64,000 nt of DNA from Phyllobates terribilis (taxonomy: Eukaryota), in NCBI RefSeq assembly GCF_046119375.1, contig NW_027362771.1, forward strand, positions 396,490,001 to 396,554,000, read 5' to 3'. The notes under the pieces are model-generated. The model was not told the origin of the DNA. It ran no database searches and saw only the letters and a list, made by a program, of their open reading frames with translations. Positions 1-64,000 of this stretch are shown piece by piece; within the stretch, counting starts at the first letter, position 1; each line of letters begins with the position of its first letter. A program made the position numbers and the translations under genes.

Positions 1-353
1 TTTGGGCTTTGTAGCAGTGTGCAGCACTGATCCTATTAGGCCATCTATAATAAGCTCCACCAGATTTAAAATTAAAAATAATTTTTAGCTGCATCTAGCC
101 CGGAAAATAATTTTGGGGCTCCGAGATGCGCAAGACACATAAGTGCCTTCTTGCTGCACTACCTGCAGCATGACCCTCATATTGTCAGAATTCGAAGTAA
201 TCATGACTACTGGGTTGCCACACTCTTAGATCCCCCAAACTTTTCGATCAACCTTTTCATTTTAATAAAGACCAAAAAAATGGTCATTTTTGAAATTATA
301 AGCATTAGTTTATAAGCATTAGTTTTCAACTCAAAACTTTATTCTAGGTGATG

Positions 354-1595
354 TTACATTTTCACATAGGACCCCTTGTTCGAAAGGAGCTTCTGAACTC
401 TCTCGTCCATTGAATTTGTCAGGTTTTGGATGGTTTCTGCTTCAATTGTTTTGCATGAGGACAGAATACCCTCCCAGAGCTGTTGCTTAGATGTGAACTG
501 CCTCCCGCCATCATAGACACTCCTTTTAATGATGCTCCAAAGGTTCTGAATGGGGTAGAGGTCAGGGGAGCATGGGGGTCACACCATAAGTTTGTCCCCT
601 TTTATGCCCATATCAGCCAGAGATGCAGATGTTTTATGTGCAGCATGAGATGGTGCATTATCATGCAGAAAAATGATCTTGCTGTGAAATACACGGTTCT
701 TCTTCTTGAACCATGGCAGGAAGTGCTGTTTGAGAAAATCCACATACATTATGGAGTTCATCTTTAGCGCCTTCAGGGATCCTAAAGGGGCCGACAATCT
801 CTCTCCCCATGATTCCATCCCAAAACATTACTCCACCTCCTCCTTGTTGGTGCTGTAGCCGTGTTTGCGTGGGGTGTCCATCAACCAGCCATCCTCCACT
901 CCATCCATCTGGACCATCGAGCGCTGCACGGCACTCATCCGTGAACAAAACAGTTTTGAAATCAGTCTTCATGTAATGTTTGGCCCACTGGAGCCGTTTC
1001 TGCTTGTGTGAAGTGGATAGAGGAGGTCGACAGGATGGCGTATGCACAGCTGCAAACCTCTGAAGGACCCTGCATCTTGTTGTTCGGGGGACGTTGGAGG
1101 CACAAGCAGCTTCAAAAACTTGTCTGCTGCTATGACAAGGCTTTTTTGCCGCTGCTCTTTCAACCTGACGTAATTGCCTGTAGGAAAGAGTCCTCAATTT
1201 GCCCTTATCAGCACGCACACGTGTGTACTGTGAATCAGCTACATACTTCTTGATTGCCAAGACACTTCATCCTGATCATCGCACAATGTTGATTGTAGTC
1301 ATGCCTTGACCTAAACACTCCACAATTTGTTGCTTCTCAGCAGCCGACACATCCTTTTTCTTTCCCATTTTGGCAGAAAATGTAGGCTGCTTAATAATGT
1401 GAGAGAGCCTTCTTAAGTAGTCTTGCCTTTCATTGGACACACCTGCCAAACTAATTAGCACAGGTGTCTGCAATTGCTTACAGTGATATAAAGAGCCCTG
1501 ACACACATCACCATCAATGAGTTTAACTGACAAACAAACAAATTCTTCCCTTATCACTCCTAAACACTTTTTGCATAATAATTTGGAACGCGGTG
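354..1595 (-). mobile_element. Tc1-like DNA transposon, DD37E (TRT-type), decayed; transposase remnant 1368->354
   Basis: Minus-strand MGKKKD start at 1368. TDECR (D1), LHDNAPSH (D2) and SPDLYPIQNLW (E mutated to Q) give 37 residues between D2 and the E position. There are frameshifts and a W->stop, and the frame ends SNKGSYVKM* at 354. The terminus ...ATTTGGAACGCGGTG ends at 1595, followed by TA. The left TIR was not found. Confidence 0.85.
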
Positions 1596-1599
1596 TACA

Positions 1600-3475
1600 T
1601 GTGCTTTTCCACAAAACACCAGCGGTTCACGTAGTGAATCTTACAGTTCTAACTTGCCAACCGTGGTCTGTATGGAATTGTTCAATAAAGGGCCCAAAAT
1701 TAAGATAACATAGATGGGAGAGGTCTCTATGAATAGGAATTCCTAAGTATTTGATACCCTGTGAGGGCCAGGCAAAGGGAAAGTTGGACTGGATGGAATC
1801 CTATATGGATTTGGGGAGGGAGACATCGAGGGCCTCAGACTTCGCTGCATTGATTTTAAAATTTTACCATGTAACAAAGTGATCTATTTCAGCCATAACA
1901 GCATGGATGGATATATGTGATTGAGTGATATATACTAGGACATCATCAGCAAATAGAGAGCACTTGTACTCGGTGCCTCCCACCTCAATCCACCTAATAT
2001 TGGGGTTATGGCGAATTGATGAGAGCAGGTGCTCCGTCACTAGGATGTATAAGAGAGGGGACAGAGGACATCCCTGCCTTGTCCCATTGGTGATTGTGAA
2101 AGGTGATGAAAATGTTCTGATGCACCCCCTGGGCCTTGGGACACCCGGAGCCGGACCCTTTTTGGTGGATGCTGGTGGTTGTAGTCTTCGTGGCGGCGAC
2201 CCGGTTCCGTGGCTCAGGGCGGTCAAACCAGTGGCGGAACTATTTATGTGGTTTTGATGTTTAAATGTCCGACTACGCCACCCGTGGATTGCGGTCAGAG
2301 TGAACCGCCGCTACAGGGCAGACCGCTGAGGCTGGTGTTGTGGGTGCAGCAGAGCGTAGCATAACTCCCCACGGGAGGAGTATAGCCTCAGGGCAGTGTA
2401 TGCGGAGGATGGGGGTGATGGTGCAGGGCAGCAGCAGTAACGACACGGAGTCAGTGATGCAGTCCAGGGCCTTTACTCACAGTTCTTATTATCCAGACCA
2501 CGTCTGCAGGTAACGGCTGCCCACGTCGTACTGTGCTCACCAGGTGAGGGGCTCAGACAACTCCCAGATAACTTTGGAGCACTTCACAGGACCCCCTTTG
2601 TGTGTCCTTTGTCTGGCCTTTCTTACCAACACTTCTGTCCGGCTGCCTCGGGCCTCCTCTTGGTAAACTTGGCGCCAGTTTCCCTGACCCTATGTGGTGC
2701 CTTCCTAGCGGGTGTAGCGAGGGGCTGCGCCACATAAAATGTCAGAGCCTCCGGTTTCTAGCTGAGGGTCGTTTCCTGCCTCCACTAGTTCGGGGACCGG
2801 TCTCCCCCTTTGGCCTGACCCCTCCACGCAGGTGGATTCGGGCGTGCGGTGGCGACTCGCCCGTCCGCACCCCTGGGATCCCTTCATTCCTCGTTCCTGG
2901 AGCCTTCTCCGCTCCTCTTCCTTCCTTCTCCCTCTTCCAGGCCTGGGCCTCTGTTACTAGGCCCGCCTCCGGAGCAGAGCTCATGCAGTGCCCCTGCTCC
3001 CTGCCACTTCTGCTCAGACTTCTCTGCACTGAACTAAGATGGTGCCCACCTTTTATACTCCCTTCTCAATGCACCCAGGAACTGCTTCCTCCCTGCTCCT
3101 GCACTACAGGGTTCCCCTTCCTCAGTGTTCCCTCCCCCCACTCCAGCCAGGGACTGTCGTGCCCATCTCAGGGGCATATTGGTCGCCCTGCCCCACGGCA
3201 ATGTGGTGTAATGCATGCAGGTGTCGGGTCCTGATCCACACTCCATCCTTACCTGAGAGTGAGATATCACACCTCTGGGTGAGGTGCAATACATCTGTAG
3301 CAACCGAGCCCTCAGGGTGCTACAGTTCCATTTATCTTCAGCCTAGGTGACGTATTGCGATACAGGGCCGTGATTTTGGCTATAAAAGGGTCCCCTAGAC
3401 CCCTACCCCAAGCTTTTTAAGAGAATCATATATGGCGTGCCAGGAGACTCTATGGAATGCTTTCTCAGCATCCAA
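1600..3475 (-). mobile_element. L1/Tx1-clade LINE ORF2 reverse transcriptase fragment, interrupted by a solo LTR
   Basis: Minus strand reads DAEKAFHRV (~3470), LYRNTSPRLKING|TFSSPFTITNGTRQGCPLSP, SLFADD and IKYLGI. The frame rejoins exactly when 2118-3324 and one GTTC copy are removed. Confidence 0.9.
2118..3324 (-). mobile_element. Solo LTR (Gypsy family, U3 type X)
   Basis: TG...CA termini and a 4-bp TSD GTTC (2114-2117 / 3325-3328). TATAAAA on minus at 3051-3057. Homologous to the LTR at 48969. Confidence 0.92.
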
Positions 3476-3719
3476 CGAGAGTATCTAATTACAAATTTTT
3501 AACTGCATCTAGCCCAGGAAATACTTTGTGCCTAGTAGCAGTGTCTGCTAGTCAGCGGATTATCCCGGCTGTTAAGCAAGCTACACCACCTGTAGTTTAG
3601 ACACTTAATTTTTTCAAAGGAAATGCTTCGGGACCATGGGATACTCAGTGAAGAGCATCAGGAGGCACCCCAAGGCATAGGGGCTGGGACTGGCAGTAGG
3701 ATGCCTTGCGGTGGACAGC

Positions 3720-3865
3720 CGAGCTCGATCCTTCTAAAAGCTTTTTAACTGCAGCAGCTTTAGTGGACGCTACTGGAGCTGGAATTACGCGGCTGCTGGC
3801 ATGAGACTTGCCCTCCAATAGATCCTTGTAAATGGATTTAAAGAGTATTCATTCAAATTAGAGAG
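3720..3865 (-). pseudogene. Degenerate 18S rRNA fragment
   Basis: The reverse complement reads ...GGAGGGCAAGTCTCATGCCAGCAGCCGCGTAATTCCAGCTCCAGTAGCG...GCTGCAGTTAAAAAGCT. This matches the universally conserved 530-loop region of SSU rRNA with many substitutions. No other rDNA is nearby. Confidence 0.9.
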
Positions 3866-4254
3866 ACAATTTAAATTAAAAAGCTTAGAGCTGCCTCCAC
3901 CACAGGGGGGCTCGCTCGACCCACCAGCGGACAGGCACCAGTATTGGGAGAGGGGGGCTGGCCATCAGGGTTCACCGCGGCTCTGGCACAAACCCGGCGA
4001 CACGGAGGTGGCACGGGCAGGAGCGGACTGGCCGTGTCGGCTTCTCACTTTTTGGATTTTAGAAGGGCATGACATGCCTATATCTGTGTCTCCCCCTCCT
4101 TTTACTCCTCCACCTCTTTTATTTTCGCATGACTATATGTACTTGTCACTTTTCCATGTGTTAGTTGTGTCTTCTGAGCAGTTTGTCAGCTTTTGGACAC
4201 CTTTGAAGGTGTTTTCTATGTGTTTCTATGTGTTTTTGTTTGCCTGCCATTGGT

Positions 4255-4366
4255 TTTAACGGTGTTCGAAGGTGTTCGACGAACAGTTCGACGAACAGTT
4301 CGGCGAACACACGGGTGTTCGACGAACCGAACCGAACTCGAACACTACGGGGGTGGCTCAACACTA
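4255..4366. mobile_element. Terminus of a non-autonomous DNA transposon (hAT-like)
   Basis: A cluster of GTTCG/CGAAC subterminal repeats ends in GCTCAACACTA at 4366. The other end was not located. Confidence 0.55.
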
Positions 4367-4367
4367 G

Positions 4368-7235
4368 TCCTTAGCTGCATTAAAATCTGCTAACTTCTTC
4401 TCTACTTTGGATCTCACTAGCGGGTACTGGCAGGTTCCTGTAGCAGAGGCAGACCGGGAGAAGACCGCATTCAACACACCGATGGGTCTCAGCGAATTTA
4501 ACTGCATGCCGTTCGGGCTCTGCAACGCACCAGGAACCTTCCAACGGTTGATGGAATGCTGTCTGGGACACCGGAACTTCGAGACGGTCCTGTTATACCT
4601 GGACGATGTCATCGTCTATTCCAAGACCTACGAGGACCACCTGAAACACCTGGCAGAAGTGTTCGAAGCTCTGGCAAACTACGGCCTAAAGGTGAAACCC
4701 TCCAAGTGTCATCTCCTGAAACCAAAGGTGCAATACCTGGGACACGTGGTGAGTGCTGACGGAGTGGCTCCTGACCCTGATAAGATCACCGTGATTAAGG
4801 ACTGGCCAAGACCCTCCAGCATAAAGGAAGTGCGGCAGTTCCTCGGGTTGGTAGGCTACTACCGAAGATTCATTCCCGGTTTCACCAAAATGGCAGCCCC
4901 TATGCAGGACCTCCTGATAGGTCAATCTCGAAAAGCCAAAAACCAGAAGCCGCCCTTCAGGTGGGAAAAGCTGGAAGAGGAGTCCTTTTGCCAGCTGAAG
5001 ATGGCCCTCCAGGGGGATGAAATCCTGGCATATCCAGACTACAGCCAGCCCTTTATCCTCCACACGGACGCAAGTAACATCGGGCTAGGAGCCGTGCTGT
5101 CCCAGATCCAGCAAGGAAAAGAACGGGTAATCGCTTACGCTAGCCGAAAGCTACGACCCACCGAGAGGAACCCTGAGAATTATAGCTCATTCAAGCTGGA
5201 GTTCCTGGCAGTAGTGTGGGCAGTGACCGAACAATTCAAGCATTACCTTGCCTCCTCCAAATTCATCGTGTACACGGATAACAACTCGTTGACACACCTG
5301 GACACTGCAAGGCTCGGTGCTCTGGAACAGAGATGGATGGCTCGCCTGTCCAACTTTGAATTCACCATCAAATACCGGTCAGGACGCTCAAATGCCAACG
5401 CGGATGCCCTGTCTAGAATGCCGAACTTACCGGACGTAGGGGAAGATCCAGAAGATCTGGAAGAAGTTGAGCTCCCTGCGTTCCACCGTCATGGGATTAC
5501 CCTGTATTCCAGCCGTGTGAAGGACAGGCGCTCCGCGACGTTCAATCCCTTGCCCCACTACAACTGGGCGGAGACGCAAGACAGTGATCCTGCAGTCCGC
5601 CTGGTGAAGGAAATGCTGACCCAAGCCGATGCCAGTCTGGACCCAGACGCCCCAGAGGATACTAAGCAACTGTGGAAGGAGAAAAGTAGGCTGTTCCTCT
5701 ACAGGGAGAAGTTGTGCCGGAGAATGGTTAACTCTCGAACGCATGAGTTGACCTGGCAGGTAGTGGTTCCCAGACGAGACGCGGCTATGATTCTGGAGGC
5801 GTACCACAACGGAGCAGGACATTTCGGGTGGAAGAAGCTGGAGTTCTTATTGCGTGAACGGTTCTACTGGGTAGGCATGAGAGGAGCCATCGAGAGGTGG
5901 TGCAGAGACTGTGGACCGTGCCACCTAAGAAGGAAGGACCGTGCCAGCCAGAAGACTCCCTTGCAGCCCATCATCACCCGACAGCCACTGGAACTGGTAG
6001 CCCTGGACCATGTGAAACTGGCTCCAAGCAGATCTGGGTATGTCTACGCCCTCACAATCGTAGATCATTACTCCCGGTTCCTGGTGGTGGTCCCGGTCAA
6101 GGACTTAACGGCTCAAACAGCAGCTAGAGCCTTCCAGCAGCACTTCTGCCGTCCACACGGGTACCCGGACCAAGTGCTGACAGGCCAAGGGCCAGCCTTC
6201 GAAGCGGAAGTCTTCCAGGAGTTCTGCAACCTGTATGGCTGCACGAAGATAAGAACAACGCCCTATCACCCACAAACTAATGGACTCTGCGAGAAGATGA
6301 ACCAGGTGGTGATAGACCTCCTGAAAACATTGCCCCTGGAAGAACGCAGTATGTGGCCTGAGAAGCTGCCTGATCTGGTGGACCTATACAACCACATCCC
6401 TGTAGGTTCTACCAACTGTACCCCGGCTTACCTAATGAGAGCGAGACCTGGTAAGCTGCCTATCGACCTGGATATGGGAGTCCTGACGCCCGAGGACACC
6501 TCGCCAGAGGCAGACTGGGATACAGGGTGGCGGCAGCAGTATCGGAAAGTGCAGGAGAGCGTGGAGCGAAGTCTGTCTCAAGCTAGAGAAAGGCAAGAGA
6601 GGGCTTATAATCAGTATGCTCCCGCTGTTCCCCTGGTACCTGGAGAGCAGGTCTTGAAGAGGAAAAGACGGCTCCACAAGTTGGACGACCAGTGGGAGGA
6701 GGACCCGTACACCGTACTGCCATCAAGCCATGAGAGCCCAAAGATTTGCGTGATCAGTAAGGATGGAGGAGAAACCACAGCCGTTGTCTCCAGAGACCAC
6801 CTGAAGAAGTGTCCCGAGCAGCTGCAAAGCCCTGAAGAAGAAGATCAAGAAAACCCTCGACCCGCAGAGGAAAGGGAAGAAATGATCAGGACTGTACTCG
6901 GAGACTTCCCCTGGTCTTGGACACAAGTAAACGGTGCTGTCATGGTACCCGTCCTCACCTTTCTCCAGCCAGTCCCGCAAGTGCCTACAGAAGAACCAGT
7001 AGAGCTGGAAGAGCAGCCGGCCCAAGAGGCAGAAGAGTCCACACCAGCAGTACAGGAGGATCAACCCTCTGCTAGTAGTGAGCCTGCCGTGCCCCTAGTG
7101 AGCCAAAGAGTGCGCAGAAAGCTGCCCAGCCTGCCCATAACACCTCCTACACCCTGTAGTGCAGGACCAGTTAGTGAGCTCCGTAGGTCCACTAGGGTTA
7201 CCAGAGGCCAGATGCCCGTACGTTGGAGAATCTAA
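4368..7235 (+). CDS. pol: Gypsy Pol (partial RT, RNase H, integrase), open frame but lacking gag, protease and the RT N-terminus
   Basis: Motifs [39 protein letters not shown] zinc finger (H-NGAGH...C-DC), integrase core and a GPY/F-like module. No chromodomain. Confidence 0.93.
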   Translation, partial: SLAALKSANFFSTLDLTSGYWQVPVAEADREKTAFNTPMGLSEFNCMPFGLCNAPGTFQRLMECCLGHRNFETVLLYLDDVIVYSKTYEDHLKHLAEVFEALANYGLKVKPSKCHLLKPKVQYLGHVVSADGVAPDPDKITVIKDWPRPSSIKEVRQFLGLVGYYRRFIPGFTKMAAPMQDLLIGQSRKAKNQKPPFRWEKLEEESFCQLKMALQGDEILAYPDYSQPFILHTDASNIGLGAVLSQIQQGKERVIAYASRKLRPTERNPENYSSFKLEFLAVVWAVTEQFKHYLASSKFIVYTDNNSLTHLDTARLGALEQRWMARLSNFEFTIKYRSGRSNANADALSRMPNLPDVGEDPEDLEEVELPAFHRHGITLYSSRVKDRRSATFNPLPHYNWAETQDSDPAVRLVKEMLTQADASLDPDAPEDTKQLWKEKSRLFLYREKLCRRMVNSRTHELTWQVVVPRRDAAMILEAYHNGAGHFGWKKLEFLLRERFYWVGMRGAIERWCRDCGPCHLRRKDRASQKTPLQPIITRQPLELVALDHVKLAPSRSGYVYALTIVDHYSRFLVVVPVKDLTAQTAARAFQQHFCRPHGYPDQVLTGQGPAFEAEVFQEFCNLYGCTKIRTTPYHPQTNGLCEKMNQVVIDLLKTLPLEERSMWPEKLPDLVDLYNHIPVGSTNCTPAYLMRARPGKLPIDLDMGVLTPEDTSPEADWDTGWRQQYRKVQESVERSLSQARERQERAYNQYAPAVPLVPGEQVLKRKRRLHKLDDQWEEDPYTVLPSSHESPKICVISKDGGETTAVVSRDHLKKCPEQLQSPEEEDQENPRPAEEREEMIRTVLGDFPWSWTQVNGAVMVPVLTFLQPVPQVPTEEPVELEEQPAQEAEESTPAVQEDQPSASSEPAVPLVSQRVRRKLPSLPITPPTPCSAGPVSELRRSTRVTRGQMPVRWRI

Positions 7236-7585
7236 GTTGGCTAGTTGCTTTAACTATTTTATGTTTACCTGTTTTGTTGTAGCCGTTGCTAATTATGTTT
7301 TTCAGTTACAGGTTTCTTTATATGGACTGACAGGTTATGGACAGTGAGTAACCGGAACTCTGTTGTAAATATGTTTGGAGCGTAACCCAGGAATGGACTA
7401 CAGACTGTTAAAGACTCGGGGCAGGACAGACCCCTACCTGGTTACGGCTCCCTGTTCTTTGGTGAAATGGACACCCTTATTGCTTCCCGGTTACGGACAC
7501 GCCGTGACCATCTCATGTATTTAATTGTTATTGTTTATACCCTGTTATGTTTAGTCCGGGAGTACTAAATTTCACTAGGGGGGAA

Positions 7586-8644
7586 TGTGGCACCCCAGGG
7601 GTCTGGTTTCCACAGTAATAGCAGTATTACGTCTGTGAGCAGGTGGGAGGTCTCCTGGGCAGGAATCCTAAGCATGCCACACCTCCTGCCCAGTCCTGGG
7701 AGGGGAAGAACTTCCCCTATATAAACTGGGGCTGAAGCAGGGTTAGAGAGAGGAGTTCCAGACAGAGACGGAGTCTGGTCTGGACACGCAGAAACAGGGA
7801 CAGATAGACCTCAGGAGCTCTGTAGGAGCCAAGGAGAAGCGCCAGGGGCTGGAGCTGTGCAGAGCTCGCCCTGGGAGAAGGTACAAAAACCGGACACAGG
7901 AGTCCGAGGCTGTGGGGACTAAGATATACCCAGCAGCAGAATCCATCCGGCAGGGGATTCCAGGTCCTCTGGCCATAAAAGCCCGGAGGCTCAGTCACAA
8001 CGAAGGGACCAGCACCGCCATCCCAGAGCGTAGGCTAACAGGAGGCCCCAGGTCACCAGCCATACGGGTGAGCACCACACGGTATACCCAGGGACGTGGG
8101 CTACTTGTAACCGCCGAAAGCAGGGTAGCCAGGAAGGGTACAGACTAACGGGAAGGCCTACAACTCCACCTGGCCAGGGGAACTCCGGCTTACTCGCAGA
8201 CTAACCAGGCCCCAACTACTAGCCAGTACTCCCGGGGGAATTTGCCTTGTACCATCAGTAAAGGCCCTGAACTGTACCCTCACGTTTCCGTGCTTCCTTG
8301 TCGCACCGTTAGTGCTGGGACATCCACACCATCACTCCCAACATCATCCACATCCGCTGCCCTGAGGCCATACCTCTCCCGTTGGGGGTTATATCAACAT
8401 TGCTGCACACCTATACCACCGGCCTCAGCGGTCTGCCCTGCAGCGGAGGTTTCATAACCGCATTCAACGGGTGGCGTAGTCGGACACTAATACCATCATA
8501 CCAATAACCGCCACTAAGTTTGACCACCCTGAGCGCGGACCGGGTCACCGCCACACGAAGACTACTACCCCCATCGGATCCGGCTCCGGGTATCCCCCGC
8601 GCGCACGCGCGCCGCACTACAGCACTGGCCCAGGGGGTGAGTCA
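7586..8644 (+). repeat. 3' LTR of Gypsy A (U3 type Y)
   Basis: TG...CA, TATATAA near 7718, AGTAAA poly(A)-like box at 8257-8262. Homologous to the LTRs at 22448, 29341 and 31455. Confidence 0.93.
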
Positions 8645-9714
8645 CAGGCAGGTAATCACGGCAAGTGACAGGGACAGTCTCTGGGTAGAAGGGCAGGTAG
8701 TCACGGCAAGTGACAGGGACAGTCTCTGGGTAGAAGGGCAGGTAGTCACGGCAAGTGACAGGGACAGTCTCTGGGTAGAAGGACGGGTACTCACGGCAAG
8801 TGACAGGGACAGTCTCTGGACAGGCAGGTGGTCACGGCTAGTGACGGCAGAGCCTCCAGGTAGGCTAGCAGGCAGGTAGCAGGTGAGCGCTCCTAGGTGA
8901 GCAGGCGAGAGTCTCTGGACAGGCAGGTGGTCACGGCAAGTGACGGCGGAGCCTCCAGGTAGGCTAGCAGGCAGGTAGCAGATGAGCGCTCCCAGGTGAG
9001 CAGACAAGAGTCTCTGGACAGGCAGGTGGTCACGGCAAGTGACGGCGGAGCCTCCAGGTAGGCTAGCAGGCAGGTAGCAGATGAGCGCTCCCAGGTGAGC
9101 AGACAAGAGTCTCTGGACAGGCAGGTGGTCACGGCAAGTGACGGCGGAGCCTCCAGGTAGGCTAGCAGGCAGGTAGCAGACGAGCGCTCCCAGGTGAGCA
9201 GGCAGGCTGGTCCATAGACAAACTGACAGGTGTCGGAAGGCAGACCGTCGGACCGCAGGCTTGCAAGCAGGTAAACGGATATCTGGCAGGTATCAAGCAG
9301 GAATCTGGCAGGTGACTGGCAGGTAACAGGCAGGAATCTGGCAGGTGACTGGCAGGTAACAGGCAGGAATCTGGCAGGTGACTGGCAGGTAACAGGCAGG
9401 AATCTGGCAGGTAACTGGAAACGGGACCTTAGGGCTGAAGCAGAGTGAAGGCTTTGCAACAACATTGCTCGGGCACCTCCATTTTGGAGGAGGTGCCTTA
9501 TATATGGTGAAGTCCTCCGGCCATTGGCCGGGGACTCCTTAGGACGGCGCGCGCGGCCCCTTTAAGAGAGGGGGAGCGCGCGCGCGCCCTAAGCACCGTG
9601 GCCGGGAAGCAGCGCGCGCTGCCAGCAGAGCGGGAGGAAGACGCCGGGCACAGAGCGGAGAGGTGAGGGGAACAGTGTCCCTGCCTAGCAGGAGGCAGGG
9701 ACGCCGACGCTACA
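8645..9714 (-). mobile_element. Chromovirus-type LTR Z (related to element D LTRs), 3' part lost, inserted in pol of C
   Basis: Minus start TGTAGCGTCGGCGTCCCTGCCTCCTGC matches the D LTR start (42739). Same TATATAAGGCACCTCCTCCAAAATGGAGGTGCC core. Confidence 0.88.
8648..9415. repeat. Three adjacent minisatellites inside LTR Z (45-bp, 99-bp and 33-bp units)
   Basis: A 45-bp unit x~3.5. GTCTCTGGAC recurs at 8812, 8911, 9010 and 9109 (99-bp period). GAATCTGGCAGG recurs with a 33-bp period from 9301. Confidence 0.95.
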
Positions 9715-12700
9715 TCCTCCTCCTTCACGCGGTGAGAGTGTTGAGCGGCTCCATACCGGTGAAACGCAGGGAGTTCTACCTCCTCCAGCTCTTCTGGGTC
9801 TTCGTCACCCTCAGGTAAGTGAGGCATTCTTGATAGGGCGTCCGCGTTGGCATTGGTTTTGCCTGCCCGGTACTTGATCACGAAGTCATAGTTGGAGAGA
9901 CGGGCCATCCACCGCTGTTCCAGGGCACCCAGTCTTGCATTGTCCAGGTGTGTCAACGGGTTGTTGTCCGTGTACACGGTGAACTTTGCGGAGGCCAGGT
10001 AATGCTTGAAGCGTTCCGTCACGGCCCACACCACCGCCAAGAATTCTAGCTTGAGGAGCTGTAATTCTCCGGGTTCCTCTCGGTGGGCCTCAGCTTCCGG
10101 CTGGCGTATGCGATCACCCGTTCTCTGCCCTGTTGGTTTTGGGACAGTACGGCTCCCAGTCCCACATTACTGGCGTCTGTGTGGAGAATGAAAGGCTGGC
10201 CATATTCAGGGTAGGCCAGGATCTCATCCCCCGTGAGGGCCATCTTTAGCTGGCGGAAGGACTCCTCTTCCGGTTTATCCCACTTGAAGGGTGGCTTTTG
10301 ACTTCTGGACTTAGACTGTCCGATCAGGAGGTCCTGCATAGGAGCTGCCATCTTAGTGAACCCGGGGATGAACCTTCGGTAGTAGCCTACCATCCCGAGA
10401 AACTGTCTCACCTCTTTGATGTTCGAGGGGCTTGGCCAGCTCTTAATTGCCGTGACCTTGTCAGGGTCGGGGGCTACTCCTTCCGCGCTTACCACGTGCC
10501 CTAGGTACTGGACCTTTGGTTTCAGCAAGTGACACTTCGATGGTTTCACCTTCAGGCCATAGCCTGTCAGGGCTTCGAACACCTCAGCCAAGTGCTTCAG
10601 ATGGTCCTCGTAGGTCTTCGAATAGACGATCACGTCGTCCAGGTAAAGGAGGACCGTCTCGAAGTTTCGGTGCCCTAGACAGCATTCCATCAGCCGCTGG
10701 AAGGTCCCTCGTGCGTTGCAGAGCCTGAAAGGCATGCAGTTGAATTCGCTCAGTCCCATCGGGGTGGTGAAGGCGGTCTTCTCCTTGTCAGTCTCTGCCA
10801 CAGGAACCTGCCAGTACCCGCTAGTAAGGTCCAAAGTAGAAAAGAAGTTAGCTGATTTTAGTGCGGCTAAAGACTCTTCTATTCTAGGCAGCGGATATGC
10901 GTCTTTGTGGGTGATACGGTTGATTTGTCTATAGTCGACGCACATTCTCATGGTGCCGTCTTTCTTTTTCACCAGAACCAAGGGGGCTGCCCAGGGGCTA
11001 CAGCTGTCTCTAATGACCCCAGCTTCTTTCATCTCTCTTAGCATGCCCTTTGCGTTCTGATAATGTGCAGGGGGTACAGGTCTGTGTCTTTCTTTTATCA
11101 GTGGGTGGCTCCCTGTGGGGATGTGGTGTTCTATCCCCTTTACTCGGCCGAAGTCTAGCGGGTGCTTACTAAAGACTCTCTCGTACTCCTGTACCACCCG
11201 GTAGACTCCTTGTTTTTGGTGCAGGGGAGTGGAGTCAGCACCCACATGGAGTTTCTGGCACCAGTCCTCCTTTTGTTTCTGGGAGCCATTACCCTCCGCC
11301 TGTGGAGATGGAGGCAAGGGTTCCACGGCCCTGATAGCTTTGTGTTCGACGACAAACAGTTTGGCGAGTGTAGCGTACCTGGGTAAGTGTACTTCCCTCT
11401 CCCCAATGTTGAGGATGCGGACGGGCACCCTCCCATGACGGACATCAACCACCCCCCGGGCTGTCAAAATGGTGGGCCTGCTGTCTGAGTACAAGGGTTC
11501 TACCATGGCTTGGTAGTCTCTACCTCTCAACCCGATTGCAGTCCGACACCAGATCATCATTTCACTTTTGGGAGGCATGGAAATGGGGAATGGGTCACGC
11601 AGTCTTACGCTACCGATCTCACCACCAGACAGTTCTACCTGCTGCCGTCTCATCAGGGCTTTTATCTCCTTGTTGAGGACTCTCTGTTGGCTGGAACTAG
11701 CATTCACCGCCACCTGTTGTAGAATTACAATTACCTCTGAAAGACAATTTTCAATTACGTTAGTACCCACAGTTATTTTAGGGTGACTTTCACGTCGGTC
11801 AATGTCCACAATAATTACTCCCTGTGCCGGTAGTTCAACTTTACCAATTTTTATGGTCATCTCCTTGAACCCCATCTGCGGCACGGGTAAGCCATTACTG
11901 GCGATGATGCTCAAGTTACTGTCTGGATACCGTGTGATATCAGCATCAGTCCAATACTGCTTAAAAAGTACATAAGGGATAGTGGTTACTTGCGACCCAG
12001 TATCCAGCAAGGCGCTCATGGGGATACCGTCCAGCACCACAGGTAAAACCGGGCGCCCCCCAACGTACTTATTACGCCAATTGTAAGGGCCTGTTGATCT
12101 TATGCCTGGGGGTTGGCCCTCTGCCCCAGGTTGGACCCGTTTAAATTACAGTACCTGGAAATGTGTCCGGGCTGGTTGCATCGACGGCAAATGGGCTGTC
12201 CATCCTCTGCATAGCGGTCTGTGGGCCTCCCTCGGAACGACGGGATCCTCCTCTGTCGACGCCACGGGACATCCTCCGGACTTGAAGCCAGCTCGATGGG
12301 TCTTGACGGGTCCACTTGCAACGCCTGAACGGTCCTGGTCAACGCCGCAACGCTCCTGGTCAGCTCCTGGACTTGGTGGTGCAGGTCTTTCGACGGGGCT
12401 TGGTTCAGGGCCTGTGCATCAGCCCCCACGGGGTCCATAGAGGAGGGCGCCGCCTCCTGGTGGTAGGAGCACCCTTATGGCCCTGTCCTTAAATTGGGCA
12501 AAGGTCAGGTCGGGGTTCTGAAAGAACATGAGGCGCAGTTCGGCCCTGTGGGCGCTAGACAGCAGACCTTCTATGAATTGTTCTGTTAGCAGCTTATCCG
12601 TTTCCTGCACACTGCCAGGGTCAGTTTGTTGAATAGCCCTCAAGGCTTCCTGCAGATTTAGGGCATAGTCTCTGATGCTGTCCTGAGCCCGCTGCTTACA

Positions 12701-13042
12701 TCCATAGAACCTCATTTTAATTTCAGCGGAGGTACGTGTGTCAAAGGTACCCCGCAGCCGGGCCAGAATACCCTTCACAGTCCTTTTCTCCTCAGTGGGC
12801 CATGATTTTACCTCCCTTTGGGCTGCGCCAGTTAACTGCCCTGTTAGTATGCTGACCTTCTGTTCCTCTGTCAGGGGGTAGACTTGGAACAAACTGTACA
12901 GCCTTTCCTTAAAGTCAGTTAGGGCATGGGGCTCCCCTGAGTACTTGGGCAGCCAGGCCGCTCCAGGGATGTAGGGCAGGGAAAAGGACATCACCGCTGC
13001 TGCAGCTGCGTTGGTGGTAGTGGGCGCCTCTGTGTCCGACAT
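9715..13042 (-). pseudogene. gag-pol pseudogene of Gypsy C
   Basis: ORF pieces 12419-13042, 12100-12438, 10046-12040 and 9715-10040 are homologous to the 1688-aa ORF of B. Confidence 0.9.
12105..12145 (-). promoter_or_regulatory. -1 ribosomal frameshift signal (T TTA AAC, 8-nt spacer, 7-bp stem) at the gag/pol junction of C
   Basis: The heptamer is in the gag frame (aaT TTA AAC). The -1 frame continues FKRVQPG...LLDTG. CCTGGGG/CCCCAGG stem with a 12-nt loop. Confidence 0.8.
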
Positions 13043-13439
13043 CTTCCTCCCCCCTAGTTAAGCGTGGCCTACCTTCCGACGATCCTCTTCTGTAGGCCGC
13101 GGCTCCGCTGCTGCGGCTCTGGATTAGGACCTTGCGTCGCGTCCTGATGACGTCAGCGTCGCTCTCTCTCCCTTCCAGGTCCTTGCGCAGCGTCGGTGCG
13201 TGGGGCGGAGCTTCGGATCTCGCGCGGTTTGGACGTCCACGACCCTCTTCTTCCCGCGCGGCGTCCTGAAGATGGCGTCCGATGGCGGGAAAACGGCTGA
13301 AGATGGCGGGAACCGATGGAAGATGGCGGGAGACGGCTGGAAATGGCGGGAACCGGCTCCGGATGGCAGGAAACCTCTTTTCAGGTAAGTGCAAAGTCTC
13401 TTTCAGGCACGCAATACCCGTTTGTGGCGGGTTGGTTGC

Positions 13440-13458
13440 AATCCTGCCGACTACGCCA
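13440..13458 (-). promoter_or_regulatory. Primer-binding site, tRNA-Ser
   Basis: TGGCGTAGTCGGCAGGATT is complementary to the 3' end (AATCCTGCCGACTACG-CCA) of vertebrate tRNA-Ser. It lies a few nt from the LTR. Confidence 0.88.
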
Positions 13459-13462
13459 AAGC

Positions 13463-14504
13463 TGACTCGCCCCCTGGGCCGTGGGGCGCTCGGATCCGGG
13501 CAATAGGGGAACGATGGGAGTAATAGTGGCAACCCGGTTCCGTGGCTCAGGGTGGTCAGGCCAGTGGTAGTCCGTTATGCGCTGATGATTATGTCCTACT
13601 ACGCCACCCGTGGATTTGCGGTCATTAGGAACCGCCGCTGCAAGGCAGACCGCTGGGGCTGATGATGTATGCAGCTGGGATGGTGTGACTCCCCACGGGA
13701 AGAGTGCGGCCCCAGGGCAGTGTAGTGGATGTTGGGAGTGATGGTAGTGAGAGTCCCAGTGCTGATAGTGCTGGAGGAGCAAGGAGCACGCAGACAACAG
13801 GTTGCAGTCCAGGGTCTTTACTAGAACAGGTAAATTGACCCACAAACAGTCCCAGCTAGGAGGGGACCTGGATGTCTGAGAGCAACGGGGAAATTGGCCC
13901 TGGTCAGGGTGAGGGTGTAGGCCTACCGAGCTTTCTGCGCTCCTTCTGGCTATCTCCTCATTATATGGTAACAGCCCACGTTTCCGAGCTTTCCGTGTAT
14001 TCTCGCCTGTATGGCCTGCGACGTGGGTTCCTTTCTGCTCCCAGCCTTGTACGGCTTTACTGGTCCCTTCGGTTGTGGCAGGGCCTCCAGGCTTCTTAGG
14101 CCAAGGAATATACAGTCCCCTGCGAACTGGTTATCTGCTGGAGAATGTGGAATCCTCCCAGCCTCAGACACCAAAGTCTGGTAAAGTAAGTCTTTTATCT
14201 GCCAAGACAGGCTCTCTTCGCCTCTTGTCTCTGGCTTGTGGCTCTCCTCCTGCCACACTTCCTCATAGGTGCAATACAACTTTCTGTCCCTGCTCTGCTC
14301 TGGGACACGTCTCAGTCCTGAGACAGGCCATCAAGTTCTCTCTAACCCTGCCCCCAGTACCAGCTTTTATAGGGGCAGCCAGCTCCCCCTACTGGCCTGA
14401 GACAGGAGGCATTGCATGCTAATGTTCCCCTGACTAGAGAACCTCCCCCTTGCTCTCAGACACAGCTTTAATTACACTTGTGGCATCCAGGCCAGGGTGA
14501 CACA
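13463..14504 (-). repeat. 5' LTR of Gypsy C (U3 type W)
   Basis: TGACTCGCCCCCTGGGCC...GGGTGACACA. The U5 side is homologous to the other LTRs; the U3 side is unrelated to types X and Y. Confidence 0.88.
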
Positions 14505-14585
14505 GACTCATCGGATATCCTTTTAGAGCGTGCAGGATGGGAGCAAGCTAGAGAAGAATTGGATGTGAGACAAGTGGTGACTTAA

Positions 14586-14862
14586 GGCGCTGCGATGCAA
14601 CACCCTAGCAGGTAAATGGGGATATTGAGCCTCCATATCATTGTTTTTAGAGAAGGTCTCTGTAACCTGTGGTGATGGAAGGCGCTGCTATGCAACACCC
14701 TGGCAGGTAAATGGGGATATTGAGCCTTCATACCAGTGTTTTTGGAGAAAGGTCTCTATAACCTGTGATGACGGAAGGGGCTGTGATGCAATGCTACACC
14801 CTAGCAGGTAAATGGGGATATTGAGTCTTAATATCAGTATTTTTAGAGAAAGATCTCTGTAG
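14586..14862. repeat. Tandem repeat, ~96-bp unit x3
   Basis: GCAGGTAAATGGGGATATTGAG occurs three times. Confidence 0.85.
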
Positions 14863-14864
14863 CC

Positions 14865-15570
14865 TCATTTAAACCCCGTGGTTTCAGTGTGTCCAGTTTG
14901 TATATCATCTATCCAATTGACTCAGTGATAGGGATATGGGCAATGTTGGATGCATATGCATACACTTGCATATGCATACACTTGTCAGTGTTTCACTATA
15001 AATATAAATTTTTCTACAATTATGTCTTCCTTGTTAGTACCATCTTATAATTATATCCTTCTTAAAAAGGCAGCTAAACAACGTCCACCAGTTATCAGAT
15101 ACTTCCACGGTCTAGAAGTACTGACCATGGATGTTGTCTTTATATGGTATAGGGCACAAAGAGATAACAGGTTTGAATCATCATACACAAAAAATTCTTT
15201 TATTTTTACATCACGGAACATATGTAGAAGACTTTTCAATCTTTATTTAAATTTTATACAATTCTCATTACTTTTTTATAATTGTTCTCTTAATGACGCT
15301 AATAGACACACTTTTTTAAGGAATATGTAAAGGTTTAATTTTTAAATGAAAACAGTTGCTGGTGCCTTGGCGCCAGTTTTTTTCACTTTCCATGTGAATA
15401 TACATTCTCTGCTGTTAACATCTCTTAAGCTATGAACTTGATGAAGTGGACGGGATGTCCACGAAACGCGTCTGTTTTTAGCTTGTCAAAAGAATAAATC
15501 CACAACACAAGTCCTGGATTCTGTATCATCTGTTCTAACGGAGGAGCGCGGAACTACCGACATCTGTCAT
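14865..15570. mobile_element. Penelope-like element remnant (ORF C-terminus and terminal repeat)
   Basis: Minus IYKLDTLKPRGLNE at ~14870-14915 resembles the PLE GIY-YIG C-terminal motif. A hammerhead-like motif lies at 15425-15486. Confidence 0.5.
15425..15486 (+). ncRNA. Minimal type I hammerhead ribozyme-like motif (variant core)
   Basis: TTGATGA-A, stem II GTGGAC/GTCCAC, then GAAAC-GCG-TC with palindromic ACGCGT. Stem I is AAGCT..AAC/GTT..AGCTT. Confidence 0.6.
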
Positions 15571-16000
15571 CTTTTCCTTTATGTTGTTAACCACCAAGGT
15601 TTGGTGTCTCCAGCAGCCCTCTGTTACGCTCAATATATGAGTTCTGCATGACACAACCCCGCAAGATAAGCATATTTTCACTTATTTAATTTTGTTTGCC
15701 TGGGTAACAGCACTATTGCGCCCCCATTATCATCTCTTTATAGAAACTTTACATTGTAGCATCCGTTCCCACCACCTTTATCCTGCCACTATACCCCACT
15801 GTTCTGTAAGGCCAATGACACCTCCTTTTTCCATCTAAATCCACCGCATTCATCTCTTGCTGAACTAATATATTCTATTCCTATTAGATCCCCTTGCACC
15901 AGGTATAGCTTCCCACATGTGATAGGCTGGAGGTTACTGAAATGGTGCATGGTGTGGAGCTACCGTGGGGTAAGTACAGTTACTATGAAATATAACCGTC

Positions 16001-16813
16001 TGTGACGACACAGCTTTACACCTTTATTGTTAGGTTGACTTTTGAACTTGTGATCTTCTTTGGTTGCTCAACACAGCTAATTGTTTGTATAAGCCTGAAT
16101 GCTGATCACTTGAGGTGATATTGGTAATTGATGAATGGCTGTTATTCACATCTTATATCAGCTCTTACAAAGTAACATCTGCCAGTTTTGCAATACAGGT
16201 ACTCTGAACAATGGATGTTTGCTAGATATGTTAAATACAATTGTAGGGTGTTTGCTAGCCAACATTGAGGGGATGAGCTGTGGATATTCAAGCATTGTGA
16301 ATTAATATCATGATCCCTGACCCTTGACCTGTGAATGATGGCTTGAAAGCACAAATGTGAACTATAAAAAGGGGGTCTCTGTGTCTGTTCTGGGAAATTC
16401 TACAGGATGTCAACCTAAGGGACCACAGCCCTGGTTGGAAAATAACTGGAAAATAACTGCTCCATTGACCATTGCTGAACTCTCAGATACGATTTGAAGA
16501 ATCCAGGTTGGGAAAATCAGGTCACCTGGACACATATTACACTGCCCAAATCCTGGCAAGCCAGCGGAAGGGTGAGTCTCTGTAATTTGCCCCATCTTGT
16601 GTAGTTGTTGAGACTGTTTTATATGTTATTGATTGCTGGTGGTTCAATAAATTATTGCCACACTGTTTACCATCACCCTGTGTTGTCTGAGTAATTTTCT
16701 ACCCATGGTAAAAGAGAGTGGGCGTTCAGTGGTATGAGCCCTTGTCCATGCAATCTTTCTAAAGACCACCGGGCCAGCGGACAAGAGCACCCACTGACCC
16801 CCGTGTTTTCACA
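16001..16813 (+). mobile_element. Probable solo LTR of an unrelated family
   Basis: TGTGAC...TTCACA termini, TATAAAA ~16363 and AATAAA ~16647. No clean TSD was found. Confidence 0.5.
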
Positions 16814-17254
16814 CTGTTCTCTACAGGATCTGTGATATGCAGGGACTTTAATGGAGGAGACTACACTTGGGTTACAGAGCAGTAGCTGATGATGTTCGCC
16901 CTATCCCATGTACAACATGTAATTGATGATGCGGTGCATATTGGGGCAGTGACATTGGTCTGAGAAATCCATATGAAAGATGGCCATAACATCACTGTCA
17001 TGATGGGAAAGAATCGTCAGCGAGATGATGTGACTCAGCTTCCCGCAAAAAAAAATCGATTTAACTCTTAATTCCCTGCCGTTTGTAACATTCACTACAA
17101 CAGTCCAAAATCAAAATAATAGTGACAGCAGAATGAACAGAATATAAAGAATACACCGACACAATGAATAGAGTTCATTAATTTTTATTCTTATCTATTA
17201 TCCAATTTAGTTTTATTTAATCATCCAGTGCCATTTTTATATTTGCTGCATAAA

Positions 17255-17350
17255 AAGGATGTGAACCTGAGGAAGGCAAAACAACCCCATATGTGGGGAA
17301 AAATTCTTTCCTGACCCCACATACTGGCGATCAGCTAATCCCTGGTTCAC
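17255..17350 (-). mobile_element. Possible CR1 LINE 3'UTR fragment
   Basis: GAGGAAGGCAAAA...GGGGAAAAATTCTTTCCTGACCCC resembles frog CR1 3' ends (recalled, not searched). Confidence 0.35.
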
Positions 17351-17499
17351 GGCAGTGTCAGCTCTGGATGGGGCCCTGTCACACCTTTACATGGAATATT
17401 TCATACATATCTAATATATATGTTTGTCTTATTTTTATTTTTAGACAATTTAAAGCATATGTCTAACTAAGGGCAGCTTACACTGGTTGATTATTGAGA

Positions 17500-18570
17500 A
17501 TTGGTGCTTCTTTCCTATACTTATTATTACATACCTATGCTTATCCTTTCTTACATAAACTTTTCCTTACTTACCTATGCTCATCCTTTTTTATTTTTTT
17601 AATTGAATGCTAAATATAGTTATCCTTTTTTAACAGTACTTATCCTTTTTTACCTATACTAATTCTTTCCTATCCATACTTCTCCTTTTTGTCTATACTT
17701 TTTTAATTACATTTTAAATATGCTTCTCCTTTCTTACCTATATTTTTCCTTTTTTAATTATACTTATCCTTTCTTAATTCTACTTACTTCTAATTATCCT
17801 TTTTTACCTATACTTATCTTTTTTACTTATACTCTTATCCTTCATTACATATACTTACATATACATTGCCTTTATAATATATATTTATGCTTTTTTACTC
17901 ATACCTATCCTTATTTACCCATATTTATCATTACTTACCTATGCTTATCCTTTTTTTATTGATCGGATGTTAGATATACTTATTCTTTTTTACCAGTAAT
18001 TATCCTTACATATACTTATATTTTCTTACCTAGACTAATCCTTTCCTGCCTATATTTTTATTTTAACTAGACTGATCTTTTTTTTCCTATACTTATCTTT
18101 TCTTACCTATATTTAGCCACACTTATCCTTTTTACTTCTGCTTATCCTTTTTTATGCATACTTATCTTTTGTTACCTATGCTTATCATTTCTTTCCTGTA
18201 TTTATCTATACTTATCATTTTTTCCTATATTTACCTATACTTATTCTTTCCTACCTATATTTACTTATAATTTTTTTTTGCCCTTTCTTATCCTTTCTTA
18301 CCTATACTTATCATTTTTACTTATACTTATCCTCTCTTACCTATATTTACCTATTCTTATAATTTCTTACCAATACTTACCTATAGTTATTCTTTCTTAC
18401 CTATATTTATCTTTTTTTTCCTATACTTATCCTCTTGTACCTACACTTATCCTTACTTATCTATTCTTATATTTACCTATACTTTGTTACCTATACTTAT
18501 CTTTTCTTATCTTTTCTTACTTATACTTATTCTTTCTTACGTATTTTTATCTATATTTATCACTTATAGT
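17500..18570. repeat. Degenerate pyrimidine-rich low-complexity repeat (CTTATCCTTTTTTACCTATA-like)
   Basis: Recurring CTTATC/ACCTATA motifs; G is nearly absent on the plus strand. Confidence 0.9.
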
Positions 18571-18666
18571 TATCGATGCAGAGGTTCCTGATGATGTTGG
18601 ACATCCGATCTTCTGCTCTTCTCTGCATGATCTTCTGGAAGCTCAGGTATGCAGCTTGCTCTGATA

Positions 18667-18696
18667 TTATTGAGCCGGTGTCTTGTTGAGGGTTTT
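18667..18696 (-). pseudogene. Candidate terminal coding exon of the kinase gene (KTLNKTPAQ*)
   Basis: TTTTCATTTGTCAACTAG acceptor followed by a short frame, downstream of the 20292 exon. The linking exon was not identified. Confidence 0.3.
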
Positions 18697-20291
18697 CTAG
18701 TTGACAAATGAAAACCCTCTGAACACGGTCTGGTCCTCTAGTGTTATAGATAATGTAGCCTCTGCCGCTTGGATCTTGTCAAGCTTAAAAGCATGGAACT
18801 TTGGTTTAGGCTTTGTTGGCTATAGAAAAGTTGCAGAAAAAAGTCATGGTGAAAATTGGTGACTAATTAAAATAGTCTTGACTTGAAGTATAGAAAAAAA
18901 ATTGCTCAATATTAAGGAACGTTTTGAAATGTAAATGTACTATTGTAGAGACAAAACCATCACAACAAGCATTGCAGCTCAAGTTTAGTCATTCAGTGCG
19001 ATTTATCCATTTACTTCCAGTTATTTGGGTATTTTGCTTGTCTTTGGTTTTTCTCTGTCTAGTGGCCTTATGTGAACATGCATTTACATTTTGCATGCAC
19101 ATCAATTTACGTTTCAGTTCAGACGTTTCAGGTTTCAGGTTTTTCCTTTGTAGTTTAGTGTGCTTTAGTGCATATAAGGCTGTGGCTGCCCTTTGTCTGA
19201 GCTGAAAGGTTCATTCTGCCTCTCAGGTCTATGTTTCTACTAGGGGTTCAGTCTCTCTGCCCTTATCCATATGTATGTCACTTGACAAATGGTAAGGTTT
19301 CAATATTAGAGTTAGGACTGTCCCATAAGGGTTACTGTGACGTGGTGGGATGGCTTTTACATTATTTTGATCAAAATTATGTTAACTAAATACCCTTTAT
19401 TAATTATCATTATTTTTGCACTGTGCGATTTATCCATTTACTTCCAGTTATTTGGGTATTTTGCTTGTCTTTGGTTTTTCTCTGTAAATGTAATATTGTA
19501 GAGACAAAACCAGCACAACAAGCATTGCAACTCAAGTTTAGTCACTTCAGTGAGCTGCAGTGCCACTAATTATCTCTATGTCCAATCATACTCCTGTCTC
19601 ATCATATATAGGATGCAGAATTATTTTCAGGTAATAGGCAATAGCTTAAGTATGGTTAGAATGAGAAGTTTTTAAATAAGTACAATCTGTACTTATATCA
19701 CTTCAACGCTGAACACTTTGATTTGTTAACAGACTCTTCCAAATTGGGACAGCTCCATCAGTTCTGTTTTTTGACAAAATTGGTTCATATTTGTTGTTTT
19801 ATTTTTCTTCTGGTCAAAATCAGAAATGGAGACTATAAAAAGGATAATTATTATTGAAAAATGCAAACTAATTTTCTTTAGATTCACTTCCATGTCTGCC
19901 TGAAAAATTCTCAAAACATTGTGGTCCTTATGGAGAACTCATTTCAAATTTTTGTAGCCAAGGATCTTCTCTATCTCCAGCTACAGATGCCTATGCAATT
20001 CTTTTGCCAGATTAAATGACTTGCACCTGACAGAACATATAACTAGTTAATTGTATGAGTATAGCCTGAAAAAGAGTCTGAAAGAAGTGCAATAATATAG
20101 ACTACACATGCAGCATTAATAAATTACATTTTCCAGCCCGATCGTCTATAATAGTAATGTAAACATTAACGTAGTCCAAATTATTTTCCAACCCTGACAT
20201 TAAACACAATGTATCACAGAGCCAAAAGCCTAGAAGATTGTGGGAGAGTATCTTATTCAGATCCATGTGACAATTCTGTACATATACTTAC

Positions 20292-20561
20292 TACATGGAT
20301 GTATGGTGGGGCCATCCTAAGGGCTTCCACTGAGACCCAATCAATTCGCTGGAAGAAGGGGTGTTCTCGGATGTTACCATTGACTCCTAATCTCTGGACA
20401 GGATCTTCCTGGAGGAGCTGTTCAATGATGTCCTTGGCACCGGAGGATGATTCATCAAAGAGTGAGGGATGGTAGTTACACTCACTGGTAAGCATTTCGT
20501 TTAAGATGACTCCAAACGAATACCAGTCTACTCCGGCGTTATACTCCTCCTTGTCCATGAT
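20292..20561 (-). pseudogene. PKC-delta-like kinase exon (subdomains IX-XI)
   Basis: CAG|ATC acceptor and GTA|GTAAGT donor, 270 nt, phase 0-0. Encodes IMDKEEYNAGVDWYSFGVILNEM...KDIIEQLLQEDPVQRLG...HPFFQRIDW. Confidence 0.9.
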
Positions 20562-20808
20562 CTGCCATAGAGAAGCATTATTAGTAGTGCTACCTCTTGT
20601 ATATCACCGTTCTTACATGTCACTCATATTGTTATGTGATTCTATATTGAATGACAGTAAGTCTTACTACTTAAGCAAGAGACAAAAAGGGTCTTTCATA
20701 ATTATGCTCCATAAATTAAATTAATAAATGATATGAAAAATCAGAATGAATGTAATATATACGATTGTGACAACGCTCAGCTCAGTGTGCTACCAGCTCA
20801 AACTTTAA

Positions 20809-21893
20809 CCCCTTCAAAATCGGGTGATTTTCAGTTTTTCCTCCCTTCTTACAAGAGCCATAACTTTTTTATTTTTCCATCCACATAACCGTATGAGGGC
20901 TTGTTTATTGCAGCATGAGCAGTAGTTTTGAATGACGCCATTCATTTTATCATGTGATGCACTTGAAAGTGGTAAAAAAATTCCAAGCATGTTAAAATTG
21001 CAAAAAAAGTGCAACTTTACAATTTTTGTTTTATTTACCATGTTAACTATATGGTAAATCTGACCTGGCAATATGATTATCCAGGTGAGTACAATTACGC
21101 AGATACCAAACACATGATGACATTTTTATTGATATCATTTTGAGGCAGATACAATGTTTTGATCACCTTTTATTGCATTTTATTACAATGTTGCGGCAGC
21201 CAAAAAAAATTAATTCTGGTGTTTTGATTTTTTCTTTGTTACGCCGTTTACTGATCAGATTAATTTTATATTTTGAGTGATCAGACTTTTACAAACACAG
21301 CAATACAGAGATACCACATATGTGTATTTTTATTTTTTTTTAATTGTTTTATTTTTAATGGGGCAAAGGGGGGGTGATTTGAACTTTTCTGTATTTTTTA
21401 GTTTCCTTATATTTTTAAAAACATTTTTTCTACTTTTTTTACTATATTTATCAGTTCCCTTAGGGGAATTGAAGCTTTGACTGTCTGACTGCTGATGCAC
21501 TGCTATGTATAGCTAAAATTACAATCTCCTATGAATGCCAGCTAAACGCTGGATTTCACAGGAGTACTGTCATGACAAGCACGGAGATCTTCAGCGACCC
21601 CCAAATGTCATGGTAACCCATCAGCACCCCATGATCATGTCAGGGGCGCACCGATGGGCATGTAGAAAAACGTGCCCCCACCCCCAGCGCATGTTAAATG
21701 CCACTGTCAGAGATTGACAGCGAGATCTAACATGTTAATGGCTGCAGGCGGAGTAGTGTTACACCAGCAGCTGTTAAAGATTAAATCAACCATCATCCGC
21801 AGGAAAAGATGCGGGCTCGGCGTGCGACCTCGCATCAAAGGCAGGGAGGGACATGACATATGACCGACATGTATGCCATATGTCATGAAGGGG
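20809..21893 (-). mobile_element. Non-autonomous TTAA-specific (piggyBac-like) element
   Basis: TTAA|CCCCTTCA...TGAAGGGG|TTAA. Its interior is the reverse complement of the element split at 40348/54304. Confidence 0.7.
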
Positions 21894-22275
21894 TTAAGGA
21901 GCTATCTGTAACATAGCTGATAGTATTGAGGTGGCGGCTTGTCTTGTCTTAAATACACAGAGCAGCTTAGTCCAATGTACTTGATATTTCAGATACTTGT
22001 TATCTAATAAATGTAATAAGTGCACATAAAATAATAGATTTTCCTGTATCATTTTTACACATGTTATTGCCACTTTAGGACATCTCTGGTCCGGATAACT
22101 CAGCATTACACCTGGTTGGTCATAGTTCACCATCCATGTAGACATGCAGGCTAGGAGGAATAGGAGACGATGCTCCTCCCATTTGATGATTGTGGGGCTC
22201 ACAGTAGTGAAGCACTCAGAGGTCACACATGTTTTCCCTGTTCTGTGGATGGGTGATATATTGATAATACTTTAA

Positions 22276-22447
22276 AGGGATTTCTAGTGCTCTAATATTG
22301 ATAACCAGAACAGGTCATCAATATAAGATTGGTGGGGGCCAACGCCCAGCAGTCCCATTGATTAACTGTTATTTCCTCTGCCAGTGGTTGGATATAACCA
22401 ATAAACAGACATCACAGCTCCATTCACTGGTTAGTGGCGGCTGCTGG
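22276..22447. mobile_element. Kolobok/T2-type MITE, right half missing (cut by LTR)
   Basis: TTAA|AGGG start. It shares GGTCATCAATAT..GATTGGTGGGG and TAGTGG..GCT..TGG with the copy at 34841 and stops at the LTR. Confidence 0.6.
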
Positions 22448-23467
22448 TGACGCGCCCCTGGGCCTGTGCTGAGTAGCGTTGCGCACGCGGGAGCCTACCC
22501 GGAGCCGGATCTGATAGGGGTAGTAGTCTCGTGGCGGTGACCCGGTCCGTGCCCAGGGAGTCAAGCTGAGTGGCAGTCTTTAGCAGAAGATGGTACGGTG
22601 TTCGACTACGCCACCCGTTGAATGCGGCTATGAAGCCGCCGCTGCAGGGCAGACCGCTGAGGCCGGTGGTAAGGTCGTGCAGCGTAGCTGGTAGAACCCC
22701 CAACGGGAGGGGTATGGCCTCAGGGCAACCGACGTGTTTGAAGGGGGTAGCAGGAACCACTCAGAGACGGTGCGGTGTAGTTCTGGGTCTTTACTGGTGA
22801 CAAAGTAGACCCTCCCGGAGTACTGGCTAGCGATCGGGGCCTTGTCAGTCCGTGAGCTGATGGGATCTCCCCTGGCCAGGCGGAGTTGTAGGCCTCCCCA
22901 ACTAATCGTACTCTTCTGGCTACCTTGCTAGAGGCGGGTAAAAGTAGCCCACGTCCCTGAGTGTATCGTGTGGTGCTCACCCGTATGGCCGGTGACTCGG
23001 GGCCTTCTGGTAGCTTCCGCTCCACGACGGCGGTGCTGGTCCCTTGCGTGTGACCGTGCCTTCGGGTTTCTGGGCCAGAGGACCTGAAATCCCCTGCCGG
23101 TCGGTTTCTGCTGCTGGGTAAGGATTAGTCCCCACAGCCTCGGACTCCGGGTCCGGTGAGAACTCTTCAATCAGGGCGAGCTCTACAGCTTCCAGCCCCT
23201 GACTCCTTTTAGCACTGCTCCCACTGAGCTCCTGATCTTTCTTTCCTTGCTTTTGCTACACTCCAGACCAGACTGTGTCTCTGTCTGGGACTCCTCTTCT
23301 TCTCCCTAACCCCGCCTCAGTCCTAGTTTTATATAGGGGAAGTTCTTCCCCTCCCAGGACTGGGCAGGAGGTGTGGCATGCATAGGATTCCTGACCAGGA
23401 GACCTCCCACCTGCTCTCAGACGTAATATTGCTATTACTGTGGAAACCAGACCCCTGGGGTGCCACA
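22448..23467 (-). repeat. 3' LTR of B (U3 type Y)
   Basis: TG...CA, adjacent to the PPT (minus ACTAGGGGGGAA). Confidence 0.93.
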
Positions 23468-23832
23468 TTCCCCCCTAGTAAAATTTAGTACTCCGGGACT
23501 AAACATATTTTTGTAAACATAACAAGTTATAAACAGAAACAGTACAATAAAGAAAAACACATTAGGATGGTCACGGCGTGTCCGCAACCGGGTGCAGTTT
23601 TTGAAGAAAACAAGGGTGTCCATTTCACCAAGGAACAGGGAGCCGTAACCAGGTAGGGGTCTGTCCTACCCCGAGTCTTTAACAGTCTTAGTCCTTTCCT
23701 GGGTTACGCTCCAAACATATATACAAAGGATTCCGGATAATCCATAACTGACACCTATAAAATAACTGGAAATACATAATTATTTACAAGCAACAATAAA
23801 CAGGTAAATACAAATAAAACAGTTTGAACACT

Positions 23833-26800
23833 TTAGATCCTCCAACGTACGGGCAACTGGCCTCTAGTGGCTCTAGTGGACCTACGGAGCTTACTGACTG
23901 GTCCTGAGCTACAAGATGTAGGAGCTGTCAAAAGTAAACTGGGCAGCTGTCTACGGGCTCTTTGGCTCACTAGGGGTACGGCAGGCTCACTATAAGCAGA
24001 GGGTTGATTCTCCTGGTCTGCTTGTGTGGGGTCTTCTGCCTCCTGGACCGGCTGCTCTTCCAGCTCTACCTGTTTCTCTGTAGGCACTCGGGATGCTGGT
24101 TGGAGGAAGGTGAGGACGGGTACCACAACCGCGCCATTTACCTGTGTCCAAGACCGAGGGAAGTCTCCGAGTACAGTACTGACCATCTCTTCCCTTTCCT
24201 CTGCGGGTCGAGGGTTTTCTTGATCTTCTTCAGGGTTTCGTAGCTGCTCGGGACACTTCTTCAGGTGATCTCGGGAGACAATGGCTGTGGTTTCTCCTCC
24301 GTCCTTACTGATTGTGCAGACTTTTGGGTTCTCATGGCTTGAGGGCAGTACGGTGTACGGGTCTTTCTCCCACTGGTCGTCCAACTTGTGGAGCCGTCTC
24401 TTCCTCTTCAAGACCTGCTCTCCAGGTACCAGGGGAACAGCGGGAGCATACTGGTTGTAAGCCTTCTCCTGTCTTTCTCTAGCTTGACAGAGACTTCGCT
24501 CAACGCTCTCCTGTACTTTCCGGTACTGCTGCTGCCTCTCTGTGTCCCAGTCTGCTTCTGGTGAAGTGTCCTCGGGTGTCAGGACTCCCATATCCAGATC
24601 AACAGGCAGTTTACCAGGTCTTGCTCTCATCAGGTAAGCCGGGGTACAGTTGGTAGAACCTACCGGGATGTGGTTGTATAGGTCCACCAGATCAGGCAGT
24701 TTCTCAGGCCACAGACTGCGTTCTTCCAGGGGCAATGTTTTCAGAAGGTCTATCACCACCTGGTTCATTTTCTCACAGAGTCCATTGGTTTGCGGATGAT
24801 AGGGTGTTGTTCTTATCTTCCGGCAGCCATACAGAGTGCAGAACTCCTGGAACACTTCCGCTTCAAAGGCAGGTCCTTGGTCCATCAGCACCTGCTCTGG
24901 GTATCCGTGTGGACGGCAGAAGTGCTGCTGGAAAGCTCTAGCTGCTGTTTGAGCCGTTAAGTCCTTGACCGGGACCACCACCAGGAACCGGGAGTAATGA
25001 TCTACGATTGTGAGGGCGTAGACATACCCAGATCTGCTTGGAGCCAGTTTCACATGGTCCAGGGCTACCAGTTCCAGTGGCTGTCGGGTGATGATGGGCT
25101 GCAAGGGAGTCTTCTGGCTGGCACGGTCCTTCCTTCTTAGGTGGCACGGTCCACAGTCTCTGCACCACCTCTCGATGGCTCCTCTCATGCCTACCCAGTG
25201 GAACCGCCCGCGCAGCAGGAACTCCAGCTTCTTCCATCCGAAGTGCCCAGCTCCGTCGTGGTATGCCTCCAGTACCATAGCCGCGTCTCTTCTTGGCACC
25301 ACTACTTGCCAGATCAGTTCATGCGTCCGGGAGTTAACCATTCTGCGGCACAACTTCCCCTTGTAAAGGAACAGTCGACTCTTCTCAGCCCACAGTTGCT
25401 TGGTCTCCTCCGGAGCGTCTGGGTCAAGGCGGGCATCTGGCTGAGTCAGCATCTCCTTCACCAGTCGGACGGCGGGGTCACTGTCTTGCGTTTCCGCCCA
25501 GTTGTAATGAGGTAAGGGGTTGAACGTAGCGGATTGCTTACCCCTTACACGGTGGGAATACTGGATAGTCCCATGACAGTGGAACGCGGGGAGTTCAACT
25601 TCTTCCAATTCCTCTGGATCTTCCCCTACGTCCGGTAGGTTTGGCATTCTGGACAGGGCATCCGCGTTGGTATTGGAGCGTCCTGCCCGGTATTTGATCG
25701 TGAACTCATAGTTGGACAGGCGGGCCATCCATCTCTGCTCCAGGGCACCGAGTCTTGCCGTATCCAGGTGTGTCAACGGGTTGTTATCCGTGTAGACGAT
25801 GAACCGGGAAGAGGCGAGGTAGTGCTTAAAGCGTTCGGTGACTGCCCACACCACTGCCAGGAATTCTAGCTTGAATGAGCTGTAATTCTCAGAGTTTCTT
25901 TCGGTGGGTCGCAGTTTTCGGCTGGCGTAAGCAATTACCCGTTCCTTCCCCTGCTGGATCTGGGACAGTACAGCTCCTAGCCCGATGTTACTTGCGTCGG
26001 TGTAGAGGATAAAGGGCTGGCTGTAATCAGGGTATGCCAGGATTTCATCCCCCGTGAGGGCCATCTTCAGCTGGCGGAAGGACTCTTCTTCCAACTTCTC
26101 CCATCTGAAGAGCGGCTTCTGGTTCTTGGCCTTCCTGGACTGGCCTATCAGGAGGTCCTGCATAGGAGCTGCCTTTTTGGTGAAACCGGGAATGAACCTT
26201 CGGTAGTAGCCTACCAACCCGAGGAACTGCTGCACTTCCTTTACGCTGGAGGGTCTTGGCCATTCCTTAATCGCGGTGATCTTATCAGGGTCGGGAGCCA
26301 CTCCGTCAGCACTCACCACGTGTCCCAGGTACTGCACCCTTGGTTTCAGGAGGTGACACTTGGAGGGTTTCACCTTTAGGCCGTAGTTTGCCAGGGCTTC
26401 GAACACTTCTGCCAGGTGTTTCAGGTGGTCCTCGTAGGTCTTGGAGTAGACGATGACATCGTCCAGGTATAACAGGACCGTCTCGAAGTTTCGGTGTCCC
26501 AGACAGCATTCCATCAACCGTTGGAAGGTTCCTGGTGCGTTGCAGAGTCCGAACGGCATGCAGGTAAACTCGCTAAGTCCCATCGGGGTGGTGAATGCGG
26601 TCTTCTCCCGGTCCGCCTCTGCTACAGGAACCTGCCAGTACCCGCTAGTGAGATCCAAAGTAGAGAAGAAGTTAGCAGATTTTAAAGCGGCCAAAGACTC
26701 CTCTATCCTTGGTAAGGGGTACGCATCTTTGTGTGTGATACGGTTGATTTTCCGGTAATCTACACACATTCTCATGGTGTTGTCTTTTTTTTTAACCAAG

Positions 26801-28899
26801 ACCAGTGGAGCTGCCCAGGGGCTACAGCTATCCCTGATTACCCCAGCCTCCTTCATGTCTCTAAGCATTCCCTTGGCGTGTTGGTAGTGTGCAGGGGGTA
26901 CGGGTCGGTATCTCTCCTTTATGGGAGGATGGTCTCCCGTGAGGATATGATGTTCTACCCCCTTTACTCGCCCGAAGTCTAACGGGTGTTTACTAAACAC
27001 TCTCTCGTACTCTTGAACCACCCGATAGACTCCCTGTTTCTGGTGTGAGGGAGTGGAGTCAGTACCCAAATGTAGTTGCTGACACCAGTCCTCTATTGTT
27101 TTCTTAGAGCCGTTACCTTCCTCTGGATGAGATGGAGGCAAGGGTTCCACGGACTGTACAGAATTTTGATTGATGGTATACAATTTGGCTAGCGTAGCAT
27201 ACCGGGGCAGGTACACTTCCCTTTTCCCGATGTTTATTATGCGAACGGGCACCCTCCCATGGCGTACATCAACCACCCCCCGTGCTGTCAAAATGGTGGG
27301 CCTACTTTCTGAGTAGACGGGTTCTACCATTGCTTGGTAGTCTCTACCTCTTAGACCAATAGCTGCCCGGCACCAAATCATCATTTCACTTTTTGGGGGT
27401 ATGGCAATAGGGAAAGGGTCACACATTCTCACGCTTCCAATCTCACCACCGGAGAGTTCCACCTGTTGCCGCCGCATCAGTGCCCGGATCTCTTTTTGGA
27501 GCACTCGCTGTTGGCCGGAGCTGGCGTTCTTGGCAACCTGCTGTAAAATAAGAATCACCTCTGCAAGACAATTTTCAATCACATTAGTTCCTAGAGTTAT
27601 CTTTGGGTGACTCTCGCGCTTGTCAATGTCTACAATGATCAGTCCCTGTGCTGCCAGTTCGACTCTACCGACTTTAATGGTCATCTCTTTGAATCCGATC
27701 TGTGGCACGGGTTGACCATTGCTGGCGATGATACTCAAGTCGTCGTCAGGGTAGCGGGTTATATCCGAGTCATTCCAGTACTGCTTAAAGAGCACGTACG
27801 GGATGGTGGTGACCTGTGACCCGGTGTCAAGTAGGGCACTCATAGGAATGCCATCCAGTACTACAGGCAAGACTGGACGTCCTCCCACGTATTTGTCACG
27901 CCAGTTCGATGGGCCTGGTGATCTTATTCCTAGGGGTTGGCCCTCTACCCCAGGTTGTGACAGTTTAAAGGACAGTACCTTGCCATATGTCCGGGTTGAT
28001 TGCAGCGGCGGCAGATGGGTTGTCCGTCCTCGTTGTATCGGTCGCTGGGTCTTCCTCTGGTCGGTGGGGTCCTCCGGTCCGGATGCCAGCTGGATCTTCC
28101 CTGGAGCAGCAACCTGTAAAGACTGCACAGTTCGGGTTAGCGCAGCTACGCTTTTAGCTAGCTCTTGGACCTGATGGTGCAGGTCTGGAGCCTGGTCATT
28201 GTTCAAAGCCTGCGCATCAGCTCCCACAGGCCCTGCCGACAAGGGCGCCGCCTCCTGGTGGTAAGCGGTAGTAGGGTGCCTGTGGGCCACAACGCCACCC
28301 GGTGCCGGTTCTCGGAGAACCCGAATGGCTCTGTCCTTGAACTGTGCAAAGTCCAGATGAGGATCCTGTAAGGCCATTGCCCGCAACTGGGTTCGGTGGG
28401 CATTGCAATATAGTCCCTCTATAAATTGTTCGGTCAACAGCCTGTCCTCGTTTCCCACGCCGTCAAGGTCGACCTGCTTAATGGCTCTCAGGGCCTCTTG
28501 TAGGTTTAGTGCATAGTCCCTTATATTCTCATGTGCTCGCTGTTTGCACCCGTAGAATCTAAGCTTAATCTCAGCTGAGGTGCGGGTATCAAAGGTGTCC
28601 TTCAGCCGGGCTAATATCCCTGCTACAGTCCTCCTCCCAGGTGGCCAGGACTTTACCTCCCTTTGGGCTACCCCGGTTAGTTGGGCCACCAGGATGCTCA
28701 CTTTTTGCTCTTCTGTGAGGGGGTACACCTGGAAGAGGCTATCCAGCTTTTCTCTAAAGTCATTCAGGGTATGTGACTCCCCTGAGTACTGGGGTAGCCA
28801 GGCTGCCCCCGGGATATAGGGCATCGTGAAAGGCATGACCGCTGCAGCGGTGGCGCTGGCGGTGGCTGTGGCAGTGAAGCTCTCCTCCGTATCCGACAT
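23833..28899 (-). CDS. gag-pol: Gag-Pol fusion ORF, 1688 aa (Gag, PR, RT, RH, IN); nucleocapsid knuckle out of frame
   Basis: Motifs LLDTG, YLDD, LYTDAS, HHCC and the integrase core. CRRCNQPGHMARYC is encoded at 27972-28013 in a different frame. Confidence 0.9.
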   Translation of the reverse strand: MSDTEESFTATATASATAAAVMPFTMPYIPGAAWLPQYSGESHTLNDFREKLDSLFQVYPLTEEQKVSILVAQLTGVAQREVKSWPPGRRTVAGILARLKDTFDTRTSAEIKLRFYGCKQRAHENIRDYALNLQEALRAIKQVDLDGVGNEDRLLTEQFIEGLYCNAHRTQLRAMALQDPHLDFAQFKDRAIRVLREPAPGGVVAHRHPTTAYHQEAAPLSAGPVGADAQALNNDQAPDLHHQVQELAKSVAALTRTVQSLQVAAPGKIQLASGPEDPTDQRKTQRPIQRGRTTHLPPLQSTRTYGKVLSFKLSQPGVEGQPLGIRSPGPSNWRDKYVGGRPVLPVVLDGIPMSALLDTGSQVTTIPYVLFKQYWNDSDITRYPDDDLSIIASNGQPVPQIGFKEMTIKVGRVELAAQGLIIVDIDKRESHPKITLGTNVIENCLAEVILILQQVAKNASSGQQRVLQKEIRALMRRQQVELSGGEIGSVRMCDPFPIAIPPKSEMMIWCRAAIGLRGRDYQAMVEPVYSESRPTILTARGVVDVRHGRVPVRIINIGKREVYLPRYATLAKLYTINQNSVQSVEPLPPSHPEEGNGSKKTIEDWCQQLHLGTDSTPSHQKQGVYRVVQEYERVFSKHPLDFGRVKGVEHHILTGDHPPIKERYRPVPPAHYQHAKGMLRDMKEAGVIRDSCSPWAAPLVLVKKKDNTMRMCVDYRKINRITHKDAYPLPRIEESLAALKSANFFSTLDLTSGYWQVPVAEADREKTAFTTPMGLSEFTCMPFGLCNAPGTFQRLMECCLGHRNFETVLLYLDDVIVYSKTYEDHLKHLAEVFEALANYGLKVKPSKCHLLKPRVQYLGHVVSADGVAPDPDKITAIKEWPRPSSVKEVQQFLGLVGYYRRFIPGFTKKAAPMQDLLIGQSRKAKNQKPLFRWEKLEEESFRQLKMALTGDEILAYPDYSQPFILYTDASNIGLGAVLSQIQQGKERVIAYASRKLRPTERNSENYSSFKLEFLAVVWAVTERFKHYLASSRFIVYTDNNPLTHLDTARLGALEQRWMARLSNYEFTIKYRAGRSNTNADALSRMPNLPDVGEDPEELEEVELPAFHCHGTIQYSHRVRGKQSATFNPLPHYNWAETQDSDPAVRLVKEMLTQPDARLDPDAPEETKQLWAEKSRLFLYKGKLCRRMVNSRTHELIWQVVVPRRDAAMVLEAYHDGAGHFGWKKLEFLLRGRFHWVGMRGAIERWCRDCGPCHLRRKDRASQKTPLQPIITRQPLELVALDHVKLAPSRSGYVYALTIVDHYSRFLVVVPVKDLTAQTAARAFQQHFCRPHGYPEQVLMDQGPAFEAEVFQEFCTLYGCRKIRTTPYHPQTNGLCEKMNQVVIDLLKTLPLEERSLWPEKLPDLVDLYNHIPVGSTNCTPAYLMRARPGKLPVDLDMGVLTPEDTSPEADWDTERQQQYRKVQESVERSLCQARERQEKAYNQYAPAVPLVPGEQVLKRKRRLHKLDDQWEKDPYTVLPSSHENPKVCTISKDGGETTAIVSRDHLKKCPEQLRNPEEDQENPRPAEEREEMVSTVLGDFPRSWTQVNGAVVVPVLTFLQPASRVPTEKQVELEEQPVQEAEDPTQADQENQPSAYSEPAVPLVSQRARRQLPSLLLTAPTSCSSGPVSKLRRSTRATRGQLPVRWRI
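27929..27969 (-). promoter_or_regulatory. -1 frameshift signal of B (T TTA AAC, 8-nt spacer, stem)
   Basis: Same geometry as in C. The stem is CCTGGGG/CCCTAGG with one G-U pair. Confidence 0.8.
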
Positions 28900-29316
28900 C
28901 CTCCTCCCCCCTAGTGGACCGTGGCCTACCTTGCGATGATCCTCTTCCGTAGGCCGCGGCTCCGCAGTGGATCGTCAGGGTCGAGGACCTTCCGTCGCGC
29001 TCCTGTGACGTCGGCGTCTGCTGGGCTCCTTCCAGGACCTTACGCAACGTCCGGACATGAGGCGGAGCTCCAGTTCTCGCGCGCTTTCGGAGTCCACGCC
29101 CCACTTCTTCCCGCGCGGCGTCTTCAAGATGGCGTCCAACGGCGGGAAAACTCCACGGATGGCGGGAAGAAGGCAGAAGATGGCGTCGGATGGCGGGAAA
29201 ACTCCACGGATGGCGGGAAGGAAGCAGAAGATGGCGCCGGATGGCGGGAATCTTCACCACAGGTAAGTTTGAACAGTCTTTTTCAGGCACGCAGTACCCG
29301 GTGGTTGCGGGCACGA

Positions 29317-29335
29317 AATCCTGCCGACTACGCCA
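29317..29335 (-). promoter_or_regulatory. Primer-binding site, tRNA-Ser
   Basis: TGGCGTAGTCGGCAGGATT, 5 nt from the LTR end. Confidence 0.88.
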
Positions 29336-29340
29336 AAAGT

Positions 29341-30402
29341 TGACGCGCCCCTGGGCCTGTGTCGTGCTGCGTTGCGCACGCGGGAGCTTACCCGGAGCCG
29401 GATCTCTTTAGGGTTGTAGTCTCGTGGCGGTGATCCGGTCCGTGCCCAGGGAGTCAGACTAAGTGGTGCTGTATTAGCGGTAGATGTTGGACGACTACGC
29501 CACCCGTTGAGTACAGCTAAGGAGCTGCTGCTGCAGGGCAGACCGCTGAGGCCGGTGGTAGGATTGTGCAGCGTGATAGTATAACCCCCAACGGGAGGGG
29601 TATGGCCTCAGGGCAGCCGACGTGGATGATGGGGGTAGCAGGAACCACTCGGAGACGGTACGGTGTAGTTCAGGGTTTTTACTGGTGACAAAGATAGACC
29701 CTCCCGGAGTACTGGCTAGCGATTGGGGCCTGGTCAGTCCTTGAGCAGATGGGATCTCCCCTGGCCAGGCGGAGTTGTAGGCCTCCCAAACTAACGATAC
29801 TCTTCCGGCTACCTTGCTAGAGGCGGGTATAAGTAGCCCACGTCCCTGAGTGTACCGTGTGGTGCTCACCCGTATGGCCGGTGACTCGGGGCCTTCTAGT
29901 AGCTTCCGCTCCACGACGGCGGTGCTGGTCCCACGCGTGTGACCGTGCCTTCGGGTTTCTGGGCCAGAGGACCTGCAATCCCCTGCCGGTCGGTTTCTGC
30001 TGCTGGATAGGAGTTAGTCCCCACAGCCTCGGACTCCGGGTCCGGTAAGAAATCTTCTCAGTCAGGGCGAGCTCTGCAGCTGCCAGCCCCTGACTCCTTG
30101 TAACACTGCTCCCACAGAGCTCCTGTTGTTTCTTCCTATGCTGCTTCTCTTCTCTACTTCTAGCATGGCCCAGGAGCTGGGCCCAGCCGGAGCCACAGCT
30201 CCCTGTCAGCCCTCCTGGCTGCACTCTCCCTCTGAACTCTCTAACCCTGCCTCAGCCCCAGGTTTATATAGGGGAAGTTCTTCCCCTCCCAGGACTGGGC
30301 AGGAGGTGTGGCATGCATAGGATTCCTGACCAAGAGACCTCCCACCTGCTCTCAGACATAACATTGCTGTTACTGTGGAAACCAGACCCCTGGGGTGCCA
30401 CA
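29341..30402 (-). repeat. 5' LTR of B (U3 type Y)
   Basis: TG...CA, adjacent to the PBS. Confidence 0.93.
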
Positions 30403-31036
30403 ATACCATATAGGACTTATAGACACCAGCTACAGGGCATCAGTCTGCAGGTCGCCAGGGTGGAGGGACTGAGTGCAGCTAAGCTTTAAAGGGGTTTTCC
30501 CATGAATAAAAGTTAATTTAATCAATACATTTTAGAATAATAATAATTTTCACAATTGGATGTGATTAAATAAAATGTTCCTGTGCTTATCAGCAAATGA
30601 TTATTTCTTTGAAGTAAAACATTGTTTAAAAAAAAACAGGCTGAGTGTGATCTGACAAAACATCGGATATCACTGGAACCAATATTATTTTATGGGCTCG
30701 GGTACATGTCCGATTTTTTTCCTTGGACCAATTGCAGAATGCCCAAGTTGGATCCAATGAACGGATCACACTCGGCCATGCAAGTCAATGAGTCCATGGA
30801 AAACATCGGACGGCACTCAGATGACAACCGAGTGCAGGCCGATTTCCACAGACTGACAGAATGGAAAAGATGGAGTCATTTTTTTTTCCATCTTCTCCAC
30901 ATCAGAAAAAATTGGATCACACTATGATCAAATTCTTTTCAGAGTTTAATCAAAATGTGATTTGTATAATCGTCTGGATTCTCTTAGATGAGAGAATATA
31001 CGCTGGTGTGACTCAGCTTCACACGGACTACATTAC

Positions 31037-31099
31037 CTGTGGATGATGCCCTTAGAATGGAGGAACTGGATCCCACACACTAGTTCGGCGGCATAGAAT
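31037..31099 (-). pseudogene. Kinase exon (subdomain VIa to the start of HRD)
   Basis: ATCAG|A...CACAG|GTAATG, 63 nt, phase 2-2. Encodes (R)FYAAELVCGIQFLHSKGIIH(R). Confidence 0.92.
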
Positions 31100-31454
31100 C
31101 TGATAAAGAGAAAATGAATAAGTATCAGATCCCAAAGTTGGTAAACTTGGGAATTCATATTAGTCAATAGGAGCATTATTCTATATTATTCACTCTATGT
31201 GACTGCCGAATCGTGAAGGTGTAAACAGCTCACAATGTCAATATTGCAGCCTCGAGAATGCACGTATGCAAATTACATACTTATGATTATATGCCGACTA
31301 TACTCCTGCACGTCTCTCAATTCTCTCCTATTTGAAGAAGCCGGGTGAGACTAGTCGGCATGTGATCACAAATATGAAAATTGTACCTGTAATTACAGGA
31401 TCACCCACCTGAACGGGGTATACAGGGAAATATTGACCGTGTGCGTGTTGCATA

Positions 31455-32499
31455 TGACTCGCCCCCTGGGCCTGTGCTGGGGAACCCGGAACCGGGCCTG
31501 TTGTAGGATGCTGGGGGTTGTAGTCTCAGTGTGGCGGCGACCCGGTCCGTGGCTCAGGGTGGTCAAACCAGTGGCAGTCTTAGGTAATAACAATGTCCGA
31601 ATACGCCACCCGTGGATTGCGGTCAGTGGGGACCGCCGCTGCGCTGCAGACCGCTGAGGCTGATGTTGTTTGCACAGCCGAGTATGGGATAACTCCCCAT
31701 GGGAGAAGTATTGCCTCAGGGCAGCTAATGTGAGAGATGATGGGAGTGATGGTTTGAGCGTCCCAGTGCTAATGGTGCTGGTGCGGCAAGGAATCACAGA
31801 GACGTGTGGTGCAGTTCAGGGTCTTTACTGATGGTATAAGCAGACCCTCCCGGGAGTACTGGCTAGTATAAGGGCCTGGTCAGTCTGCGAGCAAGCAGGA
31901 GTTCCCCTGGGCAGGTGGAGTTGTAGGCCTCCCCGTTTATCTGCACTCTTCCTGGCTACCTTGCTGTAAGCAGTTACAAGTAGCCCACGTCCCTAAGTAT
32001 ACCGTGTGGTGCTCACCCGTATGGCTGGTGACTTGGGGCCTTCTGTTAGCCTCCGCTCCTGGATGGCAGCGCTGGTCCCTTCTTTGTGACTGAGCCTCCG
32101 GGCTTCTATGGCCAGAGGACCTGGAATCACCTGCCGGCTGGTTTCTGCTGCTGGGTATATATCAGTCCCCACAGCCTCGGACTCCTGTGTCCGGTTTTAG
32201 TGTCCTCGGCCAGGGCGAGCTATATCTCTGCTCACAGCCCCTGGTCTTCTGCTTCTGCTCCTCAGAGCTCCTGTTCTCACTTTCCCTGTGTCTGCTGTCC
32301 TCCAGACCAGACTGTGTCTCTGTCTGGGACTTCACTCCCTAATCCCGCCCCAGACCCAGTTTATAAGGGCAGATTCCTCCCCTCCCAGGTCTGGGTGGGC
32401 CGTGTTGCATGCTTAGGGCTCCTGACCAGAGAAACCTCCCACTTGCTCTCAGACATAATATTTCTATTACTGTGGCAACCAGACCCCTGGGGTGCCACA
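31455..32499 (-). mobile_element. Solo LTR, chimeric (X-like U5 side, Y-type U3 side)
   Basis: TG...CA with 4-bp TSD CATA (31451-31454 / 32500-32503). Confidence 0.92.
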
Positions 32500-32581
32500 C
32501 ATACTTTCACAATTTGTCAGTCTGCAGTCACATAGACCGCTGATTTTTCTTCTGAGACTGGACACTCCTTTAACACATTAC

Positions 32582-32673
32582 CTGGCACTGGTGATGTCAA
32601 GCGGCCCCTTCCTGTGCTGAAGTTGGTAAAAGTCCCCGCAGCTCATGTATTCCATACCAAGAAAAACATTCAT
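32582..32673 (-). pseudogene. Kinase exon (hinge, subdomain V)
   Basis: TTACAG|ATG...GCCAG|GTAATG, 92 nt, phase 0-2. Encodes MNVFLGMEYMSCGDFYQLQHRKGPLDITSA(R). Confidence 0.92.
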
Positions 32674-33449
32674 CTGTAACATGGAACATTAGCATTTATT
32701 ATACAGTAAAGACAAATACACATTTCAATACTTGAAGGGGTTTTCCATCCAAGAAAGTTAAAGCATATTGGTAAGATATGTAGTCACTCAATACAAAAGG
32801 TGGCCTAACTGCTGTGACCCCTAACATTCTAAACAATGATATCTAATATATAAATACATTTAGAAATTCTTGTTTCAGCCAATGTTTGGTAATTATTTTT
32901 CTTTTAATTATAGACATAGGCCCAGATTCATAATTTGAATATTTTTAATCACTTTCCTTTTTGGTCTTGTGGTATTTGTTGCTGACTTTTGGTGCCAAAT
33001 TCTTCAAAATGGCGCACACAATTCAAGAATTTGGTACAAAGTAAAAAATGCTCGTTTTCTGCCTTGAAGTGTTTTTGCAACTTTTTGGCCCCAAAAATCA
33101 CACATTTTCGAATAGGTCCCAAAATATGGCAAAAAAACCGGCATACTCAAAAAATACGCCAAAGCGGATTGAAATTAAGACTGCGTCATATTTGCAACTT
33201 AAAAAAATCACAATTGATGAATCAGGTGAAAACATCTGGAATCACTAAACTCTGCCCACAAAGTGAAAAAAAAGCAGACAAGCTCATACAAAATAGACTT
33301 CAAAAAAGGCGCAAATAGAGTAATGAATTGGGTGCAAATAAAAAAAAGGCAAAAACACACAAAACCAGACAAAAAAACAGACGTAAAGGCAATGATGAAT
33401 CAAAGCCTTAATCTTATCTCTCTGCTTTGTTTGGGCTGCCATACAGTAA

Positions 33450-34075
33450 AGGCCCCGTCACACTAAGCGATGCAGCAGCGATCCCGACAACGATACGACC
33501 TGTCAGGGATCGTTGCTGCATCGCTAATACATCGCTGGTGAGCTGTCAAACAGGCAGGCTCACCAGCGATCAGGGGAGCAGCGATATCGTGGAAAGAATC
33601 GTTCCACGATGTCCTGCTCCCGTTACCAGCCTGCTGCTTAAGCAGGAGCAGGCTGGTAACTATGGTAAACATCGGGTTACTAAGTGCGCATGTGCCCCTA
33701 GTAACCCGCTGTTTACCATGGATACCACTCTGCTACGGTGCGCGGGAGCCTCCGCGCACCATAGCAGAGTGGTATCCATGGTAAACAGCGGGTTACTAAG
33801 TGCGCGCGTGCCCCTAGTAACCCGATGTTTACCATGGTTACCAGCCAGATCGTTGGTCCCGCTGGTCACACACAGCGATGTGTGATGGCCAGCGGGAGGC
33901 CAACGACCAAAAAATGGTCCAGGACACTTTGCAGCGATCAGCGACCTCACAGCAGGGGCCTGATCGTTGCAAAGTGTCACACATAGCGACATCGCTGGTG
34001 AGGTCGCTGGTGAGTCACCAAAACCGTGACTCAGCAGCGATCTCGCTAGCGAGATCGCTATGTGAGACGGGGGCT
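33450..34075. mobile_element. PIF/Harbinger-type palindromic MITE
   Basis: AGGCCCCGTCACAC...GTGAGACGGGGGCT TIRs with TAA/TTA flanks and internal palindromes. Same family as 57522. Confidence 0.8.
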
Positions 34076-34840
34076 TTACTGTTTTCTGTGTATCTCGCTT
34101 CCCAAAAAGTGGAATTAAAGATAGTTATAAAGTGTTGTGTACTCCCAAAAAATACCAACGTAAAGTGCAAGCTATGCAAAAAAAACAGCTGTTAACAACA
34201 ACAACGTTATGAGTCTTGTAAAACACCAACACAAAAAAATTTTTTGTTTTTTTTATTTTTTCAGTATGCTAATGTAGCAAAACTTAAAAATTATATAAAT
34301 CTGGTTTCACCATTATCATAAAGACCCCGAGAAAAAAGTTAACATATTATGTAAGTGCCATAAAACCCCCAAAATACCAGCAAACTTGCTATTTTTTTCA
34401 ATCCAACCTACAAAAAATGCATACACCTTATCCAAAACTATGTGCACTCTATAACGGTGCAGTCAAAAATACAACGCTTCATGCAAAATTAAATATAGAC
34501 CTTCAAACAACTACGGTGACAGAAGAATAGAAAAGTCACAGCTTTTAGACTGCAGAGATGAAAAAACAAAATGAAAATTGCTGCTCTCTTACAGCCTCTG
34601 CTGCTTCTTTATGGGGATAAAGGGGTTGTTCAGGTTAGGAAAAAATTGCTTTTCTTCCAGAAAAAAGTGCTTCTGCCCATGAGCTGTGCCTGGTATTTCA
34701 GCTCAGTCACATTCAAGACTATACAGAGCCATTTTGGTCTGAACATTAATACCCCCTCTATATCACCTCTGTAGAGTTTTTCCCTGGCAGAGGTATTGTC
34801 CATTGAGCAGTGAAGCTTGGTTGCATTCAGTGACATTTAA

Positions 34841-35050
34841 AGAAGTTTTCCACTCTCATGATGTACCTAGCATTAGAATAGGTCATTAATATCAGATTGG
34901 TGGGGTGCGATTAGCTGTTACCATCTCCGCCAAAAGCCAGATGTAAACAGTGTACGGAGCGAACAAGGTTTAGTGGTCGCTCTTGGTACTGCAGGACAGC
35001 TCCTATTCAGACGAATAGGTCATCAACATCAAAGTAGTGGCAAGACCTTT
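34841..35050. mobile_element. Short Kolobok/T2-type MITE
   Basis: TTAA|AG start and an internal inverted ATAGGTCAT..AATAT motif. Homologous to 22276. Confidence 0.5.
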
Positions 35051-35075
35051 CAGCACTAAGCAGTCACAATTCTAC

Positions 35076-35350
35076 CTTGGTCTGGAATCCAAAGTCCGCG
35101 TGGACGAGGAAGGGGCTTCCAGATGCCAGCTGAAGAACTCGCCTCTCCACCATGACATCCAGCCTATCACCTCCGGCTAGCAGGGCTCTTTTGCTGATGA
35201 TCTTAACAGCAAATTCTTGATGAGTTAAAGTATCTTCCGCCATCAGGACCTTTCCAAAGCTTCCGAAGCCGAGCACATGGTGGAATAATAATCTCTCCTT
35301 GATGGAATGAGAGATTGTGCCGGAGCTGAATGGCCGAACACCACTGCATC
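35076..35350 (-). pseudogene. Kinase exon (Gly-rich loop, VAIK lysine, alphaC)
   Basis: GATAG|GA...AAG|GTAGAA, 275 nt, phase 1-0. Encodes LGFGSFGKVLMAED...FAVKIISK...VERRVLQLASGSPFLVHADFGFQTK. Confidence 0.93.
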
Positions 35351-35564
35351 CTATCAGGGGAGAAAAATGACAAATATTACAATAAATCTAACATTTACAG
35401 GCCATTATTCAGACTGAGGAAATCTTCTGTTCTAAGTAAAGCTTGTATTTCATTTTATGACTTGTGTTAATGGATTTTATTAATACGCAACTTAGTATTC
35501 CTGTAAGCAATCTACATGGGTTTGTCTGATAAAGAGGAGAAGTTATAAAATGATTATTTCCATT

Positions 35565-37514
35565 TGTTATGCACACGCCCGGGCTGAGCGGCGTGTGCGT
35601 GTGATTGTAGTGATTCCACTGGACCGTGCCGGAGAGTGAATGCCTGGAGGGGCTTAACTAGGTATTCACCTGATCCGACCAGGGTCGCACGACGGCATAC
35701 GACGCCAGTGCACCAAGGAGGAACCGAGCAAAGGGACCAGGTGCTACTCCAGGACAGACCCCGGACACGGCTGTTGACCCACACAGGGGAATACAGGAAC
35801 AGACTGGTAGGCTGGCACACAGACTGGTGGGTATAGGCAGGCACGACTGGTATGCAGGCAGGCGGGTAAGCAGGCTGGGGGGTACAGGCAAGCACAGCTA
35901 GAGTGCAGACAGGGAGGCACTAGCAGGTAGGAACACAGGCGGGATAGGACCCAGTACACACTGGGACTCAGGAACAATACAGGCAGAGGGGTACAGGCAA
36001 GCACAGCTAGAGTGCAGACAGGGAGGCACTAGCAGGTAGGGACACTGGCGGGATAGGACCCAGTACACACTGGGACTCAGGAACAGAGCCACAGATGTGG
36101 CGGACAAACACAGCAGAGTGAGGCCGCCCAGAGAGGTGAGCGAGAACAGGGCAGGACAAGGCCGCCTGGAGCGGTGAGCAAGAGTAGAGCAGGACAAGGC
36201 CGCCAGGAGCGGTGAACAAAGGATCAGAGCTGAGCGAGACTGCTGGAGCAGTGAGCAAGAGTAAAGCAGGACGAGGCCGCCTGGAGCGGTGAGCAAGAGT
36301 GGAGCGAGACTGCCGGAGCAGCGAGCAAAAGGGTCAGAGCGGAGCAAGGCTGCCGGAGCAGCGAGCAAAGGAGTCAGAGCAGGCTAGAACCGCCGGAGCG
36401 GTGAGCAAAGGAGTCAGAGCAGGCTAGAACCGCCGGAGCGGTGAGCAAAGGAGTCAGAGCAGGCTAGAACCGCCGGAGCAGTGAGCAAAGGAGTCAGAGC
36501 AGGCAAGGCTGAGTAGGGGGGACAGGGCTCTGTTCACACGGAACAGACAGGAAGGGAAAGGCAGAGCCAGACACCCACAGGGTACTTGCAGTGAAGTAGC
36601 GAGTGGACCACAAACTCACAAACGGGAGTACAGAGACAACAGGCAGGAGTTAGGTACGAGTTCAGACTCTGCAGAAAAAGGAAAGGAACGGACATAGAGA
36701 AAAGACAGATGAAAGATAGGAGAGAGTACAGACTGGAACTGAGTGTACGGACGAGACCGACACAGGAGCGGGACACAGGAGCGGGTCTGGGAATACGGCC
36801 CCCAGAGAGGCGGGACGAACAGGCAAGGAGCGTGTTCAGACAGAACAGACAAGATACAGGAGCAGGTCTGGGTAATCGGCCCCCAGAGAGGCGGGACGAA
36901 CAGGCTAGGAGCGTGTCCAGACAGGACAGACAAGATACAGGAACGGATCTAGGTAATCGGCCCCTAGAAGGCGGGAGGAACAGGCTAGGAGCGTGTTCAG
37001 ACAGGCCTGGAAATACAGCCTCCAGGAAAGGCAGCAGGCAAGAGTACACAGACAGGACTCAGTTCAGACACGGGAACTGATACCGCAAGGCAGGAGACAA
37101 AGACAGGACTCAGCTCAGACACGGGAACTGATACCGCAAGGCAGGAGACATAGACAGGACTCAGTTCAGACACGGGAACTGATACCGCAAGACAGGAGAC
37201 AAAGAACGGGACCTGGCATCTTCAGAGTGAAAGCACACACTGAATGAACACTATGCTCAGGCAGGGATAGATGGGAGCAGCTGAGCTATATACCAGGTGA
37301 CAGACAGCAATAGGCTGAGGACGCACAAGGGGTGTGACCCACAGCAGGTACAAAAAGCAGGAAGTGATCGGGCGCCGCCCTTAAGCAGCAGAAACAGACA
37401 CAAACAGACAGCATGGAGGGAAGCCAGAGAGACATTCTGGACTGGAGATCAAGTGCGCGCTCTTGCACAGTGGGAGATGGACCACCATGCAAGGACGCCG
37501 CCAGGTATGTTACA
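35565..37514 (-). mobile_element. Solo LTR (chromovirus-like), 1950 bp, inflated by minisatellites
   Basis: TGTTAT...GTTACA termini and 5-bp TSD CCATT (35560-35564 / 37515-37519). TATATA at 37287-37292. Internal units of ~110, 40, 81 and 51 bp. Confidence 0.88.
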
Positions 37515-40500
37515 CCATTATACACTTGGCTGTGATGAGGTTGATCAATATGAACATTTAAAGGGTTTTTCCATAATGACACTTATCACTAGAGACAAAT
37601 CGCATGGATTTTACCGAGACATTCGATTTACAGTGAATTTATTCTCTGCAAATTCAATTTCCTTTATTAAGCTCTGGGATACTGGGGTATGGAAAGACTC
37701 CTAAAGCATAGTAAAGGTAAGATATCGAAAAAAAAGACCGAAAAAACTAATATTCACCTCACTTCTCACCTTTTCCACTCTCTGACCTTCAAGGTTCTTG
37801 GCCCTGCTCCTTACTGCCGGTGTGCGCTGATGGAACATGGTCATCTTCACACTAGGCTAGGACTTCCGGCCATAACTAGACCTGGGATGTCCCTGCGCAT
37901 GCAAAGGAATGTCCTGGGCCTACTAGCAGCTGGAATTCCTGGTCCAGAGTCATGAAGCAAGTGATGATGTTACGACATGTGCCATGACCTTACGACAAGC
38001 ACTCTAGACCAGGACTTCAAGACACAGGGACTTCCAAGGTCTACTCACAAGCTAGCTGGAAGATGTGTCAGTGCACGGTCATGGTAAGTAAAGGAATGGA
38101 GGACCGTACTGGGGACCACGAGCAGCAGAGACATTAGTTTTTTAACCTTTTGTATAGTTCAACAAGATGGTGGCGACCATTTTGCTGAATTCCGACAGAG
38201 CAAGCTACAAAAAATATGGAAAAGAATACTGATTTTTGTAAAAGTCAACTTCAGTTGAATAAATTCTCCCAACTCTAATTATCACCTATATTATTCTGGG
38301 ACCCTTATGATCACTAGAACAGGACATCTGCAGGCGACCTGTGCGGGGGGGTTTGATAGGGTGATGGTGAAACATGCATACTGTTATTTTCAACTCAATA
38401 TTTATGGGACTGACGGAAACAGCAAAGTGCTACAGTATTCTGCTGGCAACTGTAGATGGGAGATCTGAAAAGATGTTTGACCATGTGGTACCTCTCTGTA
38501 GGGCTCTAGCAGCAGTTTACTGTTAACAGTGCTAACAAATTCTTTCTGGGAGTTCCCTAAGACTAGGCATATGGATGGGCATGTGGATGGCATCAGGAAG
38601 GATGCTACAACTGTCACTCCAGAGCAGAGATGTGGTAAAGCGCTTACTGCAGAATGCCAAGAGCATTTCAGAGTCACAGAATTCCCAAAAATCGGAGGCA
38701 TTATACACCAGATTAAAGCTACATTTTCTCAGTCACAATGCTGCTAAAAACTTTAATTTGTAGACCGACCTGCTGATAGTCTTCTTTTTAGAAAATCACT
38801 CTAGCAATTTTTTTTCCATAAACAAAGATTACTTGCCATCAGTATTCTAGCTGTTTAACCAGTTTACAACCTGTCTGTTTCCCCCCATTCCTGTCATACA
38901 TGCACATTTAAGGGCCCTAAAAAGAATGTTCTCGCTTAGATATTTAAAAGTTTTGCCTTTTTTTTTGCAATACATGGGGCTTAATTTTCAATGCATTTTT
39001 ATATTATTTTTTTCTTTGCTTATATCAGGGGAAAAATGTAAATAGAAATAGGAAATGTGTCTATTTTTCACTTTGTTTAAACAAAGGACAAGGAAAACAT
39101 TTCAAATTGCATTCCCCTTTACATAGAAATGATTTTTAGATATTGAACGTATTTTTCTTTTCAATGGAGGCAGGGCTGGAAACAGCGATTCAGACTGGTT
39201 GTGTCTCTTTTTTTAGTTTTTTCATTATTTATGCTTTTTTTTCTATTTTATTTTTGCTTTTTTTCATTTATTGTTTCATATACTTTACACACTATGCCCC
39301 CATAAGGCCTTAAAAGACCTTATAACCCAGCAGCTCTTGTTCCTTCCCTACAGCTAGCGATCACATGTTTCCTGGATCTGGAGGAGGCAGCATGGTAATT
39401 GCTTCCTAATTTCTTGTTAATCTGTAACACAAGTGCTGGTATAGCACTGTGAATACAGCCAAACAGATGGTAAATCTGAGCATGCTCTTTACTCAAGATT
39501 TACGAGCATGCTGAAGATATTATGTGTTCACCCGAGCATGCTCATCGAAAAGGTTAACAGAACATACTCGCTCATCACTAATGGTAAGTATGGTAATAAG
39601 CCATGTATTACCTTATGTCTGGGAAGTCTGGCTGTGTATAACACTCCCCCACTCACAGCTTCACGATCTTGTACAAGCTGCTTACAATCCACTGACGTTT
39701 TAGAACGTCAATGCAGAGTAATGAGTGGACTGTCCAGAAATGTATAATCTATGGGTCATCCAGAAGTATATTTCATCACACCTCAGTTACATCTACACAT
39801 CCCCCTTCATTATAGGGAATTGGGTCATGTGATCTCCAGCCTGACAACTATTCCAGTACATGCACTAATGTGTTGACAGGAAGTCAGTCTCTGATGTCAT
39901 GTGATCTGTACGATGACCTCATTACCTATCAAATCCCTCCTGGCAGCTCAGACTCTTCCCCGCATCCCGAGCTTTAGCCTCCTTGTCGCTCTGTACGTCC
40001 TCCCATGCAGATAAAGATATGTATGAAGACTTTTCTAAAATAAATCCTGTCTTTGCTGCCATAGCAGCCAATCATAGAGCAGCTTTCATTTAGTTTATAT
40101 AAGTGAGCAGTGACATTGTAGGGGAGACCGGCTGAAGCTGCATCACATGAGGCATCATCAAACCTGTCTAAGGGTCTGTTCACATATTAAGTATTTGATT
40201 CAGAGATTTCTACACCATATCTGCATCTTGTGTAAGGAAAAATACAGTGGCAAAGCCACGCGCTTTTGTCCAAATTTGTCCCCAATCTTAAGTATGGGTG
40301 AAATCTGCAGGAAAAACATTGAAAGAATTGATATTCTGCAGATTTAACCCCTTCACAACATCCGCCATACATGTACTGAGCAAGTTGGAAGCAAGTGTGT
40401 AAAGCGGGCTCACAGGGTGAGCCAGCCCCATACCCGGCAGGTGATGTCTGTGTATTACAGCCAGGACCTTCAGCTAACAATCGCGGGTGGAGCGCTGCTC

Positions 40501-40903
40501 TGACATGCATAACACGCAACAGCATGCGTGCGTGTCATTCCCTCCGCCCATCGGTGTGCCTGTGATGTAGCGATGGGTTGTCATTAAAGCCTGGTGTCAG
40601 CTGATGACCCCCGTGCCTGTCATTATGGAGCTCCTTTGAAACCCTGACTGTGGCCAGGCTTCAAAGGAGACTATGATTTCTGCTATATACATCTTTGCAT
40701 CTAGCACAGGCGATTGGACAATTGCGTCTTCAAGTCCCCTAAGGGGGCTAACAATTATAGTGAAAAATAAAAAAAATGTTTTGAAAAAAAAAATAATTAA
40801 AATGTAGCTTTTATTAAACTTAGTTAAAAATGTAGGGATCAATGTAGGGATACCCTGCATTTGGTTAGCTGCAGGGCATCTCTACATTTATCCATTTACC
40901 ATA

Positions 40904-40948
40904 GATTTCCTGATGAACCAACATCTGGTGGAGAAACGCGTCGAGATA
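40904..40948 (+). ncRNA. Minimal type I hammerhead ribozyme motif in a Penelope terminal region
   Basis: CTGATGA...GAAAC-GCG-TC. Stem I is ATTTC/GAGAT (5 bp, one G-U). Stem II ACCA/TGGT is imperfect. Confidence 0.65.
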
Positions 40949-41158
40949 CATTGGAAGACCGTACATGTGGACTGATAAGTATCATGGCCCATGAAATCTA
41001 TACGTTGTTTAGTCTATGATAACTGTGCTTTTTTTAACACTAATGTTTATATTTGTGCTCACCATTCCATTATGAATTATTTGGATCTATTATTGTGACT
41101 TCTATCTGAGATCAGGATAGCTTCTCGCTTGAGGTCAAGCTGAAGGGCTAAGGATTTA

Positions 41159-41945
41159 CCGTATTTTTCAGACCATAAGACGCACTTTTTTCCCCCCAAA
41201 TTTGGAAGGAAAATGGGGGTGCGTCTTATGGTCCGAACGTTACTTTACCGGTGATGGTGGAGCGGGGATCGCAGGGTCCTCCGGCGGCGGCAGAGGTGAG
41301 ATGCTGCTGAAGCCGCGGCCTGTACCTGTGCTGGTGTCGGGTAGTGAAGCTGAGGAGCCGGGGCCTGTGCCGGGCTGTGAGTGTTGTCGGGCGGTGAGGC
41401 AGAGGAGCCGGGGCCTCTGCCGGGCTGTGAGCGGTGTCCGAAGGTGCGGCAGAGCAGCATGTGCTGCTTCCGGAGCTCCGGCGGCCATTTTCCTGTAGAT
41501 CTCTGCCTCACCGCCGGACACCACTCACAGGTCCAGGCCCCAGGCAAGTTCACAGGCCCCAGGCCAGTCCACAGGCCTCAGGCAAGTCCACAGGCCCCAG
41601 CCGGTCCACAGGCCCCAACCAGACACCGGCATCTCACCTCTTCTGCTGCCTCCGGGTTCCTGAGGCAGGGAACAGAGGGATCTGCTAAACTGCTCCACCA
41701 TCACCGCAAGTCACTGCTGCTGCAGCACCGTCTTCATGTATCCAGGGTCCGCAGCATTCCTCCACTTCCGCCGGGCCAGTTTCCTGAAGGACCCTGCCTC
41801 CTGCTCCACCACCCCCCAGGTAAGATACCTAATCGGACTATAAGATGGACCCTATCTTATAAAAAAAATTTTTTTTCCTATTTTCCACCCCAAAATTTGG
41901 GGTGCGTCTTATGGTCCGGTGCGTCTTATAGTCCGAAAAATACGG
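41159..41945. mobile_element. Tc1/mariner-type MITE (TA target)
   Basis: TA|CCGTATTTTTC.GAC.ATAAGACGC...GCGTCTTATAGTCCGAAAAATACGG TIRs with a GC-rich repetitive core. Confidence 0.8.
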
Positions 41946-43333
41946 TTTATATGAATCAATGGGCATATTTGTCAGATGTCATATCTTGTATATATATCCG
42001 CATTCAAGTATGTACAATATTATATTGCTGCCTTGCTGAGCTTTATTCACATTTTGGACTCAAGATACTCTCCTAGTCTTACATTGCATATTGTTTGCAT
42101 ACCCTGCAGACCTCGTTTTTATGTAGTTACAGTGGATGATTTATTTATATATATATTTCTAATCCCGTTACTATCATACTAGCCCTGTGCTCTCCCTCTC
42201 TATTGGTGTTCAGGGACTTTTAGGGATAGACGACTTGTGAGTGGGGGCGCCATTGTCGTACAAATTCTAGGGTGCCAACCCCTGCGGTCAGGAATGGTCA
42301 CCCTAGAGGACAATAGAAGATGACTAGTTCCAGTAGTATCATTGATATGTTATTATATTTATTCATTCCCGCTATTATCATATTACAGGTTGACGAACCT
42401 TCTGTTCCCATCCTGTACTTGCTCACCAAGGTCCATAGGAGTCTATAAGACCCTTGTCTCAGTCAATGGGCGTCTATCTGAACCAATTTCTAGATTCTTG
42501 TATTACTATCTAATACCAGTTGCTATGGAACTTCCACCTTTCATCAAAAACTGCGGAAATTTTACAGAGATTGGATAATATTCATGTTGGTTTAGATATT
42601 TTTCTCATTACATGTGATGTAGAACCATTATATACTTGAATTTCACATGAATATGGATTATCCGCTACTAGGTTTTTTTCTATCAGGCTGGGGTTTGGAT
42701 GAATCTCTTGTGTATTTTCTTATGATTCTTTTTGAATATGTAGCGTCAGCGTCTCTGCCTCCTGCTGGGCAGAGATGTCGATCCCCTCACCTCCGCGGTC
42801 CCGGTCCGACGTCCTCCGGCTCCCCTCCTGCGTCAGCCCGGGGTGCACGCACCGCGCACAGTTCCCCGGGCACTGTGCTCAGGGCGCACATGCACTCCTT
42901 CCCTCTTAAAGGGGCCGTGCGCGCCGTCCTAAAGAGTCCCCGGTCAATGGCCGGAGGACTTCCCCTATATAAGGCACCTCCTCCAAAATGGAGGTGCCTG
43001 TGCAAGATTGTTGTTTGTGTGCTTACACTCTCCTCAGTCCTCAGGTCCCAGTGCCCGCCAGCCTGTCTATCAGCTGTGCCTGCATGTCTGTCTACCGGCT
43101 GTGCTCATCTGCTGTGCCTGTCAGCTTCAGCCATCAGTCCCGTGGGAGTCGCCTGCTCTCACAATGTCGGTCCCAGAGTGGCACCTGGTTCATCTTCCCG
43201 GTCCCTCCTTGGTTCACGAAGTCGACTAAGCCACCATGTGGCCAGGGTTGGTCCGGGTATGCACTTAGTTATTCCCCTCTCGTCCCTCCTTGCATCACAG
43301 CATAGAGGTTCCACCACCTGGATACGTAACAGT

Positions 43334-43343
43334 TTGCACAGGC
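43334..43343 (+). promoter_or_regulatory. Self-priming PBS (complementary to the element's own predicted mRNA 5' end)
   Basis: TTGCACAGGC is the exact reverse complement of GCCTGTGCAA (42996-43005), which lies 30 nt after the TATA start (42966). Confidence 0.85.
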
Positions 43344-43344
43344 C

Positions 43345-46300
43345 ATGGAATCCGGTGGCTCCCAGGCTCCTTCGCTCTCAGACCTGTACTAAGAGGTCTC
43401 TCGCCAGAGATCCCAACAGGATACTATCATGTCCTATCTGCTGACAGTCAACTCCCGCCAGGACGTGCTGTCCACCCCGACTGTGTCCTCCTCTAACCAA
43501 GCAACCCTGTGGCGCTGTGGCACCCAGCTTAGGACCCCGGCTATCTGCTCCTCCATGTTTCGGTGGTGACCCTGCCCTATGTCGGGGCTTCATAAATCAG
43601 TGCACGCTGCACTTTGAGGCTCTGGTGTCCACTTTTTGGGAGGGCCTTTCCGGATGGAGCAAGGATGAGCTAGCCGGTCATGACATACCTCCCTCTCTAG
43701 ACGACCTGGTGTCATTAGCTACCCAAATTGACATCCGTTTTCAGGAGCGTTCTAAGGAGACGACCTGGGAGAGAAGACCCCTGCGTCTCGCACCAACCTT
43801 CCAAAGGCCAGTCTCGCAACCAGCATTCCACCCGGTGTCCTCTCCAGAGTCTATGCAAATAGACCAAGTTAAGATGGTCAAGTCTCGCCAGGAGATCCGC
43901 CGTGCCGAGGGGAGTTGCTTCTACTGTGGCAGTATAGAGCATCAAATCTGCTCCTGTCTGGTGAGACCGGGAAACTCCAGTGTCTAGGACCGCTTGGAGA
44001 GGTCGCCCTAGGCAAAAGTTCTTCCTCTCCGCCCTTGACTCTGTCTGTCTCAGTTACCAGTGATAAGACCCGCTTCTTTGAGACTGCCTATCTGGATTCC
44101 AGAGCCGCTGGGAATCTCATTCAACAAGCCGTTGTGAAGCGTTATCAGATTCCTACCATACGTCTGGATGATTCTTTAGCGGTTTCCTCTGAGGATGGAA
44201 AGCTTCTCTCTGAGACCATCTTGTTTGTCACTGAGCCTGTAACCCTTCAGGTGAGAATGCTACATTCGGAGAAGATCTCCTTTTACGTGCTGTCCGGCCT
44301 CTCTCATCCCCTCTTGCTTGGCCTGCCTTGGTTATAGAGACATGAGCTCGTCCTGAATTGGAGCTCGGGTGAGGTGCTCCATTGGGTTCAGGAATGTCAT
44401 AAGTCTTGTCTGGTTCCGGTTCGTCTTGCTCGACCTCCGTCTATCCCAGCTAACCTACCTGGCCTGCCGGCACCCTACTGGTCATATCAGGACGACTTTG
44501 ATAAAAAGGAGGCAGAGACACTACCACCTCATAGGCCGTATGATTTCCCCATCGACCTAACACCTGGTGCTTCACCTCCTTGCGGGCGAATCTACCCCTT
44601 GTCGCTGGCCGAGACCTGTGCTATGTCTGAATACATAGAGGAGAATCTTGCTAGGGGATTTATCCAGAAATCCACCTCTCCGGCTGGAGCAGGATTCTTC
44701 TTCGTCAAGAAGAAAGACGGCTCTCTTCGTCCATGCATCGACTATAGGGGTCTAAACCAGATTACCATAAAAAATAAGTACCCCCTGCCTCTCATCTCAG
44801 AGCTGTTTGACCGCCTAAAAGGCGCGAAGATCTTCACTAAGCTCGATCTTCTTGGGGCGTACAATCTGGTCCGGATTCGCCAGGGAGACGAGTGGAAGAC
44901 GACATTCAACACTCGGGATGGTCAGTACGAATTCCGCGTAATGCCCTTCGGTCTCTGTAATGCTCCAGCTGTCTTCCAGGAGTTAGTAAACGACATCTTC
45001 CGAGATCTCCTGTATTCCTGCGTGGTGGTGTACCTGGACGATATCTTGGTGTTCTCCCCTGATCTGCCCTCTCACCGGAGGGATGTTCATCAGGTACTAC
45101 TGCGGCTTTGGAAGAATTGCCTGTATGTTAAGTACGAGAAGTGCCTCTTTGAGCAGACCTCCCTACCATTTCTGGGATATATCATCTCTGAGACCGGACT
45201 GTGAATGGATCTCGAGAAGGTGTCTGCCATCTTAAAGTGGCCCCGACCCGAGGGGTTGAAGGCTATTCAGCGGTTTCTGGCATTCACTAACTATTACCTC
45301 CTCTTCATTCCTCATTTCTCCTCCCGGACTGCTCCCATCTCAGCTCTCACCCGTAAAGGAGCAGATCCCAGGGAATGGACTTCTGAGGCGGAAAATGCCT
45401 TTGTTTCTCTTAAGCAAGCCTTCTCCTCCGCACCAGTGCTACATCGTCCTGATTGCAATAAACAGTTCTTCCTGGAGGTTGATGCCTCTTCCTCCAGAGC
45501 CGGAGCAGTGCTCACCTAGAAATCCTCGTCCGGGCGAATGGTGACCTGCGGCTTCTTCTCCAAACTCTTTTCTTTGTCCGAGCGCAATTACTCCATTGGA
45601 GATCAAGAACTGCTGGCTATCAAATTAGCGCTGGAGGAGTGGCGTTACTTGCTTGAAGGGGCTCTGCACTCGGTGGTCATCTACACTGACCATAAAAACC
45701 TCGCTTACTTTCAGACCGCCCAAAGACTAAATCTGCGTCAGGCCAGATGGTCTTTGTTCTTTGCTCTTTTTTGCTTCTCTCTCTATTACCGCCCAGCAGT
45801 CAAGAATATTAAAGCTGACGCTCTATCCAGCTCTTTTCTGTCTACCGACTAAGAGGAGGAGCCTCTACACATCATTGACCCCTCCAGAATAATGACTGTT
45901 GCTCCGTTTGACCTGTCTCATCTACCTCATGGTAAGACCTTTGTAGCGGCTCAAGATCGCAAGAGGGTCTTACTCTCGGGTCATTCGTCCAAACTGGCTG
46001 GTCATGCCGGCCAGAGCAAGACGCTTCTGCTCATTGCCCGACATTATTGGTAGCCCACCCTGCGCAAGGATGTTGCGGATTTTGTCGCGGCTTGTTCCTC
46101 TTGTGCCCGTAACAAGATACCTAGGCACCTTCCAGCTGGTCATCTTCTTCCTCTTCCCGTGCCTTCTGCTCCTTGGCAACACATTGCGATGGACTTCATC
46201 ACTGATCTCCCGGTATCTTGCGGTTCTACCGTCAGTTGGGTGGTCTCTGACCGCTTCTCCAAGATGACTCACTTCATCCCTTTGCCTGGTCTTCTGTCTG

Positions 46301-47220
46301 CACCTGTGCTTGCTAAGGACTTTATCCATCACATCTTTCGTCTCCACGGCTTACCCCTCCACATTGTCTTGTACCGAAGAGTTCAGTTCACTTCTCGCTT
46401 CTGGAGAGCCACGTGCAAGCTGCTGGATGTCTCTTTGGACTTTTCTTCGGCCTATCATTCTCAGTCCAATGGTCAAGTGGAGCGTATTAATCAGATCCTT
46501 ACCAGTTTTCTTCGGCATTTTGTCAAAGCTCACCATAGCGATTGGGTAGAACTCCTGCCTTGGGCCGAGTTTTCTTATAACAACCATGTGAGTGAGTCCT
46601 CTGCTATGTCTCCTTTTTTTGTGTTTTACGGCCGACACCCCCGAATTCCTTTTCTCGTCTCCTCTTCAGTGGACAATACTGCCACGGAGTCTCTTGTCAG
46701 TGAATTTTCGGTGATTTGGGAAGACACTAGATCTGCGCTTCTTCAGTCCTCCGAGCAGATGAAGAAGCATGCTGATAAGAGACGTCTGGAACTGCCTCTA
46801 TTTCGTCCGGGAAACAAGGTCTGGCTTTCCTCCAAATATGTCCGCCTCAAGATACCATCATACAAGTTGGGTCCACGGTTTATCGATCCTTTAGAGATTC
46901 TGGGCCAAATAAATCCAGTGGTGTATTAGCTAAAACTCCCTGCCTCCTTACGGATTCCCAATTCCTTTCACGTGTCTCTCCTCAAGCCTGTTGTCCTTAA
47001 TCGTTTATCTGACTATCCAGGTACCACGCCAGCTCTAGTCTCCGCTGAGGACGTCTTTGAAGTAGAGAACATTTTGGCCATCAAGAGGGTAAGAGGAAAG
47101 ACTTTCTTTCTTGTGGATTGGAAGGGGTTTGGTCCTGAGGAGAGGTCTTGGGAGCCCAGGGAGAACATTCATGCCCCTCGTCTTCTAGAAAAATTTCTTG
47201 AGGGCCTAAAGAAGAGGGGC
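43345..47220 (+). pseudogene. gag-pol pseudogene of D with C-terminal chromodomain
   Basis: ORF pieces 43517-47403 with multiple stops. Protease motif DSG is mutated to DSR. Chromodomain FEVENIL...FLVDWKGFGPEERSWEP. Confidence 0.92.
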
Positions 47221-48283
47221 ATAAAGGGGGGGTACTGCCGGGCAGAGACGTCGATCCCCTCACCGCCGCGGTCCCAGTCCGGCGTCCTCCGGCTCCCCCC
47301 CAGCGTCTGCCCGGGCACTGTGCTAAGGTTCCCTGGGCACTGTGCTAAGGTTGCGCGCGCGCGCACTCCCTCCCTCTTAAAGGGGCCGCGCACGCCGTCC
47401 TAAAGAGTCCCCGGGCAATTTCCGGAGTACTTCCCCTATATAAGGCACCTCCTCCAAAATGGAGGTGCCTGTGCAAGATTGTTGTTTGTGTGCTAACACT
47501 CTCCTCAGTCCTCAGGTCCCAGTGCCCGTCAGCCTGTCTATCAGCCGTGCCCGCCTGTCTACCGGCCGTGCTCATCCGCTGTGCCTGTCAGCTTCAGCCA
47601 TCAGTCCCATGGGAGTCGCCTGCTCTCACAAGGTCGGTCCCAGAGTGCCACCTGGTTCACCTTCCCGGTCCCTCCTTGGTTCACGGAGTCGACTAAGCCT
47701 CTGTGTGGCCAGGGTCGGTCCGGGTAGGCACTTAGTTACGCCCCTCTGATCCCTCCTTGCATCACAGCACAGAGGTTCCACCACCCAGATCCGTAACAGA
47801 ATACATTTTGTTACATAATAATTTTGCGTTCAAAGATCGATACTACCTACAGAAGAAAGAGGTGGCAATGGCCGCGGCTTGGGCCCCATCTTACGCCAAT
47901 CTCTCCTTGGGATTTTGGGAGTGTGAATACATCCGATTCCAGAACATTGAACATACGTCATTGGGATCAGAGATATCTTGGATGAGATTCATAGACAATG
48001 TGTTGTTTATTTTGCAGGGCTCCCATGAGGAACTTGAAAAATTCTTAAAATATCTCAATGACAATGCATTGAATATTAAGCTAACCCATCATATTGATCA
48101 AAAGAAAATTGATTTTCTGGATTTGGATATTCATGTTGATGACCATGGACAGTTGCATACAAATATTTATCGCAAGAATACTAGTGCCAATGCTTTCTTG
48201 CATGCCAAATCAGTCATCTGGCACATGTAATACAGGCAATGCCGTCTGGACAATTTATTAGGGCACATTGTATTTGTATCATC

Positions 48284-48327
48284 ACACCCCTGATGAAGCC
48301 ATAAGCATTTGGCGTAACGCGTAGGTT
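48284..48327 (+). ncRNA. Degenerate hammerhead motif at the PLE 3' side (GAAA mutated to GTAA)
   Basis: CTGATGA-A, stem II GCC/GGC, then GTAAC-GCG-TA. Confidence 0.5.
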
Positions 48328-48968
48328 ATTTATACTTTTTCCTTTTCTCTGTGCATCTTTATTTTCTGGTACTCTCCTTATTCCTACATTGCTTTATACT
48401 TAATTTATTTGTGGGCTTGATAGTGGAGCATAGATATTTTCTACTATGCTCTCTTACCAATTGATTTACCTATACCATGCTATATATATTTTAGCGATAT
48501 TTGGAATTATGTACCATTGTTATTGAAGTACATTTATCTTGCATAGTTGTGTAATACATCTTTGACATATCTATTATTTTTTTTTGTTTGGGTGAATTTT
48601 TTTCCTTTTTTGTCTTTTGTCCTGTGTATGTTTTTTATCATGTTTTTTAATAATGTCCTATGTAGTGTGTTTTGAGACTAATAAAATTTTGCATATTCTT
48701 GTACATTAGTATCTTTATATCTATTTATCAATTGTATTTGGTGCCCTGGATTTGTCCCAATCCCCCTTGTCTTTTTCTTATGCTTGTTTGCATTCATGGG
48801 GACATTGGCACAAATACATAATTAATATTTAGTGTGGTGCTAGGTCTGCCCCTTACTTCTTGCACATTGTATTTGTGACCAAGACAAAGCTTTTGAAGAA
48901 TAGGCATGTGATATGACCAGTAGATACTTACAACGTGGTACAAAATGGAAATTATTCAACAGGCCTAC

Positions 48969-50258
48969 TGACGCGCCCCCTGGGCCTGTGTTGTGCAGGG
49001 GATACCCGGAGCCGGATCGCTGGGGGTTGTAGTCTCCATGGCGCTGACCCGGTCCGTGCCCAGGGTGGTCAATTCAGTGGCAGTCTTAGTGTAATAACAA
49101 ATGTCCGACTACGCCACCCGTGGATTCCGGTCAGTGGGGACCGCCGCTGTGCTGCAGACCGCTGAGGCTGATGTTGTATGCGCAGCCAAGTATGGGATTA
49201 CTCCCCACGGGAGAAGTATTGCCTCAGGGCAGCTAGTGTGGATGATGGGAGTGATGGTGTAAGCGTCCCAGTACTAATGGTGCTGGTGCGGCGATGAAAC
49301 ACAGAGACGTGTGGTGCAGTTTCCAATGCATTACTCACAGTTCTCATCCAGGTCACTTGTGCACATGAAGGACCGCCTGAGCCGTGCTGCGTTCACCAGG
49401 CAAGGGGCTCGACCAACTCCCAGGCAATTCCAGAGCGTGGCACAGGGCTCCCTTCTCTTCCCTTCTCTGGCCGTCCTCACCAGTGACCCACCTTTGTCCA
49501 GCTTCCTCGGGCCTTCTCTTGTCGAAGCCTATCTCCGGTTTCCCTGACCCTATGTGGTATGCTTTCCTGGTGGATGTAGTGAGGGGTCGCACCAAGATGT
49601 GGTCACAACCTCCGGTCCTTGGCTGAGGAATCTGTTGCCTCCACCAATTTGGGTCCCGGTACCCTGCTCTGCCAACCCTTCACCCGCAATCTCCTGGGCC
49701 TTTGGGGTTCCTTCTTCACTCATGTCTCTGGGCCTCTCTTGATGTTTCGTTCCTTGCTTCCTTTCTCCTCTGTTCCAGTTCCTTTCTTACTTTCCTTTCT
49801 GTTCCTTCTCCTCTCTCTCTCTCAGGCCCCGGCCTCCTGACAAGGCCTGCCCGTGGAGCAGAGCCCATGCAGCAGCTCTGCTCCCTGTCACTTCTCTTCA
49901 GACTGCACACTGATCTAAGATGGTGCCCACCTTATATACCTCGCTTATGTGTGAGCCCAGGTGACTAGCAACCAATGGGCTCCTACCTATGCCCAGAGAC
50001 CCACCCCTATCTGCTCCTACACCACTGGGTTTTCCTCCCCCTCCCCACTCCAGCCAGGGACAGAAGCTGTCGTGCCTGCACTTCTGTGGGAGCACCGTTG
50101 AGCTGTCCCTCGGAAATGAGGTGTGTGTGGTGCATGCAGCCTAACGAGCCCTAGTCCACACTGCATCCTTACCCGGGAGTGGAATATCACACCTCTGGTT
50201 TGAGGTGCAATACCCCTGTAGCAGCCGAGCACTCGGGGTGCTACATTCCCCCCTGGTA
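48969..50258 (-). mobile_element. 3' LTR (U3 type X) plus PPT of a Gypsy whose interior is deleted
   Basis: LTR at 48969-50245 (TG...CA), followed by TTCCCCCCCTGGT (PPT on minus). Confidence 0.88.
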
Positions 50259-51228
50259 AATCACAGCAGCTCAGATTAGAGACCAGGTCAATGCCACACA
50301 GAGTTCTAGCAGCAGACATATCTCTACAACTGTTAAGAGGAGACTTTGTGCAGCAGGCCTTCATGGTAAAATAGCTGCTAGGAAACCACTGCTAAGGACA
50401 GGCAACAAGCAGAAGAGACTTGCTTGGGCTAAAAAACACAAGGAATGGACATTAGACCAGTGGAAATCTGTGCTTTGGTCTGATGAGTCCAAATTTGAGA
50501 TCTTTGGTTCCAACCACCGTGTCTTTGTGCGACGCAGAAAAGGTGAACGGATGGACTCTACATGCCTGATTCCCACCGTGAAGCATGGAGGAGGAGGTGT
50601 GATGGTGTGGGGGTGCTTTGCTGGTGACACTGTTGGGGATTTATTCAAAATTGAAGGCATACTGTACCAGCATGGCTACCACAGCATCTTGCAGCGGCAT
50701 GCTATTCCATCCGGTTTGAGTTTAGTTGGACCATCATTTATTTTTCAACAGGACAATGACCCCAAACACACCTCCAGGCTGTGTAAGGGCTATTTGACTA
50801 AGAGAGAGAGTGATGGGGTGCTACGCCAGATTACCTGGCCTCCACAGTCACCAGACCTGAACCCAATCAAGATGGTTTGGGGTGAGCTGGACCGCAGAGA
50901 GAAGGCAAAAGGGCCAACAAGTGCTAAGCATCTCTGGGAACTCTTTCAAGATTGTTGGAAGACCATTTCCGGTGACTACCTCTTGAAGCTCATCAAGAGA
51001 ATGCCAAGAGTGTGCAAAGCAGTCATCAAAGCAAAAGGTGGCTACTTTGAAGAACCTAGAATGTAAGGCATATTTTCAGTTGTTTCACACTTTTTGTTAA
51101 GTATATAATTCCACATGTGTTAATTCATAGTTTTGATGCCTTCAGTGTGAATGTACAATTTTCATAGTCATGAAAATACAGAAAAAACTTTAAATGAGAA
51201 GGTGTGTCCAAACTTTTGGTCTGTACTG
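50259..51228 (+). mobile_element. Tc1-like transposon, DD38E (Intruder-type), 5'-truncated
   Basis: WSDESKF (D1), QQDNDPKH (D2) and SPDLNPIK (E mutated to K) with 38 intervening residues. Stop at 51066. The terminus ...GGTCTGTACTG ends at 51228, followed by TA. Confidence 0.88.
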
Positions 51229-51387
51229 TATATATACATACCCCACATTCAGACTATAAGACATACGCCCCCACTTTCCTCCAAAATTGTGTCTTATAGT
51301 CCGAAAAATACGGTATATAACATGCATTATGCATATTTCTTGGATTATATCCATTGGATGAATAGTATTTTTTTTTATATAGAAATA

Positions 51388-52765
51388 CTGCATTTTTCGG
51401 ACTATAAGACGCACCGGACCATAAGACGCACCTAGGTTTTAGGGGAGGAAAATAAAAAAAAAAATTTAAGGAAAAAATGTGTTCATGATGCACTTTTAAG
51501 GAGGAGGGGGTCTTCTGCTGACACTGGTATAGGGATAATGTCCCCCAATTCTGACAATATTCCCCATCCTGGAATATATTCCCCTGCCCTTCCTTTTATA
51601 CGTGGTCCCCATCCCCATCCTGGTATGCCTGGCATCTCTCCATCCTGGTATGCATGGCACAGCTCATCCCTATCCTGCTATGCATGGCACCCCTCATCTC
51701 TATCCTGGTATGCATGGCAACCTCATCCCTATCCTGGTATGCATGGCACCCCTCATCCCTATCCTGGTATGCATGGCACCCCTCATCCCCGTCCTGGTAT
51801 GCATGGCACCCCTCATCCCTGTCCTGGTATGCATGGCACCCCTAATCCTTATCCTGGTATGCATGGCACCCCTAATCCCTATCCTGGTATGCATGGCACC
51901 CCTCATCCTTATCCTGGTATGTGTGGCCCCTCATCCTTATCGTGGTATGTATGGCCCCCTCATCTTTATCCTGTTATGTCTGCCCCCTTCAGCGTTATCC
52001 TGGTATGCATGGCACCCCTAATCCGTACCCTTGTACGTATGGCCCCTTCATCCTTATCCTAGTATGCATGGTCCCCCTAATCCTCACCAGGCTGCACATA
52101 AAAAAATAAACACTCCTACTCACCTTTCTTCTCTCCTCCAGTGCTGCGTCCTGTCTGCCCGCACTGCTCTCTCCATCTGAGCCGCGCATGACATCACTGC
52201 CATGCACGGCTCACAAGGAGAGAGATCAGCTGCCGGAAGTCATTGCTCCCCACACCGGGACTGTGAGCGCGGAGAGCAGTGACTTCATGCTCCTTAATAG
52301 CCGCCACACAGTGTAGCCGCAGCACGGCTCCTGCTGCTGCCGGGCTATTGCGTGTGCCCACTTATTAAAGGGCATGAATATTCACCCCTCCCCACGCCCA
52401 TGGGCATGGAGAGAGGTTGAATATTCATGCCCTTTAACAGCGGGCACAGGCGATTCCGGCAACAGCAGGAGCTGCGCTGCGGCTACACTGTGTGCCTCTA
52501 TTAAGGGGCATGAATATTCAGTGCTCCCCACGCCCCATGGGGGTGAGGAGCAGTGAATATTCATTTTCTTTAGCAGTGGGGACAGTGTAGGCTGCAGCGG
52601 GCGGCTGCTGCCTCCTGTGCCCCGCACCTCGGCCGCTACCACTCCCCCCGCACCCCACACAATGTATATATATACCCCCCCAAAATTTGGACTATAAGAT
52701 GCACCCCTCATTTTCCTCCAAAATTTTGGAGGAAAAAAGTGTGTTTTATAGTACGAAAAATATGG
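51388..52765. mobile_element. Tc1/mariner-type MITE (same family as 41159) carrying a 30-bp minisatellite
   Basis: TA-flanked TIRs ATTTTTCGGACTATAAGACGC / TTATAGTACGAAAAATATGG. Confidence 0.78.
51610..52090. repeat. 30-bp minisatellite (ATCCTGGTATGCATGGCACCCCTCATCCCT) x~15
   Basis: Directly visible period-30 array. Confidence 0.95.
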
Positions 52766-54919
52766 TATATAAACTCAGCATTAAATCTTTTAAGCTTAAT
52801 ATAATACTTGTTTGTGCAATATATCCTTTTTTTGGACTATTTATATTAAAAATTAAATTATATTGATATTCATCAGTGGGACCAATGAAGTTATCAAATT
52901 AATTTTTTCGCATTTGCACTTTAAACTTGATTATCATGTAATGTATAATAAAATTCTATGCAATTTATCATATATTGACCTTTTTGAATTGGTATTCCCT
53001 GTATGTAGCATGGAGTGCACACTCATCTCCTTCGCCCTGTAACATAATTTTATTCCTTTACACCCTTTTCTTTCCCCTCCACATCATTTTTTATAACATG
53101 TATAACATGTTTTGTGTTTTTAATCGATTTAATAAAGAGATACATATTTTCCAATATACTCTTGTTGCCTAATTTATAGATATAATTTTCTAGGTTTATA
53201 TTATCATATTAGCCCTAATCTATTGCTCACTGTTGTTTCCCAGGGACTTATAGGGACTTTGAGGGATAGACCACTTGTGAGTGGGGGCGCCATTGTCGTA
53301 CTATATTTAGGGTGCCAACCCCTGCAGTCAGGAATGATCATCATAGAGGACAATAGGAGGAGACTAGTTCTGCACATTCATTATTTTTCACTTTTATCTT
53401 CAGATTATTTCTTTGTATGGATAATTGTAATTATCTTTAATAAAGGTTGGATTTTAAGGGTTTTTTATGCAAATTATTTGGTTATACCCTTTGTTTGATA
53501 TGCTGTTAGTTGGTTAAAAAAAAATTAAAAAAATAAAAAGTTCAAATCACCCCTCTTTGCCCCATTGAAAGTAAAGATATTAAAAAAAAAATACACAGAC
53601 AAAATAAAGTATAAATGTTGAGTGCCCAAGAACAATTGTGCCAAAGAGAAATAACACTTTACAACTATATATAGATGGAATATATTTATGAATTAAAATA
53701 AACAATAATGAAAGTCAAAAAATGGGCAAAGGGTACCCAAACAAAGGTGGCACTTGGGGTAAGTATATGCATAATTGTTATTCCATTGATAGGGCAGTAG
53801 AATGAATATGTTCATCAGTGGTAAAATACCACAGCTATATAATCAAACATAGGGTATGTACATAAGTAGGAATATGGTAAGTATATATCGTTTAAATAGC
53901 AGCAAAAAGTACTTTATGTACAACCCTAAAAATTTGGGGGGCCAAACTTCAGATTTTTTTCACCACTTAAATAATTAAAAACTGGACATGTTGGGTATTG
54001 CCATAATCGTATTGATGAGGAGAATAATAGTGCAAGGTCATTTTTACTACAATATGTAAACACAATTCCAAAAAAACAATGTCATATTATATTTTTTTAC
54101 CACAATTTCACCGCACTTGGAATTGTTTCCCTTTTTCCAGTACACTAGTGGTGAAATGAATGGTGTCATTCAAAAGTAAAACTTGTCCCGCAAAAAAATA
54201 AGCCCTCATATGTCTATGTGGACAAAAAAATAGTTATGGCTCTGGGAAGAAGGGGATGAAAAAATGGAAACACAAAAGCGGAAATTAGCTGTGGCGTGAA
54301 GGGGTTAAGTCTGAACCAAATCTGCAAGTCACAAATAAGCAACGTGTGCATGAGACTTCAGTATTCTCATTCACTTTGCTGGCATCAGGAAATCCTTCAG
54401 GTTTTGTGACAAATCTGCACTGAAAAAAAAACGCAGCATAAAGCATCGTGTGCACTCAGCCTTACAGTAGGAGTGTCTATTTACCCATTACAACCAATCA
54501 GAAATCAGCTTTCATTTTACCAAAGCAGGTTGAGAAATTAAAGCTGAGCTCTGGTTGGTTGCTATGGACAACAAAGACAATGTAATGAACAGTTTTGATA
54601 AATGAGGCTGTGAGACTCCACATTATACATCAGGGGACAGAAGCTCCATGTCACCGATCTATCACTGCTGTCAGGAGATGGGATCAAGAACAATTGATGA
54701 GAATCTAGCAATATGGGTGATGTGCTCCGCATTACAGGAACCATATAGGAGAAGACCTCAATATGGAGGATAACGCAGACATGGCACACCCGCTACAGCA
54801 GGTACACAAGGCAGACACAAGGATTTCTAAATGTATGGCGTACGGTGCTGAGAAGCAACTGCAATGCTCATGAAATAACCCTCCTAAGAGACGGACAATC
54901 CTTTACAAGTATCACTGGG

Positions 54920-55328
54920 ATTATTATTATTTATTATTATTATGGCGCCATTTATTCCCTGTCGCTTTACATGTGAGAAGGTGTATACATAGTAAAGACA
55001 AGCACAATAATCATGAACAATACAAGTCAGCGACTGGTCCAGGAGGAGAGAGGACCCTGCCCGCGAGGGCCACAGTCTACAAGGGATGGGTGAGGGTACA
55101 GTAGGTGAGGGTAGGTCTGGTCGTGCAGCGATGTGGTGGAGCGAGGGTTAATGCAGGTTGTAGGCTTGTCAGAAGAGGTCGGTCTTCATGTTCCTTCTGA
55201 AGGTTTCCACAGTAGGAGAAAGTCTGATATGTTGAGGTAGAGCTTTCCAGAGTAGGGAGGATGCACTGGAGAAATCTTGTATGCGATTGTGGGAAGAGGC
55301 AATAAGAGGGGAGTAGAGAAGGAGATTG
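54920..55328 (-). mobile_element. L2 LINE 3' end with (AAT)n tail
   Basis: Minus SHNRIQDFSSASSLLWKALPQHIRLSPTVETF...AYNLH*, then a 3'UTR and AAT repeats. Confidence 0.8.
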
Positions 55329-55550
55329 CAACATTCCAACATTTGCACAAATTTGGCAACTTTTTGGGACCATTTTCTGCAGAAAGTAATTTAAGGGGTT
55401 GTCCACTACATGTCAACCCCTTCTGGAATGCTACAGTTCCCCAAATAAAGTAAAAACACTTCATATTTACCTCAGTGCCAACATCGTTGGAATGGCGCTA
55501 TTCCAGGAGGTATGTGTTTTTTATTTTATTTGAGGCACTGCAGCACTTAA

Positions 55551-55999
55551 AGGTACTATGTCACCAAGGTTTTGAAACCTAATCTGAGATATAATATATA
55601 TAGAGATATAGATATATAATATATAGAGATAAATGTTTCACTCATTGGGATGCTTGCTGTAGTTTTGATAAAATCACAGTTTTATCAGCAGGAGATTATC
55701 ACTACTGCTGCCAGGTAGTTATCTATATTCATGAGCTCTGTATAACCCCACCCCCACCACTGATTGGGAGTTTTCTGACTATGCACAGGGTACACACACA
55801 GAAAGCTGCCAATCAGTGTTGCTGGGTTATACAGAGCTCAGCATTCAGAGAACTTGTACATTTGTAGCTTAGAAAACTGTGATTTTGTCAAAATTATACC
55901 CTGCAATCCAATGAATAGTACATGCTTGGTAGAAGGGTCTCTGCCCCTATATCTTGCTGCTCTAATATAGGGTAACACAAAACTGCTGCCAGATTCCCT
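55551..55999. mobile_element. Kolobok/T2-type MITE
   Basis: TTAA|AGG...CCCT|TTAA with internal inverted repeats. Confidence 0.7.
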
Positions 56000-56303
56000 T
56001 TAAAAATGTGTCAGCATTTTCCATGTATTGTGGTAAATTTCAGCAGAACTGAACCAGGACATTACACAATGATAAGAACATTTCACCATGATTTGGGAAG
56101 AGATAACTCTGACCACTTTGTATTGGCAAACTGCCTATAACAACTATAATGATCTGCTCAAATATAAAACTGTTTTTTGTAATTTTTTATTATAAAGGTA
56201 GATTTGGAATCATTTTGGTGACTTTATCCCTGGATTACATGTGGAGATATAAAACATGTACAATAACGTTCCCTGTAATTACTAGTTACATTTCTTTTTT
56301 TAC

Positions 56304-56763
56304 CTGAGCCTCCCACGTCTTCTTTCTTCTGGCTATTGGCCTGTATTGATGGTGTCTTTCCTTCCTCTGAACAGTCCAGGCTGATTCTTCTGTTCTTCGG
56401 TAATTTTCTCTGGACAATGATGTCTTCATCTGCTTGCGCCATCTCTGGGGTGGGAGACATCTTCCGTCCTGAGTCTGGTTTCTTCCTCTTTTTTCCCTTC
56501 CTTTGGGGCTTTTTGATAGAAGACTTCTCATCAGCCGATGAGCCCAAATGTCTTCTGTTCTTCAATCCTTCACTCTGGGCAATGACGTCCTCATCCACTT
56601 GCTCCATCTCTGGGGTGGGAGACATCTTTCGTCCCGAGTCTGTTTTTTTACCCTTTCTTCCTCTCCATTTGGGTTTTTTGATTGAAGACTCCTCATCAGC
56701 CGATGAGTCCAAGTGTCTTCTTTATCTCTCTTTCTTCTTCCCTACAATCTCCTCTTTTTCCAT
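56304..56763 (-). pseudogene. Probable first coding exon of the kinase (Lys/Arg/Glu-rich, 55-aa duplication, premature TAA at codon 14)
   Basis: ATG at 56763 and in-frame TAA at 56722-56724. The 165-bp unit is duplicated. The TCAG|GTAAAA donor is phase 1, compatible with the phase-1 exon at 35350. Its link to the kinase is inferred from phase, strand and position. Confidence 0.65.
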
Positions 56764-57521
56764 ATCATGAATTTGCTCACAGTCCGCAGACAACTTCTTC
56801 ACTATCACCAGTCAACTCCAACTGTCACTTTCCTCAACTGTCAACTGAGAGCACGGGCACCTGGATGGAACTGGTCATGTGATCAGTAACTGACCAATAA
56901 GATTCCAAGTTATATGCTACAGTATAAGTATGGGAATGTATCAGTTTGATATATGGGTTGTAATAAAATTAAATCTGTTTTCGTTCTACTGTTTTTAGTT
57001 AGTTGATTTAAACTTTATCTTTTCCATTTCCATCACTTCAGTATTATCTCACAGATAATTTTAGGATTTTAGGGCTCATTTTAACAATATGCTATATTAT
57101 TTATCCACATCAATGAACTACATACCTGACCATTGTACTTATTGAGAAACAGTTGAGATCTCTATATTATTTGTATCGAGTGGCTACAAACAAAGCAAAC
57201 AAGATGAGTTTCTCATCCACTGCTGTACTCAGCATAAGCAGCGTCTGAAATTACAAATGTTTGTTTTGATTGCTGCCTATGCAGAGCGCAGAAGTCTATG
57301 ACAAACTCATTTTGACTTCAGTGCTATGTATAAGCAGTGACCAAGATGACAGAAAATGAGCAATAAATTATTGAAGGCAGCTCTACTCATGTGTGGTGCA
57401 TATAAGCAGTGTTCATTCATTCTCTACTCATTTTCTGTTGTCCAAGTCTCTGTCTATGTAGAGGGAACCACTTGAGATGAGTTTGCCATAGGCTGTTGTG
57501 CTCTGCTTAGGCAGAGACTTA

Positions 57522-58262
57522 AGGCCCCGTCATACTTAGCGACGCTACAGCAATCCCGACAACGATACGACCTGTCAGGGATCGTTGCTGCGTCGCTATG
57601 TGATCGCTGGTGAGCTGTCAAACAGGCAGACTCACCAGCGATCAGGGGAGCAGCGACATCGTGGAAAGAATCTTTCCACGATGTCCTGCTCCTGGTTACC
57701 AGCCTGCTGAAGCAGGAGCAGGCTGGTAACCATGATAAACAGCGGGTTACTAGGGGCACACGCGCACTTAGTAACCCGCTGTTTATCATGGTTACCACTC
57801 TGCTACGGTGAGCAGGAGGTTACCGCTCACGTAGCAGGCTTGTAACCATGATAAACAGCGGGTTACTAGGGGCACACGCGCACTTAGTAACCCGCTGTTT
57901 ATCATGGTTACCACTCTGCTACGGTGAGCAGGAGGTTACCGCTCACCGTAGCAGAGTGGTAACCATGATAAACATCGGGTTACTAAGTGCGTGTGTGCCC
58001 CTAGTAACCCGCTGTTTATCATGGTTACCAGCCTGATTGCTGCTCCCGCTGGTCACACACAGCGATGTGTGCTGACCAGCGGGAGGGCAAAGACCAAAAA
58101 ATGGTCCAGGACATTTTGCAGCGATCAGCGACCTCACAGCAGGGGCCTGATCGCTGCAAAGTGTCACACATAGCGACATCGCTGGTGAGGTCGCTGTTGC
58201 GTCACCAAAACCGTAACTCAGCAGCGATCTCACTAGCGATCTCGCTATGTGAGACGGGGGCT
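57522..58262. mobile_element. PIF/Harbinger-type palindromic MITE
   Basis: TTA|AGGCCCCGTCA...GAGACGGGGGCT|TTA. Confidence 0.82.
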
Positions 58263-58819
58263 TTATATGAGAAAGCTCACTTCATTATACTAAGCTTTGT
58301 AATTTCCATCTTTGCTTATGTAGACCAGCAGCCACTTGCAAACTCATCTCCCCTTCTGAGCTCTGCATAAGCAGCATTGGGTGGGCATTCGCTTTGCCAC
58401 TCAACACTGTCTTCATTTATTGCATAGAGCTGCTTTTATAGTTTTACATTTTTTCTAACCCGAACTAGTGTTACAAGCAGATCAAGAGACTGGTTTAGGA
58501 TTAAGCTAATGGTTAGGGCTAGGAATAGGGCTAAGGTAATAACATTGTTCTATAAAAAATGTATTAAGATAGAAAATAGAAAGCATACAAATAAAATAAT
58601 GTATTGCGTTTTATATTTTTAAAATTCGAGAGATGCTGCTGTTAAATATTTCTGGAAATAGGATAAGGTCTCAGGGGCCAGGAATAATTTTTTTTGCATC
58701 TTAATCCTCATTATTTGCTTAAAAAGCAATCCAGAGAACACGTTTTTTCTGCACCATTTGCTTGTTGGCACTGCAGAATACAGCCAGGTCCTTTCCATAT
58801 TACAGCGCTAAAAATCCAT

Positions 58820-59741
58820 CTATTTAAAACTGTGTTTTCTCCATCACATGGATCACATATACGTTTTTGAAAAATACTGCCATTTCTGGCCTCCATTAAA
58901 TTTTTTTTTCAGTGTGTCAGCAAAGTTTTTGACACTGGTTTGCTGTTCAGAACAGTTACCTACAGACCAGGTATTTAAAACTATGTTTTCTCCATCACAC
59001 GGATCACATATACGTTTTCAGAAAATACTGCCATTCCTGGCCTCCATTAAAAAAAAATTTCAGTGTGTCAGCAAAGTTTTTGACACTGGTTTGCTGTTCA
59101 AAACAGTTACCTACAGGCCAGGTATTTAAAACTGTGTTTTCTCCGTCACACGGATTACATATACGTTTTCAGAAAATACTGCCATTTCTGGCCTCCATTA
59201 AAAAAAAAATTTCAGTGTGTCAGCAAAGTTTTTGGCACTGGTTTGCTGTTCAAAACAGTTACCTACAGGCCAGGTATTTAAAACTGTGTTTTCTCCATCA
59301 CACGGATTACATATACGTTTTCAGAAAATACTGCCATTTCTGGCCTCCATTAAAAAAAATTTTCAGTGTGTCAGGACAGTTTTTGATACTGATTTGCTGT
59401 TCAAAACAGTTACCTACAGGCCAGGTATTCAAAACTGTGTTTTCTCGGCCACAAGGATTACATATATGTTTTCAGAAAAAACTCCCATTTCTGGCCTCCA
59501 TTAAAACAATTTCAGTGTGTCAGCAAAGTTTTTGACACTGGTTTGCTGTTCAAAACAGTTACCTACAGGGCAGGTATTTAAAACTGTGTTTTCTCCGTCA
59601 CACGGATTACATATACGTTTTCAGAAAATACTGCCATTTCTGGCCTTAATTAAAAAATTTCTTCAGTGTGTCAGCAAATTTTTTGACACTGGTTTTCTGT
59701 TCAAAACAGTTACCTACAGGCCAGGTATTTAAAACTGTGTT
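58820..59741. repeat. AT-rich satellite, ~151-bp unit x~6
   Basis: GTGTCAG recurs at ~58914, 59065, 59217, 59368, 59517 and 59668. Confidence 0.95.
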
Positions 59742-62700
59742 CTGTCGCTCTTGCTCTGGCCTGCCCTTGCCTTGGCTCTGGCCTACTCTCGCTCTGGCTC
59801 TGGCCTTCCCTCGCCCTGGCTCCATCCTGCTCTCACTCTGTCTTGCCTGCCCTCGACTTGGCTCCGGCCTACTCTCGCCCTGGCTCCGGCCTGCTCTCGC
59901 ACTGGCTCCGGCCTGCCCTCGCCCTGGCTCCGGCCTGCCCTCGCCTTGGCTCCGGTCTGCTCTCGTCTTGGCTCCGGCCTGCCCTGGCCCTCGCTCCGGC
60001 CTACTCTCGCCCTTGCTCCGGCATGCCTTCGCCTTGGCTCCGGCCTGCCATCGCTCTGGATCCGGCCTGATCTCGCACTGGCTCTGGCCTGCCCTTGCCT
60101 TGGATCCGGCCTGCGCTCACCCTGGCTCCGGCCTGCTCTCGCCTTGGCTCCGGCCTGCCCTCGCTCAGGCTCCGGCCTGCCCTCTCCTTGGCTCTGGCAT
60201 GCTCTCGCTCTGGCCTGCCTTCGCCTTGGCTCCGGCCTGCTCTCGCTCTGGCCTGCCTTCGCCCTGGATCCGGCATGCTCTCGCTCTGGCTCCGGCCTGC
60301 CCTCGCCCTGGCTCCGGCCTGCACTCGCTCTGACTCCGGCCTGCCCTCGCCCTGGCTCCGGCCTGCACTCGCTCTGACTCCGGCCTGCCCTCGCCCTGGC
60401 TCCGGCCTGATATCACTCTGGCTCCGGCCTGCTTTCGCTCTGGCTCTGGACTGCCCTCGCCTTGGCTCCGGCCTGCACTCGCTTTGGCTCTGGCCTGCCC
60501 TTGCCTTGGCTCCAGCCTGCTCTCGCTCTGGCTGTGGCCTGCCCTTGCCATGGCTCCGGGCTGCTCTCGCTCTGGCTCCAGCCTACTCTCGCTCTTGCTC
60601 CGGCCTGCTCTCACCCTGGCTCTGGCCTGCCCTCGTAATGGCTCCAGCCTGCCATCACCCTGGCTCTGGCCTGCCCTCCCCTTGTCTTCGGCCTGCTCTC
60701 GCTCTGGCCTGCCCTCGCCCTGGCACCGGCCTGCTCTCGCTCTGGCTCTGACTTGCCCTTGCCTTGACTACGGCCTGCTCTCGCACTGGCTCCGGCCTGC
60801 CTTCGCCCTGGCTCCGGCCTGCTCTCGCTCTGGCTCTGGCCTGCCCTCGCCCTGGCTCCGGCCTGCTCTCGATCTGTCTCTGGCCTACCCTTGCCCTGGC
60901 TCCGGCCTGCTCTTGCTCTGTCTTGCCAGCCCTCGCCTTGGTTTAGGCCTGCTGTCGCTCTGGCTCCGGCCTACTCTCCCTCTGGCTCAGGCCTGCCCTT
61001 ACCTTGGCTCCGGCCTGCTCTGGCTCTGGACTGCTCTCGCCTTGGCTCCGGCCTGCTCTCGCTCTGTCCTGCCCTCGCCTTGGCTCGAGCCTGCTCTCGC
61101 TGTAGCTCTGGCTCTGGCCTGCCTTCGCCGTGGCTCCAGCCTGCTCTCGCTCTGGCTCCGGCCTGTCCTCGCCCTGGCTCCGGCCTGCACTCGCTCTGGC
61201 TCCGGCCTGCAGTCGCCCTGGCTCCGGCCTGATATCACTATGGCTCTGGCCTGCCTTCGCCCTGGTTCTGGCCTGCTCTCGCTCTGGCTCTTGCCTGCCC
61301 TCGCCTAGGCTCCGGCCAGCACTCGCTCTAGCTCTGGCCTGCCCTCACCCTGGCTCCGGAATGCTCTCGCTCTGGCTCAGACCTGCCCTCGCTCTGGCTC
61401 CAGCATGCCCTCAATGTGGCTCCGGCCTGCCCACTGCCTGCCTCCGGCCTGCTCTCGCTCTCGTTCCGGCTCTGGCCTGCCCTCACCCTGGCTCTGGCCT
61501 GACATGTACCTGGCTCCGGCCTGCCCTCGCTCTGGCTCTGTCCTGCCTTCGCCATGGCTCCGGCATGCTCTCGCACTGGCTCCGGCCTGCCCTCGCTCTG
61601 GCTCCGGCCTGCTCTCGCTCTGGCTCCGGCCTGCCCTCGCCCTGGCTCCGGCCTGCCCTCGCCCTGGCTCCGGCCTGCTCTTGCTCTGGCTCTGGCCTGC
61701 CTTCGCCCTGGCTCCGAACTGCTTTTGCTCTAGCTCTGGCCTGCCCTCGCCCTGGCTCCGGCCTGCCATCTCCTTGGCTCCGGCCTGCTCACGCTTTTGC
61801 TCCGCCTGCCCTCGCCCTGGCTCCGGCCTGCTGTCGCTCTGGCTCTGGACTGCCCTCGCCCTGGCTCTGGCCTGCTCTAGCTCTGGCTCTGGCTCTGGCC
61901 TGCCCTCGCCTTGGCTCTGGCCTGCTCTCGCACTAGCTCTGGCATGCCCTTGCCCTGGCTATGGCCTGCTCTCGCTCTGGCCTGCCCTCGCCTTGGCTGC
62001 GGCCAGCTCTCGCCCTTGCTCCGGCCTGCTGTCGCTCTGGCTCTGGCCTGCCCTTGTCTTAGCTCCAGCCTGCACTCACTCTGGCTCTGGCCTGCCCTCG
62101 CCTTGGCTCCGGCCTGCTCTCGCTCTGGCTCTGGCCTGCCCTCACCCTGGCTCCGGCCTGCTCTCGCTCTGTCTTGCCTGCTGTAGCCTTGGCTCCGGCC
62201 TGCTCTGGCTCTGGCTCCGGACTACTCTCTCTCTGGCTCCGGCATGCCCTCTCTCTCGCTCCGGCCTACTCTAGCTCTGGCTCCGGCCTGCTCTCTCTCT
62301 GGCTCTGGCCTGCCCTTGCCATGGCTCCGGCCTGCTGTTGCTCTGGCCTGCCATTGCCTTGGCTCCGGCCTGCCCTCGCTCTAGCTCCGGCCTGCTTTCG
62401 CACTTGATCTTGCCTGCCTTTGCCTTGGCTCCGGACTGTTCTTGCCGTGGCTCCGGCCTGCTCTCGCCCTGTATCCGGCCTGCTCTCCCCCTGTCTCCGG
62501 ACTGCACTCTACCTGGATCCGGCCTGCCCTCGCCCTGGCTCCGGCCTGCCCTCGCCCTGGCTCTAGCCTGCCCTCGCCCTGGCTCCGCCCTGCTATCGTT
62601 CTGGGTCTAGCCTGTCCTCGCCTTGGCTCCGGCCTGCTCTCGACCTGTATCCGGCCTGCGCTCCCCCTGGCTCCGGACTGCACTCTACCTGGATCCGGCC

Positions 62701-64000
62701 TGCCCTCGCTCTGGCTCCCGCCTGCCCTCGCCCTGGCTCCGGCCTGCCCTCGCCCTGCCTCCGGCCTGTACTTGCTCTCGCTTTGACTATGGCCTGCCCT
62801 CGCTCCGGCCAGCTCCCGCCCTGGCTCCAGCATGCCCGCGCCTTGGCTCCGGCCTGCTCTCGCTCTGGCCTGCCCTCGCCTTGACTCCGGCCTGCTTTCG
62901 CTCTACCTCTGACCTGCCCTTGCCCTGGCTCCGGCCTGCTCTCGCTCTGGCTCTGGCCTGCCCTCGCCTTGACTCCGGCCTGCTTTCGCTCTACCTCTGG
63001 GCTGCCTTGCCCTGTCTCCGGCCTGCTCTCGCTCTGGCTCTGGCCTGCCCTCACCTTGGCTCGGGCCTGCTCTCGCTCTGGCTCTGGCCTGCCCTCGCCC
63101 AGGCTCCAGTGTGCTCTCGCACTGGCTCTGGCCTGCCATCTCCTTGGCTCCGGCCTGCTCTCGATCTGGCTCTGGCCTGCCTTCGCCTTGGCTACAGCCT
63201 GCTCTCGCTCTGGCTCTGGCCTGCCTTCGCCCTGGCTCCAGACTGCTCTTGATCTAGCTCCGGCCTGCCCTTGCCCTGGCTCCAGCCTGCCATCTCCTTG
63301 GCTCCGGCCTGATCTTGCTCTGGCCTGCCCTCAACTAGGCTCCGGCCAACACTCGCTCTGGCTCTGGCCTGCCCTCGCCTAGGCTCCGGTCTGCTCTCGC
63401 TCTGGTTCTGGCCTGCCCTCGCTCTGGCCTGCTCTCGCTCTGGCTCTGGCCTGCCTTCTCCCTGGCTCCGGTCTGCACTCGCTCTAGCTCCGGCCTGCCC
63501 TCACCCTCGCTCCGGCCTGCACTCGCTCTGGCTCCGGCCTACTTTCGCTCTAGCTCTGGCCTACCCTCGACCTGTATCCGGCCTGCCCTCGCTCTGGCTC
63601 CCGCCTGCCCTCGTCCTGGCTCCGGCCTTCCCTCGCCCTGGCTCCTGCCTGCTCTTGCTCTCGCTCTGGCTCTGGCCTGCCCTCTCTGCGGCCAGCTCCC
63701 GCCCTGGCTCCGGCATGCCCTCGCCTTAGCTCCGGCCTGCTCTTGCTCTGGCTCTGGCCTGCCCTTGCCCTGGCTCCAGCCTGCTCTCGCTCTGGCCTGC
63801 CCTCGCCATGACTCCGGCCTGCTTTCGCTCTACCTCTGGCCTGCCCTTGCCCTGGCTCCGGCCTGCCCTTGCCCTGGCTCTGGCCTGCTCTCGCTCTGGC
63901 TCTGGCCTGCCCTCGCCTTGACTCCGGCCTGCTCTTGCTCTGGCTCCGGCCTGCCATTGCCTTGGCTCCGGCCTGCTTTCGCACTTGCTCTTGCCTGCCT
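59742..64000. repeat. GC-rich minisatellite (CTGGCTCCGGCCTGCCCTCGCC-like, ~22 bp with variants), running off the window
   Basis: Continuous degenerate array; the plus strand is strongly A-depleted. Confidence 0.95.

Follow-up and report, generated by a model that had tools for sequence, protein, structure and literature searches.

An open-frame Ty3/Gypsy element without a target-site duplication, probably a hybrid of two insertions, at the place of the catalytic exon of a poison-frog PKC-delta-like gene copy

Full-length LTR retrotransposons that lack a target-site duplication (TSD) form a named class in plants, where these "intact elements without TSDs" (InT) are ascribed to inter-element unequal recombination (PMC4668562, PMC7251063), i.e., to recombination of two neighbouring elements of the same family (PMC4668562). 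In pear, for example, 578 of 7,247 elements (8.0%) are of this kind, as are 123 of 1,914 Gypsy elements (PMC4668562). Deletions of the human Yq12 and 3q13 regions have been traced to HERV-mediated non-allelic homologous recombination (PMC4195946), a deletion between Inga LTRs at the wheat locus 5B2 was read as inter-element recombination (PMC7156093), and recombination or conversion has been given as the cause of over-diverged LTRs in young chimpanzee ERVs (PMC1779541). In poison frogs, Ty3 elements are numerous and have been active recently (PMC12822217; 10.1101/2023.11.06.565769), and the word "recombination" occurs 0 times in the accessible text of the second of these sources. Our survey of titles and abstract openings, outside subscription journals and supplements, returned no literature on the locus described here or on such an exon loss in a frog; a survey of titles and abstract openings likewise returned none on the frog kinase family concerned, for which supplements might hold family counts, and the accessible text of PMC13696840 mentions PKC delta twice.

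We analyzed a 64,000-nt stretch of the Phyllobates terribilis genome (contig NW_027362771.1; hereafter the window), in which a Ty3/Gypsy element, B, spans 22448-30402 on the minus strand, at the place of exon 5 of a kinase gene copy (Table 1). Like the plant InT class, whose defining structure it shares, B has two complete LTRs, a primer-binding site, a polypurine tract and an internal region, and no TSD. Unlike that class, it lies in a frog, a host coding exon would mark the lost interval, and its LTRs belong to two lineages 10.5% apart; the comparison is made from the product alone. The human deletions resemble our reading of B in that LTR elements of one family flank host genes, recombine and delete, but those cases concern ERVs with reciprocal products and sequenced breakpoints (PMC4195946), whereas B is a Ty3/Gypsy element with one product and an unmapped breakpoint, in a gene that is probably redundant. 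The wheat 5B2 deletion, whose two breakpoints lie in LTRs of the same orientation, is similar to our reading of B as an inter-element recombination; there, however, both genomes were compared and PCR-validated loci were described (PMC7156093), while B is known from the deleted copy alone.

Table 1. Coordinates of the kinase exons, of element B and of the neighbouring features within the window.
Feature	Position	Strand	Description
Kinase exon 7	18697..18819	-	C-terminal tail, stop codon included
Kinase exon 6	20292..20561	-	Subdomains IX-XI; 89% to P0003; phase-0 acceptor
TTAA-type MITE, first half	22276..22447	.	Cut at B's edge; ends CTGG
B 3' LTR	22448..23467	-	1020 nt; shares its U3 type with element A and the solo LTR at 31455
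B polypurine tract	23468..23476	-	
B gag-pol frame	23833..28974	-	Single open frame; 1713 codons stop to stop, 1688 from first Met
B primer-binding site	29318..29335	-	TGG..., 18 nt; presumably of tRNA-Ser type
B 5' LTR	29341..30402	-	1062 nt; U3 segment about 42 nt longer than, and unlike, that of the 3' LTR
Intron remnant	30403..31036	.	634 nt between exon 4 and B; starts ATAC; partly small repeats; without exon 5
Kinase exon 4	31037..31099	-	Subdomain VIa, 21 codons; tblastn E 1e-8; ends GIIH plus 2 nt; phase-2 donor
Solo LTR of B's family	31455..32499	-	TSD CATA; positive control
Kinase exon 3	32582..32673	-	Subdomain V; tblastn and splice sites
Kinase exon 2	35076..35350	-	Subdomains I-IV (GFGSFG, AVK, E of helix C); 88% to P0003; AG/GT sites
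LTR element D, unrelated family (control)	42739..47798	+	Intron 1; perfect 5-bp TSD GAATA
Kinase exon 1	56304..56763	-	Basic N-terminal region; tblastn 70% to P0003; GT donor

The kinase copy is encoded on the minus strand and is PKC-delta-like, of the type found in dendrobatid frogs, with six exons present and canonical AG acceptors and GT donors. Using exon 6 as a query, we recovered 61 proteins among 88 candidates, nearly all of them annotated "protein kinase C delta type-like" and from frogs, the nearest being Ranitomeya and Phyllobates proteins at 85-89%. The exons are 75-89% identical, each for each, to the Ranitomeya protein P0003, with exon order conserved, and in these respects the copy matches the anuran family; it differs from that family, whose function is predicted, in being without subdomains VIb-VIII and in carrying an early stop. 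The 5' and 3' exons share one nearest paralog, exon 2 as well as full-length exon 6 matching P0003 best, a result by which near-identical copies are not separable. Incomplete models occur elsewhere in the family (P0011 is without exon 4, and P0056 and P0057 are without halves of exon 6), and 6 of the 61 relatives bear the label LOW QUALITY PROTEIN. A metagenome scan with P0003 gave 30 loci from 125 candidate stretches; their identity did not exceed 43%, and none was a frog locus. Directly after the last exon of the copy lies a 10-bp AT-rich array (17400-18660); a 30-bp tandem array is present at 51560-52090, and a 151-bp tandem array leads into a 22-bp satellite, over 4 kb in length, at 58750-64000.

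The first-pass annotation had placed a break in this kinase between ...GIIH (31037) and IMDKEEY (20561) and had seen no catalytic exon in the non-TE sequence between the two. Both splice sites and tblastn bear out the break: the exon 4 donor reads ...GIIH-AG/GTAATG (the slash marking the splice site), and the exon 6 acceptor reads ...GCAG/ATC ATG. The alignment with P0003 halts at residue 289 (HR) and restarts at 336, leaving out 46 residues (DLKPEN...DYG...APE), i.e., a lost exon 5 of 139 nt and 46 codons encoding VIb-VIII, a segment that every one of the 61 relatives retains (recognized by a pattern in 59 and by eye in P0052 and P0060). Close relatives read DYG rather than DFG, and it is therefore a profile search and not a motif that decides whether the exon is absent. 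The tBLASTn of subdomains VIb-VIII that had been suggested, which we ran permissively with query segments from 53 of the 61 (those that a pattern could cut), found no such exon, its best E value being 0.059 across the whole window and 0.57 within 20567-31037, and a whole-protein search recovered all six other exons at E values of 1e-8 to 1e-58 (P0003 rows). An exon 5 hidden or decayed inside the interval is ruled out by this search (E 0.57, against 1e-8 for exon 4). Exon 5 is gone, not degraded.

With exon 4 spliced directly to exon 6, the phases clash (2 against 0) and the shifted frame meets a stop 11 codons later, so that this kinase copy is null. The HRDxKxxN, D[FY]G and APE motifs required of a functional AGC/PKC-delta-like kinase are missing as a set, and the exons present do not form an open frame, being interrupted by this phase clash and by a TAA within the frame of exon 1, at codon 14 (56724-56722), which the earlier annotation had overlooked. 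Met codons after the TAA (MSPTPEM) stay in frame, and the relative P0007 is annotated from one such downstream Met; a downstream start could bypass the TAA, which is no proof that the gene died earlier. At otherwise invariant columns the copy has 4 private residues out of 271, and since this falls inside the range of close paralogs (0-7 in nine of them, and 19 in the tenth and most distant), it shows no sign of long decay. The gene that was hit is probably redundant, with close intact paralogs and many intact relatives.

Analysis of B itself identified the Pfam domains RVT_1 (727-886), RT_RNaseH (958-1089), Integrase_H2C2 (1226-1282) and rve (1298-1394) in its open frame. Both this order of reverse transcriptase, RNase H and integrase, and the direct LTRs with TG...CA ends accompanied by a primer-binding site and a polypurine tract, are those of Ty3/Gypsy elements; a DIRS-like element, which would be TSD-less by nature, is ruled out by the rve integrase and the direct LTRs. 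The LTR termini are complete to the base on both sides, and alignment of the LTR boundaries upheld the mismatched flanks reported earlier, CTGG and ATAC agreeing at 0 of 4 positions, so that B does not carry the TSD of a single intact insertion. The perfect 4-bp TSDs noted at two related solo LTRs were likewise found in both (CATA/CATA at the control in Table 1 and GTTC/GTTC at a second solo LTR, 2118-3324), i.e., 2 of 2 solo LTRs give a 4-bp TSD for the family. The earlier description of LTRs of unequal length (1020 versus 1062 bp) with many substitutions and yet an open reading frame also holds: the pair aligns with 914 matches and 99 mismatches (55 transitions, 44 transversions, 14 CpG transitions; K2P 0.105) beside the 1713 open codons. 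These mismatches are scattered over the full LTR, with a longest identical run of 70 nt, and the U3 block differs outright between the two. For each LTR of B, the closest match in the window is its partner (88.6%, against 73-79%), and perfect identity at their inner ends extends over only 21 and 33 nt.

The two LTRs of an element are made identical at integration by reverse transcription, and the diverged LTRs of B must therefore have been brought together afterwards, or by the assembler. We simulated random substitution at 5.25% per LTR, the divergence that ageing would need, with substitutions only, which is conservative. Not one of 1500 simulations left 1688 codons open (mean 10 stops), while at 1% substitution the frame stayed open in 212 of 1500. 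The control element D has an LTR K2P of 0.092 and 6 stops in 1122 codons of its pol frame, and 24 of its 48 LTR mismatches are CpG transitions, a share that differs from B's 14 of 99 (Fisher p 7e-6). In B, LTR divergence is not matched by internal decay (K2P 0.105, 0 stops). Comparison of B with element A gave a dN/dS of 0.13 over 954 codons, as expected if their differences arose between active lineages. B is not an aged single insertion.

The MITE to the left of B aligns with the first part of a copy near 34850-35050, over 31 nt with 90% identity (E 1e-6) and more weakly further on, and the alignment reaches ...CTGG in the one and ...TTGG in the other, after which the copy near 34850-35050 reads TACTGCAG. 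Comparison of B's right flank with the second half of the MITE gave no match (score 15, reached by 167 of 300 shuffles), in agreement with the earlier statement that the MITE is cut on the left and is not resumed on the right.

Among 23 public runs listed, none contains half of the window's sequence words, and no RNA run is on record as carrying it. We also compared contigs of four of these runs with positions 18660-32800 at 92% likeness; three of the four (X1, X4 and X7, from three samples) are DNA by our guess and the fourth (X9) is RNA by our guess. Intron contigs match the window at about 96-98%, and because these 2-4% are fixed differences in all 4 of 4 runs, the flank contigs represent close paralogs or relatives and not this copy. 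The solo LTR at 31455 served as a positive control, and its empty site (a joint from 31450 to 32500, with 4 letters that fit both sides) was present in 3 of 3 DNA runs and in 0 of 1 RNA-guess run. A corresponding empty-site joint for B, from 22447 to 30403, was absent among the 15 joints listed of 474 (beyond the rows listed lie 459 joints, 5998 loose ends and 258428 pieces); exon-to-exon joints were absent among the same 15 of 474, which has no bearing on splicing. No contig or read among those listed spans B or either of its junctions. The left intron is mostly covered by listed contigs, unbroken up to B's edge, and a separate deletion may have occurred in the 634-nt right flank, since only 30653-30786 is covered there by a listed contig. 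One X9 contig of 682 nt (record 28) follows 21911-22448 with 19 differences before it leaves the window sequence at B's edge; the match halts on B's first base, T, just as it would if the contig went on with TAC. For the final 143 letters of this contig, no second piece is among those listed (two pieces are listed for record 25). This course fits a loss of host DNA at B. Contig depth to the left of B is 435-514 in X1, 220-327 in X4 and 123-190 in X7, and the few figures to the right of it are somewhat lower, at 261, 173-176 and 114, respectively, a difference that could hint at two paralog groups, depth here being no copy number. In the last intron of the gene, a 553-nt high-copy insertion with about 70 nt duplicated at its ends (18978-19530) is absent from X9 record 25.

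The window is rich in transposons and contains further copies of B's family, which differ by 9-22%. Two truncated Gypsy copies, A (plus strand) and C (minus strand), face each other at 4366-14504, downstream of the kinase, and are cut at 4366 and near 9750, respectively; A is inverted relative to B and 5'-truncated. A further LTR, which belongs to the wider family of B, lies at 48969-50260; it still carries a polypurine tract and, about 15 nt on, abuts a fragment of a Tc1 transposase, which marks it as a truncated element and not a solo LTR. B (24935-25199) and A (about 5866-6130) share a perfect 265-nt integrase tract amid 82-90% identity, which shows that copies of the family hold tracts long enough to pair and does not mark a breakpoint. 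Sliding identity of B to A and C showed mosaic tracts with no single switch point, and the LTRs of the family are mosaic as well.

B is probably a hybrid, formed when two insertions that belong to a single Ty3/Gypsy family recombined. Recombination between Gypsy insertions had been proposed in the first-pass annotation, and it is supported by the exclusion of ageing, by the missing empty site among the joints listed and by the loss of the exon. What can be seen directly is that the exon is absent, that there is no TSD, that the LTRs are of two lineages, that the frame is open and that the MITE is cut; from the sequence of this product we infer the parents, the crossover and the position of exon 5 inside the lost piece. 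The parents would have been two young, separate insertions in the same orientation, one of them in intron 4, 634 nt downstream of kinase exon 4 and with the outer flank ATAC, and the other in intron 5, 1886 nt upstream of exon 6, inside the MITE and with the outer flank CTGG. In their ectopic homologous recombination, the first insertion would have contributed the surviving 5' LTR and the second the surviving 3' LTR, while the interval between them, with the remainder of the MITE, intron sequence and the catalytic exon of 139 nt, would have been lost. The crossover probably lay in the internal region, which is the likelier place because the inner LTR ends share only 21-33 nt of perfect identity. 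That both parents sat in one gene copy has a little less than an even chance; their having sat in two near-identical paralogs of an array is less likely, and conceivable because near-identical paralogs exist.

Several other explanations were weighed. It is quite improbable that B is an assembly artefact. In that case the assembler would have merged two genuine B-like insertions, located in a single gene or in two paralogs, by way of their near-identical internal regions, and exon 5 would be missing from the assembly only. Such a misassembly predicts an identical picture, with no TSD and two LTR types, and the setting is one of a multi-copy gene in a repeat-rich genome, where the depth of B's family in the DNA runs is about a million versus hundreds in the introns, and where no listed contig spans B. 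However, a window without N and an error-free 5.1-kb frame suggest accurate long reads, the internal region to be bridged is only 5.9 kb, and a misjoin between family copies as different as those in the window would need an unusually close pair.

A single insertion would demand that a whole LTR was replaced by gene conversion from another subfamily and that the flank and exon 5 were lost separately, by aberrant integration or by an end-joining deletion that ended exactly at the LTR terminus. LTR-LTR conversion is common in plants (PMC7251063) and was offered beside recombination for the over-diverged chimpanzee ERV LTRs (PMC1779541), and B's family is mosaic, but the two or three events needed, the mismatches all along the LTR (which, with a longest identical run of 70 nt, imply replacement of the entire LTR) and the completeness of both LTR ends to the base leave this course of events very improbable.

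There is only a slim chance that B is recombinant and that exon 5 nevertheless disappeared in a deletion unconnected with it, from a gene that had died before, so that B's position would be a coincidence. The independent nonsense codon (codon 14), several insertions that are absent from relatives and the broken models in the family (P0011, P0056, P0057) would suit such a history; the left intron followed mostly unbroken to B's edge by listed contigs, the low number of private residues (4 of 271), with no sign of long decay, and the one deletion that is needed at B anyway all speak against it. Finally, that point mutation eroded the LTRs and the TSD of a single old insertion has an almost negligible probability, since the closeness of B's LTRs to each other within the window is outweighed by 0 of 1500 simulations keeping the frame open, by mismatches that are CpG-poor and transversion-rich, unlike those of control D, by flanks that match at 0 of 4 positions and by a right flank that does not continue the MITE.

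With a hybrid origin of B as the preferred reading, the mechanism is one known from plants and humans, and the locus is a new instance of it with low biological consequence. As a single case it carries little weight, being one copy, with a second lesion too, of a family with many relatives; its value is that of a clean worked example from an amphibian in which a host exon marks the lost interval. Dating by LTR pairs without a TSD check would age this young hybrid at about 21 million years (our own arithmetic, from the K2P of 0.105 and a rate of 2.5e-9; 10.1101/2023.11.06.565769), and the locus suggests a cheap genome-wide count of TSD-less full-length Ty3 elements in poison-frog assemblies. 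The front part of the gene at B may stem from one paralog and its back part from another. It is doubtful, and we regard it as a long shot, that in this very abundant and mosaic poison-frog Gypsy family copies with 10%-different LTRs recombine via perfect tracts of a few hundred bases that they share, routinely deleting and fusing members of an expanded kinase array and creating new full-length combinations of LTR and ORF. If such hybrids are common, LTR-pair dates in these frogs would be biased old, and ectopic recombination would remove more DNA from giant amphibian genomes than counts of solo LTRs suggest.
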